Shown here in pieces: positions 1 to 64,000 of a DNA stretch of 64,000 nucleotides (positions are counted from its first letter, which is position 1; each line of letters opens with the position of its first letter). Where the stretch lies: IMG/VR virus record IMGVR_UViG_3300037095_000059. One strand, 5' to 3'. The notes under the pieces are model-generated. The model made no database searches. It was not told where the DNA came from and was given only the letters and a program-made list of their open reading frames with translations. Both the position numbers and the translations under genes were made by a program. Origin of the DNA: a virus.

Positions 1-100
1 GCAGCGTCTAGACGATCACCGGTAAAGATTTTCACCCGCGTAAACACTGGAGATAAATGAGATTTGCACAGATTATCCACAGTTTAGTGCGATATTGCAC

Positions 101-127
101 TTGACATACAAAGCAGGTTTGTATACT
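101..127 (+). promoter_or_regulatory. sigma70-like promoter candidate
   Basis: TTGACA (101-106), 15-nt spacer, TATACT (122-127) in an AT-rich ORF-free leader. The spacer is short, so this is weak. Confidence 0.3.
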
Positions 128-273
128 ATTTAATCATGCATCTGACTTACGAAAGGCTTACAGCATGAAAGAAATACCGCAAGTGTTGAACGTGATAACC
201 GATGTTGTCCTGTCGCACAGGCCAAAACCGAAGTCAAAAGCGGCGAAGAAGCGCAAACGGAAAGAGGACAAAA

Positions 274-1086
274 ATGCAAAAACTGCTCGTTAGCTTTTCA
301 GGGGGGCGATCCTCCGCTTACATGGCGTGGCATATTAAGAATGAATGGTCATCTACCCACGAACTCGCTTTTGTCTTCGCCAACACAGGTAAAGAACGAG
401 AAGAGACGCTTGTTTTCGTGCAACGGTGCAGCGATGAATGGGGTCTGGGAGTTGTATGGGTTGAGGCTGTGGCTCACGCCGAACGAGGAATTGCTTCGAC
501 TCATCGCATTGTGAATTTTTCCACTGCATCCCGAAATGGAGAGCCGTTCGAGGACGTTATCAAAGTCTACGGTATTCCGAATATGAATTACTTGCACTGT
601 ACCCGCGAACTCAAAGCCAATGCCATTCGTAGCTACATGCGGAGCATCGGATGGGAAGAGTATTTGACCGCCCAAGGAATTCGCATTGATGAGCCAAAGC
701 GTCTCAAACCGAAGGAAGGGGTCATCCGACCTTTGGCGGAGAATTGGCCCACAACCAAACCGGAAATCGTAGATTGGTGGAAAGATCAGAAGTTCGACCT
801 GGGTTTGAAGGACCATCAAGGGAACTGCGATTGCTGCCACAAAAAACACATTCCAAAACTTGTTAGGATCGCGCAGGAAACCCCCAACTCCTTTAATTGG
901 TGGGGCCATATGGAGCATCAATATGGGCTGGCCGGGCATAATGAAGACGGTACCCCTCGCACCTTTTTCCGTGGTCATAGATCAGCATCCGATATTGTGG
1001 AGATGTCCAAACTTATGACCCTTCCGCCCATTCCAGACGAAGATGAAGACGCTGGATGCAGCGAAAGCTGTGAGGCTTTCGTATGA
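274..1086 (+). CDS. PP-loop ATP pyrophosphatase, PAPS-reductase-like
   Basis: Frame of ORF 202..1086. ATG 274 follows AAGAGGA. N-terminal SFSGGRSS PP-loop motif and a C-terminal GNCDCCH Cys cluster. Confidence 0.7.
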   Translation: MQKLLVSFSGGRSSAYMAWHIKNEWSSTHELAFVFANTGKEREETLVFVQRCSDEWGLGVVWVEAVAHAERGIASTHRIVNFSTASRNGEPFEDVIKVYGIPNMNYLHCTRELKANAIRSYMRSIGWEEYLTAQGIRIDEPKRLKPKEGVIRPLAENWPTTKPEIVDWWKDQKFDLGLKDHQGNCDCCHKKHIPKLVRIAQETPNSFNWWGHMEHQYGLAGHNEDGTPRTFFRGHRSASDIVEMSKLMTLPPIPDEDEDAGCSESCEAFV

Positions 1087-1211
1087 AAGCACAAAACGGA
1101 AGTCAAGTATATAATTCCCAATCGTCCTGAGTGCAATAGCGTATTTTCAACGGTTTACAACAAAAGCGCATAAGAGCATACCTTGTGCGTCAAAGGAGAA
1201 ACAAAGTGGTA

Positions 1212-1568
1212 ATGAAACGCGAAGTGGACAAGGAAATACCCCGGCCTCCATCAATCAAACTGAGGGATTACTTTGGGGCGCTAGCGATACAGGCGATCAT
1301 CAGCCGGGGAGATTTGGACATGGACATGAACGTGATGCCCTATTGCCTGGACGCATACACGATAGCCGACGCGATGCTCGAAGTTCGGCAATTAAGCTCT
1401 ACGGAGTCAAAGACCCCAAAGTTGAATGCCGCTGAAGTCCGCCTCATCCTTGCTCTAAGGGGGATTGAAGAGAGTCCCGCCGATGGGAAATGTGACGAGA
1501 TGGACTTGGTTAATGCCGCTGTTGAGGCATACATCGAGGAAACCTCCGCCGCGCGGTCCTTGCCGTAA
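1212..1568 (+). CDS. hypothetical protein
   Basis: Frame of ORF 1185..1568. AGGAG lies upstream. The start is ATG 1212 or GTG 1206. No recognisable motif. Confidence 0.5.
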   Translation: MKREVDKEIPRPPSIKLRDYFGALAIQAIISRGDLDMDMNVMPYCLDAYTIADAMLEVRQLSSTESKTPKLNAAEVRLILALRGIEESPADGKCDEMDLVNAAVEAYIEETSAARSLP

Positions 1569-1622
1569 CAGGTGCAATATCGCACCAAAACGTAGTACAT
1601 CATGCAAGGGAGGAAACAAAAA

Positions 1623-1925
1623 ATGGAGATGCAGATGAAAAGGAAATTCAGGTACGCGGTAATTCTTGGCGCTGAAGATGGCGGGCGAATACTTTCCCGC
1701 CACTACCGCGATGATGATGCAGAAGCCTCGGCGAGGCGCTACCAAAATACTCCAGAGGGATGCTACTCTCATCCTTTCGTTGCGCCCATAGAAAGAGTTT
1801 CAGAAATACTCGGGCGGATCAGTGGCGCATCTGGCACACATCATGCAAGGGAGGAAACACCTATGAACAGCGACGGAAACGATGAACACCAGGATGGGTG
1901 CGTGTGCCGGGAATGCAGGCCATAA
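1623..1925 (+). CDS. hypothetical protein
   Basis: Frame of ORF 1602..1925. GGGAGG lies 9 nt before ATG 1623. A duplicated SD cassette occurs again inside the ORF at 1838-1859. Confidence 0.45.
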   Translation: MEMQMKRKFRYAVILGAEDGGRILSRHYRDDDAEASARRYQNTPEGCYSHPFVAPIERVSEILGRISGASGTHHAREETPMNSDGNDEHQDGCVCRECRP

Positions 1926-1955
1926 CAGCAGTACAGCGCATTGGAGGCGCAGGAA

Positions 1956-2543
1956 ATGATTGAACTCAAAAACATCTACGGCGCTGTGATTTATACAGCT
2001 CCGAACATTACGACGGTAAAAGCAACTGTGGAAGAGGCAGTATCAAGCGGTGCCGACCTGAGCGGTGCCTACCTGCGCGGTGCCGACCTGCGCGATGCCT
2101 ACCTGCGCGGTGCCGACCTGCGCGGTGCCTACCTGCGCGGTGCCGACCTGCGCGATGCCTACCTGCGCGGTGCCGACCTGCGCGGTGCCGACCTGAGCGG
2201 TGCCGACCTGAGCGGTGCCGACCTGAGCGGTGCCTACCTGAGCGATGCCTACCTGCGCGGTGCCGACCTGCGCGATGGAAGAATCTCGGCAATGCGGTGC
2301 ATGGCGTACTCAGCTTACCCTTACCAGATTCAGGCTGTACTTTTCCAAGACGGCTCCCGGTGGGTGCGTATGGGGTGCCTCTGGAAGTCACTCGAAGATT
2401 GGGAAAAGATAGGTATTCGCAAGAGCAACTTGTCTGAGTTCCCCGACGACGGCTCTGATCGCAGCGAAGAGCGTATTGCGGCATTTGAGTTTGCCAAAGC
2501 AGCCACGCTTCGTATGAAACTTCCAACGGAGATCGCAAAATGA
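1956..2543 (+). CDS. pentapeptide-repeat protein
   Basis: About 15 consecutive A(D/Y)L(R/S)G pentapeptides (GADLRGAYLRGADLRDAYL...) followed by a non-repetitive C-terminal domain. GGAGG precedes ATG 1956. Confidence 0.85.
   Translation: MIELKNIYGAVIYTAPNITTVKATVEEAVSSGADLSGAYLRGADLRDAYLRGADLRGAYLRGADLRDAYLRGADLRGADLSGADLSGADLSGAYLSDAYLRGADLRDGRISAMRCMAYSAYPYQIQAVLFQDGSRWVRMGCLWKSLEDWEKIGIRKSNLSEFPDDGSDRSEERIAAFEFAKAATLRMKLPTEIAK
2049..2276 (+). repeat. tandem 15-nt / 30-nt coding repeat (pentapeptide array)
   Basis: GGTGCCGACCTGCGC / GATGCCTACCTGCGC units are repeated almost identically at the nucleotide level for about 228 nt. Confidence 0.9.
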
Positions 2544-2638
2544 AAGCACTGCAAGCCGTACTCGACAACCGCGACGCACTAGCGCCGCTCGGAGCCTACG
2601 CAATCTTGGTTTTTGTGCTCTTTGCGCTGGCGTTTTGA
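2540..2638 (+). CDS. small hydrophobic peptide (32 aa), candidate
   Basis: ATGA overlap with the pentapeptide gene stop. Translation MKALQAVLDNRDALAPLGAYAILVFVLFALAF has one TM-like segment. It is below the ORF-track size cut-off. Confidence 0.35.
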   Translation: MKALQAVLDNRDALAPLGAYAILVFVLFALAF

Positions 2639-2664
2639 ACCACAATCGGCAGACTTGCTCTGCT

Positions 2665-2737
2665 CTGGCCGCTCCGAAGTCGCAAGCAAAGCTAGGAACT
2701 GAGAAGCCTAGACTTTAAGCGGGCCGGGAGCGGCCAG
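2665..2737. repeat. 11-bp perfect inverted repeat (long hairpin)
   Basis: CTGGCCGCTCC (2665-2675) pairs with GGAGCGGCCAG (2727-2737). An inner CTAGG/CCTAG pair is also present. The region is ORF-poor. Confidence 0.6.
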
Positions 2738-2769
2738 GAAAGCGCAAGATGCTAACAAGGAGAAAACAA

Positions 2770-2868
2770 ATGCTCTCAAATGAATGGGTTCTCAGGCACG
2801 AAAGATTCATCTATCGTGTAGGCTTCACAGTTATGTTTATAGCTGTGTTTATGCTTGTAGCATGGTAA
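2770..2868 (+). CDS. small hydrophobic peptide (32 aa), candidate
   Basis: AAGGAG lies 7 nt before ATG 2770. Translation MLSNEWVLRHERFIYRVGFTVMFIAVFMLVAW. The stretch is AT-richer than its surroundings. Confidence 0.4.
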   Translation: MLSNEWVLRHERFIYRVGFTVMFIAVFMLVAW

Positions 2869-2897
2869 CATTCTCGCTGTATCAAGAAAGAGGCAAC

Positions 2898-3056
2898 ATG
2901 ATAGTCAAGCAAGGGAGTTTAGGCCCGACCTGGGCGGAGATAGTCGCGGCCAGGAACAAGCGGGAAGACGAGGCGGTCGCCCGGAGATTCAAACGTGACG
3001 AGCGCAGCCAGTGGGACAACCAGTGGGACAACGGGTACGAGAGGGGGCCACGATGA
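2898..3056 (+). CDS. hypothetical protein
   Basis: Frame of ORF 2784..3056. AAGAGG precedes ATG 2898. The product is charged and basic. Confidence 0.5.
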   Translation: MIVKQGSLGPTWAEIVAARNKREDEAVARRFKRDERSQWDNQWDNGYERGPR

Positions 3057-3220
3057 AGCATCTGTCCTGTCCGAAGTGCAGCCGGGTTGTCGATATTGAA
3101 GCGACCTATGTGACCACGGCGATGGTCAACAACGAACTCAAGACCTTCCGCGTGGAACACGGCCACAGTACCACGAAGGGGAGCGAGTTGCAGTGCGCTT
3201 GCGGCCAGTTTCTCAAGTAA
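3053..3220 (+). CDS. small zinc-ribbon protein
   Basis: ATGA overlap with the upstream stop. CPKC ... CACG cysteine pairs. Confidence 0.55.
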   Translation: MKHLSCPKCSRVVDIEATYVTTAMVNNELKTFRVEHGHSTTKGSELQCACGQFLK

Positions 3221-3300
3221 CGCAGATGGGCCGGACAAACCAGTCCGGTTAATGCGGCAGCGCCCGGTTCCAAATGCCGGGGCAACGCAGAGGAGGAACA

Positions 3301-3582
3301 ATGCACGATTTAGCAACGATCATCGCCATCAATCGGCAGCCCACACCGCCCAGCATGAAAGACCGCTTCGGCTGCTTCACCGAGCAGGAACAAATTATCC
3401 TGCAACGGGCTTTGTTGGACTTTTCGATGAAGCAGACCTCGGCCTATAGAACGGCCAATGACTTCACAATTCGGAGTTTGATGGCGGGGGGCACTCTTCC
3501 CTTGGTCTACTTCGGAATTGAAACCACCAACCGTTTGGTGGATGAGATCAGCCAGACCGGGTCTCGACCGGAGGCCGCTTGA
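3301..3582 (+). CDS. hypothetical protein
   Basis: GAGGAGG precedes ATG 3301, in the frame of ORF 3274..3582. Confidence 0.55.
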   Translation: MHDLATIIAINRQPTPPSMKDRFGCFTEQEQIILQRALLDFSMKQTSAYRTANDFTIRSLMAGGTLPLVYFGIETTNRLVDEISQTGSRPEAA

Positions 3583-3818
3583 TACTCTCAACCCCAACGT
3601 GTGACACTCTCGGCTGCACGAAGACTCACACAGCCTCGAACGGTTGGTGGGTTGTCCGGGTAGTGGACTTTTACAAAGAACTCTGGAAGTGGGAGGACGC
3701 AGAAGCCGTGGGCGTACTCAAGGGCCCGAAGACCTTCCACTTCTGCGGGCAAACGCACGCTCTACAGTTTCTATCCTCAGAGATGGGGAGCAAGACAGAT
3801 AAACCGGAGGAGAAATGA
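3579..3818 (+). CDS. hypothetical protein
   Basis: ORF-track ORF. The TTG start overlaps the upstream TGA. Confidence 0.45.
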   Translation: MILSTPTCDTLGCTKTHTASNGWWVVRVVDFYKELWKWEDAEAVGVLKGPKTFHFCGQTHALQFLSSEMGSKTDKPEEK

Positions 3819-3928
3819 CCAACCACAACGACGGCCTCGGCTGCTTCCGGGGCTTAATGTACGCTCTGCCTTTGGCGCTGCTGTGCTGGGTGCTGATTAT
3901 CCTGGCCGTCAGGTGGGGGATGAAATGA
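3815..3928 (+). CDS. small membrane peptide (37 aa), candidate
   Basis: ATGA overlaps at both ends. Hydrophobic core LMYALPLALLCWVLIILAV. Confidence 0.4.
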   Translation: MTNHNDGLGCFRGLMYALPLALLCWVLIILAVRWGMK

Positions 3929-4158
3929 CCGACTTATCTCTGAGAACCACCCGGCTGAACTTCAAAACCTCGGACGCCGTTTGGGAAAGGGGGAAGCACC
4001 GGGAGGTTGTGATCGAAGCCCGCCCCCGAACCTGCACCGTGCGCCTTGCCGGAATGAGAACTTCCTTCACCATCGAGTGGTCCGCGATTCACAGCTTGGC
4101 GGCGAAGATGGCCGTCGCCGCTGAGAAAGCAGAGAAGAAGAAAGCGAAGAAAAAGTGA
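3925..4158 (+). CDS. hypothetical protein
   Basis: Frame of ORF 3883..4158. GGTGGGGG precedes ATG 3925. The C-terminal tail is Lys-rich. Confidence 0.55.
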   Translation: MTDLSLRTTRLNFKTSDAVWERGKHREVVIEARPRTCTVRLAGMRTSFTIEWSAIHSLAAKMAVAAEKAEKKKAKKK

Positions 4159-4261
4159 GTTTTCCACAGATTTCTTTGCAAAGGTTGCGAGTTTGGCACG
4201 GGAATTGCTAGTAGTATAGCGGGCCAATTCAGACCCCAATTCCCTACAAAGAGGCAACTTA

Positions 4262-5092
4262 ATGCAAATTGAAGATTTTGAACGGTTTATGTCCGAACAA
4301 CTGACGTGCAGCATCGACGACGTACCCGCTGGACAGGGGGCAATCTACTTGATTACGAATCTTGTCAATGGAAAAGTGTATGTTGGGCAGACTTGGGGTT
4401 CGGTGTCCGCTCGGTGGACGAGCCATCTGCACGACGCCGAGAATCGTCCGCAGTTTTATTTTCACCGCGCTCTCAACAAGTACGGGAAGGAAAATTTTGT
4501 AGCGGGGGTTTTGGGGTGGGCCAAAACCGAAGAAGAGTTGAACGATTTGGAAATCCTTTGGATACTGCTTCTCGACTCTGCTGACCGAAAATATGGGTAC
4601 AACTCTACCCACGGCGGAAGAGGAGGAAAGTTCAACAGCGAAGCGAAAGAAAAAATGTCAGAAGCTCATAGACGACGGTATGAAGACCCGGCGGAGCGCA
4701 AGAGGCAGTCTGACTCCATGAAACGAATGTGGTCCGACCCCGACATCAGAAAGAATATACTGGCTGGCCAAACAAAATGGCTTGAAAACCCCCAAGGGAG
4801 GCCGATCCGGTCAAAACGCGCCAAGCAAGTAGCAAACCGCCCGGAGATTAAGCAGAAAATGTCCGAGAACATGACAAAACGGTGGTCTGATCCAGAAAAA
4901 CGTCAGAAACAATCCGAAAAATCGAAGGAAGCCTTGGCCGACCCGAAAGTCCGAAAGAAAATCTCAGAAGGAACACGAAAGGGATTGGAAGAAGCCAAAC
5001 TCCGGCGAAAAGAGCAAGGAATTGTGAAACCAAAGAGAGTTCAAAGCCGAAACGCCTTGGGAAAGTTTATTAAGGAGGAGGGGAAGAAATGA
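4262..5092 (+). CDS. GIY-YIG homing endonuclease with repeated NUMOD-like C-terminal modules
   Basis: GAIYLITNLVNGKVYVGQT ... R ... H ... YGYNS matches the GIY-YIG core. Repeated K(M/I)SE..(R/K)..W.DPE.R modules follow. Confidence 0.85.
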   Translation: MQIEDFERFMSEQLTCSIDDVPAGQGAIYLITNLVNGKVYVGQTWGSVSARWTSHLHDAENRPQFYFHRALNKYGKENFVAGVLGWAKTEEELNDLEILWILLLDSADRKYGYNSTHGGRGGKFNSEAKEKMSEAHRRRYEDPAERKRQSDSMKRMWSDPDIRKNILAGQTKWLENPQGRPIRSKRAKQVANRPEIKQKMSENMTKRWSDPEKRQKQSEKSKEALADPKVRKKISEGTRKGLEEAKLRRKEQGIVKPKRVQSRNALGKFIKEEGKK

Positions 5093-5322
5093 AACACGTC
5101 ATTGTGATTGAAACCTCGGACGACCGGCCCCTGAATAAGCGGACGCTGTGTCTATTCCGAGCGCAAGCTATCTGCGCCCTTCACGACCTGGCGACAAAGT
5201 ACGTGGGTTTGTCCTTCATTAACACGCGGTTCAACGTATCGTCCGCCACCGTCGCTATTCACGAAATGTACAATCTACCGCCCTGGAACCCGGAAACGGG
5301 AACCAGCGAGTCGTCCAGGTAA
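5089..5322 (+). CDS. hypothetical protein
   Basis: ORF-track ORF with ATGA overlap to the endonuclease gene. Its TAA stop lies inside the motif copy at 5313. Confidence 0.6.
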   Translation: MKHVIVIETSDDRPLNKRTLCLFRAQAICALHDLATKYVGLSFINTRFNVSSATVAIHEMYNLPPWNPETGTSESSR

Positions 5323-5327
5323 TGGAC
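5313..5327 (+). repeat. dispersed motif GTCCRRNTAATGGAC, exact
   Basis: gtccaggtaatggac. Its TAA is the stop of CDS 5089..5322. It lies 15 nt upstream of start 5343. Confidence 0.9.
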
Positions 5328-5342
5328 AGAAAGTGAGATGTT

Positions 5343-5633
5343 ATGGCACAGTGGCAGCGACACTTGGACATGAAGGACGTGTGGGACAGCGGAGACATTC
5401 CTCTTGTTGCCCGCACTGCGGCAGACCGTTTGGAGGTTTTGGCCCCCTTCGGCGGCAACTACCTGGACGACGAAAAGCTGGACCTCGTGGACGAACTACG
5501 CGCCCTAGCCGAAGACGAAGGAGCAACAACCAGCGACTTCGACAACGTGTGGGGCCGGGTTTACGATTGGGCCGACACGCCACTCGACTCCAGCTTCGGC
5601 GGAAAGAAAGTTTGTTGGGTTGCGACGTTCTAA
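5343..5633 (+). CDS. hypothetical acidic protein
   Basis: ORF-track ORF with plausible coding composition. The overlapping Arg-rich alternative frame 5333..5650 is rejected. Confidence 0.6.
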   Translation: MAQWQRHLDMKDVWDSGDIPLVARTAADRLEVLAPFGGNYLDDEKLDLVDELRALAEDEGATTSDFDNVWGRVYDWADTPLDSSFGGKKVCWVATF

Positions 5634-5640
5634 ACAACAA

Positions 5641-5655
5641 GTCCAGGTAATGGAC
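5641..5655 (+). repeat. dispersed motif, exact
   Basis: gtccaggtaatggac. It is intergenic and lies directly upstream of the 31-nt initiation cassette at 5659-5689. Confidence 0.9.
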
Positions 5656-5682
5656 AACCAACCAAAACCCGAAGGAGGGTTT

Positions 5683-5844
5683 ATGAAGCGATGGAAGATT
5701 GATTTCGGAGGCTCTGTAATCGTAGAGGCCGACGACCAATATGAAGCCGAAGCCTTGGCACGAGAGCGCGTTTCTTCTGACGGCGACTGGGCTGAACAGA
5801 GGCGGTGTCGGCAAATCAGCGGTTTTGACTACGAGGAGAACTAA
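5683..5844 (+). CDS. hypothetical protein
   Basis: GAAGGAGGG lies 5 nt before ATG 5683, in the frame of ORF 5620..5844. Confidence 0.55.
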   Translation: MKRWKIDFGGSVIVEADDQYEAEALARERVSSDGDWAEQRRCRQISGFDYEEN

Positions 5845-6060
5845 ATGGGCTTGCAAAACCTGATTACCTATTTCTACCCCGACCATTGGCGCACGAATGA
5901 CCTAGCCGTTGAAGTCAGGCTTCTGGGCAAGCGTGTAGGGTATATTCGTCAAGAACGGCTGCGCGATTTCAAGGACGAGATCGAGAATTTGGAAGATGTG
6001 GCCCGCCGCGCCGTCGATGCCCTTGAGTGTGCAATCGAAACCTTGTCCGAACAGGTCTAA
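5845..6060 (+). CDS. hypothetical protein
   Basis: ORF-track ORF starting 1 nt after the upstream stop. Confidence 0.55.
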   Translation: MGLQNLITYFYPDHWRTNDLAVEVRLLGKRVGYIRQERLRDFKDEIENLEDVARRAVDALECAIETLSEQV

Positions 6061-6082
6061 CCAAAGTTGGCGGAATAACCAT

Positions 6083-6097
6083 GTCCATTAGCCGGAC
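6083..6097 (-). repeat. dispersed motif, exact (reverse orientation)
   Basis: gtccattagccggac. It lies directly upstream of the second copy of the 31-nt initiation cassette (6099-6129). Confidence 0.9.
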
Positions 6098-6122
6098 GCA
6101 ACCAAAACCCGAAGGAGGGTTT

Positions 6123-6389
6123 ATGAAGCAAGTTGTAACAGTCACCGAAATAGAAGGCGAGGGTCTCGAAGCCTTGCTCAACGAAAACGTTCTGATCTAT
6201 TGCATGAACTACTTCTACACCGGCAAGCTCGTCGGAGTCAATGACAAGTTTGTCAAGTTGGAAGGGGCAAAGATCGTGTACGAAACCGGGCCATCCAGCG
6301 AGAAGGACTACAAAGACGCACAGCCTTTGCCGAACAACACCTGGTACGTCCAAACTGCCGCCATCGAGTCCTTTGGCCTCGGAAAGTAG
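6123..6389 (+). CDS. hypothetical protein
   Basis: GAAGGAGGG precedes ATG 6123, in the frame of ORF 6027..6389. Confidence 0.6.
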   Translation: MKQVVTVTEIEGEGLEALLNENVLIYCMNYFYTGKLVGVNDKFVKLEGAKIVYETGPSSEKDYKDAQPLPNNTWYVQTAAIESFGLGK

Positions 6390-6421
6390 GCCGAGCATGA
6401 GGGCTAGCAAACAGAAATATC

Positions 6422-6625
6422 GGTCGCGGTCGTGGTCGGGGTCGCGGTCGTGGTCGTGGTCGCGGTCGTGGTCGGGGTCGCGGTCGTGGTCGTGGTCGCG
6501 GTCGTGGTCGGGGTCGCGGTCGTGGTCGGGGTCGCGGTCGTGGTCGGGGTCGCGGTCGTGGTCGGGGTCGGGGTCGCGGTCGTGGTCGTGGTCGGGGTCG
6601 CGGTCGTGGTCGTGGTCGGGGTCGT
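6422..6625. repeat. hexanucleotide microsatellite (GGTCGN) x 34
   Basis: An uninterrupted array of GGTCGC/GGTCGT/GGTCGG units with 18-nt higher-order periodicity. It ends 33 nt upstream of the integrase start. Confidence 0.95.
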
Positions 6626-6658
6626 TTTAGTCCTGCCCGCAAAAAACAAAGGAAACCC

Positions 6659-7771
6659 ATGTCCAATTTAATCAAACGCGGAGCCTCTTACCACCTGGAC
6701 CTCACATCCGGGGGGAGAAGGCTTCGCTTCTCTCTGGGCACACGCCTCCCCCAGGCCGCTCGAACCCTGGCGCGTCAGATCGAGTGCGCTATCGCTGGCG
6801 GGCCCAAGGCAGAGGAGTGGGAAGTTTTGAAGCTGGTCCTGCCCCCCAAGAGCTTCGCAATCTTGGCCTCGGGCCGGGGTCTCACGGCGCAGCCAAACAT
6901 GGCAGAATTTGAAACCCTCTTTCAAGAAAAACTTGACCGGCGAGTGAAGCTCGGGGAGTTGGCGGAGAGCAGCCGGAACTTGTACCTGTGGGCGGCGGAC
7001 AGGTTCTTCTCCCGCATGGCTGAACTCAAAGTCCGGAAAATGGACGCCGTTACCCCGACTCTGGCCGAGGAGTATTTGATATTCAGGAAAGAAGCCACGT
7101 TGGCCAAAGGCGGCTCGGGGCGCGGGCTTGTGACCGAAACCACCGTACTCCAAGCTGTCTTCAACCTAGCCGTGGAAGAAGGACTCATCAAGAGCAGCCC
7201 CTTGCGGAACAAGTACAAACCAGATTCAGACCCCAAAGGCCCAGACCCATTTACACCGGAAGAGATCGCCAAACTCGACGCGGCGGCTACTGGACCAGAC
7301 AGACTGCCCTTCCTTTTGCTGAGATGGACCGGCCTGAGAGGATCAGACGCGGTGACGGTGCGCTGGTCGTCCATTAACTGGACAGACAGAAAGCTGCACG
7401 TTCAAACTAGGAAGAGAAAGACCTGGGTGGTTGTTCCGCTGTACGGCGAACTGTTGGAGACGTTGGAGGCTGTCTATCTTGGCCGCACCGGAACTGTATC
7501 GGGGGCAGACGACTCTCCCATTCTGTTCGGGCTCTCTCGCGCCAAGCTGTACAAACTCGTCGCTGACTTGGGCATCCGTGCCGGAGTCAAGAACTGCCAC
7601 CCCCACAAATTTCGGGCCTCCCTCGCCTGTACGCTACTCGAACGAGGAGCGACTCTATTCGACGTAGCCAAACTGCTCGGGGACTCACACGCGGTCGTTG
7701 AGAAATTTTACGCAGCAACAACAGACAAGCAGCAGGAACGAATCCGTGGTATAATGGAAAAGTCCGGGTAA
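6659..7771 (+). CDS. int: tyrosine recombinase / phage integrase
   Basis: WTGLRGSD (catalytic Arg) and HPHKFRASLACTLLERGATLFDVAKLLGDSHAVVEKFY (HxxR ... H ... Y). AAGGA precedes the ATG. Confidence 0.9.
   Translation: MSNLIKRGASYHLDLTSGGRRLRFSLGTRLPQAARTLARQIECAIAGGPKAEEWEVLKLVLPPKSFAILASGRGLTAQPNMAEFETLFQEKLDRRVKLGELAESSRNLYLWAADRFFSRMAELKVRKMDAVTPTLAEEYLIFRKEATLAKGGSGRGLVTETTVLQAVFNLAVEEGLIKSSPLRNKYKPDSDPKGPDPFTPEEIAKLDAAATGPDRLPFLLLRWTGLRGSDAVTVRWSSINWTDRKLHVQTRKRKTWVVVPLYGELLETLEAVYLGRTGTVSGADDSPILFGLSRAKLYKLVADLGIRAGVKNCHPHKFRASLACTLLERGATLFDVAKLLGDSHAVVEKFYAATTDKQQERIRGIMEKSG
7031..7045 (+). repeat. dispersed motif, 1-mismatch variant
   Basis: gtccggaaaatggac inside the integrase gene (codes VRKMD). 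Confidence 0.6.
7745..7755 (+). promoter_or_regulatory. extended -10 promoter element (cGTGGTATAAT)
   Basis: TGgTATAAT lies in the 3' end of int, 7 nt before the motif copy at 7762. No good -35 element. Confidence 0.35.
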
Positions 7772-7776
7772 TGGAC
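7762..7776 (+). repeat. dispersed motif, exact
   Basis: gtccgggtaatggac. Its TAA is the integrase stop. GAGGAGG and start 7791 follow. Confidence 0.9.
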
Positions 7777-7790
7777 GAGGAGGTAGCGAG

Positions 7791-8018
7791 ATGGTTGACT
7801 ACAGTTTTTGTGAGGCCGTAACTGCTGGTTCTGCGAGCCGGTGGCACATTCGGCCCTTGTCCAACAAAGGAAGGAAGCCCTCCGGAGGCGCGGATACTGC
7901 AGCTCTTTGCGGTCGTCAAGTATCTTGGGATGTGAACTGCAACATCCACCCCGCTGCCCTCGCAGGAGCGTGCTTAGTTTGCGCGGAAATTTACAAGAAC
8001 AGAGAAGGGGTAGAATGA
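7791..8018 (+). CDS. hypothetical Cys-containing protein
   Basis: ORF-track ORF. GAGGAGG lies 7 nt upstream of the ATG. Confidence 0.55.
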   Translation: MVDYSFCEAVTAGSASRWHIRPLSNKGRKPSGGADTAALCGRQVSWDVNCNIHPAALAGACLVCAEIYKNREGVE

Positions 8019-8119
8019 CAGAGCAACTTTGTTTACGCTTAGAACGTTTTGCAACACAAAAGGCTCTTGCCCACAACGATTGGCAACCGCTTACAAACTT
8101 TACGAATCCTTGGTGGTAA
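8015..8119 (+). CDS. small protein (34 aa), candidate
   Basis: ATGA overlap with the upstream stop. It shares its frame with the tail of track ORF 7841..8119. Confidence 0.35.
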   Translation: MTEQLCLRLERFATQKALAHNDWQPLTNFTNPWW

Positions 8120-8127
8120 CAATCTTG

Positions 8128-8156
8128 TGGACAAAACTAGGAATGTGTGGTATAGT
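8128..8156 (+). promoter_or_regulatory. sigma70-type promoter with extended -10
   Basis: TGGACA, 17 nt, TGgTATAGT in an intergenic gap. The motif copy at 8175 falls at about +12 to +26. Confidence 0.5.
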
Positions 8157-8174
8157 GAACTTGAGGATTGAAAA

Positions 8175-8189
8175 GTCCATTACCTGGAC
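8175..8189 (-). repeat. dispersed motif, exact (reverse)
   Basis: gtccattacctggac between promoter 8128-8156 and the SD/start at 8201. Confidence 0.9.
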
Positions 8190-8200
8190 GGAGGCACCAC

Positions 8201-8581
8201 ATGTCTGAGATGAGCGCAAATGAGAAGCTGGTACGGGCGGCGTGGAATAAACTGACGTTCTGCAACGACTACTACCCTGGTACAGCCTGCACACTTCGTC
8301 TCTATGGAGAATTCAATGGTCACAGAGTAGCTCCGATCATAGCTAAACTTGTCGGCGCGACTAAAGCCTCAACATGGAAAGCCGGTGCCGAATGGATTAT
8401 CAAACGCCAGCAGGAGATCACGGAGTTGCGGGAACAACTTAATCAACTCGTGAATCTAAGCGCGTGCTATTATTGTCCAGAACCTATGCAAATAATGCAG
8501 CGCACGATAGCCCTCGTGCAATCCGCGCTCACAGAGGCGCAACGCGGCATGAAGGAGGAACCACATGGCACCACTGAGTGA
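8201..8581 (+). CDS. hypothetical protein
   Basis: GGAGG precedes ATG 8201. The first 6 codons (MSEMSA) and the 5' UTR are identical to those of CDS 8755. Confidence 0.6.
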   Translation: MSEMSANEKLVRAAWNKLTFCNDYYPGTACTLRLYGEFNGHRVAPIIAKLVGATKASTWKAGAEWIIKRQQEITELREQLNQLVNLSACYYCPEPMQIMQRTIALVQSALTEAQRGMKEEPHGTTE

Positions 8582-8762
8582 CAAAACAATGACCGAGCCG
8601 GGGCATAGTGTACGAATTCCTTGGAACAGCGATACGGTAGAGCTAGTGAGCTTTGGGTATGTTCTCGTCGATAATCCTCAGCCTTTAGATGAGTTTCAAC
8701 GGGAACTGGCTGAAATGGAACTGAGCTTTAGAACCGGCATGACGGAGGCACCACATGTCTGA
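8565..8762 (+). CDS. hypothetical protein
   Basis: ORF-track ORF overlapping both neighbouring genes. Confidence 0.45.
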   Translation: MAPLSDKTMTEPGHSVRIPWNSDTVELVSFGYVLVDNPQPLDEFQRELAEMELSFRTGMTEAPHV

Positions 8763-9525
8763 GATGAGCGCATATCCCTACTACCGCAGAGAGGCGGAAA
8801 TCGTGAAGGAAACAGGCATACTTTTTACGTCGGATAACATTCGAGCGATCCGTGAAGGGCGCAAGACTCAGACACGCCGCGTCTGGAATAAGCAGCCGTA
8901 TATGTCACGAACCAGCCCTCCCAATTTCAACGATACGAAGGTTGGGAATCTGTTCATCTGCCGTGATCCGTTTCCTACCGGAGGTCCGGTTGGACTCGTG
9001 ATCGAGGAGTGTGAATCGCTAGGTGTGTATCACGGCATGGGATCAGACGCTTTCGTTAGAAAGCATGGACCAAAGAATTACGGAGTGGCGGGCGACCGGC
9101 TCTACATCAAAGAGGGCGTGATCGTCCAAAGGAAGGGGTGGTCTGCGTTAACAGAGAGACAAGACGGGACACTCATCGGCTATTACATGGATGGACGCCG
9201 TGTAGAAAATGAGTCAGAGAAGCGCCTGGCGGCTATGTTCATGGCAAAGCGGTACGCTAGGACTTGGCTGGAGATTACGGAAGTTCGCGTAGAGCGTGTG
9301 CAGGACATAAGCGCATACGATTGTTTTGAGGAGGGCATACCGCGTCCACAATCTTTGCTCGATGGAACAAGACTTGGTAGCGAGGTAACTTTGCGCGATA
9401 ATGCACGTGGAGATTACCGTAAACTCTGGGACTCCATCAACAGAAATAAGCATCTATGGTCCAGCAATCCGTGGTGCTGGTGCTTGACGTTCAAGGTATT
9501 ACTGGAAGAGAGGCGGAAGCCATGA
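8755..9525 (+). CDS. hypothetical protein, possible ASCH/PUA-like N-terminal domain
   Basis: IRAIREGRKTQTRR resembles ASCH-type motifs (tentative). The start region duplicates that of CDS 8201. Confidence 0.55.
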   Translation: MSEMSAYPYYRREAEIVKETGILFTSDNIRAIREGRKTQTRRVWNKQPYMSRTSPPNFNDTKVGNLFICRDPFPTGGPVGLVIEECESLGVYHGMGSDAFVRKHGPKNYGVAGDRLYIKEGVIVQRKGWSALTERQDGTLIGYYMDGRRVENESEKRLAAMFMAKRYARTWLEITEVRVERVQDISAYDCFEEGIPRPQSLLDGTRLGSEVTLRDNARGDYRKLWDSINRNKHLWSSNPWCWCLTFKVLLEERRKP

Positions 9526-9929
9526 GCAAGACAACAGCGAATGGGACGCTGAACAACGAGGAGCTAATCGAAATAATAAACATCTGGCAGCGTTACGGTA
9601 ACACACCACTGGTCGAATACAACCTGAACATGGTAAGAGTAGACATTGCAGCCGTACTCGCCAAGCGCCCCGCGTCGTACACGCTGGAGCAGATCAAAGC
9701 GGCGGTCACGGATGAGTTTGGCTACTGTCAGATTCCCATGCCACCAGCTTTCCTTGACGATATGATATTCCGCCTCACCGCGCCAAAGCCGAAGACAGCG
9801 GAGGAGCGGATCAAAGATGTGCTTATAAAGCATGTCTACATCAGCGGGAGCAGGCTACAACCCAGCGATGAACTTGTGAGTGAATTATTGCTCGCTGCGC
9901 TCAAGGAAAGCGAGGCCCACAATGGCTGA
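9522..9929 (+). CDS. hypothetical protein
   Basis: ATGA overlap with the upstream stop, in the frame of ORF 9456..9929. Confidence 0.55.
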   Translation: MSKTTANGTLNNEELIEIINIWQRYGNTPLVEYNLNMVRVDIAAVLAKRPASYTLEQIKAAVTDEFGYCQIPMPPAFLDDMIFRLTAPKPKTAEERIKDVLIKHVYISGSRLQPSDELVSELLLAALKESEAHNG

Positions 9930-10197
9930 GTTGAAGATACCGGAGAAGTGGCGAGATGTTTATCGGCAATGCAGCGAATTCCTTGCGCATCCTGGCGAGC
10001 CCTCTACCAAGCCAATAGAGTGGTGCGTTTCGCTTATCGAAGAACTCGCCCTCCTCGAAGAAAATATCGAGATTGTGGTTGACAATATGCCGTCGGAGAG
10101 TGTGGTACGAATTCAAGAGGGTGGAGGTTTTGAAGACATACACGCCACGCTGGCCGTGTCTGTTGCAAAGCTGTCAGATATGTGGGCGTTTAGATGA
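9922..10197 (+). CDS. hypothetical protein
   Basis: ATG 9922 in the frame of ORF 9880..10197. It overlaps the upstream gene end. Confidence 0.55.
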   Translation: MAELKIPEKWRDVYRQCSEFLAHPGEPSTKPIEWCVSLIEELALLEENIEIVVDNMPSESVVRIQEGGGFEDIHATLAVSVAKLSDMWAFR

Positions 10198-10304
10198 AGC
10201 TCAACATCGCTTTAGCTCTATTCGTGATCCTCGTCTTCGGGGCCGAGTTCTATCACCAGGCGCACACGCCGCCCCAAGCAGAAAATTGTGTTGTGTCCAG
10301 GTAA
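10194..10304 (+). CDS. small signal/TM peptide (36 aa), candidate
   Basis: ATGA overlap with the upstream stop. N-terminus MKLNIALALFVILVFGA. The TAA stop lies inside the motif variant at 10295. Confidence 0.35.
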   Translation: MKLNIALALFVILVFGAEFYHQAHTPPQAENCVVSR

Positions 10305-10309
10305 GGGAC
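10295..10309 (+). repeat. dispersed motif, 1-mismatch variant
   Basis: gtccaggtaagggac. GGAGG and ATG 10319 follow. Confidence 0.6.
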
Positions 10310-10318
10310 GGAGGACGT

Positions 10319-10771
10319 ATGCGGATTGTCTTTCTCGATTTCGACGGGCCGATTATCCCCTCACTCTCTTATCCTCCCTCTGGAAAACAAGCTAGGGCCT
10401 GGCCGCCCTGCGTCTCCGCTTTGAACCGGATCACAGAAGAGACAGGAGCCAAGATCGTGGTCAGCAGCGTGTGGCGGACTGACGGATTGATGAAGTGTCG
10501 AGAAAATCTCCACTCTTGGGGCGTAGTGGCTCCTGTGATTGGTGTGACCCCTCGTTTATATGAAGGGTATAATCAGCTTCCTCGGGGATTAGAAATCTCA
10601 AAGTGGTTGGAGGAATACGACCGAGAAGAGGTCGAGTCCTTTGTGATCCTGGATGATGACCACGACATGGAACATTTGCTGCCTTTCTTGGTTCACACGC
10701 CTTTTGAAACGGGCCTGACGGAAGAGCACGCCGACCTTGCAATCAAAATTCTAACAGGTGTGTCCAGGTAA
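10319..10771 (+). CDS. HAD-superfamily-like phosphatase
   Basis: The N-terminal MRIVFLDFDGPI matches the DxDx(T/G) motif I of HAD hydrolases. LDDD lies near the C-terminus. Confidence 0.6.
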   Translation: MRIVFLDFDGPIIPSLSYPPSGKQARAWPPCVSALNRITEETGAKIVVSSVWRTDGLMKCRENLHSWGVVAPVIGVTPRLYEGYNQLPRGLEISKWLEEYDREEVESFVILDDDHDMEHLLPFLVHTPFETGLTEEHADLAIKILTGVSR

Positions 10772-10776
10772 TGGAC
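10762..10776 (+). repeat. dispersed motif, exact
   Basis: gtccaggtaatggac. Its TAA is the stop of CDS 10319..10771. It lies upstream of the polymerase start at 10788. Confidence 0.9.
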
Positions 10777-10787
10777 GAAAGTAGAGA

Positions 10788-13040
10788 ATGACCGACTTCC
10801 ACCTTGATTGGGAAACACGCGCAGTTCCTCCTCTTGACGAGGTGGGACTCGATGTGTATCTGGCACACCCCTCCGCCGAAATCATCATGGGTCAGTATGC
10901 TAGAGGCGACCGGGCGGTCACGGTATGGGAGCCTCACCTCCATCCACAAATCCCCGCCGAGTTAGAAGACGCGCTGCTCGACCCCTTCTGCATCATTCAC
11001 TCTTGGGGAGCTAACTTCGAAAGACAAGTATCCAAGTCGCTTCTGGGCATAGACAAGCCAGCGACTGAATGGGTTTGTACGATGTCCCATGCCAGATACG
11101 CCGGGGTTCCAGGAAAGCTGCATGAGGCGGGCGAGGTCTTGGGTCTCGGGGCCAAGGCCAAGCTGCGCCTCGGCGGGGGGAAAACCGGAAAGGGCGCGGC
11201 GCTCATTCGGTTGTTCTGCGAACCCGTGGACAAGGGCGGGAAAGAAACGTTGTTCGGCCTCTCCGGGCCTACTTTCAATACCCCCTACACCCACCCCAAA
11301 GAGTGGGAACAGTTTCGTGAATACGGAAAAATGGACGTGGAGGCAGAGAGAGCGGCGGGGAAGAAACTAGCACAGTTCCCCATGTCCGAAGAAGAATTGG
11401 AAACCTGGAGACTGGATAGCAAGATCAACGAAACCGGGTGGCCCACGGACTCGCTTCTAGTTCAAAATGCCAGGGAGATTGCTCTACGAGCCCGGGAGCC
11501 GTTGCTGGCCCGGCTCAAGGAAATAACCCAACTCGAAAACCCAAGTTCTCGTGACCAACTGATCGGTTGGGTGCAGGAAAACGGAGGGTATCTCTTCACG
11601 TCCTTGGGAAAAGACTTCATAGCCCGGGCCCTGGCCGGAGAGTGTGACCTGACACCAGAAGGCCGCGAAGTCTTGGAACTCCGCCTGCAAACCGCCAAGT
11701 CCTCTATCTCAAAGTACACGGCGCTCGCCGACATGACCGCCGAGGACGGACGCCTTCGCTATCAGTACACCTACTACGGGGCGCACACGGGCCGCTGGGC
11801 CGCGCACGGAGTCAATGTGGGCAACTTGTTGAAGCCCACCAAAGAAGTCGAGAAGAAGTTGGACCGGGCCATCAATCTTGTCCGGGAAATGGACTACGAA
11901 GGGATCGTCCGCGAGTTCGGAAAACCTTTGAACGTGGCTGCCGGGGTTCAGCGGTCGGCCTTCCGCGCACCCTCCGGATACAAATTCGTCGTGGCGGATT
12001 TGAACGCAATCGAAAATAGAGTGATCGGTTTTCTTGCTAGATGCCCGAGCATTCAGGGGGTGTTCACCAGTACCTTCACCTATCACGGACCCGACTACCC
12101 TGAAAAAGAAATCTTGGATGGGATGCAGTTTCCCTTAGACCCGTACATCCAATTTGCCACTAGAATGTACAACCAGAGCTACCACGATCTGTGGGTGGAA
12201 TGGAAGATCAAGGGAGATTCCAGCAAACGGACTTTCTGCAAACCCCCGGTTTTAGGTGGAGGATACGCCTTGGGCCCCGGGGATGAGTATGTGGATAAGG
12301 ACACTGGCCTGAAATACTGGACCGGCCTACAGGGGTACGCCCGCAACATGGGAATTGAACTCCCCGCTGAAGTGGCTGAGGAGTCCATTGCAGTTCTCAG
12401 AAAAGAGTGGATAGAAGTCACCTGGTTGTGGAAGGATATGGAGAGGGCGGCGGTTTTTGCTATCCGAAACCCGGGACACTTGACGGGGGTAGGGGTCCCG
12501 GAGCTACAGTGGGAAATCCAAAAATTCGAGAAACTCGGGCGCAAAGTTCTGCCCCCGGTGTTGTTCTTTAAGTGTCACTCGGACAAGGTGTTGGAGATGG
12601 TCCTTCCCTCCGGGAGACCTCTGTATTATTGGAGCCCCCGCGTAGAAGTCCAGCATAAAACATGGAATACGGGACAAATTGATCCGAGAACTCTCAAGCC
12701 CATCCTGCGCGAGTACGACCAGGACGTTATCCTCTACAAAGCCAAGAGCCAAAAGACAGGGCAGTGGGTAGAGAAGGACACGTTCGGCGGGCACCTGGTT
12801 GAAAATGGGACTCAGGGAGAAGCGAGAGACATCCTTGTGGACGGACTGAAAGAAGCCGACCGACTAGGTTTTGAAGTGGTCGGCCACACATACGATGAAG
12901 CGGTGACACTGGTTCGAATCAACTCAGGACTTGGAGTGAAAGAACTCTGCGCCTGCCTGTCCAAAGAACACCCGAGATACGGAGGACAGCTTCCCCTCGC
13001 TGCCGAAGGATTTGAAGACGAGGTCTACCGCAAGAATTAG
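10788..13040 (+). CDS. family A DNA polymerase with 3'-5' exonuclease domain
   Basis: DWETRA (Exo I), ADLNAIENRV (motif A), KPPVLGGGYALG (motif B), GHTYDEAV (motif C). 750 aa. Confidence 0.9.
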   Translation: MTDFHLDWETRAVPPLDEVGLDVYLAHPSAEIIMGQYARGDRAVTVWEPHLHPQIPAELEDALLDPFCIIHSWGANFERQVSKSLLGIDKPATEWVCTMSHARYAGVPGKLHEAGEVLGLGAKAKLRLGGGKTGKGAALIRLFCEPVDKGGKETLFGLSGPTFNTPYTHPKEWEQFREYGKMDVEAERAAGKKLAQFPMSEEELETWRLDSKINETGWPTDSLLVQNAREIALRAREPLLARLKEITQLENPSSRDQLIGWVQENGGYLFTSLGKDFIARALAGECDLTPEGREVLELRLQTAKSSISKYTALADMTAEDGRLRYQYTYYGAHTGRWAAHGVNVGNLLKPTKEVEKKLDRAINLVREMDYEGIVREFGKPLNVAAGVQRSAFRAPSGYKFVVADLNAIENRVIGFLARCPSIQGVFTSTFTYHGPDYPEKEILDGMQFPLDPYIQFATRMYNQSYHDLWVEWKIKGDSSKRTFCKPPVLGGGYALGPGDEYVDKDTGLKYWTGLQGYARNMGIELPAEVAEESIAVLRKEWIEVTWLWKDMERAAVFAIRNPGHLTGVGVPELQWEIQKFEKLGRKVLPPVLFFKCHSDKVLEMVLPSGRPLYYWSPRVEVQHKTWNTGQIDPRTLKPILREYDQDVILYKAKSQKTGQWVEKDTFGGHLVENGTQGEARDILVDGLKEADRLGFEVVGHTYDEAVTLVRINSGLGVKELCACLSKEHPRYGGQLPLAAEGFEDEVYRKN
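11880..11894 (+). repeat. dispersed motif, 1-mismatch variant
   Basis: gtccgggaaatggac inside the polymerase gene (codes VREMD). Confidence 0.6.
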
Positions 13041-13052
13041 CGAAATTTCTTG

Positions 13053-13080
13053 TTGACAGCCAACGATCCTGTGGTATACT
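13053..13080 (+). promoter_or_regulatory. sigma70-type promoter with extended -10
   Basis: TTGACA, 16 nt, TGgTATACT in the gap after the polymerase gene. Confidence 0.55.
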
Positions 13081-13114
13081 GATTTTGCTAGGAAAGTTAG
13101 GAAAAGGAGAGCAA

Positions 13115-13924
13115 ATGTGCAAAGCATTTAGCGGGCTGGTCGATTTCAACGACAAAGTAACTTGGAAGTTGGGTGTGGATTCGCACGCGGACTTGGCCGA
13201 GCTCGGCGGGTACTTGGATACTCAGCTAGGGGAATTTGCCAAGTTCGAGTACACCCCCAAGAATGGCAACTACCTGAACCCCGATGAATGGGTTTTCCGC
13301 TGGGACGAGGACGTGTTGCCCCCGTGGTGCGGGACGAAGCAAAAGGAACTCGCTTTGGCCGCGCACAAAAACTGGCTCAAGCAGTTGGAGAAGTTTATCA
13401 ACCGGCATCCTGTAGTACATCCGTTCAAGCTGCCCCCGCCTTCAATCGAGCGCAAGCACATTCTACTCCTCAAAAAGTGGGGCTCGGTTTGGGGCTCGGT
13501 TTGGGACTCGGTTGGGGACTCGGTTTGGGGCTCGGTTGGGGGCTCGGTTTGGGGCTCGGTTGGGGGCTCGGTTCGGGACTCGGTTGGGGGCTCGGTTCGG
13601 GACTCGGTTCGGGACTCGGTTTGGGGCTCGGTTTGGGACTCGGTTCGGGACTCGGTTTGGGGCTCGGTTCGGGACTCGGTTTGGGACTCGGTTCGGGACT
13701 CGGTTTGGGGCTCGGTTTGGGCGTACACCGGCTCCTTCTTCAAAATCCCGGTCTGGAAGTACGTCAAACACCCCAAGGGCAAGTATCCGTTCCAGCCCCT
13801 TGTTACCCTGTGGAATCAAGGGCTTGTGCCCTCGTTCGACGGCACGACCTGGAGGCTGCACGGCGGACCGAAAGCTGCTGTTTTGTTCTCCATCTCGAAG
13901 GCGGAGTTGGGGAAGTACAAGTAA
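13115..13924 (+). CDS. protein with 20 tandem [W/G/R][G/D]SV tetrapeptide repeats
   Basis: AAGGAG precedes ATG 13115. Non-repetitive N- and C-terminal domains flank [16 protein letters not shown]... . Confidence 0.65.
13478..13717 (+). repeat. 12-nt tandem repeat x 20 (NGGGRCTCGGTT)
   Basis: A perfectly phased 240-nt array, in frame within CDS 13115..13924. Confidence 0.95.
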
Positions 13925-13925
13925 A

Positions 13926-13940
13926 GTCCGGATAATGGAC
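13926..13940 (+). repeat. dispersed motif, exact
   Basis: gtccggataatggac. It is intergenic. GGAGG and ATG 13958 follow. Confidence 0.9.
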
Positions 13941-13957
13941 AAATCCTCGGAGGAAGA

Positions 13958-14371
13958 ATGAAAATTGTAATCAACAGATGCTGGGGCGTTTTCGGCCTGA
14001 GCGCCAAAGCTACCAAGAGGTTGGCAGAACTCAACGGAAGAGACTGCTATTTCTTCGTGCAAGATTACTCAAGCAGGAAACTTACGCCCATCTCCCCGGA
14101 AGACGCGGATGCAGAACGAAAATACTGGTCCGCCTACGATATTCCGAACCCCACAGAAAAAGGATCGGACAAACATTTCGTCCACTACTCCGGAAGTGTC
14201 GAGCGTACCGATCCGAAATTGATCCAAGTAGTGGAAGAGCTTGGAGAAGAGGCCGCAAGCGGGTCTTTGTCCAAACTCCGAATTATCGAAATTCCGGAAG
14301 GGACTGCCTGGGAAATCGACGACTACGACGGAATGGAATCGGTCGAAGAAGTCCACCAGAGTTGGAACTAG
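13958..14371 (+). CDS. hypothetical protein
   Basis: ORF-track ORF with a good SD. The overlapping Arg-rich frame 13978..14625 is rejected for this stretch. Confidence 0.65.
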   Translation: MKIVINRCWGVFGLSAKATKRLAELNGRDCYFFVQDYSSRKLTPISPEDADAERKYWSAYDIPNPTEKGSDKHFVHYSGSVERTDPKLIQVVEELGEEAASGSLSKLRIIEIPEGTAWEIDDYDGMESVEEVHQSWN

Positions 14372-14379
14372 GAGGAGCC

Positions 14380-14625
14380 ATGTACCAAGAAGACCTTGTA
14401 GACGAAATCGTTGAGATCGCCTTCCACTCAGAGCCCTCAGACCCAAACCGCTACACCAACGAACGAATGAAGCGTGCGGAAATCTGGGACCTGATCCAAA
14501 CCTACGACAAGGAACGCGAGAAGGAAGAAGGCGAACTCCTGTCCGACCAGCTTGAAGACGCGGAAGACACAATCCAAGCTCAGAAAACCGAACTCTTGCG
14601 GTACCGACCGGAGGCCCCCGAATGA
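14380..14625 (+). CDS. hypothetical acidic protein
   Basis: AGGAGG lies 4 nt before ATG 14380. Confidence 0.55.
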   Translation: MYQEDLVDEIVEIAFHSEPSDPNRYTNERMKRAEIWDLIQTYDKEREKEEGELLSDQLEDAEDTIQAQKTELLRYRPEAPE

Positions 14626-14816
14626 GCAACAGAGAACTAGAAATCTGGGCGTGGAGTTGCCTTGCCTTTGGGTGGGTTTTCGAGCTTGCCGGAACTTATT
14701 TGGGAGACCCCAACGTCTATTGGGTGGCTGTAATCCTGTTTGGAGTGGCCGCCCTCGCGCTCTTCGCCGTTTTTATTGCACAAGCCTCGGGCGGGGGGCC
14801 TTTGAAACCCGCATAG
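14622..14816 (+). CDS. small membrane protein
   Basis: ATGA overlap with the upstream stop. Two hydrophobic segments (WSCLAFGWVFELAG, VAVILFGVAALALFAVFI). Confidence 0.55.
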   Translation: MSNRELEIWAWSCLAFGWVFELAGTYLGDPNVYWVAVILFGVAALALFAVFIAQASGGGPLKPA

Positions 14817-14822
14817 GACACC

Positions 14823-15011
14823 ATGACCGACTTAGAGATTATTGAAGGGCAGCACAAAGTAATAGTGCAGCAGGCAAAGCACATCAAGAAACTCACACGC
14901 CGACTCCTGGAGAAAAAGAAGTACGAGCTTGAGTTCTTGAAGATGGCCGGGGCTTCAACCGAGTACCGGCAAAACATTGATGCAAAAGACAGAAAGGCTT
15001 TGGAGGAGTAA
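14823..15011 (+). CDS. hypothetical protein
   Basis: ORF-track ORF with coiled-coil-like charged sequence. Confidence 0.5.
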   Translation: MTDLEIIEGQHKVIVQQAKHIKKLTRRLLEKKKYELEFLKMAGASTEYRQNIDAKDRKALEE

Positions 15012-15202
15012 TGGACAAACCGAGGTATTATCAGCTACTTTCGCCCGACGATATTCCGGAAATATACACCTGCGACGGGTGCGGGGACGAAGACGACACG
15101 TTTTTATCCACACCCGAAGGACTCTGGCTGTGCCCCGTGTGTTATACTGCATACCGGGAAGTAAAGTTCCCGAGCAACGAGGAGGAAGAGTGCGAGAACT
15201 AA
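15011..15202 (+). CDS. small zinc-ribbon protein
   Basis: TAATG junction with the upstream gene, in a half-motif context (gagtaatggac). CDGCG ... CPVC. Confidence 0.5.
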   Translation: MDKPRYYQLLSPDDIPEIYTCDGCGDEDDTFLSTPEGLWLCPVCYTAYREVKFPSNEEEECEN

Positions 15203-15948
15203 ACCCACACGATCTGAATTGGGCGGTGCGTTTGCTGCCCGTCCGGCTTCGCAACCAAATGCTTGAGTACGGGCCGCGCCTGGTCCTGGGCGGAGGCTAC
15301 CTTCGGTCCACAGTCTCGGGGGAAAAACCCAACGACCTGGACTTGTTTACGCAGACAGCGGAAGACGCCAAGTTGTTTGCCGAGGCTCTGGCCAAAGAAG
15401 CAAAGAAGAAGACTTATGAAACAGGCAATGCTTTGTCCGTTAAGCTATCGCCCCGGCATTTTGTCCAATATATTCACCGTTGGTCGTTCCCAACCCCGGC
15501 GTACCTTTTGGAGTCCTTCGACTTCACTATCGCTTGTGCCGCAATTTGGTTCGAGTCCGGGAAATGGACAAGCCTGATCGACGACGAGTTCTACTCGGAC
15601 TTGGCGGCTAAACGATTGGTGTACCGTTCGCCCGACCGAAATGAAGACGCGGGTGGGAGTCTCCTTCGGGTCTTGAAGTTCTATCAGCGCGGATTTCGTA
15701 TACCCTTGGATTCCCTGGGGGCTGTCGTCGCCCGAATGGTTGACAGCGTAGACCTAAAAGGGATCGAGGTTATCGACACTGGAGCCTTCGTGGGAACATC
15801 CAGCATCGGGGACACAACTGAAAAGCGGTGGGCTTCTGTAATCACGGGCCTCCTGCGGGAAGTAGATCCCCAGGTTGATCCTGAACACTTCTCCCACTTG
15901 CCCAGCACGCCCGTCGAAGTCAAACCCGAGGAGGAAACCAATGGCTGA
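15190..15948 (+). CDS. Pol-beta-fold nucleotidyltransferase (CCA-adding / poly(A) polymerase head-domain-like)
   Basis: GTG 15190 follows GAGGAGGA. LGGGYLRSTVSGEKPNDLDLF resembles the GGxVRD...DxD nucleotidyltransferase motif. Confidence 0.55.
   Translation: MRELNPHDLNWAVRLLPVRLRNQMLEYGPRLVLGGGYLRSTVSGEKPNDLDLFTQTAEDAKLFAEALAKEAKKKTYETGNALSVKLSPRHFVQYIHRWSFPTPAYLLESFDFTIACAAIWFESGKWTSLIDDEFYSDLAAKRLVYRSPDRNEDAGGSLLRVLKFYQRGFRIPLDSLGAVVARMVDSVDLKGIEVIDTGAFVGTSSIGDTTEKRWASVITGLLREVDPQVDPEHFSHLPSTPVEVKPEEETNG
15555..15569 (+). repeat. dispersed motif, 1-mismatch variant
   Basis: gtccgggaaatggac inside the nucleotidyltransferase gene. Confidence 0.6.
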
Positions 15949-16129
15949 CATCAAGCAAGCGGCAAAGTGGATGCAGGGAGGCGAGGTAGTCAAGCGCACG
16001 TCTTGGGGAGGATCACCAGTCCGGCTGCACGTCTGCAATCCGTGGGAGAAGGTCATGGACGATCTGGAACGTGAGGCTGATTTTACAGCACTGGAACTGC
16101 TCGCCGACGATTGGGAGGTAGCTGAATGA
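15941..16129 (+). CDS. small protein, DUF2829-like (tentative)
   Basis: GGAGGA precedes ATG 15941. IKQAAKWMQGGEVVKRTSWGG fits the A..L..G..v.R..W pattern of DUF2829-type proteins. Confidence 0.45.
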   Translation: MADIKQAAKWMQGGEVVKRTSWGGSPVRLHVCNPWEKVMDDLEREADFTALELLADDWEVAE

Positions 16130-16302
16130 ACATCCTTGAAGCGGCGGAGTTCCTGATCCAAGGGAAGAAAATCTTTAGTGAACGTCCAAACTTTCCCGTA
16201 CACCTAGACCCACGGGGGTTGGTGGTTTTCGACAGCGGGGAAGCCCCTCCCGTCCACATTCAAGACCTGTTGTCCGACAAATGGAGCGTGGTAGATGAGT
16301 AA
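16126..16302 (+). CDS. small protein (58 aa), second DUF2829-like copy (tentative)
   Basis: ATGA overlap with the upstream stop. ILEAAEFLIQGKKIF ... W shows the same pattern. It is below the ORF-track cut-off. Confidence 0.4.
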   Translation: MNILEAAEFLIQGKKIFSERPNFPVHLDPRGLVVFDSGEAPPVHIQDLLSDKWSVVDE

Positions 16303-17251
16303 CCTGGCCGAAATTTTAGCCCCAACCCGATTGGACCAAGTCCTGGGCCAGGAACACGCCAAGAAAGCAATAGCGTCCTGGATCGAGAAGGACAACTTCC
16401 CCCGCTGCCAGCTTTACACAGGGCCCGTGGGGACAGGAAAGTCCACTTTGGCCGGGATCGTAGCCCGGGCTTGCCAAGGACCTGGAAGTTGGGAAGGGTC
16501 GGACATCCGGCAGATCAACGCCGGGGTTGTGGGCAAAGTGGACGACATGCGGGCCTTGACGGAGGAAGCGAAAAGCGTTCCTTTCGTCGGGCGATACCGC
16601 GTCTTTATCTTGGAAGAGGCTCAGCGGGTTACAGAGGCCGCAGCCGACGCCCTCCTAGTTCCAATGGAAACCTGTCTGAGTACCGTGTGGATTCTGACAA
16701 GCTCGGAACCGGCAAAACTACCGGCAGCAATCAGGTCCCGGTGCGCGGCAGCTACGTTCGATTTGAAGCCTTTGAACCGGGGGCAGTTAAGTTCTTTGGT
16801 ACGCGACGTTCTTCTCCGAGAATCAATAGACACGGAGAGGGGCGAACCGGGTTTGACCGATTTCTTGTGGAAGCATGGGATCACAGCCCCGCGTGAAATC
16901 CTAGGTGTCCTCGACCAGTACCTGGCGGGCGTCCCCCTCGAAGAAGCAATCCACGGCTCTGAGCACGAGCCTCTGTACCCGGAAATTGCTACCACTGTTC
17001 TGTCCGGGAACTGGACAAAAACCTCAGCTTTGCTCAAGAAGGTCCCGACCGGGGACTATCGGGCGATGGTGGCCGTGGTTTCTGCTAAACTGAGTTGGGC
17101 TCTGCTTGACTCCGACTTTGGACCAAGGGCCGACGCTCTGGCAACGTGCCTGGTCGGCCTCGGGAACTCCGGATTTGCTGACGGGGTTGCGTATTCGAGT
17201 TTGAAAGGTTTGCTGTATAAGGCTTGCAAGGCGTTGGGGGCGAAACAATGA
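16295..17251 (+). CDS. AAA+ clamp-loader subunit (DnaX/HolB-like)
   Basis: GPVGTGKST Walker A, ILEEAQ Walker B / DEAD-like box, RSRC sensor motif. The N-terminal L..v.GQ....l layout is typical of clamp loaders. Confidence 0.8.
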   Translation: MSNLAEILAPTRLDQVLGQEHAKKAIASWIEKDNFPRCQLYTGPVGTGKSTLAGIVARACQGPGSWEGSDIRQINAGVVGKVDDMRALTEEAKSVPFVGRYRVFILEEAQRVTEAAADALLVPMETCLSTVWILTSSEPAKLPAAIRSRCAAATFDLKPLNRGQLSSLVRDVLLRESIDTERGEPGLTDFLWKHGITAPREILGVLDQYLAGVPLEEAIHGSEHEPLYPEIATTVLSGNWTKTSALLKKVPTGDYRAMVAVVSAKLSWALLDSDFGPRADALATCLVGLGNSGFADGVAYSSLKGLLYKACKALGAKQ

Positions 17252-17451
17252 TGTCCGTTTATAAGACCATCCACCATTGCCTGGATAAGCCCGCCTACTC
17301 CTCGCACGGGGAAGCTGTCCGGGCGATGTATCGGGCGGTCTTGCGCAAGAACTGCATCAACCCCCGAATCCACCCTTATGAATGTGCCTTCGCTCCACAT
17401 TTTCACCTTGGAAAAACCAGACAAGAAAGACAGGAAAGGAAAGCAGCATGA
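17248..17451 (+). CDS. hypothetical protein
   Basis: ATGA overlap with the clamp-loader stop. Confidence 0.5.
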   Translation: MMSVYKTIHHCLDKPAYSSHGEAVRAMYRAVLRKNCINPRIHPYECAFAPHFHLGKTRQERQERKAA

Positions 17452-17654
17452 CCAGATTCATCGAAATTGAGCAGGATGGGAAAAAGGGGTATGTGAACGT
17501 GGACCACGTGGCCCTCGTGCTCCCGACTCAGATAATAGGAACCTCGGCGGTCGTCATTGACGCGCAACCCGCTTTGTCCCTTACCATCAAAGGCTCGGTC
17601 GAACAAGCGGTCACCCGGCTGGAAGGAAAAGATACTCTCCTCCTGGAAGCGTAA
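17448..17654 (+). CDS. hypothetical protein
   Basis: ATGA overlap with the upstream stop. GGAAAGGAAAG lies upstream. Confidence 0.55.
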   Translation: MTRFIEIEQDGKKGYVNVDHVALVLPTQIIGTSAVVIDAQPALSLTIKGSVEQAVTRLEGKDTLLLEA

Positions 17655-17661
17655 AAAAGAT

Positions 17662-17689
17662 GTTGCGCCGGGGCAGAAGTGTGGTATAA
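17662..17689 (+). promoter_or_regulatory. sigma70-type promoter with extended -10
   Basis: TTGCGC, 16 nt, TGgTATAAT immediately after the stop of CDS 17448..17654. Confidence 0.55.
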
Positions 17690-17692
17690 TGA

Positions 17693-17791
17693 TTTTGGTG
17701 GTGATGATTGCGGGCGAGACTCCTTCGGGGTCTGATTGACAACGCAACAGCGGGACGCCCCGTGTACCGATTCAAGTCGGGCCACCACCAA
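17693..17791 (+). ncRNA. candidate structured RNA (cloverleaf-like, closed by a 10-bp stem)
   Basis: TTTGGTGGTG (17693-17702) pairs with CACCACCAAA (17782-17791). Three internal hairpins at 17716-17732, 17750-17761 and 17766-17779. No ORF. It starts a few nt after the promoter. Confidence 0.4.
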
Positions 17792-17795
17792 AAAG

Positions 17796-17863
17796 TTTGT
17801 GGGGAAGCGCCGGAAGCCCCAAGCGGGCCGTAGCAGCGCCGGATTTCCCAAGCGGGCCCCACA
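17796..17863 (+). ncRNA. second structured element with internal 29-nt direct repeat
   Basis: TTGTGGGG pairs with CCCCACAA to close the element. AGCGCCGGA-N3-CCCAAGCGGGCC occurs twice (17805-17828 and 17834-17857). It lies upstream of the SD of CDS 17885. Confidence 0.3.
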
Positions 17864-17884
17864 ATTCAAGTTTTAGGAGGAAAA

Positions 17885-18175
17885 ATGGTAACCGATTTGC
17901 ATGAGTTCTATGAGGAGCACAACGACGAGTTCCTCAAGTTCGACCGAGTCGAGAACAAGCTGTCTCTCCGGCCAGACCTTCACGCCTTTCTGCTGTTGGA
18001 CAAGCTCCTGCCCGGGAAGGAGGACATCGTTGCCTCAGCAGAGCATGACGAAATCTATTTGGACGTGGATGTCGAAAAGCTGCTCGAAGCAGCAAACAAG
18101 GCGGAGTTGATTGATCTCCATCGTTGCGGAGTTCTTGTCTTCTCAGAATATGACAGCCTGGGAATGTTTGTTTAG
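17885..18175 (+). CDS. hypothetical acidic protein
   Basis: AGGAGG lies 5 nt before the ATG. The TAG stop abuts the motif copy at 18175. Confidence 0.6.
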   Translation: MVTDLHEFYEEHNDEFLKFDRVENKLSLRPDLHAFLLLDKLLPGKEDIVASAEHDEIYLDVDVEKLLEAANKAELIDLHRCGVLVFSEYDSLGMFV

Positions 18176-18189
18176 TCCATTAACCGGAC
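18175..18189 (-). repeat. dispersed motif, exact (reverse)
   Basis: gtccattaaccggac. Its first G is the G of the upstream TAG stop. AAGGAG and ATG 18201 follow. Confidence 0.9.
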
Positions 18190-18200
18190 AAGGAGAAGTA

Positions 18201-19493
18201 ATGAGCATGGATTTTACGGAAGCAGAATTAGTGGCCATCCGAGCGGAATACTGCAAGGGGGCGACCGATACGCAGTTCGAGCTTTTCATCAGCGAATGCA
18301 AAGCGCGAGCCCTGAGACCGGGACCCCATGTCGTTTTCCAACTCAGGAACGCCAAGGAGTGGGACGCAGACACAGGGGCTTCCCGGTTTGTGAAAAAGCC
18401 CTATTGGATTACCACCATTGGAGCTTTGCGGCTTATCGCTCTGCGCACGGGGCAATATGGGGGGTCTACCCCGGCGGAATACATCTACCTCGACGACAAC
18501 GGAGACCCCACTGTTATCTCTCAAATTCCTCTGCCGAGCAAGACCAACAAGTCTCTCCCCCGGGAACCTTGGGCCGTCCGGATTTCTGTCAAGCGCAAGG
18601 ACTTCGACGAGCCAATCACCAGCATTGTCCGGTTTGACTCCGTCGCCGCCACCCAAAAGAGGGATAACATCCTTGTTTTGACAGATATGTGGCAAAAGCG
18701 AGGCGATGCCCAGACCGCCAAATGTTCTGAGGCAGACGCTCTGCGCAAGGCTTTTCCAGAGGAACTCGGGTCGCTCTACCTGTCCGAAGAAATCAAGAAC
18801 GAGGAAGAGCCGCACCAAGCAGCTACCGCCCCGGCCTCCGTCGTCCCCCTTCCTCCCCCTGTGCCAAAAGTGAATCAGGAGCCAGCCAAACCCGTCGAGG
18901 CTCCGAGGCCGAACGAGCCTTGGAGGGGAAACGCTTCAAAACTTCAAGAGGCTGAAATGATTCCCGGGGTAAAAGACCGAGAAAAGCCTGCCGTTCCCCC
19001 CGTCAACCCCGAGTTGGAGAAAGCCCTAGCCGCCCTTCCCCCGGGGACTGTTAAGCCCGCCGCCGAACTTCCTCCTCCAGCAAAGAAGAAAGGTGGTCGT
19101 CCCAAGAAGGTAGAAAGTCCGGATAATGGACAACCGGCCCCGGTCGATCAGGGTATCACCCAGGCGGACATCGAGAATGCGGGGAAACCGGCCCCGGCGG
19201 TAGACGAAGCAGCAAACAAGGCGGCTGCCGAAGAGTTCGTGGAGGCCCTAGACCCAACCCCAACCAAAGAAGAGCAAGCAGGGTTCTCCTCCAGAGTTAG
19301 GGCGCTGGCGGCTGCGGGAGCCAACACCCAGGACTTGAGAAACTACATCCTGGCCGTGGGGCACAAGGACGAGCCCAAGCAACTGACGGTCGCAAACTGG
19401 AATGATGCTTTGACCCGGCTCGAAACCGCCTTGGGAGAAGGCAAAGACAAGCTGTTGGAGGCCACCAAGAATGCGCCATTACCGGCTTTCTAA
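18201..19493 (+). CDS. recT: RecT/Bet-family single-strand annealing protein with long Pro/Ala/Glu-rich C-terminal tail
   Basis: CKGATDTQFELFISECKARALRPG is the typical RecT N-terminal signature. The last roughly 200 aa are low complexity. Confidence 0.75.
   Translation: MSMDFTEAELVAIRAEYCKGATDTQFELFISECKARALRPGPHVVFQLRNAKEWDADTGASRFVKKPYWITTIGALRLIALRTGQYGGSTPAEYIYLDDNGDPTVISQIPLPSKTNKSLPREPWAVRISVKRKDFDEPITSIVRFDSVAATQKRDNILVLTDMWQKRGDAQTAKCSEADALRKAFPEELGSLYLSEEIKNEEEPHQAATAPASVVPLPPPVPKVNQEPAKPVEAPRPNEPWRGNASKLQEAEMIPGVKDREKPAVPPVNPELEKALAALPPGTVKPAAELPPPAKKKGGRPKKVESPDNGQPAPVDQGITQADIENAGKPAPAVDEAANKAAAEEFVEALDPTPTKEEQAGFSSRVRALAAAGANTQDLRNYILAVGHKDEPKQLTVANWNDALTRLETALGEGKDKLLEATKNAPLPAF
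19117..19131 (+). repeat. dispersed motif, exact
   Basis: gtccggataatggac inside the RecT tail (codes SPDNGQ). Confidence 0.9.
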
Positions 19494-20004
19494 AAGGAAG
19501 GGTTGGATTGAAGACGGCATAGGACACATTCCCTTAACCCAAGGACAGGTCGTTTTCGTAGACGCCGAAGATGTAGAATCCCTCAGCCAATGGAAATGGT
19601 ATGCCGCTTGGAATAAAACCACCCAAAGCTACTATGCACAACGTAGCCGTTGGGTGCCCGAAACAGACACTCTCGAAACCATTTTGATGCACCGTTTTAT
19701 CCTTGGTTTAGAGGCAAATGATCTCAGAACAGGAGACCACCACGATGTCAATTCTCTCAACAACCAAAAACACAACCTTCGGATAGCTACTGACGCGGAG
19801 CAAGCGCGAAACCAAAAACTTCGAAAAACCAATAAAAGCGGATTCAAAGGAGTGTGTAAAATCAACGAGAACCGATACGTCGCTCATATAACCTTCAACA
19901 GAAAAACCATTTATTTGGGGGTTCGCAACACTGCCGAAGAAGCCTCCGAGCTTTATTCCGTAGCAGCCGAAAAATATCACGGGGCTTTTGCGAGGCTTGT
20001 ATGA
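19471..20004 (+). CDS. HNH homing endonuclease with AP2 DNA-binding domain
   Basis: GDHHDVNSLNNQKHNLR (HNH) and GFKGVCK...YVAHI...IYLG......EEA...Y (AP2-like). Confidence 0.8.
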   Translation: MRHYRLSKRKGWIEDGIGHIPLTQGQVVFVDAEDVESLSQWKWYAAWNKTTQSYYAQRSRWVPETDTLETILMHRFILGLEANDLRTGDHHDVNSLNNQKHNLRIATDAEQARNQKLRKTNKSGFKGVCKINENRYVAHITFNRKTIYLGVRNTAEEASELYSVAAEKYHGAFARLV

Positions 20005-20183
20005 TTCAACACTATGAAGTTTACCTGAAAGACAACCCGATACCACTCCCGATAGACGCGGACAAAATGTGCTGCGACGAGCTTGGGTATGTGGTATTTT
20101 ACTCGCGGCCTGCCCCCGGAGAGAAATTCGGAGAGGTTGCACGAATCAAATCTCCCAACATGAAAGGAATCAAGGAGACCTGA
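20001..20183 (+). CDS. hypothetical protein
   Basis: ATGA overlap with the upstream stop. ORF-track ORF. Confidence 0.5.
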   Translation: MIQHYEVYLKDNPIPLPIDADKMCCDELGYVVFYSRPAPGEKFGEVARIKSPNMKGIKET

Positions 20184-20684
20184 ATGTTACCCATTATCCG
20201 AAACATCCTCTGGGAAAAGAAGCCCTATTTCATCGTGGTGTCGGACGAAGGCCCGGCCTCAAGCCCAAAACAGCACCCGGACTTTGCCTCGGCCTACAAC
20301 GAGAGTCTGCGTCTGGCCAAACTCCACCCCAACATCAAATTCGGGGTGTTCGAATACAAGGGGCACGCTGACAGCGCCCGGTTGAAGACGAAGGTAACCA
20401 AGTGGTTTGCCGTGTACAACAACAACGGTTCCGGAAATTTCAGGGTGTGCAAGGAAGACCTTTGGGACCAAAGCGATAGCCCCAAGAGCAAGCTATTTGA
20501 CACCAAACAAGAAGCCCTAGAAAGCATTGAAGGATTCCCCGCGCCTATTGGGGCCTTCCCCATCGAAACCGAAGTTCCCGCTGAAACCCCCGTTCGGTTC
20601 AACACGTACACCGATCCGTATCCAATCCGGCGAATCTGGCAAAACGGCGAGTTGTGGCCCATCTACACCGGCCCACAGAACTAA
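20184..20684 (+). CDS. hypothetical protein
   Basis: ORF-track ORF starting 1 nt after the upstream stop. Confidence 0.6.
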   Translation: MLPIIRNILWEKKPYFIVVSDEGPASSPKQHPDFASAYNESLRLAKLHPNIKFGVFEYKGHADSARLKTKVTKWFAVYNNNGSGNFRVCKEDLWDQSDSPKSKLFDTKQEALESIEGFPAPIGAFPIETEVPAETPVRFNTYTDPYPIRRIWQNGELWPIYTGPQN

Positions 20685-20694
20685 AGTTCTAACC

Positions 20695-20709
20695 GTCCAT
20701 TACCTGGAC
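20695..20709 (-). repeat. dispersed motif, exact (reverse)
   Basis: gtccattacctggac. It is intergenic. AAAGGAG and ATG 20721 follow. Confidence 0.9.
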
Positions 20710-20720
20710 AAAGGAGAAGT

Positions 20721-21281
20721 ATGCCAACGTTCGTTATCAAAACCGACGATCCTTCCGTTGACTTCGCAATCGAAGCCGAAGAATTTAACCTGACCCGGGA
20801 CAACACCTACGCCTTCTACGACGAAGAATGTGACCTCGTGGCCGAGCTTAACGCTGTGCAGGTCCGGGCCATCATCCGGGAAGACCACCTGCTCACGTCC
20901 GACTACGGGGACGAGGACGACGTGTGCGACGACTGCCGGACCGGTGAACTCCTGGACGACCCGGCCTTCTGCAACGCTGTTTTTGACCTCAGCGAGGGGT
21001 ATCACGCCACGATTGCCGAGGACGAAGCACCAGCGGCCCCCCAAGTTTCCCCGGCGGACCCAAACTCGCCCCCAGTCTCCTACCCGGTCGAGTACAGAAA
21101 GACACCAGTTGGCCCTTGTTGGGGGATCGTGAATGTGGAGCGAAATCACTTCGTCCCCTTCGGCTCCGAAGCAGGCGCGAGGGTCATGGTGGAAAGATAC
21201 GCCGACCCTCAGAGCCCAGACGGATGGGCGGTTGAATCTCTCTCCAACTGCCCGTTAGTGGAGGTTCCGTCCAATGGCTAA
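20721..21281 (+). CDS. hypothetical acidic protein
   Basis: ORF-track ORF with a good SD. Confidence 0.6.
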   Translation: MPTFVIKTDDPSVDFAIEAEEFNLTRDNTYAFYDEECDLVAELNAVQVRAIIREDHLLTSDYGDEDDVCDDCRTGELLDDPAFCNAVFDLSEGYHATIAEDEAPAAPQVSPADPNSPPVSYPVEYRKTPVGPCWGIVNVERNHFVPFGSEAGARVMVERYADPQSPDGWAVESLSNCPLVEVPSNG

Positions 21282-21726
21282 AGGATTCTCTTTTGCGCAA
21301 GTAGGCGGGGGTTTGGGGCGTGATCCTGATATTCGCTCTACCCCCAACGGAGTCAAAGTGGCCAATTTCAGCGTGGCCGTGGACAAGGGTTTCGGAGACA
21401 AGAAATCTACCCATTGGTTTAATGTGGTGGCTTTCAAGGACCTCGCAGAGTTCGCCCAAAAGTACCTCAAGAAGGGATCGACCGTGAATGTGACGGGAGA
21501 CCTCCAAACCAAGTCCTGGGTGGACAAGCAAACGGGGGCTAACCGAACAGCAACCGAAATCGTTGCCTTGCGGATTGACTTTGCCGACGGAGGCTCCAAG
21601 TCCGACTCCGGCCAACCGGCTCGAACGTTGGCTCCGGCGCAAACCAGGCAGCAAGCAGCCCCGGCCCCACGAGCAACAACCCCCGCAGCCGACGACGATC
21701 CTTTCGGGGATAACGAACCGTTCTAG
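21274..21726 (+). CDS. ssb: single-stranded DNA-binding protein
   Basis: OB-fold SSB signature (VANFSVAV...THWFNVVAF...L.KGS.V.V.G.LQT..W) and an acidic C-terminal DDDPF...EPF tip. Confidence 0.9.
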   Translation: MAKGFSFAQVGGGLGRDPDIRSTPNGVKVANFSVAVDKGFGDKKSTHWFNVVAFKDLAEFAQKYLKKGSTVNVTGDLQTKSWVDKQTGANRTATEIVALRIDFADGGSKSDSGQPARTLAPAQTRQQAAPAPRATTPAADDDPFGDNEPF

Positions 21727-21734
21727 GAGGAACC

Positions 21735-21971
21735 ATGCAAACGAAATTCTGGTACGTGTTCAAACGCGGGGGAGGGGCTCCTTCGTATAGGCACCCCACT
21801 TACAACTCAGCGGTCGAGGAAGCACAGAGACTGGTAGATGACCTCGGGGGTGAGTACGAAATCCTCGAATGTCAATCTATCGTCAAGGCTGCCCCGAGGT
21901 GGATCGTCGAACCGACGCAGGACGCGGGCTTAATCTCGAAAGAGCAAGACCCCCAAGACTGCCCGTTTTAG
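21735..21971 (+). CDS. hypothetical protein
   Basis: AGGAGG precedes the ATG. ORF-track ORF. Confidence 0.55.
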   Translation: MQTKFWYVFKRGGGAPSYRHPTYNSAVEEAQRLVDDLGGEYEILECQSIVKAAPRWIVEPTQDAGLISKEQDPQDCPF

Positions 21972-21980
21972 GAGGCCACC

Positions 21981-22241
21981 ATGAAAATCCAGGTCACACA
22001 ACAGCACATCAATTCGGGGTCTATGGGTTCGTGTACAAACGACCCCATCGCTCTTGCCCTAAAAGACTCCGGGTTTTGCGAGGCGTGGGTATCTCCGGCC
22101 CAGATTCGGGCCAGAACGGCAAGGGGGGAACCCATGATCGACCACCCCATGCCGGAAGAGGTTCTGGCTTTTATGTACAACTTTGACAACGGGCGTCCGC
22201 AATGCGCGGCACCGTTTGAGTTTGAATTGGAGGAAGTATGA
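21981..22241 (+). CDS. hypothetical protein
   Basis: AGGAGG precedes the ATG. ORF-track ORF. Confidence 0.55.
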   Translation: MKIQVTQQHINSGSMGSCTNDPIALALKDSGFCEAWVSPAQIRARTARGEPMIDHPMPEEVLAFMYNFDNGRPQCAAPFEFELEEV

Positions 22242-22423
22242 CACCAGACGAAATTCGCAATATCAACATCCCGACCTATGTCTGCGGCAATCCCGCCGAC
22301 GAGCAGAACACTGCTTTGCTGCTCCTAGCCCGAGAGTTCGTGGCCCAATACGCAGAGGCCGTCGAAATTTCCAGGAAGGCAATCGGCCCGGCCCTAGCCG
22401 TAACGGCTTCAGGAGGCCCATAG
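22238..22423 (+). CDS. hypothetical protein
   Basis: ATGA overlap with the upstream stop. The Arg-rich alternative frame 22183..22443 is rejected. Confidence 0.5.
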   Translation: MTPDEIRNINIPTYVCGNPADEQNTALLLLAREFVAQYAEAVEISRKAIGPALAVTASGGP

Positions 22424-22442
22424 AAGAAGCTTTGAATGGCTA

Positions 22443-22457
22443 GTCCGGATAATGGAC
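22443..22457 (+). repeat. dispersed motif, exact
   Basis: gtccggataatggac. It is intergenic. AGGAGG and ATG 22471 follow. Confidence 0.9.
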
Positions 22458-22470
22458 GAAAGGAGGGGTG

Positions 22471-22683
22471 ATGGCTTTATTTTGTTTGATCGTCGGATTG
22501 CTTCTGGTAACGTGGGGTATTTGGAAAGGACCCATTTTTAATATCAAGCACTATCTGATCGAAGACGGAGAGGACACCGGAAGAATACTGTTCTTTGGGT
22601 CAGTAATGGCGTTCAGCTTCGGTGTTGTGGTTGTTGGCATTTCCATTATGTTCTTGACCGGACTTTTGCCCAAGGCCCACTAA
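22471..22683 (+). CDS. small membrane protein (two TM segments)
   Basis: MALFCLIVGLLLVTWGIW ... VMAFSFGVVVVGISIMFLTGLL. Confidence 0.6.
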   Translation: MALFCLIVGLLLVTWGIWKGPIFNIKHYLIEDGEDTGRILFFGSVMAFSFGVVVVGISIMFLTGLLPKAH

Positions 22684-22704
22684 GAAACCAGTCCCGAGGA
22701 GCGT

Positions 22705-23736
22705 ATGGATACTGTCCGCACGAAAAAGAACGAGAAGAAAGACTCTCCTCCCCCCAATGAAGAGCAACTAGACGCGATCAACTTTGGCGAAGGGTACGCT
22801 TGTGTGGAAGCCGGACCAGGCTCTGGAAAAAGTTTCGTCCTGGTTCAACGCTTTGCCCGGTTGATCCGGGACGGAGTTTCTCCGGACGATACTTTGAGTT
22901 TGAGCTTCACCCGGACGGCAGCGAAGAACCTCCGGGACCGGGTCGAAGCCCAAGTAGGAAAACTAACCACAACACGCACAGCAGGCGCACAGACCTTTCA
23001 TGCTCTGGGGCTCGCTTTTGCTATGGAGGAACGAGATGCTTTTCCCTACGAGTTGGCCGAATTCCCCTTGGCGGGGGAGCCTGTCTCCGCAAAATTGTCC
23101 GGAGACGCTGCCAGACGATACGAACTTGATCCCCGCGCTTTTCGGCCCTTGGTCAGCCTTTGGAAACGGAAACGGCTTCGTGCTCCTTCGCTCATCCGAG
23201 ATTTTGAAGATAAGGTGGACGCAAAGAGTCTGAGGATGGCCCTGGCCTACAAGGACTATGACAAGCGCATGAAAGCCGCTGGCGTTCTCGATTTTGATAG
23301 CTTGATTTTGGAAATGGTCGAAATCCTGGACAAGAATCCCGAAGTGAGAAAACGGTGGGTTCGAGACTGGCTTCAACTAGACGAGGCCCAGGATATGTCC
23401 AGAATCGAATGGGATTTAGCCAAGCTGATCTCTGGTAAGTCGGTGTGTGCGGTGGGCGACGTTTCGCAGGGTATCTACGGATTTCGAGGATCAGATTCTC
23501 GCCTGTTCCTAGAAATGGAAAGTATGTTCCCGGGAACCGAAACCCTCTTCTTATCCGCTAATTTTCGCAGCAGCCCTGAAATCGTGAACTTTATCCGGCC
23601 CATTGCAGCAACGCAAGACCTGGCCTCGAAGTTCCACACACAAAACCCCTCGGGGCCGGAGGTTTCTATACGGGGTTTCAACTCGACTGGGGACGAAGCG
23701 GCTTGGGTTATTTCAGAGATAAAAGGAGAAGTATAA
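22705..23736 (+). CDS. UvrD/Rep/PcrA-type helicase, N-terminal fragment (motifs Q-IV)
   Basis: AGPGSGKS (motif I), LDEAQDMS (motif II), GDVSQGIYGFRGSD (motif III). It ends abruptly after EIKGEV. Confidence 0.85.
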   Translation: MDTVRTKKNEKKDSPPPNEEQLDAINFGEGYACVEAGPGSGKSFVLVQRFARLIRDGVSPDDTLSLSFTRTAAKNLRDRVEAQVGKLTTTRTAGAQTFHALGLAFAMEERDAFPYELAEFPLAGEPVSAKLSGDAARRYELDPRAFRPLVSLWKRKRLRAPSLIRDFEDKVDAKSLRMALAYKDYDKRMKAAGVLDFDSLILEMVEILDKNPEVRKRWVRDWLQLDEAQDMSRIEWDLAKLISGKSVCAVGDVSQGIYGFRGSDSRLFLEMESMFPGTETLFLSANFRSSPEIVNFIRPIAATQDLASKFHTQNPSGPEVSIRGFNSTGDEAAWVISEIKGEV

Positions 23737-23773
23737 GTGGCCCCAAAACGAATGGAAATGATAGGAAAGAAGT

Positions 23774-24055
23774 TTGGAAAACTTAACTTTCGACATCGAG
23801 CCGGAGGACATAAACATACCCGAACTATGCCCAATTTTAGGTGTCAGGCTAAAATCTAATGTTGGTGGCCACATGAAAACGAACAGTCCGTCATTAGATA
23901 GAATTATTCCGGAATTGGGATATGTTCGAGGAAATATAGAGGTGATAAGCCGCCGAGCGAACACCATAAAAAATGACGGAACTGCTGAAGAGCATCGGAA
24001 AATAGCAGACCATATCGACTCGTTCGTGGTAAAATGTATCAAGGAGGGGTTATGA
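23774..24055 (+). CDS. HNH endonuclease (small, free-standing)
   Basis: CPILG ... SPSLDRIIPELGYVRGNIEVISRRANTIKN is a His-Me finger signature. TTG start. Confidence 0.8.
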   Translation: MENLTFDIEPEDINIPELCPILGVRLKSNVGGHMKTNSPSLDRIIPELGYVRGNIEVISRRANTIKNDGTAEEHRKIADHIDSFVVKCIKEGL

Positions 24056-24153
24056 ACACGGACACGATAATAGACCTGGCTCTGTGCGCTCTGAGCCTAG
24101 CCGTGCTTATCTGGTATTGGAAGCGCGGCGACTGGGAGGGCTGGGGGTGGTGA
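24052..24153 (+). CDS. small membrane peptide (33 aa), candidate
   Basis: ATGA overlap with the HNH stop. Hydrophobic core IIDLALCALSLAVLIWYW. Confidence 0.35.
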   Translation: MNTDTIIDLALCALSLAVLIWYWKRGDWEGWGW

Positions 24154-24281
24154 TGAGAAAACTCTGGTACGTCCTTAAAAAACTGATAGATGGGGGATAC
24201 GACCGACCCCAGCACCAGCCAGGCACCGACCCAAACTGCCCGTTTTGTCAAGAAATGAAGCGCACTAAGGAGTCCAGATAA
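24153..24281 (+). CDS. small protein (42 aa), candidate
   Basis: TGATG overlap with the upstream stop. A CPFC pair is present. The stop is the TAA of the motif copy at 24272. Confidence 0.35.
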   Translation: MRKLWYVLKKLIDGGYDRPQHQPGTDPNCPFCQEMKRTKESR

Positions 24282-24286
24282 TGGAC
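24272..24286 (+). repeat. dispersed motif, exact
   Basis: gtccagataatggac. TAA is the stop of CDS 24153..24281. The overlapping ATG is the start of the helicase C-fragment. Confidence 0.9.
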
Positions 24287-25132
24287 AGTACGGCCATACT
24301 TTCGAGGACCAATCTCGGCCTCCGCCCCTTCGAGCAGGCGCTGACCGAGGCGGGGGTGCCCTATCACCTAGTTGGGAAGTCCGGTTTCTGGAGTCAGCCG
24401 GAGGTCCGCGTCGGCCTGGCCTTTCTCCAGGCCGCCGTCTACCCCTCGGACTACGCTCTCGGAACCTGCATAAGAAGTCCGTTTTGGATCGCCAAGTTTC
24501 TGCCCAAAGCTAGACTTATGGAGGCCCTGAAAAAGGAAAAGGACCTCAACAACGTTTCGTATTGGAACTCCTTGGTTGCCGCCCGAGGATTTTTAGTTGA
24601 CGCAAAGAATCAAGAAGCACTGACCAACTTTACGTCCTTCATCCACTCGCTGAGTCGATACAAAAGCCTGGCCGCCGCTGATGCCTTCAAGCAAATCCTG
24701 GGGGCCCTCCGAGCCGGGGACTACTATTCCGAAGAAGAGGCAAGCCCAGACAATGATCCTCTAGGAAATTTGGCAGAATTGAGCAAGCTCGCCTCCCGGT
24801 TTCAGACTATCAAGGAGTTTTTGGACTACTGCCGGAAAGTGACCGCCGCTTCTAAGAGCCGCAAGGGCGTTGCCTTGTCTACGGTGCACAGCTTCAAGGG
24901 GTCCGAGGCGGACGTAATTTATGTCGTTGGGGTGTCTGACGGAGTGCTCCCGCATTCCAAGGCGACTGATCTTCAAGAAGAGCGGAATATCTGGTTCACG
25001 GCTTGCTCGCGCCCCCGTCACCGGCTCGTGATAACGTACAGCGGGCCCCCCTCCCCCTTCCTAAAAGGGATGAAGTGTGTTATAATGGAACCTGAGAAGG
25101 AGCAAAAGGATGCAAACCAAACCCATGTTTAA
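24281..25132 (+). CDS. UvrD/Rep/PcrA-type helicase, C-terminal fragment (motifs IV-VI)
   Basis: ILSRTN...FEQAL...GVPYHLVG...F....EV..GLAFL and TVHSFKGSEADVIYVVG continue exactly where the N-fragment stops. Confidence 0.85.
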   Translation: MDSTAILSRTNLGLRPFEQALTEAGVPYHLVGKSGFWSQPEVRVGLAFLQAAVYPSDYALGTCIRSPFWIAKFLPKARLMEALKKEKDLNNVSYWNSLVAARGFLVDAKNQEALTNFTSFIHSLSRYKSLAAADAFKQILGALRAGDYYSEEEASPDNDPLGNLAELSKLASRFQTIKEFLDYCRKVTAASKSRKGVALSTVHSFKGSEADVIYVVGVSDGVLPHSKATDLQEERNIWFTACSRPRHRLVITYSGPPSPFLKGMKCVIMEPEKEQKDANQTHV

Positions 25133-25664
25133 CTTTGGAGACTATGTCTACCACGCTTATCTTGAGGCCAGTACAAAGTGGGTTCCCTGTGTGAGTTGCT
25201 CTGGCTCGGGGTATTTGACCATCATTCTCAACGGAGAAACCTTTACCATCGACTGCGAGGACTGCAAACGAGGGTATGAAGGCTCGAACGGAAGCAGAAG
25301 CGGTTACACCTTTGAACCAGCCACCAGAGAGGGGCGCATCTGCGGAGTAGAAAAACAAACCTATGAACCCTTCGACTTCGAGTATCGAATCTCCGCCGGA
25401 AGTAACAGTTCTTGGGTCCTGAAAGAGCCCGATGTCTTCGCTACCGAGGAAGAAGCTCTGGCACGAGCCGAAGAGTTGAAGACGAAAAGCGAAGCAGAAG
25501 AAGCCAAACGCCTTCTCTCCAAGACTAAACCGGACAAAACATGGGCTTGGCATGTCCGCTACTATCAGGGACAGATCAGGGAGGCGCAAAAGACAATCGA
25601 GCGAGCAACTATCCAACTCGACTCCGCCAAGCGGCACGCCAAGGAGAAGACCGATGTTTCCTGA
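25110..25664 (+). CDS. hypothetical protein with CxxCxGxG-type zinc motif
   Basis: AAGGAG precedes the ATG. CVSCSGSGY ... CEDCKRG. Confidence 0.6.
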   Translation: MQTKPMFNFGDYVYHAYLEASTKWVPCVSCSGSGYLTIILNGETFTIDCEDCKRGYEGSNGSRSGYTFEPATREGRICGVEKQTYEPFDFEYRISAGSNSSWVLKEPDVFATEEEALARAEELKTKSEAEEAKRLLSKTKPDKTWAWHVRYYQGQIREAQKTIERATIQLDSAKRHAKEKTDVS

Positions 25665-25986
25665 ACCTGACAGCATCTGGCACAAGTATCCTTTGATGGC
25701 CAAGCTGGAAAAGATTATGCCCAAGAAACCGAAGGAGGGGCCCGACGACCCGTGGATGTTCAGAGTCCAATATGAGCCCATCCGGATCAGCGCCGAAGCA
25801 TTTGTCCATTACCTGGACAGCGACCTACCTACGAACGAAAAAGAGCTTCGAGATGTCTTGTGGGTTTTCGGAGAACTCCTCTGCGGGTATATGGAAAAAA
25901 TGCTCAACCAGTCCTTCAAAATCGCAGATGATTTAGCCGCTTGCACAATCAACCCCGTCCGGATAATGGACAAGGAGTCTCAATGA
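25654..25986 (+). CDS. hypothetical protein
   Basis: AGGAGAAG precedes ATG 25654. It contains two motif copies (25804 and 25957). Confidence 0.55.
   Translation: MFPEPDSIWHKYPLMAKLEKIMPKKPKEGPDDPWMFRVQYEPIRISAEAFVHYLDSDLPTNEKELRDVLWVFGELLCGYMEKMLNQSFKIADDLAACTINPVRIMDKESQ
25804..25818 (-). repeat. dispersed motif, exact (reverse)
   Basis: gtccattacctggac inside CDS 25654..25986 (codes VHYLD). Confidence 0.9.
25957..25971 (+). repeat. dispersed motif, exact
   Basis: gtccggataatggac in the last codons of CDS 25654..25986 (VRIMD). AAGGAG and ATG 25983 follow. Confidence 0.9.
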
Positions 25987-26198
25987 AACGCTTAGTCATC
26001 GACGGCACCAAACCCGGACCCCTCGACCTGCGGATAGAGGACAACAACTCTCCCTGGGGCTGGTTTCTGAGGAGACACATGCTGATGCAACCCGACGAGT
26101 TCCACGAACTGATCCTGCAAGGGAGCGACAAGTTTGTGGACTTCTTGAAAGAAGTAGTAGACTACGGATGTGGAGGAAAACATGACCTGGTGGAATAA
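25983..26198 (+). CDS. hypothetical protein
   Basis: ATGA overlap with the upstream stop, in the frame of ORF 25941..26198. Confidence 0.55.
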   Translation: MKRLVIDGTKPGPLDLRIEDNNSPWGWFLRRHMLMQPDEFHELILQGSDKFVDFLKEVVDYGCGGKHDLVE

Positions 26199-26625
26199 AA
26201 AGCCGAAGAAAGAACCCGAGACAGAAGAATCATTTCAGTCGGGATATGCTTGTTTGACAAATCACCACGTTCTTAGGACGGCCTGGGCGGTTTCCCCAAC
26301 ACCCAAAAACCCTTGGATAGTTTGCCCGGACTGCGGAGATTGTATGAAACCGGCAGTCCTCCGAATAGTCGAACACGCACAGAAAGGAGGGTGGTTGCGG
26401 GAGGTGCCTTTGAGTGTAGAATTTGTCCGTTACCTGGACGAACCCAAACCCGAAAAGAAACCCAAAAGTGTGGCTCAGTACGAGTTGTGGCTGATCGAAG
26501 TTGAAAAGTACCTTCGTCGTTCCTTGTACCGGACAGAGATGTGCTTGGCCGCCGGGCTCTACACACAACCATCTACTGCGAAAGATGCGGCGGCGGAGAT
26601 TCGGAGATTGAGAGGGAAAAAATGA
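26182..26625 (+). CDS. hypothetical protein
   Basis: GGAGGA precedes ATG 26182. A CPDCGDC pair is present. Confidence 0.55.
   Translation: MTWWNKKPKKEPETEESFQSGYACLTNHHVLRTAWAVSPTPKNPWIVCPDCGDCMKPAVLRIVEHAQKGGWLREVPLSVEFVRYLDEPKPEKKPKSVAQYELWLIEVEKYLRRSLYRTEMCLAAGLYTQPSTAKDAAAEIRRLRGKK
26425..26439 (-). repeat. dispersed motif, 1-mismatch variant (reverse)
   Basis: gtccgttacctggac inside CDS 26182..26625 (VRYLD). Confidence 0.6.
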
Positions 26626-26828
26626 GCCTGTGCGCCTCGCATTGGAAACCAACCGGGGAATGCGATTGCCCTTTTACGGGCTTTTGTTGTGAATGCGGGT
26701 CCCCTTGTAAGGACCACGATCTTGTTGGGAACGCTACAGAGCAGGACGGCCTGGGCGAGTGGCCAAAACATTGGTGTAACAACTGTATTAACACGCACCT
26801 AGAAGAAGATGCAAGGAGTAACGCATGA
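26622..26828 (+). CDS. small Cys-rich protein
   Basis: ATGA overlap with the upstream stop. Multiple Cys (CDCPFTGFCCECGSPC). Confidence 0.5.
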   Translation: MSLCASHWKPTGECDCPFTGFCCECGSPCKDHDLVGNATEQDGLGEWPKHWCNNCINTHLEEDARSNA

Positions 26829-28012
26829 GTTTTCTGTACACCAGCGCCTCGGGGCGGGAAGTCGCCCACGGGTCTTCGTCGTCATTGGATCAGTTCCGGT
26901 TCTGCCGCCGCAAGTTCCGGCTGTCCCGCGTAGACGGGTGGAAGGAAAAGGCTAAGAAAGCCAGTTTGGAATTTGGAAAGTGCATCGAGGCCGCGATCCA
27001 GTTCTACTGCGACAACGGGAAGAAACCAGGAGAAGCTACTTCGGAATTCGAGCGCCTGTGGCTCAAGTGGTCCGATAACAAGGAACTGGTCTACACCGCC
27101 CAGGAGAACAACTGGTTCGATCTCTACACGATGGGCAAGGAGATGACTAAGCTCTTCGAGATTCTGCTCCCGACCCTGCCCATCAGGAATCCGAAGTGGC
27201 AGCTACAATTCTTGAAGAAGCTGTGGCCCGGGACCGACCTGGACGACCTGGAATTCATGGCATACATCGACTTGCTGTCTACCCTGGAAGACGGATCACG
27301 CTTGGTGCTCGACATCAAAACCGCAAAATCTGCTTTGGAAGCAGACCCTAAGTTGTTGACTATGGACGGACAACTTCGAAAATATGCGTGGGTTACAGGA
27401 TGCCGGGACGTGGGATTCCTCAATTTCGTGAAGGCCGGGAATCCAAACGAGTTCCGCAAAGGAACGGTAGTAACTCTGCTTTCGGACGTTCGAGAACTTG
27501 GGTGGGACGCCGGACGACCTTTGGTAGTAGTAAAAACCGAGGAGATAACCGACCCCCTTGTCAACAGCAAGCTCGCTCTCGTCGTTGGGGTCGCCGAAGA
27601 TGTCCGGATAATGGACGAAGCCTTGGAGCAGATAAAAGGAAAGGGAAGCACCGAAGCCAAATCCCAAGTGTTGGCGGACTACCTGTTGGAAGGAAAGTTG
27701 TGTAAAGTAACCCGCGAATCCGTGACCCGCGTAAAAATCCAACTGGTGAAAGGCACAATACCCGAAGAAGAAATGGCCGAGATCGGGCAGCAGATTGGTA
27801 CGGACATGATGGCAATCCGAGAAGCCTCTAAGTCCAATGCTTTCTTTATGGATGGCGGTACGAGATTTCCGAACGCAATCTGTGTATGGTGTTCCTTCAA
27901 TTCTATCTGCCTTCGAGACAACAAGAGGCGCGATGAAACTTTAGTCAAGATCGGTCCCGCAGCAAAAGAGGATGACTGGCTTACCGAATTAGAAGCCGGG
28001 GAGGAAGAATAA
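26825..28012 (+). CDS. PD-(D/E)XK nuclease, Cas4/RecB-like with Fe-S cysteine cluster
   Basis: YIDLL...LVLDIKTAK (D...D-x-K), QLRKY (QhxxY), an N-terminal Cys plus C-terminal CVWCSFNSIC. Confidence 0.75.
   Translation: MSFLYTSASGREVAHGSSSSLDQFRFCRRKFRLSRVDGWKEKAKKASLEFGKCIEAAIQFYCDNGKKPGEATSEFERLWLKWSDNKELVYTAQENNWFDLYTMGKEMTKLFEILLPTLPIRNPKWQLQFLKKLWPGTDLDDLEFMAYIDLLSTLEDGSRLVLDIKTAKSALEADPKLLTMDGQLRKYAWVTGCRDVGFLNFVKAGNPNEFRKGTVVTLLSDVRELGWDAGRPLVVVKTEEITDPLVNSKLALVVGVAEDVRIMDEALEQIKGKGSTEAKSQVLADYLLEGKLCKVTRESVTRVKIQLVKGTIPEEEMAEIGQQIGTDMMAIREASKSNAFFMDGGTRFPNAICVWCSFNSICLRDNKRRDETLVKIGPAAKEDDWLTELEAGEEE
27602..27616 (+). repeat. dispersed motif, exact
   Basis: gtccggataatggac inside the nuclease gene (VRIMD). 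Confidence 0.9.
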
Positions 28013-28332
28013 TGTTCACACGACTCAGAAACGCTTGGGCAGTTCTCCGGAGCAAAACGGTTATGCCACAAAGCATCTATGTCTACCCCGCCGAGCATAA
28101 CCCGAACAACCCCTTTCTGCCCGACCCAGAGTTCGACAAACGCTTTTGGGCGGCCTGGCCGCGCTGGCATTTTATCAACTGTTGGAAAAGCTACCAAGGA
28201 CTCCGTAGCTTTAGCTTATTGGGGGTGTGGCGGGCTAAAGGAGGTTCTTTCGGCCTGAACCTGTTTAATTTTGCGGTCGAGTTTAACCCTCACCACAAGG
28301 AGAACCGAAAGGATTTCAAAACATGCGCGTAG
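28012..28332 (+). CDS. hypothetical protein
   Basis: TAATG junction with the upstream gene. ORF-track ORF. Confidence 0.5.
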   Translation: MFTRLRNAWAVLRSKTVMPQSIYVYPAEHNPNNPFLPDPEFDKRFWAAWPRWHFINCWKSYQGLRSFSLLGVWRAKGGSFGLNLFNFAVEFNPHHKENRKDFKTCA

Positions 28333-29090
28333 TTCTCATAAGCGACACGCACGGCCAGCACCGGAAATTTGCAATCCCGGAGGGAGACGTTTTGATCCAC
28401 GCAGGGGACTTCATGTACTCCGGACGATACATGATGGAGATCAGTGACTTCAACGATTGGCTGGGCTCCCTCCCACACAAGCATAAAGTTGTGGTGGCAG
28501 GAAATCACGACATCCTGTTTGAAACGCAGCACGGTTCTCGGGCTCTGTTGACCAACGCAACCTACTTGGAAAACTCCGGGGCGGTGATTGAGGGGCTCAA
28601 ATTTTGGGGTTCCCCCGTCCAACCGGAGTTTAACGACTGGGCATTCAACGTAAAAAGAGGGCAGGACATTAAGAAATACTGGGATATGATCCCCGACGAC
28701 ACCGACGTTCTGATTACGCACGGTCCTCCGTGGGGACTGCTAGATCAGATTCGTCCGGGACGGGAAGTTGAGCATCTGGGTTGCGGGGAGTTGCTCAAAG
28801 CTGTCCGCCGAATCAAACCAAAGCTGCATGTCTTCGGGCACATCCACGGGGGGTATGGGACGTTCAAAGAAGGACCCACCCAATTTGTAAATGCTTCTCT
28901 CTTGAATGAAGCATACAAGCCGGTGAATGCTCCAATTGTAGTAGACTTTCAAAGCGAGAAAGACTTGGTAGCCAAACTCCCCGCGTTTCCCCTCCCCCGG
29001 CAGAAAGAACTTACGGATCGGGAGCTTGCGCTGTTGGTTGACATGCTGACCGAAGAACCGAAAATTGTGGGCGGGAAGTTGTCCGAATAG
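28323..29090 (+). CDS. calcineurin-like metallophosphoesterase (1 of 2)
   Basis: ISDTHG, HAGDF, GNHD, THGPP, GHIHG are the canonical MPE motifs. It ends ...KLSE. Confidence 0.8.
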   Translation: MRVVLISDTHGQHRKFAIPEGDVLIHAGDFMYSGRYMMEISDFNDWLGSLPHKHKVVVAGNHDILFETQHGSRALLTNATYLENSGAVIEGLKFWGSPVQPEFNDWAFNVKRGQDIKKYWDMIPDDTDVLITHGPPWGLLDQIRPGREVEHLGCGELLKAVRRIKPKLHVFGHIHGGYGTFKEGPTQFVNASLLNEAYKPVNAPIVVDFQSEKDLVAKLPAFPLPRQKELTDRELALLVDMLTEEPKIVGGKLSE

Positions 29091-29596
29091 TGGCAAACAT
29101 ATTCTTCATCTCGGATACCCATTTCGGACATGCGGGGATTCTTTCCTTCAAGAAAGAGGATGGTTCTCCCCTTCGGCACTTTGCTTCTGTCCAGGAAATG
29201 GACCAACACACCATCGACCGATGGAACTCCGTCGTGCGCCCGCAGGACCATGTCTACCATTTGGGCGATGTGGCAATGAAGAAGTCATGTTTGGAGACGA
29301 TCTCCCGCTGCAACGGACATCTACGCCTGGTGAGGGGAAACCACGACATATTCCCTACCAAAGAATATCTGAAGTTCTTCGACGAAATCTACGGGGTGCG
29401 CGTGCTCGACGGCATGATTTTCACCCACATACCGATCCATCCCGAGAGCCTGGGACGGTTCAAGGCCAACGTACACGGCCATACCCACGGATCGCCTTAC
29501 GGAAAGTTCGGGCCCCGGTACATCCATGTCAGCGTCGAGGCCGTGGACTACGTTCCGGTTTCGCTGGAAGATTTGAAACTGAGGTTGTCCGAATAA
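29090..29596 (+). CDS. calcineurin-like metallophosphoesterase (2 of 2)
   Basis: The GTG start overlaps the upstream TAG (TAGTG). ISDTHFGH, HLGD, GNHD, HGHTH. It ends ...RLSE with its stop in the motif at 29587. Confidence 0.8.
   Translation: MANIFFISDTHFGHAGILSFKKEDGSPLRHFASVQEMDQHTIDRWNSVVRPQDHVYHLGDVAMKKSCLETISRCNGHLRLVRGNHDIFPTKEYLKFFDEIYGVRVLDGMIFTHIPIHPESLGRFKANVHGHTHGSPYGKFGPRYIHVSVEAVDYVPVSLEDLKLRLSE
29189..29203 (+). repeat. dispersed motif, 1-mismatch variant
   Basis: gtccaggaaatggac inside MPE gene 2 (VQEMD). Confidence 0.6.
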
Positions 29597-29601
29597 TGGA
29601 C
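29587..29601 (+). repeat. dispersed motif, exact
   Basis: gtccgaataatggac. TAA is the stop of CDS 29090..29596. AGGAG and ATG 29612 follow. Confidence 0.9.
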
Positions 29602-29611
29602 AGGAGAACAG

Positions 29612-30013
29612 ATGCCAGCCAGAGTAGTTGATGGAGACGCAATCTACCTCTCCGGAAAAGTCAAAGCCTTGAAGCCAGAACACCGGGCAGAGTATTCGTA
29701 CCTGATCCCCCTGGCCGAGGCTAATGGTGTGTTCGAAGCAGACCCTAACAGAATCTGGGCCAAGGCTTACGCATACCTGCGGGATGGGATTGATCCGGGA
29801 TGGGTCCGGGACTTGCTTGAAGACTTTAAGAGTGTTGATTTGCTCCGCACATGGGAAGAAAATGGAAAGATTTGGGGGTGGTGGACCGGGATTGACAAGA
29901 CAGGGAGGCTCCCTTCCAAGAAACATTTGGACCGATACAAGAACCTACCGCCAAGTGCCCCCCTTTCAGTAACTTCCGACTGTCCGGGAGAGTCCGGGAC
30001 TGGTCCGGAGTAG
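29612..30013 (+). CDS. hypothetical protein
   Basis: ORF-track ORF with a good SD. The 3' end carries three GTCCGG half-motifs. Confidence 0.55.
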   Translation: MPARVVDGDAIYLSGKVKALKPEHRAEYSYLIPLAEANGVFEADPNRIWAKAYAYLRDGIDPGWVRDLLEDFKSVDLLRTWEENGKIWGWWTGIDKTGRLPSKKHLDRYKNLPPSAPLSVTSDCPGESGTGPE

Positions 30014-30020
30014 TCCCGCT

Positions 30021-30060
30021 AGGATTGGTATTGGTTTGGTATAGGATTGGTAAGGATAGG
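30021..30060. repeat. iteron-like direct repeats
   Basis: AGGATTGGTA at 30021 and 30043 (22-bp phasing), a partial AGGATAGG at 30053, and TTGGT(A/T)T in between. It lies in a 103-bp intergenic gap. Confidence 0.5.
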
Positions 30061-30116
30061 AACGGAGCCTGCGGCGCTCTTTTTCAAAAACTTTTTAAGA
30101 CGGACAAGGAGAAGAA

Positions 30117-30746
30117 ATGAAAATCAAGAAAGAACTTCAAGCAGTGTGTGCAGGATTTGGGGTTAAGGCCGGGGGCTACCAATCGACCTGGGAGGAGATT
30201 CAAACGCTGGCGACCGTCCACTCGGTCGGGGCTGTTGTCAGAGACTTCGAGGATTGGATGCAGGAGTACCGGGGTGACGATTTCCCGCAGGGGGCCGTCT
30301 CGAAGTACCTCCACGTCGCTGCGGAGCGCCTGGGGGCCGATTCTTCCCCCGCAGCAGCCTCTCTGAAGTCCCCAGAGGTAGTTTCCCTTGTCCGGGAGCT
30401 TGTCTACGCAGCAGACGGCCAACTGAGCTTCATAGACAAGCAAAAGATTCGACTAGCGGAAGTCCTGAAAGAGTTCTCGCAGGAAGAAGTGGTCTCCGTC
30501 TTCAAGACCTGGCTCAAGGACCAAGACCTGACCGACGCCAAAAACCTATCGTTTGCCCCGGGGAAGTTCGTCCAGGTAGTGGACAGCTTCGCCTACTGTG
30601 CCCGAAGGCGGAGGGAAGAAGCCAAGCGGACGGCGGTTCTTCGAGAAGCGGCAGTTGCCCAACTCCAGGCCCAGGCCGAAGAAGAGAGAGCGGAGTCCGA
30701 GAAGAAGAAAATGGCGGAAGACTCTCAGTTTGACCCTTTGGCTTGA
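30117..30746 (+). CDS. hypothetical protein
   Basis: AAGGAGAAG precedes the ATG. ORF-track ORF. Confidence 0.55.
   Translation: MKIKKELQAVCAGFGVKAGGYQSTWEEIQTLATVHSVGAVVRDFEDWMQEYRGDDFPQGAVSKYLHVAAERLGADSSPAAASLKSPEVVSLVRELVYAADGQLSFIDKQKIRLAEVLKEFSQEEVVSVFKTWLKDQDLTDAKNLSFAPGKFVQVVDSFAYCARRRREEAKRTAVLREAAVAQLQAQAEEERAESEKKKMAEDSQFDPLA
30570..30584 (+). repeat. dispersed motif, 1-mismatch variant
   Basis: gtccaggtagtggac inside CDS 30117..30746. Confidence 0.6.
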
Positions 30747-30754
30747 AAATAGTT

Positions 30755-30769
30755 GTCCGGGTAATGGAT
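30755..30769 (+). repeat. dispersed motif, 1-mismatch variant
   Basis: gtccgggtaatggat. It is intergenic and occupies the -35 to spacer region of the promoter at 30773-30783. Confidence 0.6.
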
Positions 30770-30772
30770 TTC

Positions 30773-30783
30773 TGTGGTATAAT
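30773..30783 (+). promoter_or_regulatory. extended -10 promoter (TGTGGTATAAT)
   Basis: A perfect TGTGGTATAAT lies 20 nt upstream of AGGAGG/ATG 30804. A TTGTCC -35-like hexamer overlaps the motif. Confidence 0.5.
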
Positions 30784-30803
30784 GAGTTTTGTAGGAGGTA
30801 ACC

Positions 30804-31019
30804 ATGAAATACGAAAACGTGAAACAAGCGATCATCGAGGCACACACCTTCATAGACAAGGCCACCGACCTTCTTATCTTGACGGACAAAGAGGGCCTGA
30901 ACAACCTTGACACCGTGGTCCAGGGGTCCGGCGCGGCCTCAACCCGAAGGGCCTCCCTCGAACTTACTAAAGCTCTCGCACGGATGCGAGCTTCGGACTG
31001 GGTGGAGGTGGGGGCATGA
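30804..31019 (+). CDS. hypothetical protein
   Basis: AGGAGG lies 6 nt before the ATG. Confidence 0.5.
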   Translation: MKYENVKQAIIEAHTFIDKATDLLILTDKEGLNNLDTVVQGSGAASTRRASLELTKALARMRASDWVEVGA

Positions 31020-31189
31020 GCGGATTCGACAAGAAGTCCAACGCAAATTTCATCAACGACGTTGTGAACCAGGACCTCCTGGACACAGCCGTTGTCTGGA
31101 TCGGGGACAACCTCCAACCGGAAGATGTGTTTTCCCAGAGAGAGCTTGAAGACTGGGCGTTCGCCGACGGATTTAGGAAATTCGAGTAG
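31016..31189 (+). CDS. small acidic protein (57 aa), candidate
   Basis: ATGA overlap with the upstream stop. It is below the ORF-track cut-off. It fills an otherwise empty gap. Confidence 0.4.
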   Translation: MSGFDKKSNANFINDVVNQDLLDTAVVWIGDNLQPEDVFSQRELEDWAFADGFRKFE

Positions 31190-31198
31190 GAGGAAGAG

Positions 31199-31510
31199 AT
31201 GAATCAGCAAGATTGGGTCGAAAAGTTCAAAGCAATTCGCGCTCTCAGCCCCCTCGATACGGGATTGTTTATGCGGAACGACGGAAGTTGGTATTTTCTC
31301 CAACACGGTGTCGAACGCAAAGAAGGCGGGTGCTCAAGCAGTGGATATGAGGCCGGGAGTTGCCCAGAACAAGCGACACACCAACGGTGGGCCTGGCTTA
31401 CCAATCCGAAGTATTACCTTGTCCTTAATTCCTCTCGGGAAAACCGCAGGGCCGTCCGGTGGAACAGTTTCATGTGGGAAGATGTTGTAGAGGAGAAGCG
31501 GGTTGACTGA
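31199..31510 (+). CDS. hypothetical protein
   Basis: AGGAGGAAG precedes the ATG. Confidence 0.55.
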   Translation: MNQQDWVEKFKAIRALSPLDTGLFMRNDGSWYFLQHGVERKEGGCSSSGYEAGSCPEQATHQRWAWLTNPKYYLVLNSSRENRRAVRWNSFMWEDVVEEKRVD

Positions 31511-33377
31511 GGACCTCGATGCCCTAAAATCCGACCCCGGAGTTCTCCGGATATACGGGCAACTTGTTCCCGGTCTGAAGAAGGCAGGGAACAAGTACGT
31601 CGGCTGCTGTCCATTACCCGGACACAACGACAAAACACCCAGTTTCACGATCTTCCAGGACATGCGGTGCTCCTGCTTCGGTTGCGGGGAAAACCTCAAC
31701 ATTTTCCAACTCATCCAAAAAGTGGAAAACTGCGATTTTGCAACGGCGGTCGAGCGCGTGAAGAAAGAACTGGGACAGTCCGATTGGGAAGCTACTAAGC
31801 AGAAAGTGGAGTCTACTTTCAAGCCCGTTGCCGAGCCTAAGACCTACCGGACACTACCCCTATCTTCCTGGACCAAGCTGGAAACTGCTCTGGCCAACTC
31901 CAAGGATGCTGTCCATTATCTGGACAAAGAGCGCGGAATAACACTTGCGACTGCGCAGCAGCTTAGACTTGGGTTTGTGCAGAACATTGGTAACCTGACA
32001 GGAGAGCAGGGAGCCGACATCGCCGACCAAGGCTGGTTGGCCTTCCCTTGCATAGAGGGCAACCAGATCGTCTCTGTCAAATACCGCAGCCTGCAAAGGA
32101 AAAAGCCTGGTGGGTTTGCCCGGCAGCCAGGAATGGCGACTGCTCTGTGGAACACGGAAGCCATCGACTGTTTTGAACCTGTCTACCTCGTAGAAGGAGA
32201 ATTTGATTGTGCTATCTTAGCGCAGGCCGGGTACAACGCTGTTTCTGTTCCAAGCGCCGGGACAAAACTAACCCCAGCCCAGAAAGACCAACTGATGCAA
32301 GCCTCGATGGTTATCCTATCCGGGGACACCGACCAGACGGGCTCTTCTTATATGTCGAAACTTTGGCAAGAGCTTGGGACGAAATGCTATCTGCTTTCCT
32401 GGCCTTCGCCAATGAAAGACGCGAACCAGACGTTTCTTGAGCACTGCGGACGAGACTTAGACAAGTTCCGGGCCCTGGTCGAGGAACTGACGAGCAAGGC
32501 TAAGTCACAGCCGATGCCCGACATCTATTCCATTCAGGAAGTCATGCAACACGGAGAAGACACTAGCCTCGTGGACCGAGCCGACCGGCTGCGATTTCCT
32601 TGGAAAGCGGTGGACGAAATGGCGGTGCTGCTTCCGGGCTCCGTACTGGGTTTGATGAGCACCAGCACCGGCCAAGGCAAGACTTGCTATTCTTTGCAAT
32701 TTAGTTTATTTGGGTCTAGGAAATACAACGAAGTTGTGATAAATTGGCAATGCGAATTGTCCCCGTCTGAACTCGCCGTAATGGTAGCGGCTCAGGTTCT
32801 ACATAAGAACAGGAATTTCCTATCCAAAGCAGATTTGAAACAGGCGGCGGATCAACTCAGTGACGCTCAATACTACGTGGGCAATAATTCAACCATCAAC
32901 AACATCATGGACGTTCTGGATTTGATGGAGGCTGCTGTTCGGCGCACCGGGGCTACAGTTTGTGTACTGGATAACTTGACCTTTTACACAACGGGAGTGG
33001 ATGACGAGGTTCGAGTTCAAGCAGCAGCAATGAAGCGCATCAAGCAAATGGCCATTCAATATGGATTGAAATTTATTGTCGTAAGTCAGCCAAGGAAGGC
33101 TTCGGCTCAGTCCAAAGGAAAGAAAACACATATCTCTGACGCAAAAGGATCAGCCAGTCTTGGAGACACGTGCGACAGCTTCATGGCCCTTCATCGGGAA
33201 TTGTCCAAGGATACGGACGGGACTGGTGTCAATGATCCGTATGAAGAGAAAACGCTAATCGAGATGCTGAAGACGAGGTCTAAAGGTTTGGGAAAGTCCA
33301 GCACGACTCTCCAGTTCTTCGGAGAGTTCGCAGAATTTCAAGCCATCGAGAATAATTACGAAGGAGCACCAGAATGA
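31503..33377 (+). CDS. bifunctional primase-helicase (gp4-like: zinc finger + TOPRIM + DnaB-like ATPase)
   Basis: CCPLPGHNDKTPSF...CFGCG (CHC2 finger), VYLVEGEFD...SGDTDQTG (TOPRIM), GLMSTSTGQGKT (Walker A). TTG start. Confidence 0.9.
   Translation: MTEDLDALKSDPGVLRIYGQLVPGLKKAGNKYVGCCPLPGHNDKTPSFTIFQDMRCSCFGCGENLNIFQLIQKVENCDFATAVERVKKELGQSDWEATKQKVESTFKPVAEPKTYRTLPLSSWTKLETALANSKDAVHYLDKERGITLATAQQLRLGFVQNIGNLTGEQGADIADQGWLAFPCIEGNQIVSVKYRSLQRKKPGGFARQPGMATALWNTEAIDCFEPVYLVEGEFDCAILAQAGYNAVSVPSAGTKLTPAQKDQLMQASMVILSGDTDQTGSSYMSKLWQELGTKCYLLSWPSPMKDANQTFLEHCGRDLDKFRALVEELTSKAKSQPMPDIYSIQEVMQHGEDTSLVDRADRLRFPWKAVDEMAVLLPGSVLGLMSTSTGQGKTCYSLQFSLFGSRKYNEVVINWQCELSPSELAVMVAAQVLHKNRNFLSKADLKQAADQLSDAQYYVGNNSTINNIMDVLDLMEAAVRRTGATVCVLDNLTFYTTGVDDEVRVQAAAMKRIKQMAIQYGLKFIVVSQPRKASAQSKGKKTHISDAKGSASLGDTCDSFMALHRELSKDTDGTGVNDPYEEKTLIEMLKTRSKGLGKSSTTLQFFGEFAEFQAIENNYEGAPE
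31609..31623 (-). repeat. dispersed motif, exact (reverse)
   Basis: gtccattacccggac coding part of the primase zinc finger (CPLPGH). Confidence 0.9.
31911..31925 (-). repeat. dispersed motif, exact (reverse)
   Basis: gtccattatctggac inside the primase domain (VHYLD). Confidence 0.9.
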
Positions 33378-33384
33378 GTGACAC

Positions 33385-33888
33385 TTGGTGAAACCCGGGG
33401 AGTTGCCCGCCAATTGGGGTTTGTACGTCGCGCAGAAGACCAAACTGAAGTGCGTAGCTCCCTGCCCGAAGATGGAACCCTTACCGATGGACCGAGGAAT
33501 GCTGACAGCCCTGCTTTACGCCGTGCAGACGAAGCACTTAAAATTGGACGCTTCTGTCCTCACCAAAGCTCGGAACGACGGCTACGCAGAAGGAGTTGCT
33601 CGGACTCAAGAGGGAACCTACGAGAAAGCATATCGAGAACTTCAGGAGAGAGTCGAAGCCTTTGATAAAGCGTCGGGGATTGATGTTCAATATGGTTGGA
33701 AAGTAGAAAAAATAGGAGAGGCTGTTCGTGTTATAATGAGTGGAGACTCGGAGATAAAGAGACTTTTATCCCAAGCCAAGTACGGGGTGCAGTCGGCGGA
33801 GAGACTAAAGACGGAACTACAGAACCACGCCGACATTTTGGAATCTGTGCTCTCTAAGCTACCCCAAGAAAAGGATGAAGAAGAATGA
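33385..33888 (+). CDS. hypothetical protein
   Basis: ORF-track ORF. The start is uncertain (TTG 33385 or a downstream ATG). Confidence 0.5.
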   Translation: MVKPGELPANWGLYVAQKTKLKCVAPCPKMEPLPMDRGMLTALLYAVQTKHLKLDASVLTKARNDGYAEGVARTQEGTYEKAYRELQERVEAFDKASGIDVQYGWKVEKIGEAVRVIMSGDSEIKRLLSQAKYGVQSAERLKTELQNHADILESVLSKLPQEKDEEE

Positions 33889-34955
33889 ACATCGCCGCCA
33901 CCGACCTCAAACATGCCCTCAAGCGCCTATCCGGCGTGAAGACGGAGACCTACCAAGTCAGCGAGACCTCGGTCTCCGCACAAGACAGTGATGCCTGGGT
34001 TGTCGTCGATTGTCCATTATCCGGACTTGGTTCGGCCTTCAACATCGCGGGCAAGAAGTTATCGTCCGTGGTCAACAGGATGTCGGGCCAAATCGAGATT
34101 CTACGCGAAGACAAGAAGCTGACACTCCGTTCTGCCAAGGCGAGGATCGAGCTTGAAATCCAACCGGCAAAAACACCGGCAACCCCGAGCCAACCGGACA
34201 AGGTGCTGTCCCTGCCTGCCGCAGAATTCAAACAGGCTCTGGCCCTCGCTTTTGCCTCCGCATCTCCCGCCAAATCAGCGCCGTTCGGGGGCTGTGTCCA
34301 GCTTCAAAGCTTGGGTTTGGGTCTTGAGGAGGAAGGACCGAAGGGCTACCGGATCACCGGCACAGATGGTATCATTCTGACCACGGTCAACGCCAAAGTG
34401 GAACTTCCCTTCGAGTTCCGGATGCTCCTGAACCTGACTGCGGCATCCATTGTCCAACTAATGGATGGGGCCCAAATCGAAGTGGGTGAAACCAATACCC
34501 ACCTGAAGATAACCTCCGGCGGCACAACGGTCTACGCCTCGAAGCCAATCCAGACGTACCCAAATTATGACAGCTTGCTGTCCGCCGTTCCTCACACAAA
34601 ACTGAGCTTTCTCGCGGAAGACCTGCTGTCCGTCCTGCGCACGGTCGAGCCTATGGTTGATGAATCAGTAGACCAAGGGGCTGTCGCTTTACATTTCAAA
34701 GACGGTGTGGTACAATGTCTTAGTGGGGGAGTGGGGAGCGCGGCCCAGGACGAAACGGTTTACGAGCAGATTGACCCCGACCCGATCTTCGAACCCCGAG
34801 AAGTCCGCTTGAAGCTGAACGTCAAGTACCTGTCCAGTTTCCTTTCCAAGACTAAAGGACCGGCGGTTTTGAGCATTACGAACAAGCCCGTCTTTCTGGA
34901 GTCCGGAAACATGCTGGTACTGACCATGCCGATGCTTACCAAGGAGAAGAAATGA
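33885..34955 (+). CDS. sliding-clamp-like protein (DnaN-size), tentative
   Basis: 356 aa, beta-rich, and the genome also encodes a clamp loader and polymerase. No sharp motif, so the call is by size and context. Confidence 0.5.
   Translation: MNIAATDLKHALKRLSGVKTETYQVSETSVSAQDSDAWVVVDCPLSGLGSAFNIAGKKLSSVVNRMSGQIEILREDKKLTLRSAKARIELEIQPAKTPATPSQPDKVLSLPAAEFKQALALAFASASPAKSAPFGGCVQLQSLGLGLEEEGPKGYRITGTDGIILTTVNAKVELPFEFRMLLNLTAASIVQLMDGAQIEVGETNTHLKITSGGTTVYASKPIQTYPNYDSLLSAVPHTKLSFLAEDLLSVLRTVEPMVDESVDQGAVALHFKDGVVQCLSGGVGSAAQDETVYEQIDPDPIFEPREVRLKLNVKYLSSFLSKTKGPAVLSITNKPVFLESGNMLVLTMPMLTKEKK
34012..34026 (-). repeat. dispersed motif, exact (reverse)
   Basis: gtccattatccggac inside CDS 33885..34955 (CPLSGL). 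Confidence 0.9.
34688..34716 (+). promoter_or_regulatory. internal sigma70-type promoter with extended -10
   Basis: TTTACA, 17 nt, TGTGGTACAAT inside the 3' part of the clamp-like gene, 236 nt upstream of the secreted-protein gene. Confidence 0.45.
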
Positions 34956-35311
34956 AGCGCATAATCCTGTTTCTCACTTTACTGTTGGCTCCTGCGCTGT
35001 ACGCGCAGACGGTTAAGCCTGCACTACCAACCACGGCGACGGACAATGCTGCTATCAAGCCAGCACTACCGACTATTACAGTACCTCCGGCAAGTTTGCT
35101 GCATTCTGACAACCTCGTCGATTTTTCTACTATTGCGTCGTTTGTTGTTCCGTTGTGCGGGTGGCAGGGTCGCGAGCGAGACGATGGCCAGTGCGAGATT
35201 ACAATAACTGCTCCACCTGATTACGAAAACTTCAAATGCACAGTCCATCAACATAAGCAGGGTGAACTGTACGTCATCACCTGCACATGGAAACCGAAGG
35301 CCAAGCCATGA
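34952..35311 (+). CDS. secreted protein with N-terminal signal peptide
   Basis: MKRIILFLTLLLAPALYAQT signal-like N-terminus, a duplicated KPALPT segment, 4 Cys. Its codon choice looks AT-richer than that of its neighbours. Confidence 0.6.
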   Translation: MKRIILFLTLLLAPALYAQTVKPALPTTATDNAAIKPALPTITVPPASLLHSDNLVDFSTIASFVVPLCGWQGRERDDGQCEITITAPPDYENFKCTVHQHKQGELYVITCTWKPKAKP

Positions 35312-36015
35312 CCGATCTTGAAATTCTTCCCCCGGTCAACTCAGAAGCGGCGCAGCAGAAACAGACAGAGATCGACGGGCTTCTCGAACAAATCTCTGCC
35401 CACGAGCTACGCCTGGCCAAACACTTCGCTCGCCTCTCCCGCTTGGTCCGGGAAGTGAAGGTCGAGCAGTATTGGATTCCCTTGGGGTATGACCGCTTCA
35501 CCTCCTACTTGGAAGTAATCCGAAAGAAGATAGGGAGGGAACGCAGCCAGATGTACGCCGTGCTCTCCGTGTCAGAAGTTTTACACCCTTTTCTGACAGA
35601 CGAGGAGCTTGAGACCGTCGGAATCACAAAGGCGCACGAACTCAAGCGCCTGGTCAAACAAGGAGGCAGGGTAGACGCGGAGGTTCCCGGGCTTTTGAGC
35701 CCCGTCCGGATAATGGACTTTGCTGCTGATCCAAAGACAACAGCTTTAATGCTCCGCGCCAAAGTCAGCGAGTTGCTACACGTCCACGAAGCTCCGAAGG
35801 GGTTGTGGTACGAGTTTGACCCTCCCGGGTTCTACGCCACCGCAGACGAACGGAAAGAGATCGCGGAGTTTTGGGAACTCGGAAAACTGATTTTGCAGGA
35901 TACGTTCGAGTCCGAGCACGAAGAAAAGAAGCAGGTGTTCTTGGCCGCAGCCCGGGAATCCACATCAACTTGGAGAGGGGAGTTGGCGAATGCCGAGCAA
36001 ACTCGTCCGCGTTGA
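35308..36015 (+). CDS. hypothetical protein
   Basis: ATGA overlap with the upstream stop, in the frame of ORF 35287..36015. Confidence 0.6.
   Translation: MTDLEILPPVNSEAAQQKQTEIDGLLEQISAHELRLAKHFARLSRLVREVKVEQYWIPLGYDRFTSYLEVIRKKIGRERSQMYAVLSVSEVLHPFLTDEELETVGITKAHELKRLVKQGGRVDAEVPGLLSPVRIMDFAADPKTTALMLRAKVSELLHVHEAPKGLWYEFDPPGFYATADERKEIAEFWELGKLILQDTFESEHEEKKQVFLAAARESTSTWRGELANAEQTRPR
35704..35718 (+). repeat. dispersed motif, exact
   Basis: gtccggataatggac inside CDS 35308..36015 (VRIMD). Confidence 0.9.
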
Positions 36016-36400
36016 ACTCGGGGATGAAGGACGCCCAATCCGAATTTTCAGGGACAAGTCCTGGCTGACGTGCGAGAACCCCGTCCAGTTAATGGACAGA
36101 GCTAGGGCTGTTCTCTCGATTAGAGAGCAGGTGTTTTGGCGGGCGAGAGACTTCAAGAATATGCGCCCCGTATTTTGTATCGAAGCCTACGCCTGTGAAC
36201 GCTGCGGACGACGAATAACCTGGGAGACCTTTGAAATGAACGAAATCCGGCCCAAGGGGGCCGGGGGAGGTAAGACCGGCGGAGAAGTTTCCCTCGAAAA
36301 TTGTGAGGCATTGTGCCACCAATGCCACCAGGGTAGTCCAGATTCCGCTCACGGGAATCGGCGGTGGCAAACAGCAAAACTCGATCCCGAAGGATCATAA
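35990..36400 (+). CDS. HNH endonuclease
   Basis: CERCGRR ... NEIRPKG ... ENCEALCHQCH (HNH with two CxxC pairs). Confidence 0.75.
   Translation: MPSKLVRVELGDEGRPIRIFRDKSWLTCENPVQLMDRARAVLSIREQVFWRARDFKNMRPVFCIEAYACERCGRRITWETFEMNEIRPKGAGGGKTGGEVSLENCEALCHQCHQGSPDSAHGNRRWQTAKLDPEGS
36083..36097 (+). repeat. dispersed motif, exact
   Basis: gtccagttaatggac inside the HNH gene (VQLMD). Confidence 0.9.
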
Positions 36401-36919
36401 ATGGACGCTCTCAAATACCAACCCGTAATCAAAGATGTCATGGCCAAACTGAAGGTGCGTAAAAACCAGCAGGAGGATATGACACAAGAATGCTACTTGG
36501 CTCTGCTTGCCGGAGAAGATAAGCTGAAAGCAGCAGACGACGACATGGGGTACGCAGCTACAATCTGCCGGAACAGAATTCGACAGTGTTGGTCGAAGGA
36601 GCGATTCGGGATTCCAAATTTCAACCAGATAAAAGACGACCCGCCCCAGATCAGATTCGATTCCTTGTCTGAGCCTAAGATACAGAGGAAGGCGGCCAAG
36701 GTTGCTTCTCTTTCTCCGGCCCCGGACGCTGGGCTTTTATTCATGGACCTGCGGGCGGCTGTTTCCAAGCTCTCGGAGGAGGAACAAGACGTGGTTCAAA
36801 GGATTCTTGGGGGCGAGTCCCGGGAGCAGATAGCAGCCGCTTTGGGGCTTAGTCGGAGAGCAGTGGGCAGGCGGTACAAAGCCGCTGTCGAGAAACTGAA
36901 GAAAGTGCTGGGGGTTTGA
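36401..36919 (+). CDS. ECF-like (group 4) RNA polymerase sigma factor
   Basis: Region-2-like EDMTQECYLALL...ICRNRI. Region-4 HTH LSEEEQDVVQRILGGESREQIAAALGLSRRAVGRRYKAAVEKLKK. Confidence 0.8.
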   Translation: MDALKYQPVIKDVMAKLKVRKNQQEDMTQECYLALLAGEDKLKAADDDMGYAATICRNRIRQCWSKERFGIPNFNQIKDDPPQIRFDSLSEPKIQRKAAKVASLSPAPDAGLLFMDLRAAVSKLSEEEQDVVQRILGGESREQIAAALGLSRRAVGRRYKAAVEKLKKVLGV

Positions 36920-36920
36920 A

Positions 36921-37319
36921 ATGGGCGTATCGAAAACAGTAACGGTTATTTGCGATTATTCCAAATGTTTGGGCAACAAAACCGGCCCGGCTGTGGTACA
37001 ATGGAATGAGACGGATGTCTCGTCTGGAAAAGCCGAACTTCCGGAAGAAGCAAAGTACCTGGTCCTCATCACGCACAACAACATTCAAAAAGCCTTTTGC
37101 TGTCAACTACACGCGGCGGAATACTTCCTTCCCCCCGGGTACGAAGCGAAGCAGAAACAAGTGATTGAGTTTCCAACCCCGAAGGAAGAGCCGGGACCTT
37201 GCCCGCCGATGCGTGCTTGGGTGGATGAACCGCTTCGGTCAGAAGAAAGTCCGGATAATGGACAATCCGGTTTTGTCTACGGCGAGAAGAACAACGGACC
37301 GGGAGGAATCAACGAATGA
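36921..37319 (+). CDS. hypothetical protein
   Basis: ORF-track ORF starting 2 nt after the sigma gene. It contains TGTGGTACAAT at 36992-37002 and the motif at 37249. Confidence 0.55.
   Translation: MGVSKTVTVICDYSKCLGNKTGPAVVQWNETDVSSGKAELPEEAKYLVLITHNNIQKAFCCQLHAAEYFLPPGYEAKQKQVIEFPTPKEEPGPCPPMRAWVDEPLRSEESPDNGQSGFVYGEKNNGPGGINE
37249..37263 (+). repeat. dispersed motif, exact
   Basis: gtccggataatggac inside CDS 36921..37319 (SPDNGQ, the same peptide as in the RecT tail). Confidence 0.9.
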
Positions 37320-37681
37320 TTACTACTTCCGACTACTCCAATGCCACCATAGCCACCGCTTGCTGGCGGGCGGCCCGGGGGGAGCTACACTCGGTCATGC
37401 TGTCTGTCTGCATGGTCTTCAAGAACCGGGCGGACGCTGGGTGGTTCGAACACGACCTTTATCAGAACTGCGTTCAGTGGCTGATCGAAAACCCCGGGGA
37501 GTTTCCGGACACACGCGACCCAGAGTTCCGACAAATGCTGGCCAGGCTTGACTCCGTAACCTCGGGGTTGGTGCCTGACCGAACAGGTGGGGCTATGTAC
37601 TTCTGCCCCAAGTCTCAACTGCCCGAAAAGATCGAGGGGCAAATAACCACAACGATTGGTGGTGTTGTGTTCATCCGGTGA
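37316..37681 (+). CDS. SleB/CwlJ-like cell-wall hydrolase (tentative)
   Basis: ATGA overlap with the upstream stop. ATACWRAARGE...MLSVCMVFKNR resembles the SleB-family hydrolase core. Confidence 0.5.
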   Translation: MITTSDYSNATIATACWRAARGELHSVMLSVCMVFKNRADAGWFEHDLYQNCVQWLIENPGEFPDTRDPEFRQMLARLDSVTSGLVPDRTGGAMYFCPKSQLPEKIEGQITTTIGGVVFIR

Positions 37682-37686
37682 GGGAT

Positions 37687-37785
37687 ATGGACGAGAAATT
37701 TCAGTGGTGGGAGTTCCTGGCCGGGGTCTGCATTGGGGCCTGCCTCATGTTCCTTGGCCTGTTCCTCGCTGCCTTTTTCGAATAG
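37687..37785 (+). CDS. small membrane peptide (32 aa), candidate
   Basis: ATGGAC start. Hydrophobic core FLAGVCIGACLMFLGLFLAAFF. It follows the hydrolase-like gene. Confidence 0.35.
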   Translation: MDEKFQWWEFLAGVCIGACLMFLGLFLAAFFE

Positions 37786-37791
37786 GAGATT

Positions 37792-37956
37792 ATGCCGATT
37801 CAAACGTTTACTTGTACGAACTGCGGGCACAAGTTCGAGGAAATCGTCAGGCAGGGTGCGCCGCCTCTTCCCTGCCCGAAGTGCGGAGAGCCCACTGTTC
37901 AGGTGTGGAGTGTACCAGCCGTCGCTTTTTGGAAATGTTCGAGAGGGAGCTTGTGA
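37792..37956 (+). CDS. FmdB-family-like zinc-ribbon protein (54 aa)
   Basis: AGGAG precedes the ATG. MPIQTFTCTNCGHKFEE...PCPKCG matches the FmdB/CxxC ribbon pattern. It is below the ORF-track cut-off. Confidence 0.5.
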   Translation: MPIQTFTCTNCGHKFEEIVRQGAPPLPCPKCGEPTVQVWSVPAVAFWKCSRGSL

Positions 37957-38459
37957 TGGGAATATCAAAGCACGGCGGAAACCCGAACTATAAACCGCCA
38001 ACGAAGAAAGCCAAGACGCAAGCGCAACTCGACCGCGCCACAGACCTTCGGCTGCAAAAAGCGTACAACATCACCTTAGCCGACTATGAAAAAATGGAGA
38101 AGACCCACGGGGGCAAGTGTTGGATAAGCGGAAGACCTCCAGGTTCAAGGCGGTTGCACGTCGATCACGACCATAGCTGGAAGAAGGTAAAAATCACCAC
38201 CAGCAAACTTTCCGAAACGGGCAATTGGGTGGCAACAGCGAATTACCTTCACACGGACTACACGGGGTACGGAGCCAAGAAGTCTTTGGCTGTTCGAGAA
38301 GTCAAACGTAAACTGCTTCGTGCTTCGGTTCGGGGGCTGCTCACATACTCCATCAATGCGGGGTTGCAGAAATTTTCAGACGACCCAAAACTTCTTAGAG
38401 TGGCGGCGGACTACCTTGAGAAACACCAAGGTCCATTAACTGGACAGGAGACAACATGA
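37956..38459 (+). CDS. endonuclease VII-type junction-resolving / HNH-like nuclease
   Basis: TGATG overlap with the upstream stop. AYNITLADYEKM...GGKCWISG...LHVDHDHS matches the T4 endonuclease VII family core. Confidence 0.75.
   Translation: MGISKHGGNPNYKPPTKKAKTQAQLDRATDLRLQKAYNITLADYEKMEKTHGGKCWISGRPPGSRRLHVDHDHSWKKVKITTSKLSETGNWVATANYLHTDYTGYGAKKSLAVREVKRKLLRASVRGLLTYSINAGLQKFSDDPKLLRVAADYLEKHQGPLTGQETT
38431..38445 (-). repeat. dispersed motif, exact (reverse)
   Basis: gtccattaactggac in the last codons of the endonuclease VII gene. AGGAG and ATG 38456 follow. Confidence 0.9.
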
Positions 38460-38665
38460 CCGAACCCATTCCAGATTTCGCAACACCTCGCAAGTGTGGT
38501 ATCTGCCAAGAGCCCGCTAACTGCTGGCACTTCCGTCCAAACAGATCGCGGCGGAATCTCCCGTCGCATCCGTCCGCGAAGAAGCTCGCCGTTTGGTGCG
38601 GGTTACGGGTGAGCGCGTGGAGTTTGTCGATCACATGGTCGCCTGCCCACGGTGCGACGGAATGA
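38456..38665 (+). CDS. hypothetical protein, 3' half doubtful
   Basis: Good SD and ATGA overlap with the upstream stop. The first roughly 25 codons look coding (CGICQEPANCWH). The rest looks like an out-of-frame read of the next gene. Confidence 0.35.
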   Translation: MTEPIPDFATPRKCGICQEPANCWHFRPNRSRRNLPSHPSAKKLAVWCGLRVSAWSLSITWSPAHGATE

Positions 38666-38940
38666 ATCTCTCTTGCGAGTTCTGTGATGGAAGAGGACAT
38701 GTATTATCCTCGCAGGCGCGGGAGTACCGGCGGCAGTTCAACGTTGACGAGCTGATCCGCCACGATGAATCACGCACTGACGAAAAGCTCTTACATGCAA
38801 TTGCAGCGGCGGACGCGGAGGCGGACCGTGATGACGGCAGAGAGCCTGGCGACACTAGAGACGAGGAATCTCTGGAAGATCACAACATTCAAGGACTCGG
38901 AGCCTTTCGGGACGTGTTCGATGCGGGCGGTGAGCAATGA
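38593..38940 (+). CDS. hypothetical protein with CxxC...CxxCxGxG zinc motif
   Basis: The frame is open from 38521. No ATG occurs before 38635. CPRCDG...CEFCDGRG, then an acidic tail. Confidence 0.45.
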   Translation: MVRVTGERVEFVDHMVACPRCDGMNLSCEFCDGRGHVLSSQAREYRRQFNVDELIRHDESRTDEKLLHAIAAADAEADRDDGREPGDTRDEESLEDHNIQGLGAFRDVFDAGGEQ

Positions 38941-39245
38941 GCGATGACGAAATGGTTGTCAAGTCGGTTTGGAAGAGCGCCCATGCTGTGCGGGATTGGC
39001 CGGGAATGGTAACGATCCGCCGCTTTAGCCCGTTCAAGAATGAACAAGTTGAGGGCCAAGGCGCAACGGAAGCGGATGCTTGGAAGAACGTGGCCGACAA
39101 AATTCGCGCTATTGGGAAGCCTGAGTGGACTGTCGATGTTATTACGTCAGAGCAACAGGCGATTGCCGATGAAGCCGACTGGCAGGCAATGGTTGACGAA
39201 AAGGAAAAAGAAAGACGACGTGCGAATCGAAAGGCGGACCGATAA
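38937..39245 (+). CDS. hypothetical protein
   Basis: ATGA overlap with the upstream stop. ORF-track ORF. Confidence 0.55.
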   Translation: MSDDEMVVKSVWKSAHAVRDWPGMVTIRRFSPFKNEQVEGQGATEADAWKNVADKIRAIGKPEWTVDVITSEQQAIADEADWQAMVDEKEKERRRANRKADR

Positions 39246-39628
39246 TGAAGCCCATCGACAGAATGTGCCCAGCTTGCAAGGTTCCTCCTGGCGTTGGTTG
39301 CCTACCGTTTGGCGTTAAACCTGGCTGTGGGTATCCGATGAAAGGGTTCCACTGGGAACGGCGCACGCGGACGGAAAGCATTAGCGCCGGTCCTATTGAG
39401 GGCCCAGGGCGGTGCGACATCGAGATTCGCTGGAATGCGCAGGCTAGAGCGTTCTTTGTGGACTATGGCAATGTGCACTTTTCGGTGACGCGGTTAGGCG
39501 CGATTCTCCTCGGAGACGCTTTGCGCGAAGCTGTAAGGACTCTAACGGTTGCTCAGTATACCGGACATGACGACGACGATCTTATGACGAAACGGTGGTA
39601 CGCGGCAGGTTGCCGCAAGGAGGATTGA
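39245..39628 (+). CDS. hypothetical protein
   Basis: TAATG junction with the upstream gene. An N-terminal CPAC pair is present. Confidence 0.5.
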   Translation: MKPIDRMCPACKVPPGVGCLPFGVKPGCGYPMKGFHWERRTRTESISAGPIEGPGRCDIEIRWNAQARAFFVDYGNVHFSVTRLGAILLGDALREAVRTLTVAQYTGHDDDDLMTKRWYAAGCRKED

Positions 39629-39689
39629 CAATCGCACCAAACCACAGTACAAATCAACACAGCGGTAATCAACCGCACAAGGAGCAGCA

Positions 39690-39863
39690 ATGAAACTGCC
39701 TGACTCAGTGGTTGAAGGTTTGAGAAAGATAGCGGGCCGCCCCCTGTTGGACTACACCTTCGCCTTCGGGGAAGACCGCGACATCTACGAAGCGGGAGTC
39801 CTGGACGGGGGAGCAAGCTTGGCGCAGTATGTTCTGGACGGTCTTGAAAAGGAGTCCGAATAA
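39690..39863 (+). CDS. small protein (57 aa), candidate
   Basis: AAGGAG lies 5 nt before the ATG. The stop is the TAA of the motif copy at 39854. It is below the ORF-track cut-off. Confidence 0.45.
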   Translation: MKLPDSVVEGLRKIAGRPLLDYTFAFGEDRDIYEAGVLDGGASLAQYVLDGLEKESE

Positions 39864-39868
39864 TGGAC
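39854..39868 (+). repeat. dispersed motif, exact
   Basis: gtccgaataatggac. TAA is the stop of CDS 39690..39863. The overlapping ATG is the start of CDS 39863..40048. Confidence 0.9.
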
Positions 39869-40048
39869 AAAACTGATGAAGAATTGGTGGAGTTGACCCT
39901 GGCGGGGATGACTCCCGAGGAAGCAAAAGAAGTAGTCAAGGAGATAAGCTATCGGGCGGCCCTCCTTCTCGGTTTGCCTGTTCAATACCCTTGGTTAACA
40001 GATATGTTTAAGAAAACTCTCAAGAAAGAGGAGGTCTCGAATGCCTAA
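39863..40048 (+). CDS. hypothetical protein
   Basis: ORF-track ORF. The start codon is the ATG of the motif. Confidence 0.5.
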   Translation: MDKTDEELVELTLAGMTPEEAKEVVKEISYRAALLLGLPVQYPWLTDMFKKTLKKEEVSNA

Positions 40049-41519
40049 GACAACCCCCGTACCCGAATACCTGAAGAAGTCAGTCCACCAGATTCATTCC
40101 TTGCATCCCGAAACATCGGCGCGGACGATTGCCAAGCAAATAGGTCTTCATCACAAGACCGTTTCGAGAATACTCAAACAGCAGGAAGTGGACGAGATTG
40201 TGCAGGGGATTCAAGCGGACGATCAGGAGCCCGTCCAGTTACTGGACGAGACAGCGAATGAAGTTCCCAACGGACAGTGGGTGGAGGGGAAGTCCTACGT
40301 CTACAACGGAACAAGTGACAGCTATGTTACAGTCCTCAAGTGCCGCCCGAAACCCCTGGTAATGACGGGAACCAAATTCCGAGCCATGAAAAAGGCGTAC
40401 AGCAACTGGGACGGAAACCCGGCGACGATCAACGAAATATGCCGTAGATTTGCTGTTCCCCGGGATCAGTTCATCGAACTAAAAGCCATTCATGGTTGGA
40501 CCCACGAGCAGGAGCCATATACCCGGGAAGAGGTGATGTCTCGTGAAGTTGACGACCTCGCCGACGACGCTTTCCAGCAACGCAGGCAGTCTATCTGGGA
40601 AGGGTTTGAGAAGAAAAAGTGGCACCAGACCAAGGAGGACGCTCAGAAGTGGAACAACTTGGAGCAGAACTTCATGCTCCCCTTGCAAGATCAACTGTCC
40701 ACTTTGATTCCTTCTTATGAGCCTCCTCGCTTGAACTTAAAGACTTCTCGTAATCCTTTTGCGGTTGTGACCAGCGCGGGAGAACTTCACTACGGGGGGA
40801 GCGGCTGGGTTCTGGAAACTGGGGAAGAGTTTAACCGAGCAGATGCGGAAGAGCGTCTGATTTATGCCCGAACCAGGATGCTAGAAGAAGTGGCGGACAA
40901 GGGGAGGCCCGAGAAGTTCTTCTATTGTGTGGGCCATGACTTCTTAACAGTTGACACCGATTTCGGAACCACGACCAAGGGAACTCCGCAGGAAATGGAC
41001 GGAACCGCCGCTCAGATTCTGGCGGAAGGCTTCGATCTGGCTGTTCGAGACATTGACGCTCTCCGAAGCGTATCTCGAATTCAGATTCTGTCAATTCCCG
41101 GGAACCACGACAGACTTTTGACTGTGGCCTTGCTCAAATTCCTCCAAGCCTGGTACAGAAACCAGGACGACGTGGAAATCGAATTCAGCGCCAAGTCTCG
41201 GTCGTATGCTGCCTATGGAGACACGCTGCTTGGGTTTGCACACGGGGATGGGGCCTTAAAACCCAAGGACTACATGGCGACAATGGCCAAGGAGGCTCCT
41301 GGGTTGTGGGCAAACACGATCTATCGGGCCTTCTTTACAGGGCACCTGCATTCGGAAGTTGTCCGCGAGTTGGTGGGGGGCACCCACTATCAGATGCCGT
41401 CTCTCAGAGGACGCGACCGATTCCACGAACGTCAAGCCTACCTGTCTGAAGCAGCTTTGGCGAGTTATGTAGTAGACCGAGCAAAAGGGATCACTAGCAC
41501 GATCTACACGCGAGTCTGA
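40041..41519 (+). CDS. HTH DNA-binding domain fused to a metallophosphoesterase (SbcD/Mre11-like) domain
   Basis: N-terminal SARTIAKQIGLHHKTVSRILK helix-turn-helix. C-terminal VGHDF, GNHD, FAHGDG, GHLH phosphoesterase motifs. Confidence 0.65.
   Translation: MPKTTPVPEYLKKSVHQIHSLHPETSARTIAKQIGLHHKTVSRILKQQEVDEIVQGIQADDQEPVQLLDETANEVPNGQWVEGKSYVYNGTSDSYVTVLKCRPKPLVMTGTKFRAMKKAYSNWDGNPATINEICRRFAVPRDQFIELKAIHGWTHEQEPYTREEVMSREVDDLADDAFQQRRQSIWEGFEKKKWHQTKEDAQKWNNLEQNFMLPLQDQLSTLIPSYEPPRLNLKTSRNPFAVVTSAGELHYGGSGWVLETGEEFNRADAEERLIYARTRMLEEVADKGRPEKFFYCVGHDFLTVDTDFGTTTKGTPQEMDGTAAQILAEGFDLAVRDIDALRSVSRIQILSIPGNHDRLLTVALLKFLQAWYRNQDDVEIEFSAKSRSYAAYGDTLLGFAHGDGALKPKDYMATMAKEAPGLWANTIYRAFFTGHLHSEVVRELVGGTHYQMPSLRGRDRFHERQAYLSEAALASYVVDRAKGITSTIYTRV
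40233..40247 (+). repeat. dispersed motif, 1-mismatch variant
   Basis: gtccagttactggac inside CDS 40041..41519 (VQLLD). Confidence 0.6.
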
Positions 41520-41521
41520 CA

Positions 41522-42178
41522 ATGATCGAGTCCATAAAAACTAAGATTTGTGCGGGTTGTCGATCTTTACTGGAGGCCGACAACTTTCACAAAAACCAAA
41601 ACTCTCCAGACGGGCTTTGCCGACTGTGTAAGGGCTGCACGAGAGAGTATCAAAAAAGATGGAGAGCAGACAACAAGGAGTCTATAAAAACTCGTTTTCA
41701 AAACAGACCGAAGGCTCGGAAAGAGAGGGACAACGCCCGAACAAGGGCCTGGACGGCGGAGCATCCCGAAGAAAAGAAAGCAATGGATGCCCAATATCGA
41801 AGTCTCCACAAGGACGAGAAGAAGAAACGACACGACCTCCGGATGGGAAATGATGTTCAGTACAAGTTAGCGTGCGACTTGCGTTGGAGAATGAATCGGG
41901 CTATTCGTCTCTGTTCTAAGTCTGGATCGGCTGTCAAGGATTTGGGGTGCTCAATTGAAGAACTCAAGAAGCACCTCGAATCAAAATTTCAACCGGGAAT
42001 GACTTGGGACAATTGGGGGTTTGGGGAAGGTTGTTGGCATATCGACCATGTTCGTCCTCTAATATCCTTCAACTTGGAAGATCGAACGCAGTTTCTAATC
42101 GCTTGTAACTTTCGTAATCTTCAACCCTTATGGGCGAAAGAAAACATTTCAAAGGGCGGAAAATTTACGCGAGTTTAG
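41522..42178 (+). CDS. HNH endonuclease with N-terminal Cys-rich and basic repeat region
   Basis: CAGC...CRLCKGC, then basic repeats, then WHIDHVRPL...NLQPLWAKENISK (HNH). Confidence 0.7.
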   Translation: MIESIKTKICAGCRSLLEADNFHKNQNSPDGLCRLCKGCTREYQKRWRADNKESIKTRFQNRPKARKERDNARTRAWTAEHPEEKKAMDAQYRSLHKDEKKKRHDLRMGNDVQYKLACDLRWRMNRAIRLCSKSGSAVKDLGCSIEELKKHLESKFQPGMTWDNWGFGEGCWHIDHVRPLISFNLEDRTQFLIACNFRNLQPLWAKENISKGGKFTRV

Positions 42179-42192
42179 TCCGGATAATGGAC
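42178..42192 (+). repeat. dispersed motif, exact
   Basis: gtccggataatggac. Its first G is the G of the upstream TAG stop. AGGAGG and ATG 42203 follow. Confidence 0.9.
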
Positions 42193-42202
42193 AGGAGGAA
42201 TC

Positions 42203-42415
42203 ATGTCAGACGGTTTGAAGATGAAGTATTTCGTGCTGAAACCCGAGGGGACGGACGACTACGCTCGGGCTTCGAGAGCCGCGATGATGACGTATGCGGA
42301 TTTTATCGTCACAAAGAACCCGGAGCTTACAGAAGAACTTCGGGCCTGGGCTGGCCGAGAATTCATCAATGCTCTTGAAACTGGGGAGAAGGAACGAGAG
42401 GCGGCAAGACAGTAA
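42203..42415 (+). CDS. hypothetical protein
   Basis: AGGAGG lies 6 nt before the ATG. Confidence 0.5.
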   Translation: MSDGLKMKYFVLKPEGTDDYARASRAAMMTYADFIVTKNPELTEELRAWAGREFINALETGEKEREAARQ

Positions 42416-42801
42416 TGGCCTACCAGAAAACCATTTGTGTCGATTTCGATGGCACCATAGTAGACCACGAGTTCCCAAAGATCGGTGCGCTCAAACCCGG
42501 GGCCCGGTCTGCGCTCCAGGCTTTCCGTCGGATGGGATTCCGCATCATTGTTTGGTCCTGCCGAACTTGTAAGTGGCAGGAAGACACCTTCGGGAGTTGG
42601 GACTGCCCGACTTTGGAACGGCCTCTAGTCCGGGAGATGATTGAGTTCTTGGACAAAGAAGGTGTTCCCTACGACGAGATTGACGACGGGGAAAAGGGTA
42701 AACCCTTGGCTGATCTTTACCTCGACGACAAAGCTCTCCGGGTCGAGGATAACTGGGGAGACGTAGCGCAATGGGTGCGTGAGAACGGGGGGCGGCTTTG
42801 A
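42415..42801 (+). CDS. HAD-superfamily-like hydrolase
   Basis: TAATG junction with the upstream gene. ICVDFDGTIV is HAD motif I. YLDDKA lies near the C-terminus. Confidence 0.65.
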   Translation: MAYQKTICVDFDGTIVDHEFPKIGALKPGARSALQAFRRMGFRIIVWSCRTCKWQEDTFGSWDCPTLERPLVREMIEFLDKEGVPYDEIDDGEKGKPLADLYLDDKALRVEDNWGDVAQWVRENGGRL

Positions 42802-43118
42802 GCTTACTGCCGAGCGGAGCAAAAAAGCGGAAGGAAACCCCAATAGCCACAGGAGTCCTCGACTACTTCCCCAAGTCTATGGCCGAGATTTCACGTGTGT
42901 CTCTGGCGGGCAACAGGCAGCATTTTCCTCCTGGGACTCCTTTGCACTGGGACCGGGATAAGTCCGTGGACGACGCGGATGCCCTTATTCGACATTTCAT
43001 CGAGAGAGGGACAGTAGACGAGAACGGAATCAGGGCCACCGCCCGCATGGCTTGGAGAGCTTTGGCTGTTTTGGAGCGGGAACTGGACGCCGTCGAAGTT
43101 ACCGTTCAGGAATCTTAA
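42798..43118 (+). CDS. DUF5664-like (dATP/dGTP diphosphohydrolase N-terminal domain-like), tentative
   Basis: LDYFP.....ISRVSLAGN......W......DADALIRH pattern recalled from that family. The TTG start overlaps the upstream TGA. Confidence 0.45.
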   Translation: MSLLPSGAKKRKETPIATGVLDYFPKSMAEISRVSLAGNRQHFPPGTPLHWDRDKSVDDADALIRHFIERGTVDENGIRATARMAWRALAVLERELDAVEVTVQES

Positions 43119-43161
43119 CGCAATACCGGCTTAGGACCAGAATAATGTTCCCGAGCGGGAA

Positions 43162-43176
43162 GTCCATTAACCGGAC
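43162..43176 (-). repeat. dispersed motif, exact (reverse)
   Basis: gtccattaaccggac. It is intergenic, 6 nt before ATG 43182. Confidence 0.9.
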
Positions 43177-43181
43177 AGACT

Positions 43182-43688
43182 ATGTACAAAGAAGCAGTTA
43201 TTAGCGACGACGAGGTTTATCGCTATTCTCTTTACCGAGAGTGGTCGGAGGACCTGTTTGATGTTCGGATTCTAAACTTCGTTATGTTGAACCCCAGTAC
43301 CGCCGACGCCGACAAGGACGATCCGACTATACGAAAATGCGTGGGGTTAGCAAAACTTGGGAACTTTAATGCAATCCGGGTAGTCAATTTATTTGCCTTC
43401 AGAGCAACTAAGCCCGGAGACATGCAGTGGTCACATATCAATGGTGGGGACATAGTAGGGCCAAACAACGATTCCTATGTCCAGGAAATTCCTCCCAAAG
43501 AGACTGTAGTAGCTGCCTGGGGAGCAACCTTCAAGAACGAATACTTCTGGAAAAGACGAGTTAGTAAAACCATAGAACTTCTTAATCGGAGTTTGTGGTG
43601 CCTGAAGAAAACCAAAGATGGAAATCCGTGGCATCCTTTGTATGTGCCCTACGGACCGCTGATTGAGTTTCAAAACGTCAACACTTAA
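43182..43688 (+). CDS. DUF1643-family protein
   Basis: YRYSLYREW...NFVMLNPSTADADKDDPTIRKC...VVNLFAFRATKP matches the conserved DUF1643 core as I recall it. Confidence 0.65.
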   Translation: MYKEAVISDDEVYRYSLYREWSEDLFDVRILNFVMLNPSTADADKDDPTIRKCVGLAKLGNFNAIRVVNLFAFRATKPGDMQWSHINGGDIVGPNNDSYVQEIPPKETVVAAWGATFKNEYFWKRRVSKTIELLNRSLWCLKKTKDGNPWHPLYVPYGPLIEFQNVNT

Positions 43689-43709
43689 CCACAAGTAATG
43701 AGGAGAAAC

Positions 43710-44036
43710 ATGGAGCACACTCGGGAATTTATAGCCGGATACCGGCAAGCGGTTGGAGAGGCGACAGAGCCTTTTCCACTGCTTGAAGTTCCGGGGAAGA
43801 CCGTCAACAATTTGATGGAAGACCGGCGAAAGAAACTGCTCACCAAGAAGGTAACCCGGTGGCTGATCGTAATACCGGCTACCGAACAAGGGTGCGTGTC
43901 TGACCCGGCCAGGCAGTATGAATACTACTCGTCGGATCGACTTCTTTACGACTCCAAAGAATCCGCAGAGGCCGCTTCAGTCCGTTATGAAGAAACCTTT
44001 GGCATATTCCCCGTCGAAATCGAAGTACCACTTTAG
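43710..44036 (+). CDS. hypothetical protein (last gene of the + arm)
   Basis: GAGGAG lies 5 nt before ATG 43710. The TAG stop abuts the motif at 44036. Confidence 0.55.
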   Translation: MEHTREFIAGYRQAVGEATEPFPLLEVPGKTVNNLMEDRRKKLLTKKVTRWLIVIPATEQGCVSDPARQYEYYSSDRLLYDSKESAEAASVRYEETFGIFPVEIEVPL

Positions 44037-44050
44037 TCCGGGTAATGGAC
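44036..44050 (+). repeat. dispersed motif, exact
   Basis: gtccgggtaatggac. Its first G is the G of the last + strand stop codon. No gene follows. Confidence 0.9.
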
Positions 44051-44140
44051 AAGGTTCTCGAAGGCCGGTGTCGCATCCGCCATCAGTCGGAGCCGGTCTC
44101 ATAAAGCAAGCCGCCTGTCTTGTGAGAAAAACAGGCACAC

Positions 44141-44175
44141 AAAAAGGCCCTCCGTTTTGGAGGGCCTTAGTGTTT
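44141..44175. terminator. bidirectional rho-independent terminator
   Basis: AAAAA GGCCCTCC gtttt GGAGGGCC TTAGTGTTTG. An 8-bp GC-rich stem has an A-run on one side and a T-rich tract on the other. It sits exactly between the convergent gene arms. Confidence 0.65.
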
Positions 44176-44190
44176 GTAGCGGGTTGTTAG

Positions 44191-44832
44191 TTATTCTTCT
44201 AGTCTGAGCTTCTTCATTTCTTTCGGGTCCTTGTCTGGCATGTTTCCCTCCCCCTTGTATGAGGGAGTATACACCCTGTCCGGTGTTCCGGTATTGGTCC
44301 AGGCGTGTGTTTGTCCCGCGTATTTATCTGCCGCATCTCCGCTAGAAAAGACTCCAAGATGTTCTTTGGTTTTGACGTAGTGTTTCTTGGCCTCCTCGTA
44401 CAAAGCGTCGTTAGCCTCCTTGTCTTTTTCGTCCGGTTTCTTTCCGGAGGAGGTCAAGAACTTACCGTCGGCTATCTGCGGGATCAGGGCGTACCTCGGG
44501 GCGTGGTCGTAATCTTCTTCCGGCCACAGTTCTCCCTTTTCATCGAGGGGGATGGTTGCTGAATAAATACTGCTATAGGAGCCATCCTCGTTCCGAATTC
44601 CAGGACGGTGGTTGACATCAATATTTCCGGACTGAACCATGCCGGGAACAGGCGTTCCTTGAAGCGGCCCCACGTCGTAAACAGGAGGGGGAACCGGCTG
44701 CGGGTTTGGTTTGGTTGTTCCGGGGGTCGGGACTCCGGAGTCCATCACATACCCAGCCGGAAGAGCCGCGTCTAATACATACCCCGGGGGAGGGGTTGGT
44801 TGTCCGGATAATGGACTTGCTGGGCTACCCAT
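44191..44832 (-). CDS. virion-module protein, Pro-rich N-terminus
   Basis: ORF-track ORF. The start overlaps the giant ORF stop (ATGGGTAG). A GNIDVNHRPGIRNEDGS segment is present. No function assigned. Confidence 0.65.
   Translation of the reverse strand: MGSPASPLSGQPTPPPGYVLDAALPAGYVMDSGVPTPGTTKPNPQPVPPPVYDVGPLQGTPVPGMVQSGNIDVNHRPGIRNEDGSYSSIYSATIPLDEKGELWPEEDYDHAPRYALIPQIADGKFLTSSGKKPDEKDKEANDALYEEAKKHYVKTKEHLGVFSSGDAADKYAGQTHAWTNTGTPDRVYTPSYKGEGNMPDKDPKEMKKLRLEE
44802..44816 (+). repeat. dispersed motif, exact
   Basis: gtccggataatggac within codons 6-11 of the - strand CDS 44191..44832 (SPLSGQ). Confidence 0.9.
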
Positions 44833-47800
44833 TTATAGGTTCTCCCGTTTGGCGATCAACCCAATTGTGCCCGTCATTCGAAGCGACCTGGTGTCCTGTT
44901 ATCGGATGAGTTGCCGTGTGAAGATACTGTTGGACGCCCGCGTTAAGATGTGCTGCTTCTTGCTGAACCGCAGGAGGAATAACAGGAGCGGGTGCCGCCG
45001 ATGCTTGCGGGATTCCCCCTGGGTGCATCATGTTCAGAATCCTCTGGAGCACCGGGTCCTTGGCTCTTTCAGAGGGAGTCATGTCCTTCATGGCCTTGGC
45101 TGTGTACCGTTTCATCACCGACTGAGTTAAGGGGATGAGCGCGGTTTTCTCGCTGTTGTTCATTGTATCGAACAGCTTGAAAAACTCAGCAGCGGGCAGC
45201 CTAGATGCTCTCGTGTACAACGAGGCCATCGTGGAGTCCATGCCTTTTGTCTTGGTCAGGTTGAGTTGGATTTTCTTCAGTTCGGACTCTTTGAGTTGGT
45301 CTGTGTTATAAGCCAACTTGACCAACTCCGGCCACGAAGTTTCCCCGGACCTTACCTGATCTTCCAGGTCCATGATTCTCCGGTGCCTGTCCATTTGAGC
45401 CTTGTCTATCGGGCCGTCTTCGTTGTGATTTGCGGCAAGCTCGGCTGCCATCTTCTGTGCAGGAGTAGCGTACACTTGGGCGGTTCCGCCCCCCGCTTTC
45501 CAAACCTGGCCCACGGTTCCAACTTGGGGCCCGGTTCCGGTGACAGCCTGTCCGATAGCCTGTCCAGGGATAGGCATCATGTTGTGGAACACGTCAGCCC
45601 ACAGGTCTTCCGGACCTAGCTTACGCCCGAAGGAGTCGCGCTGCGTCAGTAGTTCTTGTCCGGCATGAATTGTGGGCGACAACCGGCCCTTGATGAAGCC
45701 CACAGGGTCTGTAGCAGCGTGAAGAAGGTCAGTCGGCAACGTCCTCATCCCGAAGATGATTTCCTTGCCTTCCTTGTTCTTGACAGCCAAGCCGAAGGGG
45801 GCTTCCAAGTGCGGACTTCCCGTGGACAAGGTGTTGAGGACTCTTGCGATTCCCCACATTCCCAGGGTCATCATCACGACCTGTTTGCGGCCTATGTTAC
45901 CTTCTTCTCGGTTGAAGAGTCGGGCCCCACTTCTCATTTCCGATTCTAACCAGTCCGGGGCCAGAAGCATTAAGCGGCCCCAGTCCTGCGTAGTTGTGGA
46001 GCGCCCCATCGCTCTCCAATTGATACCGCCAAAACTTTCGTTTGCGTGCAGAGCCGCAGCTTTGGCCACGCGGTCATTGGACCACTCTGGGTGAGACGCT
46101 CGGTACTGGTCAAACAAGTGCTCGCCCGCCGTCGCTTTCATGGCAGGAATGTAACGTTTGAACAAGAAGTCCTGATACCAGTTCATGGAGTTGGCAATTG
46201 TGTTTCCAATTCCTGGAATCCTGCGCAAGGCATCACCCCCCGTGGACAAGCCTTCGGACATCTGTTGTTGGCCCCGGAAGTCCGTTCCAGTGGTGTAGCC
46301 CTGGCGAACCATTGCCAGGAGCTTCGTTTCTGAATGTGGATTAGATGGGTCGATCTTAGCCCCATCCAAAAGGTCAGGTCCGTGGAGAGTAAACGGGTTG
46401 ATCCCAGTCATCACACCACGGAGCCCAATCTGGACCATGTGGAATGGAGACAGAGACAGCAGGACATGCTTAGCCGCAGACCCCGCGCCCAACAACGCTT
46501 TGCCTATGGGGTTTTTGGCGATTCCAGACTCTTCCAAGCCCAGCCTGTTCTTCAGGTACTGAGCAAATTCGGGGTGGGCCTTGATGTCGGCATCAACTAG
46601 GATACCGTGCCCGGCGGAGTCGTTGGTCACAAAGTTCCAGCCGCGCATAGCGTTGTGATCCAGCGTGACGTAGTCCTGCGGGTCCCAGGCATAGACGGGC
46701 TTCTGTGCGCCGTTGAACTCGCGCAGGCCCGAGTAGTCTTTGTTCGCCAGCATGGACTTCAGGTACATGAGGTCGGTCCGAAGTTTATTGTTTCCCATTT
46801 CGTCGTACTGTGCGTTCTTACTCAGAGCCTGCTTTTCCAGACGATCAATTGCCATCCCGATGTTGTCCGGATGAACGTGGGGCGTTATGTCCTTGATGGT
46901 GCCGTCGGCCAGGAAGCGGTCGAAGTACCCCGTCTTCTTCATTTCGTCAATGTTGCTCTGCGCGATGTTGATTTTCTGCACGCGGTCCGGGGAGATGAAT
47001 GTCTTGGGGTCTTCCCCGTCTTGACCAGTTACAACTCTGCCCGATCCCGCGAGAACCACCGCCGGTCGGCCATCGCTTCCCCGGGAGAAATCGTCTCTCA
47101 GGCTACGAATGAACTGCCGGTTGGCTGCGGCCTTGATGATTTCGGCTCTGCCCCTGGCCATGTTGTTCACTATGTCGAACTTCAACTGCTTGGGGGATTT
47201 CAACAGCCCGGTCAAGGTTGAGTCATATACGCGGCGGCGTGCCATCGTTACGTTGGTGGCAAACTTTCCGTTCTTGGCATCAGAGGATATAACTCGACCT
47301 TCCGGGTTGGAGTTATCCCATGTCCGCTGGAAGTAGTCGTCGATGTAGTGTTGCAATATGTCGTTTGTCGAGCCTATTTCGAAGCTGCGGTCGTGCTCGT
47401 TCCTGATGAAGTCCATTGCGGATTTCATCTGGGGGTCAGGCGCGGTGGTTGCCGCTTTCCTATGCACACTCATCACCAAGTCCCGGTATTCCTTGGGCTT
47501 GTCTTTGAAGACGTTATTCTGGATCATGTCGTCGATGTTCGGCGGGAGATGTCCATTATCCGGACTTTCTCTTGAGAACAGCGGCTGACCTTGATGCAGG
47601 ACAGACTCACGCATGGAATCTGTGATGGGGAAGTAGGGAACAGCAGAAGTTTTGACTTCCTTTTGGATATTTAACTTTCCGCCGATTTTTTCTGCGTAGG
47701 CTTCCGATCCAAAATCCCGTACAGCTTCTGCAAAAGGAATCCGGCTATAACGCACTTCATAAGCAACAGCCCGGGCTTGCCCCTCAAGTTGAGTTCCTTC

Positions 47801-50800
47801 TGCTTCCGAAGCTATTTTGTCTAGGTCCGCTGTCGATAGGGTCGGTCCCTCATATATTCTTGTTTTAGACCCGTCAGATACCTTGATCTTCGTCTCCCCA
47901 ACCTTAGCCCCAAACTGTTTTCCAAGTTTGTTGGCAACCTGCGGGGTGATCTGATCGTAGTAGCTTTCGAATCCTTCCTTCCGGGGCATGCTCGCTCCGG
48001 TTGGCTCTGTCTGCATCCGATCCCAGAGTTTCTTGGTGACAGCGTCTACCTTCTCACGACCAGCAATATGCAGGACCCGGTGTACAATTGCTCTCAGGTC
48101 GGCTTGGGACTTTACTTGTCCTCCACTTTTGTTGAGCAATCCCCGGCGCGTAGCTTCGCCTTCTAGATCAACCCCTCCGGCATTTCCGCCGTGCTGATAT
48201 GTTCCAGCAACCGTCCATTTTCCGTCTTCGGTCTTTTCCCAATCGAAGCGTTCCGACCCCCACCGGTTGAAGTGTTCAACTCCCGGGGTCCACGAGATTC
48301 CATCATATCCGTTTTCGGCGGCGTATCGGATCATTCTCTTGAAGAATAATCCGGTCCATTCGTCTGTCTTCTTGAAGGGGGCGTCGGGGACTCCAGAATG
48401 GACAGTCTCTTTGCTGATTTCGTTCAGACGAGCCTGTAGCTCCGGATGAACGTCTCCGGCGTCCGGTCTTGTTGAGTGGGTCCGGTCGTATTCTCGGGGG
48501 TCTAGTTCTCCCGTTTCCGGGTCTATCGCATGAACCTTGACACTCCAAACACGATCCCATCCCTTTCCGTTGGGGTCTGCGGGATGGAAAGAGATTACCT
48601 TGTCTTTTCCTCCGTAGCTGTTTACAATATTTCCTGGCTTGAAGTAGTTCGCAAGTTCTTCGTCGGTTACCGGGTCCTTCAGTCTTTCGCGGAGATCGGA
48701 CGCTTCCTTACGGAGACTCTCAATTCTTGCTGGGTCGAGATTGTACCCCTGTGTCCTTCCTTTCTGGTGCCAATCAGATTGCAGTTCTTCCAGGTGCAGC
48801 AGCTTCTCGCCGTTGGGGCCTGTGCGGTCGTTGAAGCGGACATGGCCTACTACGTTGGGTTCGTCCCAGTGAGCGGAGCGGAAGTCCTCGTTATAATCGA
48901 ATACATTCTTCGATTGCCCGTAGTTTGGAAGCGTCATCAACAACTCTCGGTACGAACCTGGTTCTGCTCCGGGGAGGGTGTATGTGCCGAATTTGGCGGG
49001 GTCAAATTTTTCTCCGGCATCCCACCTGTTTACCGCACTATCAACGACCTCTCTTTGGTCTTCAGAAAGACCACCATAATCTCTTCCATAAAGCTGTCTG
49101 GAAATCCTATCCGGCGGGGGAGTGTTTTCCTGTTTCGTAACCTCTTGTACCTGCAAGTTATTCGCCGCCAGGTAGTCCTTGACTTCTTCCGGACGCACGG
49201 GGGCGCTTCCCTTCTCGCGGAGGAAGTCAGAGAGACCTGTGTATTTTAGCTCGTCCGGTTTTACGCCGTTGTTCTCCAGCATTTTGAGAACGGTGTCGGC
49301 GGGCATGGGTCCTTGCATCCGGCTATCAACTAGCTGGTTGGACTTCAAGTACCAGACGGGAGCGCGGTTATCCTTCTCTTTGGAAAACAGTCCATTATCC
49401 GGACCGAATTCTGTGTCAAATAATGAAGCTCCTGATTTCCGAGCAAGGTGTGAGGCTATCCGCGAGTCTCTGCGGGCGGCTTCGAGTCTACCAGCCGCGT
49501 TAAGAAGTTCAGGACTAGAGCCCGCAGCTTCTCCGGTGGAAGGTTTTCTTGGGACGTAGGTTTCGAGTTTTGTGTCGAGGGCATTGAGGTCTCCTCCAAG
49601 TTTCTTGATTACGCCCCTGATTTCGGGGTTGGTTTTGAGCATGTCCGCAAAGTCAGCAGAGTGTTGGGCCACAAGTTCGGGTGTTAGCAGTCCTTGCTTG
49701 ATAATTTCTTGCGGGGGTATCCAGCGGTCGTTCCCCCAACCAGACAGTTCGGCCAGAGATTTGATGAAGCACCAGATTGCGGCCTGCGCCTGGCGAGGCT
49801 CGACGCCCTCCGCCTTGGCCGCTTCGCGGACCTTGGCAGACATGGCGTCATAAACTGCTGGTTTGTTAATCCGATTCGGGTCGTGATCTCCGAAGACCGC
49901 CATCCAGGTGTCGTTTGTGACCCGGCTTGAATCCTTGCCCAGGTTCTTTGTGAAAGAAGATACCTTGGGGCCGGATAGAGGCTCTCCCTGTAAGGCGTGA
50001 ATAGCGTTGCCCATTCTTGCAGGCAGGTCTACGCCTTGTGTTTCTCCACGACCGGCGAGAACTCTGTAGAGAGAAGCGTTCTTGCTGGCGACCTTCCCGT
50101 CTTTCCAGGTTACGTCCTGGGGGCGGCCCGCCTTGTCCCACTTGGCCCAGAGGTTGAGGGCCATGCGCAGGTTGGCTTGAACCGGCTGAACCGGGGATAG
50201 AGCGGCGGTAAAGTTCAGGAACTTGTCTTTGTCCGCTTTCCCCAGCCACGGAATTCCAGAGTCGATCAGAGCGTCGAAGGCCCGGGTCGATCTTTCATAC
50301 CACAACTGTCCGGCTTTGCCCGCACGAATAGCAGCCGTCCACTCTTCGTGGTCGGGCATGGAGTTGAAGGCGGCGGTGAGCAGGTTCTGCTTTTCGGGTG
50401 TGTCGTGCTTCTGAACTTCCTCTGGGGTAAGGTGGGACTTGATGTCTTCCCACTCTGCGGGTTTTTCTCGGGAAGCCAGTCCGGATAATGGACTGATTGG
50501 TTCTCCGCGAAGAGCAGCTTTTTGAACGGCTTCCCCGCCTTGGTATGAGTCTACCCGTACCCCTTGTCCGGGTTCGTAAGGTCCTTTGTACGTTGGGTCA
50601 TACGCCATGAACACAACGTCGGGATGGCCACCGTTGTACTGCTTCATTTTGTCGTAGTTCCAACCTTCGGGGGCATATGCGTCATTCCACGGAAGACGAG
50701 CCACGACCTTCATTCCCTCCCGAGCGTTTATTGCCGGAAGGTAGGTATCGAATCCGTCGGACCGACGCCCTCCATTTTCAATAGCAACGCGCATCAAATT

Positions 50801-53800
50801 GGCATTAGCTCTTGGGGTATCAGTAGGATGAGAGAACTTCGACACAATAAGGTCTCCATCCAGAGCGATTCCGGTCTTTCCGTCCGGGCTCATAAAGGTT
50901 TTCATTCCTTTATACTCTTCTGGAGAGTAGACAGAAAGCTGCTGATCCGCTCCGGAGGACTCGTGCGCTTTCTTGACTTGGGAAATAGCAGAGTGGAACT
51001 TCTCCGCCGACGTTGGCACTATGCCATAGTCACGGAAAACTTTGACAGGTTCGAAGGATTTGACTACGTTTTGGGCTCTGTACCCGGAGAAGCCTTTTTG
51101 CTGAAGCAGCTTTTCGAGGTTATATTCAATCGGATCGCCATTTTTGCGAGTTAATTTGCGGGCCTGGTCTACAAGACTGAGCGGGTCTTTCGCCCTGTCG
51201 TAGATTTTGTTGTAGTCAAGGTTCGCAAAATACTTCTTGGAGTTTCCCTGGACAGCGGGTTCTCTGTAGGATTCTTCTCCGAAGTACGTTCCTGGAACCT
51301 GTAAACGATCCCGTTCGGCCCCGCGCACACCTGTTCCTGCCAACTCCGGGTTGGTTTCCGTGAAGTCTGGTTTTCTGCTCCAATGGTAGACGCGGCGAAG
51401 GTCCTTGTTTTCGTCCAGTTCCCGGACGCGGGAAGCTAGACCTTGCTGTTTTCCTTTAGTAGGCTCAAATCGAACTTCAGCCTGAGTGCCCTCAGATTCT
51501 GCTGCTTTGGTAGCTTCTTCGTGGGTTGGGAAAGAATCTAGGAGATGGCCTTCCCCGTCGTAGACGTACCATTCTCCTTCAGCACCTTGGCCAGCCCCGC
51601 CTTCCCCTCCTTCTTCCAGGCGTCGTACACTTCCAGCGCCCGTTCCTTGCTCGGCCAACCCACTTGCTCTTGCTTCTGCTGCTTGTCTTTCGGCATAAAT
51701 GTCCTCCACGTGTTGTCTTGCAATTTCGTTGATGCGGGCAAATTTCTCCCGCGCTTGGGGTCCGTGCTTGGCTTCAAGTTCCTTGAAATACTCATCTAGG
51801 AAATTGATTCTCTCTGTTTTTGATGCGCCCGTGTCCACGCCCGCCTGATATTTAGCAGCGGTCTCGGCCACACGAACAACCGGGTTTTGGTCATAATCCA
51901 GCGAATCAAAATATGAATGAGTCACTGTTGGTATTATACCATGTAAACGGTCCCAGGGGGAACCCGGTTCCACTTTAATTTCTCCGCTTGGAAGCCTTGT
52001 GGCCCCGTCTAGGAGGTTGTATACCTCCCCGTTTTGGGAGAGCCATCTTTGCTCGGCGTGTTGAGCTTCTTCTTGTGCAACTAGAATTGAAAACTCAGGA
52101 TTCTCCCCCGGGGTTTTGAGGACAGATGTAGGTCCGGCGAGTTGACGGGCCTTGGAAATCAACTGTCCGATTGAACTCTCTGGATTGAAACGACTTAGGA
52201 GGATGTCCGCTTCCCTCGGAGAGTAGTTTACGCCCGTGCCCGGAGCTTGAGCAATCGTTTGAAAGTCGCCGTAATCTTCTGGACTGAGCCAAACAACAGG
52301 CCGACCATCTGAGCCTACACGCACTTCTCCCGAAGAGGTAGTAGCAACGGACTTGGTTCCTGCTCTCGGCGGGGCTTCGTTGTCGGCTAGAGGGGTTCCC
52401 AGCGGGGCCGGTATGGGCTGGTACTCTCCACCACCTTGGGCTTCAACCAAAACGTTATGTAGTACCCGCGCCTTTTCCGGGTCGGTTTCTGTCGCTATAC
52501 GGGTTTGGCATTCGGCGAGGCGCTCGGTATTGAAGGCTTTATCCTCTTTGGACAAACCGAGAACTGGGTGTGCTTTTCGGAGACCTAGCAGGTCGAAGGC
52601 TGTGTTGTACTTGTTGACAGCGTCCTGCTCAGCGACCGCGTGGGCGGCCTCCCTGTCCTTGTTGACTCTCTCTATTGCCAACCAGCGGTCGGACAGCCTG
52701 GGAACGTCTGTGGAGCCTAGCAGGGGGTTAAACAACTCGCCCGCCGAGCGCAAAGCGTGCGGGGCCCCCAAAGCTCCCATAGCCCCGGAGGCGAACATTT
52801 CTGTTCCATATTCCCAAGCGTGATCGGCGTCCCCTTCTTTCAGGGCGTCGAAGAACCGGGGCGACATCTGAGCCGCTGTTTCCAACTGTTGGTAGGTGAA
52901 TCCCCAGTTCATCACAGTGTTCGCCGTGTCGGCGGCCTTGGTCAGGGCCCCAAAAGACACATCGGGCGCTGCTTTGTGCAGAATCTGGAAGGCTCCTCTT
53001 TGGAGAAGGTTTCCTCCCAGAAGGTCCTTGGTCACGTCCAGTTTTTTATCGGACAGTATGGCAGTTGCTTTTTTCCAATTGTCTACGTTGTACCCGGCGT
53101 CACGAACCGCGTCAGCCAGGGGGAGGAAACCGGACTTGGCTTTGGCTACCGTATCGCCCGTATCCGACAGAGCCTTCAGTTCGTCGGTGGAAAACCCGGG
53201 CATCTTTGTGTTCGCCGTGGCGATAGCAGACCTTTCCGCTTCGGAAAGTGTTCCTTCCTTTAGGGCAGTCCTCTGTGCTTCGCTCAAGCCTACTTCAGAC
53301 AGGTTCTTCTGAAGTTCTTCCGAGGCTAGTTCTGCGTCCCTGTTGATGGGGAAGGTTAGAGCCCGGGCTCGTTCCAACAAACCCAGGTCGTGTCCGCCCG
53401 CTTTCAGGGCACCAGAGATGACCGGCTCAATATCGGGCATACTCTTGGCGGTCTTCAGCGCGATTTTTGACGCACTTATGGCGTCGGCGATCTGAGCGGC
53501 GGTAAATTCCCCAGACTCTTTGAGCGCAGTTTCGCCCGCTCCGGCGATAAATCCTCCGGAGCCGAAAGTTGCGGCAGCTAGAGCCAGCGAAAGTGGACTC
53601 GTGAGACCCGCCGCGATGTGCTCCACACCGCGCCCAAACCCGCCCATTCCCAAATCTTCGGGAAGACCAAAGACAGAGGAGTCGAGCAGGGGGGTGTTCG
53701 CCCAATCCCAAGCGCGAGAGTACCAGCTTTGACTTGGGTCTTGGTACAAGTGCTGAGGAGGAGTGGCGGGGCCAACAGATTGTTGTCCATTACCCGGACT

Positions 53801-53956
53801 AGAAGCGGAAGAACCCCCAAATAATAGGCCAAACGCAGAAGACCCAGAACCCCCAACAGCCGGGGCCGCTGCGCCAACGGCGGCCTCTCCTGTCGAAGGA
53901 GTCTGGGTTTCTTTGTTTTCCGAAGAGAAAAGCAGGGAGTAAGCTGAATCGGGCAT
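44825..53956 (-). CDS. giant multidomain virion protein (3,043 aa), polyvalent / ejection-protein-like
   Basis: A single uninterrupted ORF with coding-like composition throughout. Gly/Ala/Ser-rich N-terminus, hydrophobic segments near the C-terminus, and a position inside the structural arm. Confidence 0.85.
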   Translation of the reverse strand: MPDSAYSLLFSSENKETQTPSTGEAAVGAAAPAVGGSGSSAFGLLFGGSSASSPGNGQQSVGPATPPQHLYQDPSQSWYSRAWDWANTPLLDSSVFGLPEDLGMGGFGRGVEHIAAGLTSPLSLALAAATFGSGGFIAGAGETALKESGEFTAAQIADAISASKIALKTAKSMPDIEPVISGALKAGGHDLGLLERARALTFPINRDAELASEELQKNLSEVGLSEAQRTALKEGTLSEAERSAIATANTKMPGFSTDELKALSDTGDTVAKAKSGFLPLADAVRDAGYNVDNWKKATAILSDKKLDVTKDLLGGNLLQRGAFQILHKAAPDVSFGALTKAADTANTVMNWGFTYQQLETAAQMSPRFFDALKEGDADHAWEYGTEMFASGAMGALGAPHALRSAGELFNPLLGSTDVPRLSDRWLAIERVNKDREAAHAVAEQDAVNKYNTAFDLLGLRKAHPVLGLSKEDKAFNTERLAECQTRIATETDPEKARVLHNVLVEAQGGGEYQPIPAPLGTPLADNEAPPRAGTKSVATTSSGEVRVGSDGRPVVWLSPEDYGDFQTIAQAPGTGVNYSPREADILLSRFNPESSIGQLISKARQLAGPTSVLKTPGENPEFSILVAQEEAQHAEQRWLSQNGEVYNLLDGATRLPSGEIKVEPGSPWDRLHGIIPTVTHSYFDSLDYDQNPVVRVAETAAKYQAGVDTGASKTERINFLDEYFKELEAKHGPQAREKFARINEIARQHVEDIYAERQAAEARASGLAEQGTGAGSVRRLEEGGEGGAGQGAEGEWYVYDGEGHLLDSFPTHEEATKAAESEGTQAEVRFEPTKGKQQGLASRVRELDENKDLRRVYHWSRKPDFTETNPELAGTGVRGAERDRLQVPGTYFGEESYREPAVQGNSKKYFANLDYNKIYDRAKDPLSLVDQARKLTRKNGDPIEYNLEKLLQQKGFSGYRAQNVVKSFEPVKVFRDYGIVPTSAEKFHSAISQVKKAHESSGADQQLSVYSPEEYKGMKTFMSPDGKTGIALDGDLIVSKFSHPTDTPRANANLMRVAIENGGRRSDGFDTYLPAINAREGMKVVARLPWNDAYAPEGWNYDKMKQYNGGHPDVVFMAYDPTYKGPYEPGQGVRVDSYQGGEAVQKAALRGEPISPLSGLASREKPAEWEDIKSHLTPEEVQKHDTPEKQNLLTAAFNSMPDHEEWTAAIRAGKAGQLWYERSTRAFDALIDSGIPWLGKADKDKFLNFTAALSPVQPVQANLRMALNLWAKWDKAGRPQDVTWKDGKVASKNASLYRVLAGRGETQGVDLPARMGNAIHALQGEPLSGPKVSSFTKNLGKDSSRVTNDTWMAVFGDHDPNRINKPAVYDAMSAKVREAAKAEGVEPRQAQAAIWCFIKSLAELSGWGNDRWIPPQEIIKQGLLTPELVAQHSADFADMLKTNPEIRGVIKKLGGDLNALDTKLETYVPRKPSTGEAAGSSPELLNAAGRLEAARRDSRIASHLARKSGASLFDTEFGPDNGLFSKEKDNRAPVWYLKSNQLVDSRMQGPMPADTVLKMLENNGVKPDELKYTGLSDFLREKGSAPVRPEEVKDYLAANNLQVQEVTKQENTPPPDRISRQLYGRDYGGLSEDQREVVDSAVNRWDAGEKFDPAKFGTYTLPGAEPGSYRELLMTLPNYGQSKNVFDYNEDFRSAHWDEPNVVGHVRFNDRTGPNGEKLLHLEELQSDWHQKGRTQGYNLDPARIESLRKEASDLRERLKDPVTDEELANYFKPGNIVNSYGGKDKVISFHPADPNGKGWDRVWSVKVHAIDPETGELDPREYDRTHSTRPDAGDVHPELQARLNEISKETVHSGVPDAPFKKTDEWTGLFFKRMIRYAAENGYDGISWTPGVEHFNRWGSERFDWEKTEDGKWTVAGTYQHGGNAGGVDLEGEATRRGLLNKSGGQVKSQADLRAIVHRVLHIAGREKVDAVTKKLWDRMQTEPTGASMPRKEGFESYYDQITPQVANKLGKQFGAKVGETKIKVSDGSKTRIYEGPTLSTADLDKIASEAEGTQLEGQARAVAYEVRYSRIPFAEAVRDFGSEAYAEKIGGKLNIQKEVKTSAVPYFPITDSMRESVLHQGQPLFSRESPDNGHLPPNIDDMIQNNVFKDKPKEYRDLVMSVHRKAATTAPDPQMKSAMDFIRNEHDRSFEIGSTNDILQHYIDDYFQRTWDNSNPEGRVISSDAKNGKFATNVTMARRRVYDSTLTGLLKSPKQLKFDIVNNMARGRAEIIKAAANRQFIRSLRDDFSRGSDGRPAVVLAGSGRVVTGQDGEDPKTFISPDRVQKINIAQSNIDEMKKTGYFDRFLADGTIKDITPHVHPDNIGMAIDRLEKQALSKNAQYDEMGNNKLRTDLMYLKSMLANKDYSGLREFNGAQKPVYAWDPQDYVTLDHNAMRGWNFVTNDSAGHGILVDADIKAHPEFAQYLKNRLGLEESGIAKNPIGKALLGAGSAAKHVLLSLSPFHMVQIGLRGVMTGINPFTLHGPDLLDGAKIDPSNPHSETKLLAMVRQGYTTGTDFRGQQQMSEGLSTGGDALRRIPGIGNTIANSMNWYQDFLFKRYIPAMKATAGEHLFDQYRASHPEWSNDRVAKAAALHANESFGGINWRAMGRSTTTQDWGRLMLLAPDWLESEMRSGARLFNREEGNIGRKQVVMMTLGMWGIARVLNTLSTGSPHLEAPFGLAVKNKEGKEIIFGMRTLPTDLLHAATDPVGFIKGRLSPTIHAGQELLTQRDSFGRKLGPEDLWADVFHNMMPIPGQAIGQAVTGTGPQVGTVGQVWKAGGGTAQVYATPAQKMAAELAANHNEDGPIDKAQMDRHRRIMDLEDQVRSGETSWPELVKLAYNTDQLKESELKKIQLNLTKTKGMDSTMASLYTRASRLPAAEFFKLFDTMNNSEKTALIPLTQSVMKRYTAKAMKDMTPSERAKDPVLQRILNMMHPGGIPQASAAPAPVIPPAVQQEAAHLNAGVQQYLHTATHPITGHQVASNDGHNWVDRQTGEPING
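47551..47565 (-). repeat. dispersed motif, exact (reverse on + strand)
   Basis: gtccattatccggac inside the giant ORF (codes SPDNGH on the - strand). Confidence 0.9.
49390..49404 (-). repeat. dispersed motif, exact (reverse on + strand)
   Basis: gtccattatccggac inside the giant ORF (GPDNGL). Confidence 0.9.
50479..50493 (+). repeat. dispersed motif, exact
   Basis: gtccggataatggac inside the giant ORF (SPLSGL on the - strand). Confidence 0.9.
53785..53799 (-). repeat. dispersed motif, exact (reverse on + strand)
   Basis: gtccattacccggac inside the giant ORF N-terminus (SPGNGQ). Confidence 0.9.
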
Positions 53957-53968
53957 GTTGTCCTATAT

Positions 53969-55789
53969 TTACCGAGAGGCGCTGGTTGTTACGTTCGAAG
54001 AATTCAAATTGGGATAGGGAGACATTACGCGGCCATCGGTTGGGCGGGGGGCAACAGTGATCCCCTTCTCCTGCGCCTGTTGAATTACTTTCCGAAGAGC
54101 AGCTTCTCGGGACATGGGGGTCTTAGCTATCAATTGATCGGCGGCTTCCGTGGCTCTTATCCAAGGCATCGGAGTTTTGGAATCCCGCAGCGCGGCTTGT
54201 TGGTCCTCTGGTTTGAGATTAGAAGACGTGATATACCTGTAAGCGTCCGGGGTTCCTGGCTGAATTTTATCATCCTGTTGCATCTTACCCAAGAGCAGGG
54301 ATGAAGGCGCATCGGGCGGAGGTGGCGGGTTAACTATGTCTTCTTTCTTCTTCTTGGTTCCGGGATGTAGCTCGTGGTACTTGTCCACGACAGCTTTCCA
54401 ACCGTCGTCCATTTGCGTCTGAAGAGCTTTGTAATTTGGGTCTGTTGGTTGCAATTCTTTCTGTTGCTTCAAAAGCTCGTCGTTCTGTGCCTTAGTTAGG
54501 TCGAACAAGTCCTTGTATTCCCTCTCCCCCTGCTCTCTGCTTGCGTTAGTATTCGCACGGTTCATATTTTGTTGCGCTCTAAATTGATTTCCCAACCCAA
54601 TAACTCGGTCAAGAGACATGTTGACAGTGCCTTCGGGATTCGGGAACACCGTTTCTCCCGCGAGTTTGTTTACCTGCGCCTTGTCCATAGGGAACAACTT
54701 AGTCATAGAATCTACCGGAACGTCGTAAATTCGAACGTTGGTATTCGCGGTCTTGTCCATTGGCTTGCCCGTGGTTTGATCCGTCCAAGCGTTTTGGTCT
54801 GGGTCCCATTTCTCTTGGTCCCCAGTAATCGTGTCCACGAAAATGCGATGTGAGTTTTGTTCTGTCGGATCATTATCCGGGTGTAGCGCAGCCCCTTTAG
54901 TCTCCACGACTTTGTCTCGAAGAGCATAGAAATTCATAATCGGGGGCAAGTCTTTAGGGTCTTGGGCCCCCCGCGCCTCTAGCGTGTCCATTATGACTCT
55001 TGTCGAATCATTGATCTTGTCAATACGACCCTGATCCTCAAAGTCCATTGTGTGCTGGGACTCTATGATGTTGTGCTGATACATTTTTATTTGGGCTTGT
55101 GACACCAGCTTTTGTTGGTAAGCAGTATCAGCCTTCTGTGCATCTTCAGTCGCCTGCCGCTGGTTCTGCCATTGTTCTTGTGCTTGGTCGTGGGCCCGCG
55201 CTCTTGCTTTGTCTTGCATTTCGGTTGCGGCGTTCCAGCCCATACCAGCACCAGCAACACCGTGCCCCGCTCCGGAGGCGGCCCCGGCCAAAACCCCGGC
55301 CAGGAGATTGCGGAAGAAGAAGCCAGGAGAGTTTTGTTTTGGCTGATTGACCGGAGCCCCTGTAGGATTTCCATCCGCGTCTACCGGCTGAACATATTGG
55401 TCGCTCTTGCCTTCGATGGCTTGCATGATCTTTGAATGAAGAAAACCGTGCTGCACGACGGGGTCCGATAGAGTGGTATGAAACGGCTTTCCAACATCGG
55501 ACATCGGCACAAACCCGACGGTCTTCCGAACAGCAGGAGCCGCCCCCTCAGCAGGGGTTCCGCCTGCCCTCGAAGCGGGGGCCGTCGTGGTTTGAGCCGG
55601 AGCTTGAGTAGGCGCAGGAGTTCCCGGGGTCGTGTTCGCCGCCGCAGCGGGGGGAACAGAAGACACGGTAGGCGGCACCTGGGCTGCTGCGGCGTCCCCG
55701 TTAGGCGACGGGGAAAAGCCCGACATATTGGAAGTTGCTGCGGGGGAGGGGGTTGCCATTGCGTTTGGGGAGTCGGTTGGTCCTGGCAT
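53969..55789 (-). CDS. virion-module protein (606 aa), Ala/Pro/Thr-rich N-terminus
   Basis: ORF-track ORF, 12 nt upstream of the giant ORF. No recognisable catalytic motif. Confidence 0.7.
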   Translation of the reverse strand: MPGPTDSPNAMATPSPAATSNMSGFSPSPNGDAAAAQVPPTVSSVPPAAAANTTPGTPAPTQAPAQTTTAPASRAGGTPAEGAAPAVRKTVGFVPMSDVGKPFHTTLSDPVVQHGFLHSKIMQAIEGKSDQYVQPVDADGNPTGAPVNQPKQNSPGFFFRNLLAGVLAGAASGAGHGVAGAGMGWNAATEMQDKARARAHDQAQEQWQNQRQATEDAQKADTAYQQKLVSQAQIKMYQHNIIESQHTMDFEDQGRIDKINDSTRVIMDTLEARGAQDPKDLPPIMNFYALRDKVVETKGAALHPDNDPTEQNSHRIFVDTITGDQEKWDPDQNAWTDQTTGKPMDKTANTNVRIYDVPVDSMTKLFPMDKAQVNKLAGETVFPNPEGTVNMSLDRVIGLGNQFRAQQNMNRANTNASREQGEREYKDLFDLTKAQNDELLKQQKELQPTDPNYKALQTQMDDGWKAVVDKYHELHPGTKKKKEDIVNPPPPPDAPSSLLLGKMQQDDKIQPGTPDAYRYITSSNLKPEDQQAALRDSKTPMPWIRATEAADQLIAKTPMSREAALRKVIQQAQEKGITVAPRPTDGRVMSPYPNLNSSNVTTSASR

Positions 55790-56184
55790 TATTTGTTCTC
55801 CAAGAAGTAGCTAAGTGGTGTGGTCCGGGAAATGGACGTGTCTTTCAGGGCCCTCTTCAGGAACTTCAAAATCTGATCTTGTCCAAGTTTTTCATTGAAT
55901 CCCAAGACCCTCATAAGGTTTTCGAGTTTGTCGTCCTTTTTAATACCGGCGCGAGACTCCCCTTTGATCTTGATCTCCAGGTCAAAGCAAGAAGCACGAT
56001 ACCCGGCGAGCCACGACGTAAACAACCTCATGCCTTTTTCATCTATCGAGTTTTTGCCCGGGCGACTGAAGTTCAAGACTCCAATTGGATTACGAGCCTG
56101 GTAGAGGTCTCCATCGGGGTTTGTGGTTGCCCCTTTGAGGTGCGCCAAAGCATCAACTAGGGCTTCTACGCGATTAACGGACAT
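55789..56184 (-). CDS. hypothetical virion-module protein
   Basis: ORF-track ORF. Its stop overlaps the downstream start. Confidence 0.6.
   Translation of the reverse strand: MSVNRVEALVDALAHLKGATTNPDGDLYQARNPIGVLNFSRPGKNSIDEKGMRLFTSWLAGYRASCFDLEIKIKGESRAGIKKDDKLENLMRVLGFNEKLGQDQILKFLKRALKDTSISRTTPLSYFLENK
55823..55837 (+). repeat. dispersed motif, 1-mismatch variant
   Basis: gtccgggaaatggac inside the - strand CDS 55789..56184. Confidence 0.6.
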
Positions 56185-56238
56185 GGCGTACCTTCTCTCT
56201 GTGCTTTTGCTTTTGCGAGTAAGTATTCAAACATCAGG

Positions 56239-56952
56239 CTATCCTCCCGACATCACTTTAGCGGCCCCGCCCATAGCTCCGGTAGCCAGACCCATGATGT
56301 TGTTCATCTCTTCTTGGTTGGCAGCCTGAACGGCGTTGGCCTCGGAGTTGGCGGAGTTGCTCATGCCCGTGGCGGCGTTGGCCATACCCGTAGCGTTTTG
56401 CTGACCGGCCACACTTAGTTCTCCGGATAAGGCGTTGTTGTAGTTCTGATAGCCTTGGTTGTAGCTGGCTTGCAGGTTTTGGGTCAGGCCGGATTGGGTT
56501 TCGTTTGCGGCGGCGGTTGCGAGGGTGGCCGCTTGCTGCGAAGCTACGCCGGAGGGCAGCATGGAGTTTCCTCCACCTTGGGCGGCTTGGTTTTCTTGCA
56601 GAGTCTTTTTCGCCGAGGCGTACTGCTGTCCAGTATTCTGAATCACCGAGGAGTTCAGGGTGTTCATTTCCTGCGTGTTGTAGCCCTGCTGGTTCGAACC
56701 CGCAGCGATTACAGAAGCGAACGTCGTGTTCAAAGACCCCAGGATGCTTTGGTTCGCCGCAAACTGTGTGTTTACGTCGTCAAGATAAGTCTTTTGCGCG
56801 GCAAGCTCGGCGTCCTGAGCTTGTGTTTGGGCTGCCGAAGCACCTTTCAGGAGAGCAAAGGGGCCCGTCCGGGTAATGGACTTTTCATAGAGCAGGATAT
56901 AGCGGGATTGGCGCTCGCTCCAAACATAGACTGCTTTTGTAGTGACCTTCAT
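56239..56952 (-). CDS. Gln/Asn/Ala/Gly-rich virion-module protein
   Basis: ORF-track ORF with a low-complexity Q/N/A/G-rich body, as in scaffold or internal proteins. Confidence 0.65.
   Translation of the reverse strand: MKVTTKAVYVWSERQSRYILLYEKSITRTGPFALLKGASAAQTQAQDAELAAQKTYLDDVNTQFAANQSILGSLNTTFASVIAAGSNQQGYNTQEMNTLNSSVIQNTGQQYASAKKTLQENQAAQGGGNSMLPSGVASQQAATLATAAANETQSGLTQNLQASYNQGYQNYNNALSGELSVAGQQNATGMANAATGMSNSANSEANAVQAANQEEMNNIMGLATGAMGGAAKVMSGG
56867..56881 (+). repeat. dispersed motif, exact
   Basis: gtccgggtaatggac inside the - strand CDS 56239..56952 (ITRTGP). Confidence 0.9.
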
Positions 56953-57363
56953 TTAGCCCTCTAATTCTCTGATCTTAACGCGGTAAACGGACCAAGGCAG
57001 CTTCTCAAAGACTTCCTGGTTCGTTGTCATGTGGTTCGTTCCGTCCTGTGTCCCCAGGAAATAAATCTCACCCACGCCCTTGAGGTGGGCTTGCGTAACC
57101 GTCTCCTGAAATAATTCTTTCATCGCGGTTGCAATTTGAAGCTTGGTGGCTCCCGGGCGGGCGGCGAAGCTGTCCATTATGAACGCTTGCTGAATCGGTT
57201 GGTAGGCCAAGGCCCCGTCTTTGTCGTAGGCGCAGAGCACGAACGTAGACGGGTATTTGACAACCTCCGGGTCGAACTCGTTGTCCGGGGTCTCCAGGGA
57301 CCAGTCTACAAATTTCTTCGTATCGTCAGGTTTTGCAGGCCGCACGAAAACAAGATTGTGCAT
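56953..57363 (-). CDS. GNAT-like acetyltransferase (tentative)
   Basis: ATG 57363 follows GGAGAAAC. About 136 aa. VFVRPAKPDD ... ARPGATKLQIATAMKEL has the layout of the GNAT acetyl-CoA motif. Confidence 0.4.
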   Translation of the reverse strand: MHNLVFVRPAKPDDTKKFVDWSLETPDNEFDPEVVKYPSTFVLCAYDKDGALAYQPIQQAFIMDSFAARPGATKLQIATAMKELFQETVTQAHLKGVGEIYFLGTQDGTNHMTTNQEVFEKLPWSVYRVKIRELEG

Positions 57364-57377
57364 TGTTTCTCCTTTAA

Positions 57378-57764
57378 CTATTTCCAAAAATGCCCTACGG
57401 CGTACATTATGGCGGCTAAGAACAAGGGCCAAAACTTTTCCAGCAAGCTCTTCTCACCGGACGAAGAGTCACGACTTGCCCGCAGGTCGTCTATCTCCTC
57501 GCAAAGCCGCTGATGCTCCCGGTCGTACACCTCTCGCTTGACAAAGTCCGCCCGGTCTTCGGCGAGTTGTTCCTTTGTCCTGTTTAGGTGTACCAAGTGA
57601 ATATCAGTTGCTGCCTTCGCCAAATCAAGAGCTTTGGCTTCCAGCCGATGGGTCTCCGGGTGCTGATCCTGCCACTTCTCAACCACCGCCAGGCGAACAA
57701 AGATCGACGGAAGAGCGGCGTGAACCTTCTCGAATTCTTTTGAAAGGTGATCTATGTCGGTCAT
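57378..57764 (-). CDS. coiled-coil protein with C-terminal TM segment
   Basis: ORF-track ORF. The C-terminal FWPLFLAAIMYAVGHFW is hydrophobic. Confidence 0.55.
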   Translation of the reverse strand: MTDIDHLSKEFEKVHAALPSIFVRLAVVEKWQDQHPETHRLEAKALDLAKAATDIHLVHLNRTKEQLAEDRADFVKREVYDREHQRLCEEIDDLRASRDSSSGEKSLLEKFWPLFLAAIMYAVGHFWK

Positions 57765-58133
57765 CTACGGCATCCTTGAGAGTAAGATGTTGATGCTGTC
57801 GCTTAAACGAGAAAACCCGTCTCGTAGGTCTTCTCGCAAGCCGTATAAAGCGTCGTTGGTCTTGTCCAGCTTATCGTTGGTCTTTTCCTGCTCGGCTTGA
57901 ATGTGCGCTAAATGGTTGTCTTTGATTTGGACAAGGTCGCCGCTGGCGGTATCAAGCTTATCCCCGTATTTTTCAAACTTACGGGCGACAGAATACAGCC
58001 GCTGAAGAAATAGCAGGAGCGCAGCCCAGCCCGCAACATACTGCCAGTTTTGAGAGAGCCACACACCGGGGTTCCAAGGAGAATTAAACATTTGTCGGCC
58101 TAAAGCAAGGGATGAGTCTCTAACGTAGTCCAT
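57765..58133 (-). CDS. protein with N-terminal TM segment and coiled coil
   Basis: The start codon is the ATG of the motif copy at 58128. WQYVAGWAALLLFL is a TM-like segment. Confidence 0.55.
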   Translation of the reverse strand: MDYVRDSSLALGRQMFNSPWNPGVWLSQNWQYVAGWAALLLFLQRLYSVARKFEKYGDKLDTASGDLVQIKDNHLAHIQAEQEKTNDKLDKTNDALYGLREDLRDGFSRLSDSINILLSRMP

Positions 58134-58142
58134 TATCCGGAC
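58128..58142 (-). repeat. dispersed motif, exact (forward relative to - strand genes)
   Basis: The - strand reads TAGTCCGGATAATGGAC. TAG is the stop of CDS 58142..58645. ATG is the start of CDS 57765..58133. Confidence 0.9.
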
Positions 58143-58645
58143 TAATTTACTGCAATAATGCTGAAAGTCCCCCCGGCGGTTGCGGGGTGTGTCACGGTAA
58201 TCTGCCCGTTGTTGGACTTCCCCGAAATATATACACCCGTCATGGCAGCGGCTGTCGCGTTGGTCGGGGTGAGCGTTACCGAACTGTTGGAAGTCACCCC
58301 CACGATTGTGACTATGTCCGAAGTTGAAGCTGTAGTAGTTAGCGTGCCAGTTAAAGACTTAGCCGGAGCGAGTGCCGGGGCTAACGTCGGAACAACAGCA
58401 GCGGGACTAGCAGTTAAAGCAGCGGCGGGGGTAAGCCTGTACTGCGGAATTTGCCCTCCGGTCTGATATTGACGAAGGCCATCAGGCGTTGAAGCCGTGG
58501 GCATGATCGGCAAGGGGCAGCGCAGAATCGGGCTCACTCCCGAGGTGGGCAAAGGAGGATGTGGTAGACTCCGGGGGGGAATTGGTCCTGCCCCCACAGC
58601 ACCGGAGCGTGGTTCGGAATCGAGTCTGGAGGCTATGCTTGGCAT
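58142..58645 (-). CDS. Thr/Ala/Pro-rich virion-module protein
   Basis: TAATG junction with the upstream 1,018-aa gene. An alternative internal start is at 58504. Confidence 0.5.
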   Translation of the reverse strand: MPSIASRLDSEPRSGAVGAGPIPPRSLPHPPLPTSGVSPILRCPLPIMPTASTPDGLRQYQTGGQIPQYRLTPAAALTASPAAVVPTLAPALAPAKSLTGTLTTTASTSDIVTIVGVTSNSSVTLTPTNATAAAMTGVYISGKSNNGQITVTHPATAGGTFSIIAVN

Positions 58646-61600
58646 TACAATTCCTGTTCCCAGTCCCCGAACAAGGACAAGCTAAGTAGCTCATTCTTAA
58701 CCACATCAGACCCAAAATTGACTTGTACCTGAAGGTGACGGCAGAGCGCGGGTTCTTCAGTTTGAGACAGCCAGAATCTTTGTGCTTCTACCGAGAGACT
58801 GGGAGACAACTGCGGGGGGTCTGTTGTGTAGACCGTCAGGGGTTCGAAATACCCGGAGGACACAGGAGCTATCTCGTCCAACTGTACAGCCAGAGTAAGG
58901 GGGGTTCCGACCTTGACCGAGTCCGTGGTGAAAAATGCGGTGTGTGCAGTTTGGCCGGGCTGTGCCAAAACCAAACTGCCCAATATGGCCCAGGCCGGGT
59001 AAGGAGCCCCGTCGTCCTCGTAAACAGCGGAATCCCGCTTCAGAATGGGTCCGCCTGCGGCTGGGGGGCCTATCAGAAGGGCATGAACCCCAGAAGAAGT
59101 CTCGACGGACTGCACCGCCGAAAAACCGGAAACGATTTGAGCTTTAGGGCTCCACACAGTTCCGGTCTCGGGCGAGGGGGTGGGACACATCCTCCACCAC
59201 GTATCGGCATAATCGGAGACGTACAGACCTTTGTCCGCCGACCCCGAAACGTGCCAAGTCAACTGAGTTTGCAGAGCGGTAAAGGTTGAGGTCGGGAACT
59301 GATCTCCAATTGGAAAGCCGATTTCGGACAGACCCGAACTGGGGTCCAGGGTTAAAATCTGATTGTCCGAGGAATACAGGAACACGATGCTTCCGTTGAC
59401 GGCAAAAGCGTCGTAGGAAGACAGCCCGATCCCGGTCATAAATGGAGTAGAGAAAAAGGAGCTAGACGAAGTCCCAAGCCCCTGAATGAGGTAGATGTCT
59501 GCTGTTGTGAAGACATACAAACCACTCGTGGTGGGGAACATCCGAATTACTGTGTCGGGGAAGACAAAGACATTGGCCGGAGGCCAAGCTTCATTTCCGC
59601 TCCCAACCAAAGCATCAGGACCGGCGGAGAAATAAACAGAGGTATTGACCGCGCCCCAGATTCTTCCCAAGTGATAAACCAAGGCGGATATTCCAACAGG
59701 CGGAGGGTCGTTCGAGTTGTCTACCGGAGCTTCAATAAGTTCGTCTAGGTTCGTGTCCGCTGTTGTGTCCGTGTAAATCCAGGTTTTTCCCCCGCCGGGG
59801 TTTGGAATTTCATCCAAGTAAAAGAGAGTGGAACCCCCTTGAACTGTGCGCCAAATGTAGATTTCATTAACCTGCGGGTCGGCTGATCCTAAACCCTGCA
59901 CCACGGCGAGGTTTCCAGCAGATACAACTATCGGAGCACTTTGAGGATCAGAAGTGCTGACTGTGTCCGTCAAAGTGTTGACGTAGCTGAAGGCATATAT
60001 CCACGCGCCCGTGTTGGCGGCTGTATACGGTCCGGTGTTTAGCCAAGTTTGCGTGTTATCATAAGTATAAGCTCCTGTGGTTGTGCTCCATCCTCCGGTA
60101 GGAACTGCCCCCGCTCCAGTTTCTCCGAACGCTTGTACTTGCTGTAAATTTCCGTTGGAGTCAAGAATCTGTGTAGCCAAACTTAGATTTTGACTAGCTC
60201 CCGGCCAGGTGGAAGAGGAAGCTCCCCGGTTAGTCCAGGACACCCCCGTGGTCTCGGTTACGGTTGTGCCGAGCCCATTAGTCCACTGCGGAGCCGAAGT
60301 CCCAGTTGTTCCCGCAACAGTGCATTGGAAAACACCCTCGGCGCTAACAAGCTGTTGGACATTGACTGTGGTGTAGGAGTAGTGGCCCGGGATCGACCCA
60401 TTAGCCGGAATCCATGTTGTTACAGTTTGCGGGACAGTGATGTAATAAAAGATGAGAGCTTCTATTACGTCCCCAACTGTGTAGGGAGTTGCGGCGACCC
60501 AAGCGGGGGTGCCAAGGCAAGTCCATTGTGCTGGGGTGGCTGGGGACCCGTGGTTGTCAATAGTAACGTGTCCTGTGTGTGTGTCCCAAGTAGGAGCCGA
60601 AGTCCCAGTTGTTCCGGCAGAAGTTAGCTGAAACAGATAGAGATTGCTCCCGACCGTGACTTCAATAACGAACGACGGAGCGTACCATGTGTTCTGTGCC
60701 CAGGATGAAGACAACGGAGCGGGAGCCTGTGTTACGAGAGGCGCGGAAACCGGAGTTGCTATTCCCCAATTCTCGGTCTGAAGCCCCGCGTTTTCCCACT
60801 GAGCCCCGCCATCTTGTGTTATTGCTCCAAACGTAGTGGCCCAGGTGGGTTGAGATGGTCCGGCTCCGCTCACTCCTGTTCCTGTGGTGGCGGTTCCGGT
60901 TTCTGCACGAGTACTTTGCGTCAGGGCGGAAGCGAATTGGACCTGTTGTCCGTTCACAACAGAAGTAACAGTTTGAGTAGTGCCGTTGAGAGCGGGAACC
61001 GAGGTTAGCCCGGTCAAATATAGCTTTGTACCAACAGGAATGGACAACTGAGTCGAAGGATCGAAAAACAGCGTGGCCGTGCCCGACCCAATCGAAATGT
61101 TGGTGATGGTCGCTGTCTGGCTGCCAATAACAACTTGTAGGTATCCGTTCGAGTCTACAATGAAGTTGCCTTGGTCATAGGAAGTCGAAGCCGTCCAGGA
61201 CAGCAGGCTTCCGACAATCTTTTGCACATCCACGCCGTCCGAAAAATACAGCGTGTTGCCCACACTCAGGAACGAGGATTTTCCAGCCCCCGCAGATTTA
61301 GTAAAGACCGGAGTTGGGCTCGCGTTTCCCGAGCCTGCGGGCGGAACATCGTAGACAGCATTCGCCGTATCCGCCAGAACTTTTATCTTCTCGGTATTGG
61401 AATTGAATAAGTGCCAGGAGTACCAGCGGTCAACGGCGGGGAAGGTGTCGGGAGTTCCTGTCTGATAGGGAGACGATCCTGGGCGACGGACAAGAGTTAG
61501 CTTGGTGCTGATCTCGGTGTTTAGGCCGTCGATCAGACATTCGGTTCTCTCGCCATAGAACTCAGCCTCAATATGCGCGGCGTTAGAACGAAGTGGGTTT

Positions 61601-61701
61601 CTTTGAGTTACGATACCGTCATAGAAGGAGTTGTTCCAGAGAACTCCGAACTTCGGCGGGCGGCTAGGCTGTGATCCCTTTTTCGCTAACTCGTTTGGCA
61701 C
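58645..61701 (-). CDS. large tail / host-recognition structural protein (1,018 aa)
   Basis: GTG start. Thr/Gly/Ser/Trp-rich, beta-rich sequence typical of tail or baseplate proteins. No motif copy inside. Confidence 0.7.
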   Translation of the reverse strand: MPNELAKKGSQPSRPPKFGVLWNNSFYDGIVTQRNPLRSNAAHIEAEFYGERTECLIDGLNTEISTKLTLVRRPGSSPYQTGTPDTFPAVDRWYSWHLFNSNTEKIKVLADTANAVYDVPPAGSGNASPTPVFTKSAGAGKSSFLSVGNTLYFSDGVDVQKIVGSLLSWTASTSYDQGNFIVDSNGYLQVVIGSQTATITNISIGSGTATLFFDPSTQLSIPVGTKLYLTGLTSVPALNGTTQTVTSVVNGQQVQFASALTQSTRAETGTATTGTGVSGAGPSQPTWATTFGAITQDGGAQWENAGLQTENWGIATPVSAPLVTQAPAPLSSSWAQNTWYAPSFVIEVTVGSNLYLFQLTSAGTTGTSAPTWDTHTGHVTIDNHGSPATPAQWTCLGTPAWVAATPYTVGDVIEALIFYYITVPQTVTTWIPANGSIPGHYSYTTVNVQQLVSAEGVFQCTVAGTTGTSAPQWTNGLGTTVTETTGVSWTNRGASSSTWPGASQNLSLATQILDSNGNLQQVQAFGETGAGAVPTGGWSTTTGAYTYDNTQTWLNTGPYTAANTGAWIYAFSYVNTLTDTVSTSDPQSAPIVVSAGNLAVVQGLGSADPQVNEIYIWRTVQGGSTLFYLDEIPNPGGGKTWIYTDTTADTNLDELIEAPVDNSNDPPPVGISALVYHLGRIWGAVNTSVYFSAGPDALVGSGNEAWPPANVFVFPDTVIRMFPTTSGLYVFTTADIYLIQGLGTSSSSFFSTPFMTGIGLSSYDAFAVNGSIVFLYSSDNQILTLDPSSGLSEIGFPIGDQFPTSTFTALQTQLTWHVSGSADKGLYVSDYADTWWRMCPTPSPETGTVWSPKAQIVSGFSAVQSVETSSGVHALLIGPPAAGGPILKRDSAVYEDDGAPYPAWAILGSLVLAQPGQTAHTAFFTTDSVKVGTPLTLAVQLDEIAPVSSGYFEPLTVYTTDPPQLSPSLSVEAQRFWLSQTEEPALCRHLQVQVNFGSDVVKNELLSLSLFGDWEQEL

Positions 61702-61717
61702 TAGAAGTCTCCGAAAA

Positions 61718-61732
61718 GTCCATTATCTGGAC
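61718..61732 (-). repeat. dispersed motif, exact (forward relative to - strand genes)
   Basis: gtccattatctggac. It is intergenic, 17 nt upstream of the - strand GTG start at 61701. Confidence 0.9.
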
Positions 61733-61741
61733 AGAAAAGTG

Positions 61742-61771
61742 TTGACAAAACTTGGGCGGGTGTGGTACAGT
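61742..61771 (+). promoter_or_regulatory. antisense sigma70-type promoter with extended -10
   Basis: TTGACA, 18 nt, TGTGGTACAGT on the + strand in the gap between two - strand structural genes. It points into the 3' end of CDS 61800..62894. Confidence 0.5.
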
Positions 61772-61799
61772 AATCTTGGAGGACTTATCTTGAGAAGTA

Positions 61800-62894
61800 T
61801 CAGAAACCTACGCCCGGACAAGGTCCATAAGGCCAAGCCGCCCCAATGTTTTGAGGAGCGTTCATCGCCCCATAGCCGCCGCCCATCAGGCTCTGCTCCG
61901 GTGTGAATCTGAAATCTTCTTGTTGACGATCTGCGGCGCGGAGGGCTTTTTGAAGAGTTTCGAGCCATTCGCCGTACATCTGCATTCCTTGTTGTAGATT
62001 GTTTTCTCTATAGAGGGCCGCCCGAACTCCAGCACGAAACAAATAAGACAGCTCAGCGGGAAGCGGCCAGATTGTCTGCTGCAAGGTATATAGTACGGGA
62101 GGCCGTACCTGGTATTGTACAACTGCCCACCACTCCAGCCCATTCAACGCGGGAACGGGGCTCATTCTCAAGCACATCCCCAACGGATCGGCGACGGTCC
62201 ACACAACCGTCCCATCCTGAATCATGGTCCCGGGCGTTGCGTTTGGGGGAGCGAAGGGTTGTGTGCTTCCCGAAATTCCATAGGGATAAAATCCGGGTGG
62301 GGTTAGGGTAGTTCCTGTGTAGCCGGGGGACTCGATGTTCAGCCCCAGATTGGTGGAGTCGATGTACAGGATGTTCCCGTTTATGTCCATGAATTGCTGA
62401 ATGGGCGACCGGGGAAGTTGAGCCTGGCCATACCCGCAGCTATACGCAGTATTAGCCTGCCACAAGCCGAGAGAAGCAAGAGAATTGGGAATGAAGGAGA
62501 TATTGAAGGGAACCGTCTGCGCGGCTGTCCAAGTCAAATCCCGGACAGTCTCCATCTCACGAATTGGCTTCGGCGCTCCGTTGTTGTTGGATGTGGAGTT
62601 GTTGATGTCCACGACCCAAGCGTTTTCCAGCCAGCCTATGTCGGTAACTTGCGTGCAATAGTCCTGCTGTAAGCTCACGGTCAGAAATGGGGGAATGATT
62701 TTCCGGTTCCACTTCCAAGGCATGTTTTCTGCCAGAATCCGCGAAAGCACTTCATTGCAAATGGAAAGGAAAGGTTCTGTGGTGTAACCAGGAGCGCCGC
62801 CCAAGACGCTATAGAAATCCGGATTCGCCTTCATCTGCATAACGATGGTTTGCAACGTCGGGCTTGTGCTCTGGCTTCCTGACAATACTGTCAT
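61800..62894 (-). CDS. virion structural protein (364 aa)
   Basis: ORF-track ORF. GGAGA SD with the motif just upstream. No function assigned. Confidence 0.7.
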   Translation of the reverse strand: MTVLSGSQSTSPTLQTIVMQMKANPDFYSVLGGAPGYTTEPFLSICNEVLSRILAENMPWKWNRKIIPPFLTVSLQQDYCTQVTDIGWLENAWVVDINNSTSNNNGAPKPIREMETVRDLTWTAAQTVPFNISFIPNSLASLGLWQANTAYSCGYGQAQLPRSPIQQFMDINGNILYIDSTNLGLNIESPGYTGTTLTPPGFYPYGISGSTQPFAPPNATPGTMIQDGTVVWTVADPLGMCLRMSPVPALNGLEWWAVVQYQVRPPVLYTLQQTIWPLPAELSYLFRAGVRAALYRENNLQQGMQMYGEWLETLQKALRAADRQQEDFRFTPEQSLMGGGYGAMNAPQNIGAAWPYGPCPGVGF

Positions 62895-62903
62895 ACTATC
62901 TCC

Positions 62904-62918
62904 GTCCGGTTAATGGAC
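62904..62918 (+). repeat. dispersed motif, exact
   Basis: gtccggttaatggac. It is intergenic. On the - strand it directly precedes the GGAGA SD of CDS 61800..62894. Confidence 0.9.
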
Positions 62919-62988
62919 TTTTTGTGTCTGTGTTCGGATCGTTTCCGATTACTGGATATGCAGCGCGTCCGTGTTCTGATTTCATGCC

Positions 62989-63885
62989 CTAGTTTCCGTC
63001 GCAGTGATAGAACAGGTTGCCGGTCAGTGCCGGAAAAGTGAATGTCACCGCTGTCTTGCTTTGGGTGCTGTTATAGACGTTGGTTGCCAGCGTTGTACTG
63101 GAATTGGCCGTGCAGAACGCTGCGTTCGTCCAGCCTGAGTTGGCAAAGGTGATGGTGACACTCGTTGCCGCGCTCAGGCCGGTGATCTTGCCACCTGCAT
63201 TGGTGGAGTAGGCTGCGATAGTTCCCGCTGAGGTTATGGGCGCTGTTGCTGTGATGTGCTGAGTGCCATTCAGCCATGTTCCCAGCGTTGTTGTGTTGCC
63301 CAGCGTTGTTGTGTTGCTGCCCTCCCCAACTGCTCCGTTGCCAATCACATTTTCATTCGTGTCGCCGCTGGCATTTGCCTCCGTGTTAACGCCCAAATAG
63401 ACGCTGTTTGAAGAGGTTGTGTTGGCTGTCGAACCGTCGCTGATAAATTGACCAGCGCTGTACCCCTGCGCGGTGTTGTTGTTGCCGGTGGTGTTGGAGA
63501 TGAGGGCCAGATACCCATTCGCGGTGTTGTCGGCGCCGGTGCCAGTCAGGTTTCCCGCTCCCCCAGAGTAGTAGTTATTGAGTGATGTCTGCGCCTGTAG
63601 GGCCGGAACCCCATTTAACAAAACACCGTTTGATCCTATGGTCGTAGGTGTTATAGTGCCAGCCGCGACGGTGCCTGGAAATGTGCTGACCTGCGAACTT
63701 GTGCCAAGCGTGCCAGTCTGTGTTACGCCGGTGATGTTCAGGTTTGCCCCCGCTGCTGTGGTTGCGCCTGTGCCGCCCGACGCCGGAAGCAATGGCGATC
63801 CAAGCGTCTCACTGCCAGCGGCCAAATTTCTGGAGACTAGCACGTCGCCTGTGGTATTAAGGGCTGGAGGTGTAAAAGACACCAC
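62989..63885 (-). CDS. tail-fibre-like protein (Thr/Asn/Gly/Ser-rich)
   Basis: ORF-track ORF. Repetitive T/N/G-rich beta-type sequence, with an 18-nt tandem duplication (NTTTLG x2) at about 63281-63317. Confidence 0.6.
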   Translation of the reverse strand: MVSFTPPALNTTGDVLVSRNLAAGSETLGSPLLPASGGTGATTAAGANLNITGVTQTGTLGTSSQVSTFPGTVAAGTITPTTIGSNGVLLNGVPALQAQTSLNNYYSGGAGNLTGTGADNTANGYLALISNTTGNNNTAQGYSAGQFISDGSTANTTSSNSVYLGVNTEANASGDTNENVIGNGAVGEGSNTTTLGNTTTLGTWLNGTQHITATAPITSAGTIAAYSTNAGGKITGLSAATSVTITFANSGWTNAAFCTANSSTTLATNVYNSTQSKTAVTFTFPALTGNLFYHCDGN

Positions 63886-64000
63886 AGATTGTCCAATATC
63901 GCTGGATGATGGTAGTGCGTTAGAGTTTGGACATACACTCGCTCCACTAGCCGAATTCTGCGGAAGCTGGTGTGCCGTATCAGTTTTAAGGACATCCCAA

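Follow-up and report, generated by a model that had tools for sequence, protein, structure and literature searches.

What kind of protein is encoded by a single open reading frame that takes up 14.3% of a viral sequence, how is it put together, and where might it act? The question is raised by one gene in the 64,000-nucleotide stretch of viral DNA analysed here (IMG/VR record IMGVR_UViG_3300037095_000059; hereafter the window):

44825..53956, minus strand: the giant ORF, 3,043 aa, with its ATG at 53954-53956 and its stop TAG at 44825-44827

It has become evident that this product is a polyvalent effector whose scaffold, apparently new and with no Pfam or PHROG match, resembles ejection proteins by position. 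The fuller reading, in which it is a polyvalent internal-virion effector of an uncultured, probably temperate podophage, made of a scaffold plus cargo and packaged and ejected as synteny would suggest, is in our view reasonably probable.

The reality of the frame comes before its function. The earlier note had taken it for one uninterrupted ORF, and this stands: it opens with ATG, gene calls on four contigs, taken from independent samples and assemblers (JGI 3300054973, SRR11568270, SRR23247701), give a 3,043-aa product that is identical each time, and full-length relatives are known at 48-65% identity. Several genes fused by assembly or frameshift could be imagined, given that the junction motif described below contains TAATG and marks true gene boundaries elsewhere, but the reading frame is kept through the same junctions in 16 relatives of 1,696-3,118 aa, and a stop-free run of 3,043 sense codons is impossible by chance. 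Because the identical ORF recurs on four contigs and has full-length relatives, a frameshifted or chimeric artefact is very unlikely, its probability being close to nil.

The gene lies among the following features:

61800..62894, minus strand: 364-aa protein with 31% identity to gp12 of Tunturi 3, a 'structural protein'
58645..61701, minus strand: tail-module protein of 1,018 aa, 39.5% identical to Tunturi 3 gp19
53969..55789, minus strand: 606-aa ORF directly upstream of the giant, with an Ala/Pro-rich N-terminus and no Cys
44191..44832, minus strand: 213-aa ORF ATGGGTAG, overlapping the giant's end by 8 nt
44144..44168, both strands: terminator-like GC-rich hairpin between the convergent arms

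Tunturi 3, a Tunturiibacter podophage in which homologues of the giant's neighbours are annotated as tail or structural, is the only cultured relative at tail-gene level and infects Acidobacteriota; the 1,018-aa protein is in addition similar, over aa 565-743, to a 'phage stabilization protein'. The plus-strand arm encodes an integrase, RecT, a primase-helicase and endonuclease VII, a PD-(D/E)XK protein is also encoded in the window, and the source is an uncultured, probably temperate soil podophage. Gene order around the giant is conserved in four relatives, with homologues of the giant and of the 131-aa and 237-aa genes in all four and of the 364-aa and 1,018-aa genes wherever the fetched locus reaches them. 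The giant's slot lies 3' of the 364-aa and 1,018-aa genes, of small ORFs and of a fast-evolving protein of ~520-600 aa. Of the head genes, neither terminase nor portal nor capsid was recognised in the window, and the term 'virion arm' therefore rests on the two tail-module homologues and on synteny, which together support the placement proposed earlier. The giant does follow the Ala/Pro-rich 606-aa ORF as had been described, but the arm does not end with it, since the 213-aa ORF intervenes before the terminator-like hairpin. In locus L010 (see below), a 128-aa homologue of this small ORF immediately precedes the gene for the minimal protein. The 606-aa ORF carries a Gly-zipper-like segment, LLAGVLAGAASGAGHGVAGAGMGW, and evolves rapidly: the syntenic genes of 516 and 539 aa are 25-26% identical to it, and those of 599 and 554 aa give no BLAST match; by size and position it is a candidate gp15-like ejection protein.

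How the giant is built becomes apparent on comparison with its relatives, which divides it into a scaffold in two halves and a central block of cargo. The scaffold comprises:

53786..53956, minus strand: leader, aa 1-57, Gly/Ala/Ser-rich and of low complexity, ending at an in-frame motif copy (S-P-G-N-G-Q)
52412..53785, minus strand: N1, aa ~58-515, N-terminal half of the conserved scaffold
53534..53608, minus strand: conserved glycine-zipper-like segment LTSPLSLALAAATFGSGGFIAGAG, aa 117-141
44828..47551, minus strand: C-region, aa 2136-3043, C-terminal half of the scaffold
45002..46699, minus strand: C-domain, aa ~2420-2985, the most widely conserved part

Eight minimal relatives of 1,275-1,384 aa (P0065, P0066, P0067, P0070, P0072, P0073, P0075 and P0076) fuse residues ~20-515 straight onto ~2130-2977 in giant numbering, and one of them, P0065, occupies the giant's genomic slot. 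Because these proteins join N1 directly to the C-region, the giant can be described as the scaffold plus ~1,600 aa of inserted cargo. N1 is present in the minimal (1.3-kaa) and giant relatives alike, its motifs being recognisable in remote family members, while the C-domain is found in 2,407 protein-cluster representatives (E<=1e-3), always C-terminal, in proteins of 950-5,300 aa. Neither the N1...C scaffold nor the ~610-aa core described below matched a Pfam or PHROG family, and the C-domain has no Pfam, PHROG or PDB match. N1 and the C-region form a widespread, apparently undescribed scaffold of ~1,380 residues that exists alone in the same slot of related phages, and by position and analogy it probably acts as an ejection protein. 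An AF2 model of the C-region (pLDDT 84.2) is mostly helical and finds no fold match in the PDB (best E 0.2), which includes the solved T7 ejection proteins.

The Gly/Ala/Ser-rich N-terminus noted earlier is real (G+A+S amount to 43% of aa 1-200). The membrane-like stretch reported near the C-terminus, VVMMTLGMWGIARVL, does exist, but its hydrophobicity is no more than moderate (a Kyte-Doolittle value of 1.27 across 19 aa) and it is modelled within a long helix at pLDDT ~95. No strong transmembrane helix is predicted anywhere in the protein; its most hydrophobic stretch is instead aa 117-141 (Kyte-Doolittle 1.49), a candidate membrane-insertion element.

Between the two halves lie five cargo modules:

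51572..52402, minus strand: N2, aa ~519-795, first cargo or extension module
50972..51403, minus strand: ART-PolyVal-like module, aa ~852-995 (VYHWS ... GTYFG)
50501..50971, minus strand: module 2, aa ~996-1152 (...IVSVF...GGRRLDAFDT.LP.lY...GF..vaR)
49403..50482, minus strand: DUF7178 module, aa ~1159-1518, with a Pfam PF23802 match at aa 1212-1399 and phrog_3842
47564..49390, minus strand: 'core' cassette, aa ~1523-2131 (~610 aa), a two-lobed domain

N2 has no family match and is missing from the minimal relatives. The ART-like module aligns with bona fide ART-PolyVal domains (hhalign probability 90%, E 1.4e-6) over 41 columns that cover strands 1-2 only and lack the strand-5 acidic residue, and it has no Pfam match even at E<5. 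Module 2, which has no PDB sequence match, is possibly GNAT-like as judged by eye; it co-occurs with DUF7178, in reversed order, in proteins of 800-1,100 aa. To our knowledge, DUF7178 has no assigned function. The core, with conserved residues H1696, H1705, R1707, E1724, Q1726, S1727, D1728, Y2000 and D2001, is common to more than 30 giants that carry Pfam ART-PolyVal, LPD38, LPD22, ddrB-ParB, zeta toxin or SLT domains, and it is missing from several close relatives. Against BFVD, its model retrieves giant proteins of uncultured phages named ART-PolyVal-like or LPD (E down to 1e-26), the sole signal outside this family being a weak GNAT similarity (E >= 0.02); a further match of its first lobe is to a protein of Nostoc phage Nsp-JY18, 4,012 aa in length. 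Enzymatic identities for the cargo of this particular protein are weakly indicated. No RNA polymerase, transglycosylase/peptidoglycan hydrolase or zincin peptidase was found in the giant and HExxH/HExxxH is absent, as the earlier note had gathered by eye for T7-like polymerase, transglycosylase and peptidase; all the segments it had quoted are present (aa 856, 888, 1029, 1062, 1720 and 2693) and fall in separate modules.

Module content and order vary among close relatives of the giant around the conserved N1...C scaffold. In 18 large members of the scaffold family, DUF7178 is present in eight, ART-PolyVal in four, DUF3293 in four, radical SAM in two and ddrB-ParB in one, and in many members of 1.2-1.7 kaa an ART-PolyVal domain sits between N1 and C. 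From such sequence comparison the cargo modules are swappable, and the modular, polyvalent character proposed earlier is upheld both by this family and by the core that the giant shares with polyvalent giants.

What marks the joints is a 15-nt motif, GTCCGGATAATGGAC, which has 43 copies in the window against 0.11 expected. The copies in and beside the giant are:

53785..53799, minus strand: copy with 1 mismatch, GTCCGGGTAATGGAC, read P54-G-N-G
50479..50493, plus strand: exact copy antisense to the giant, P1156-L-S-G, at the module 2/DUF7178 junction
49390..49404, minus strand: exact copy, P1519-D-N-G, at the DUF7178/core junction
47551..47565, minus strand: exact copy, P2132-D-N-G, at the core/C-region junction
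44802..44816, plus strand: exact copy just past the giant's stop, in the 213-aa ORF (P-L-S-G at its aa 7-10)

The four exact motif copies ascribed to the ORF thus exist at the DNA level, but three are inside it and the fourth lies just downstream of its stop, and no peptide of at least 5 aa is repeated four times exactly in the protein. Module junctions, taken from BLAST HSP ends (q1153, q1518-1522 and q2126-2136), fall within a few residues of the in-frame copies at aa 54, 1156, 1519 and 2132; such copies read as P-x-N-G. Cassette boundaries, in the giant and in related genomes, are shown to coincide with in-frame copies of a genome-wide gene-junction motif, and we infer that the motif itself mediates the in-frame gain, loss and swapping of cassettes.

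A competing view, to which we give a substantial chance that still falls short of even, is that the motif is a regulatory or translational gene-junction element unrelated to cassette exchange, the shuffling being due to ordinary illegitimate or homologous recombination, with in-ORF copies persisting in linkers and termini where a Pro/Gly-rich peptide (S-P-x-N-G or S-P-L-x-G) is harmless. Consistent with regulation, most plus-arm copies are sense and lie in short gaps just 5' of a Shine-Dalgarno sequence and ATG or supply a stop or start codon, and the sequence flanking the copies is not conserved. Copies within other ORFs, namely at residue 336 of the 460-aa RecT-like protein, at residue 259 of the 267-aa endonuclease VII and at residue 6 of the 213-aa ORF, sit near termini or plausible domain joints, and the giant's junctions at aa ~795, ~850 and ~985 bear no motif. 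Weighing against it, the presence or absence of cassettes between relatives breaks exactly at motif copies. Two exact, direct, in-frame copies 613 codons apart flank the core, and in the minimal protein one copy lies where N1 meets C (L010, aa 529). Moreover, each genome has its own variable base in the motif, which changes in concert at the junctions of relatives; the variant is homogenised per genome, copies inside the giant gene included, and the RecT-family and PD-(D/E)XK proteins could use such short homologies.

A second mark of the joints is a peptide, G/P-L-[FA]-S-[RK]-[EV], with four copies in the giant against 0.05 expected; it opens the ART-like, DUF7178 and core modules and recurs where the core ends. 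Cargo cassettes are shown to tend to open with the linker G-L-[FA]-S-[RK]-E. Such placement, and the linker's conservation in relatives even where no 15-nt motif is adjacent, would also suit a proteolytic site (with or without P-x-N-G) in a polyprotein from which a protease of the phage or the host would release separate effectors before packaging or after delivery, and processing of polyvalent proteins has been proposed (Iyer et al., 2017; PMC5512222). We consider this doubtful: no protease domain, HExxH or HExxxH is found in the giant, the N4 vRNAP enters the virion unprocessed (PMC5512222), and the linker could just as well have been left behind by recombination or serve simply as a flexible joint.

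Where, then, might such a protein act? From its position and by analogy with T7 gp14-16, the N4/DEV vRNAP, JC1 gp69 and HTVC028P gp34, we infer that the giant is of ejection type. It would be made late, packaged in the head as an internal protein, and expelled via the short tail either before the DNA or together with it, the 606-aa protein and at least one small upstream protein being ejected alongside. The scaffold would perform the ejection-protein job, the N1 Gly-zipper segment may insert into a membrane, and the cargo modules would modify host targets during the first minutes of infection. An external tail part (a fibre, needle or hub extension with enzymatic domains) or a non-virion late protein of the producing cell could also reside in a tail-gene neighbourhood whose Tunturi 3 homologues are annotated tail or structural, and would fit a protein with neither membrane-spanning helices nor, for its C-region, a fold match to ejection proteins. 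This seems improbable to us, given that no beta-helix, collagen, Ig-like or receptor-binding-type signatures were found, the scaffold is predicted to be mostly helical, there are only 2 Cys in 3,043 aa, and the family's cargo (ART-PolyVal, DdrB-ParB, radical SAM) acts on intracellular targets. Furthermore, core lobe 1 matches gp34 of the T7-like Pelagibacter podophage HTVC028P, which sits in an internal-protein block between tail tubular B / internal protein A and an 'internal virion protein' / tail fibre.

Among known systems, the polyvalent proteins of phages and conjugative elements (Iyer, Burroughs, Anand, de Souza and Aravind, 2017; PMC5512222) are, like the giant, very large, multi-module and encoded beside late or virion genes. 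The giant shares its ~610-aa domain with ART-PolyVal/LPD38/LPD22/ddrB-ParB/zeta toxin/SLT giants, its scaffold family carries ART-PolyVal and ddrB-ParB cargo, and its ART-like module is followed by a possibly GNAT-like one, an adjacency described for polyvalent proteins (PMC5512222). It differs in that only DUF7178 reaches the Pfam threshold, with no LPD or ART-PolyVal, MuF domain or zincin metallopeptidase, in that its scaffold and core matched no Pfam or PHROG family, and in the genome-wide DNA motif at its cassette joints.

Podophage ejection proteins, namely T7 gp14/gp15/gp16 and the N4/DEV gp50-type giant vRNAP as third ejection protein (PMC8954989, PMC11445570, PMC13434306), are recognised from their size and synteny and not from their sequence (PMC8954989). 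Likewise, the giant is preceded by tail genes and then by small proteins and one of ~600 aa; at ~1,380 aa the minimal scaffold is about as long as T7 gp16 (1,318 aa), extra functional modules are present as in the N4 vRNAP, and the upstream partner is fast-evolving like gp15-like proteins. The giant differs in having no sequence match, no fold match for its C-region and no transglycosylase or RNA polymerase domain. JC1, a Bcep22-like podophage with a DarB-like giant, is comparable as a podophage of ~60 kb or more with a recombinase or integrase, whose giant gene lies near the virion-module end and is preceded by a ~510-aa virion protein; its gp69 (4,515 aa) was found in virions by mass spectrometry (PMC9144972). 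The present protein has no detectable homology to gp69 and no DarB-type methylase or helicase domains, and when the phage collection was searched by tblastn with the core or the C-region, no Bcep22-like (Lessievirus) or Lastavirus record was returned. The PLxRFG / 'tail-700' giants (NCBIfam NF032893), including the 495-kDa protein of Klebsiella Lastavirus podophages (PMC9505181), share the overall design, in which variable modules come first and a long, conserved tail forms the C-terminus, and some of them (P0024, P0025, P0028 and P0039) share the ~610-aa core. The giant's C-region, however, does not match NF032893, and hhalign gave no link to tail-700 or LPD38 tails (probability <1%).

Finally, the motif itself has counterparts. 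The stoperators of Cluster A phages are dispersed gene-boundary motifs. So are the start-associated sequences of Cluster K mycobacteriophages (PMC3203893). Common to these and to the present motif are a short, conserved, asymmetric sequence in dozens of copies, a location mostly in short intergenic gaps beside start codons, and an early-arm orientation biased with transcription. Here the sequence is another one, with its TAATG stop/start overlap, and it also occurs in frame within genes, exactly at the domain junctions of the giant protein.

The giant open reading frame lies at 44825..53956 on the minus strand, starts with ATG and encodes 3,043 aa, exactly the position and length claimed for it in an earlier note made from the DNA alone. 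It is not an assembly artefact, since four contigs, assembled by different assemblers from separate samples, all yield the identical 3,043-aa protein, and the frame is kept in sixteen relatives of 1,696-3,118 aa with 48-65% identity to it. The Gly/Ala/Ser-rich N-terminus that had been described is borne out by composition (43% Gly+Ala+Ser in aa 1-200), and the whole protein contains two Cys. Hydrophobicity peaks in a Gly-zipper-like segment at aa 117-141; the C-terminal stretch at aa 2693 that was called membrane-like does exist but is only moderately hydrophobic (KD 1.27), and in the model of the C-region it falls within a long helix that is predicted with confidence.

Database searches returned little for this protein. 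The sole Pfam match is DUF7178, PHROG yields phrog_3842 and two weak matches, NCBIfam and PDB sequence searches give zero matches, and a nucleotide search of cultured phages found no match. RNA polymerase, transglycosylase and peptidase signatures had not been seen by eye, and none emerged from Pfam, PHROG, NCBIfam or motif searches. Peptidase, SLT/lysozyme and methylase/helicase families gave no match in Pfam, PHROG or NCBIfam; RNA polymerase had none in these or in PDB, nor did the model of the core, a two-lobed cargo module, match an RNA polymerase fold. No MuF domain was found by the three databases and motif searches, and the HExxH and HExxxH motifs are absent from the giant and from most close relatives.

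Comparison with relatives by BLAST and HMM, from which the borders were drawn, delimits at least seven modules by homology, and the peptides quoted in the earlier note are all present, spread over different modules. The architecture is as follows.

aa 1-57: low-complexity leader
aa 58-515: N1
aa 519-795: N2
aa ~852-995: ART-like module
aa ~996-1152: module 2
aa 1159-1518: DUF7178 module
aa 1523-2131: core
aa 2136-3043: C-region

A profile search with the N-region retrieved relatives of 1,275-1,384 aa in which N1 (query ~20-515) is fused straight to the C-region (query ~2130-2977), and one such minimal relative, P0065, occupies the same syntenic slot as the giant. Because the minimal relatives join N1 to C, the giant is a scaffold of ~1,380 aa carrying ~1,600 aa at one insertion point. 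Module content and order vary among its close relatives: P0006, P0010, P0015 and P0016 lack the core or have something else in its place, P0016 has DUF7178 ahead of the ART-like module, and in P0011 and P0012 N2 runs straight into the core.

The scaffold defines a broad family. When the profile of the C-region was searched exhaustively, 2,407 cluster representatives scored E<=1e-3, and 788 of them E<=1e-30; the ~2,400 clusters are defined at 50% identity. In these proteins of 950-5,300 aa, mostly ~1,200-1,700 aa, the C-domain is C-terminal without exception, and the N1 motifs, including the Gly-zipper segment, are kept in remote members. The scaffold has no match in Pfam, PHROG, NCBIfam or PDB sequences (phmmer, hmmsearch), and in a PHROG scan of 34 members each matching PHROG occurred in at most two. 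An AlphaFold2 model of the C-region from a 57-sequence alignment is mostly helical and confident (pLDDT 84.2, pTM 0.72), and Foldseek found no fold match for it in the PDB (best E 0.2); the fold, confidently predicted, is novel as modelled. That the C-region might be a divergent PLxRFG/tail-700 or LPD38 tail was ruled out by NCBIfam and by hhalign with shallow and deep profiles: hhalign against these tails gave a probability <1%, and no NCBIfam family matched the giant or P0001, while NF032893 matched the PLxRFG proteins P0024 (1e-224) and P0028 (3e-80). No cultured phage was matched by tblastn with the C-region, and the family probably belongs to soil phages, relatives of Acidobacteriota phages among them. 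Between N1 and C, ART-PolyVal is frequent in members of 1.2-1.7 kaa, and the cargo of 18 large members includes DUF7178 (8/18), ART-PolyVal (4/18), DUF3293 (4/18), radical SAM (2/18) and ddrB-ParB (1/18).

Among the cargo of the giant, DUF7178 stands above the Pfam threshold at aa 1212-1399. The module at aa 852-995 is undetected by Pfam; against bona fide ART-PolyVal domains it reaches an hhalign probability of 90% (E 1.4e-6) over 41 columns only, an alignment that spans strands 1-2 only, with H858 and Y891. The ART-PolyVal match of P0001 is no counterpart of aa 852-985, since it falls in a different insert (aa 1617-1747 of P0001), and the ART-like call consequently comes from hhalign alone. 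The C-terminal signature of module 2 looks GNAT-like by eye, and its profile gave only spurious matches against PDB sequences, with no database support for GNAT. Module 2 and DUF7178 also occur together in smaller proteins of 800-1,100 aa (P0051-P0059), in the order opposite to that of the giant (aa 263-571 and 697-858 in P0053), which hints at a functional pair that exists outside giant proteins too.

The core is common to more than 30 giant proteins with ART-PolyVal, LPD38, LPD22, ddrB-ParB, InPase, zeta-toxin, SLT, SNF2-like or RadC domains (PF18760, PF18857, PF18834, PF18763 and others). Some of its polar residues (H, R, E, Q, S, D and Y) do not vary. Its model (pLDDT 76.6) found nothing significant in the PDB, with weak GNAT matches only (E >= 0.026), and matched 27 BFVD models of giant uncultured-phage proteins with E down to 1.6e-26, several of them named ART-PolyVal-like, LPD or LT_GEWL. 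Among cultured phages, tblastn with the core matched 4-5 and no more. Lobe 1 of the core has matches in cyanophages of Nostoc and Microcystis, in a 'lysin' of 4,012 aa (29420-41458 in Nostoc phage Nsp-JY18, locus L009), and in the T7-like Pelagibacter phage HTVC028P (locus L008), in the 954-aa gp34 of its internal-protein block, and a protein of Dolichospermum phage Dfl-JY45 matches a larger portion of the core. An 'acetyltransferase' gene lies in the same block in several of these podophages.

The genes around the giant help to place it. Four genes of the window are listed here.

6659-7771, plus strand: tyrosine integrase
36401-36919, plus strand: 172-aa protein for which the contig's precomputed annotation lists weak sigma-70 region 4 matches
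44191-44832, minus strand: 213-aa ORF downstream of the giant
53969-55789, minus strand: 606-aa protein with an Ala/Pro/Thr-rich N-terminus and no Cys

The plus arm (1-44 kb) encodes the tyrosine integrase, a RecT-family protein, a UvrD-like helicase, a PD-(D/E)XK nuclease, a primase-helicase, a clamp-loader-like ATPase, endonuclease VII and DUF1643; these genes mark it as the arm for phage replication and recombination, and its signature is temperate. Together, the integrase and the 172-aa protein with its weak sigma-70 matches suggest that the phage is temperate and encodes transcription control of its own. A 492-aa ORF at 40041-41519 (plus strand) was considered as a terminase, a reading rejected because the ORF is an SbcD-like exonuclease; it is 41.5% identical to a 'DNA repair exonuclease' of Tunturi 5, a jumbo phage of Tunturiibacter, and ~1,260 phage records contain SbcD-like exonucleases or metallophosphoesterases that it matches, with no Pfam match at E<=0.01. 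Head genes (terminase, portal, capsid) were not found within the window and probably lie outside it, as the contigs of relatives reach 93-108 kb.

The minus arm runs in the order 364, 1018, 167, 122, 128, 159, 237, 131, 606 and 3043 aa, and four related contigs keep the order 364, 1018, small ORFs, 237, 131, ~520-600 and giant, with 43-67% identity for the 364-, 1018-, 237- and 131-aa proteins. None of the twelve scanned minus-arm ORFs adjoining the giant has a match in Pfam, PHROG or NCBIfam. The 364-aa and 1,018-aa proteins are 31% and 39.5% identical to gp12 and gp19, respectively, which belong to the structural module of Tunturi 3, a podovirus of 97.6 kb that was isolated on Tunturiibacter (Acidobacteriota) and comes from tundra soil (PMC11924767); the larger also has a weak 'stabilization protein' match, and PDB phmmer found nothing for either. 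The tail genes are recognised by these homologies and this one weak match only. By tblastn, Tunturi 3 is without a homologue of the C-region. The only pointers to the host, possibly one of the Acidobacteriota, are the homology to Tunturi 3 and the fact that relatives come from soil.

The giant had been placed after a 606-aa Ala/Pro-rich ORF and before the arm terminator; the first part holds, but the 213-aa ORF, which overlaps the giant by 8 nt, intervenes before the terminator-like hairpin at 44144-44168. This ORF has no family match and is 57% identical to a 128-aa gene (9605-9991 in L010, a locus with a minimal relative) directly upstream of the minimal scaffold gene. It is a small partner gene that switches side of the giant or scaffold gene. 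The 606-aa protein carries a segment, LLAGVLAGAASGAGHGVAGAGMGW, that is Gly-zipper-like and so of the same character as aa 117-141 of the giant. Identity of the 606-aa protein to two syntenic counterparts is only 25-26%, against 43-67% for the flanking genes, and the other two counterparts give no BLAST match.

In relatives, the virion arm also contains, in reverse orientation, free-standing nuclease genes (endonuclease VII plus HTH, GIY-YIG) and an unassigned 328-aa ORF, which sit inside or at the end of the arm at a place that differs per genome; HNH genes are found in the opposite arm. These nuclease or 328-aa genes are the following.

L001:19116-19805, minus strand
L006:10826-11587, minus strand
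L007:7128-8078, minus strand
L010:1201-1911, minus strand
L010:6829-7815, minus strand
L010:14109-14990, minus strand

It is known that podophage ejection proteins are encoded by three consecutive genes and recognised via size and synteny, not sequence, with a fast-diverging gp15-like protein of 431-982 aa and a gp16 of 1,318 aa (PMC8954989). In N4 and DEV, a protein of ~3,400-3,500 aa is reported to be among the three ejection proteins (PMC11445570, PMC13434306), and the 4,515-aa gp69 of JC1, encoded near the end of the virion module, was detected in virions by mass spectrometry (PMC9144972). In HTVC028P, the block order is tubular B, internal protein A, gp35, gp34 (with core lobe 1), 'internal virion protein' and tail fibre. 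By analogy, we infer that the scaffold is an internal-virion ejection protein, with the 606-aa protein as the putative gp15 analogue and N1+C as that of gp16. The cargo would then enter the host with the scaffold and act early on host targets, following the logic that Iyer et al. set out for polyvalent proteins.

A dispersed DNA motif bears on how the cargo might be exchanged. The four exact motif copies noted earlier are copies of GTCCGGATAATGGAC; read as peptide they do not hold up, as a search for a fourfold exact peptide repeat in the giant was negative. The 15-nt motif GTCCGGNTAATGGAC has 43 copies in the window at <=2 mismatches, 15 of them exact, against 0.11 expected. It has 4-bp inverted ends with TAATG inside, and the flanks of its copies are not conserved. 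In the plus arm, copies are mainly sense (22:11, the sense strand in excess) and lie in short gaps right upstream of an SD plus ATG; others provide the stop codon (integrase) or, through TAATG, the start codon. The motif is reminiscent of mycobacteriophage start-associated sequences or stoperators. Copies cited as examples and copies within other ORFs are these.

7762-7776, 10762-10776, 13926-13940, 24272-24286, 42178-42192, 58128-58142 and 61718-61732: example copies
19117-19131: copy at aa 336 of the RecT-like ORF 18111-19493
31609-31623, 34012-34026, 37249-37263 and 38431-38445: copies in other ORFs

Within the giant, the motif reads P-x-N-G at aa 54, 1519 and 2132 and, antisense, P-L-S-G at aa 1156, and these sites are no more than a few residues away from junctions set independently by HSP ends; the rough chance that three exact internal copies all land on junctions is ~2e-5 (~8 junctions, +/-5 aa, 3,043 aa). 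Two copies flank the core as direct repeats spaced 613 codons apart, in the minimal protein a copy coincides exactly with the N1|C joint, and the end of the giant, P-I-N-G-stop, lies in a degenerate copy that also provides the ATG of the next ORF. A shufflon-like inversion of the inverted pair at 49390/50479 is unlikely, the opposite strand having no long ORF. The motif is contained in ~45 IMG/VR contigs and absent from the examined stretches of Tunturi 3, HTVC028P and Nsp-JY18. Moreover, base seven is genome-specific in relatives, giving PNNG, PVNG or PDNG, and co-varies between the junctions within one protein and the intergenic copies of that genome, which points to a constraint on DNA, not on the peptide. 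Cassettes may be exchanged through the motif, or the motif may just be tolerated in linkers. Copies in other ORFs, which read S-P-D-N-G-Q (sense) or (S/C/G)-P-L-x-G (antisense), are also found near protein termini, at domain joints or past a recognised Pfam domain, suggesting that the motif marks or tolerates linkers in other proteins too. A further element, the linker G-L-[FA]-S-[RK]-E, occurs four times against 0.05 expected, and cargo cassettes tend to start with it; these linkers could be processing sites.

A bolder proposal, possible though rather unlikely in our estimation, is that GTCCGGNTAATGGAC is a dedicated, clade-wide connector for exchanging effector cassettes inside an ejected scaffold protein. 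As a connector, the motif would give stop and start signals between genes and, in the other frame (P-x-N-G), an in-frame docking site at which whole cassettes, each opening with G-L-F-S-R-E, would be inserted, deleted or swapped by short-homology or nuclease-driven recombination. Potential exchange enzymes in these genomes include RecT, PD-(D/E)XK and plentiful HNH, GIY-YIG and endonuclease VII genes, and the free-standing nuclease genes of relatives are possible drivers of local recombination. If true, the connector would amount to an integron-like payload diversification of a phage-injected protein in an undescribed family of ~2,400 clusters.

A prediction reportedly dating from 2017 sees giant polyvalent proteins as cocktails of injected effectors. 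What is new here is the N1...C scaffold family, the recognition that the giant expands a protein of gp16 size by insertion, and a genome-wide motif marking junctions. One giant polyvalent protein can now be viewed as the expansion of a compact ~1,380-aa scaffold in what would be the ejection-protein slot of podophages, and the series from scaffold alone, through scaffold with ART, to scaffold with five modules could help to tell the needs of packaging and ejection from the payload. The coincidence of cassette joints with a gene-junction motif offers a testable mechanism for the diversification of injected payloads, and the giant is a source of new effector domains, with DUF7178, module 2 and the 610-aa core as candidates that may act in anti-defence or host takeover.

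With respect to known systems, the giant differs from the ~36% of polyvalent proteins that carry a zincin-like metallopeptidase (HExxH/HExxxH), a non-obligatory feature (Iyer et al. 2017; PMC5512222), in that this motif is absent. Unlike T7 gp16-type proteins, it has no sequence match in the PDB and no fold match for its C-region, and it is without their N-terminal lytic transglycosylase. Such a domain is phage-specific among ejection proteins, not universal. It also differs from the N4-like virion RNA polymerase (no mid-protein T7-like single-subunit RNAP module), from PLxRFG proteins (no PLxRFG motif and no match to NF032893, the C-terminal ~680-aa 'tail-700') and from P1 DarB-like antirestriction proteins (N6-adenine methyltransferase and helicase domains absent). 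The disparate enzymatic activities typical of polyvalent proteins are weakly documented in it. The giant nevertheless belongs to the polyvalent domain network through the shared core, the BFVD fold matches and scaffold relatives with ART-PolyVal and ddrB-ParB, and, as seen from the Tunturi 3 homologues and the conserved synteny, it is a phage gene beside late or virion genes, as polyvalent genes are. By analogy, the giant would act as polyvalent proteins do, and its position suggests the role of a third ejection protein.
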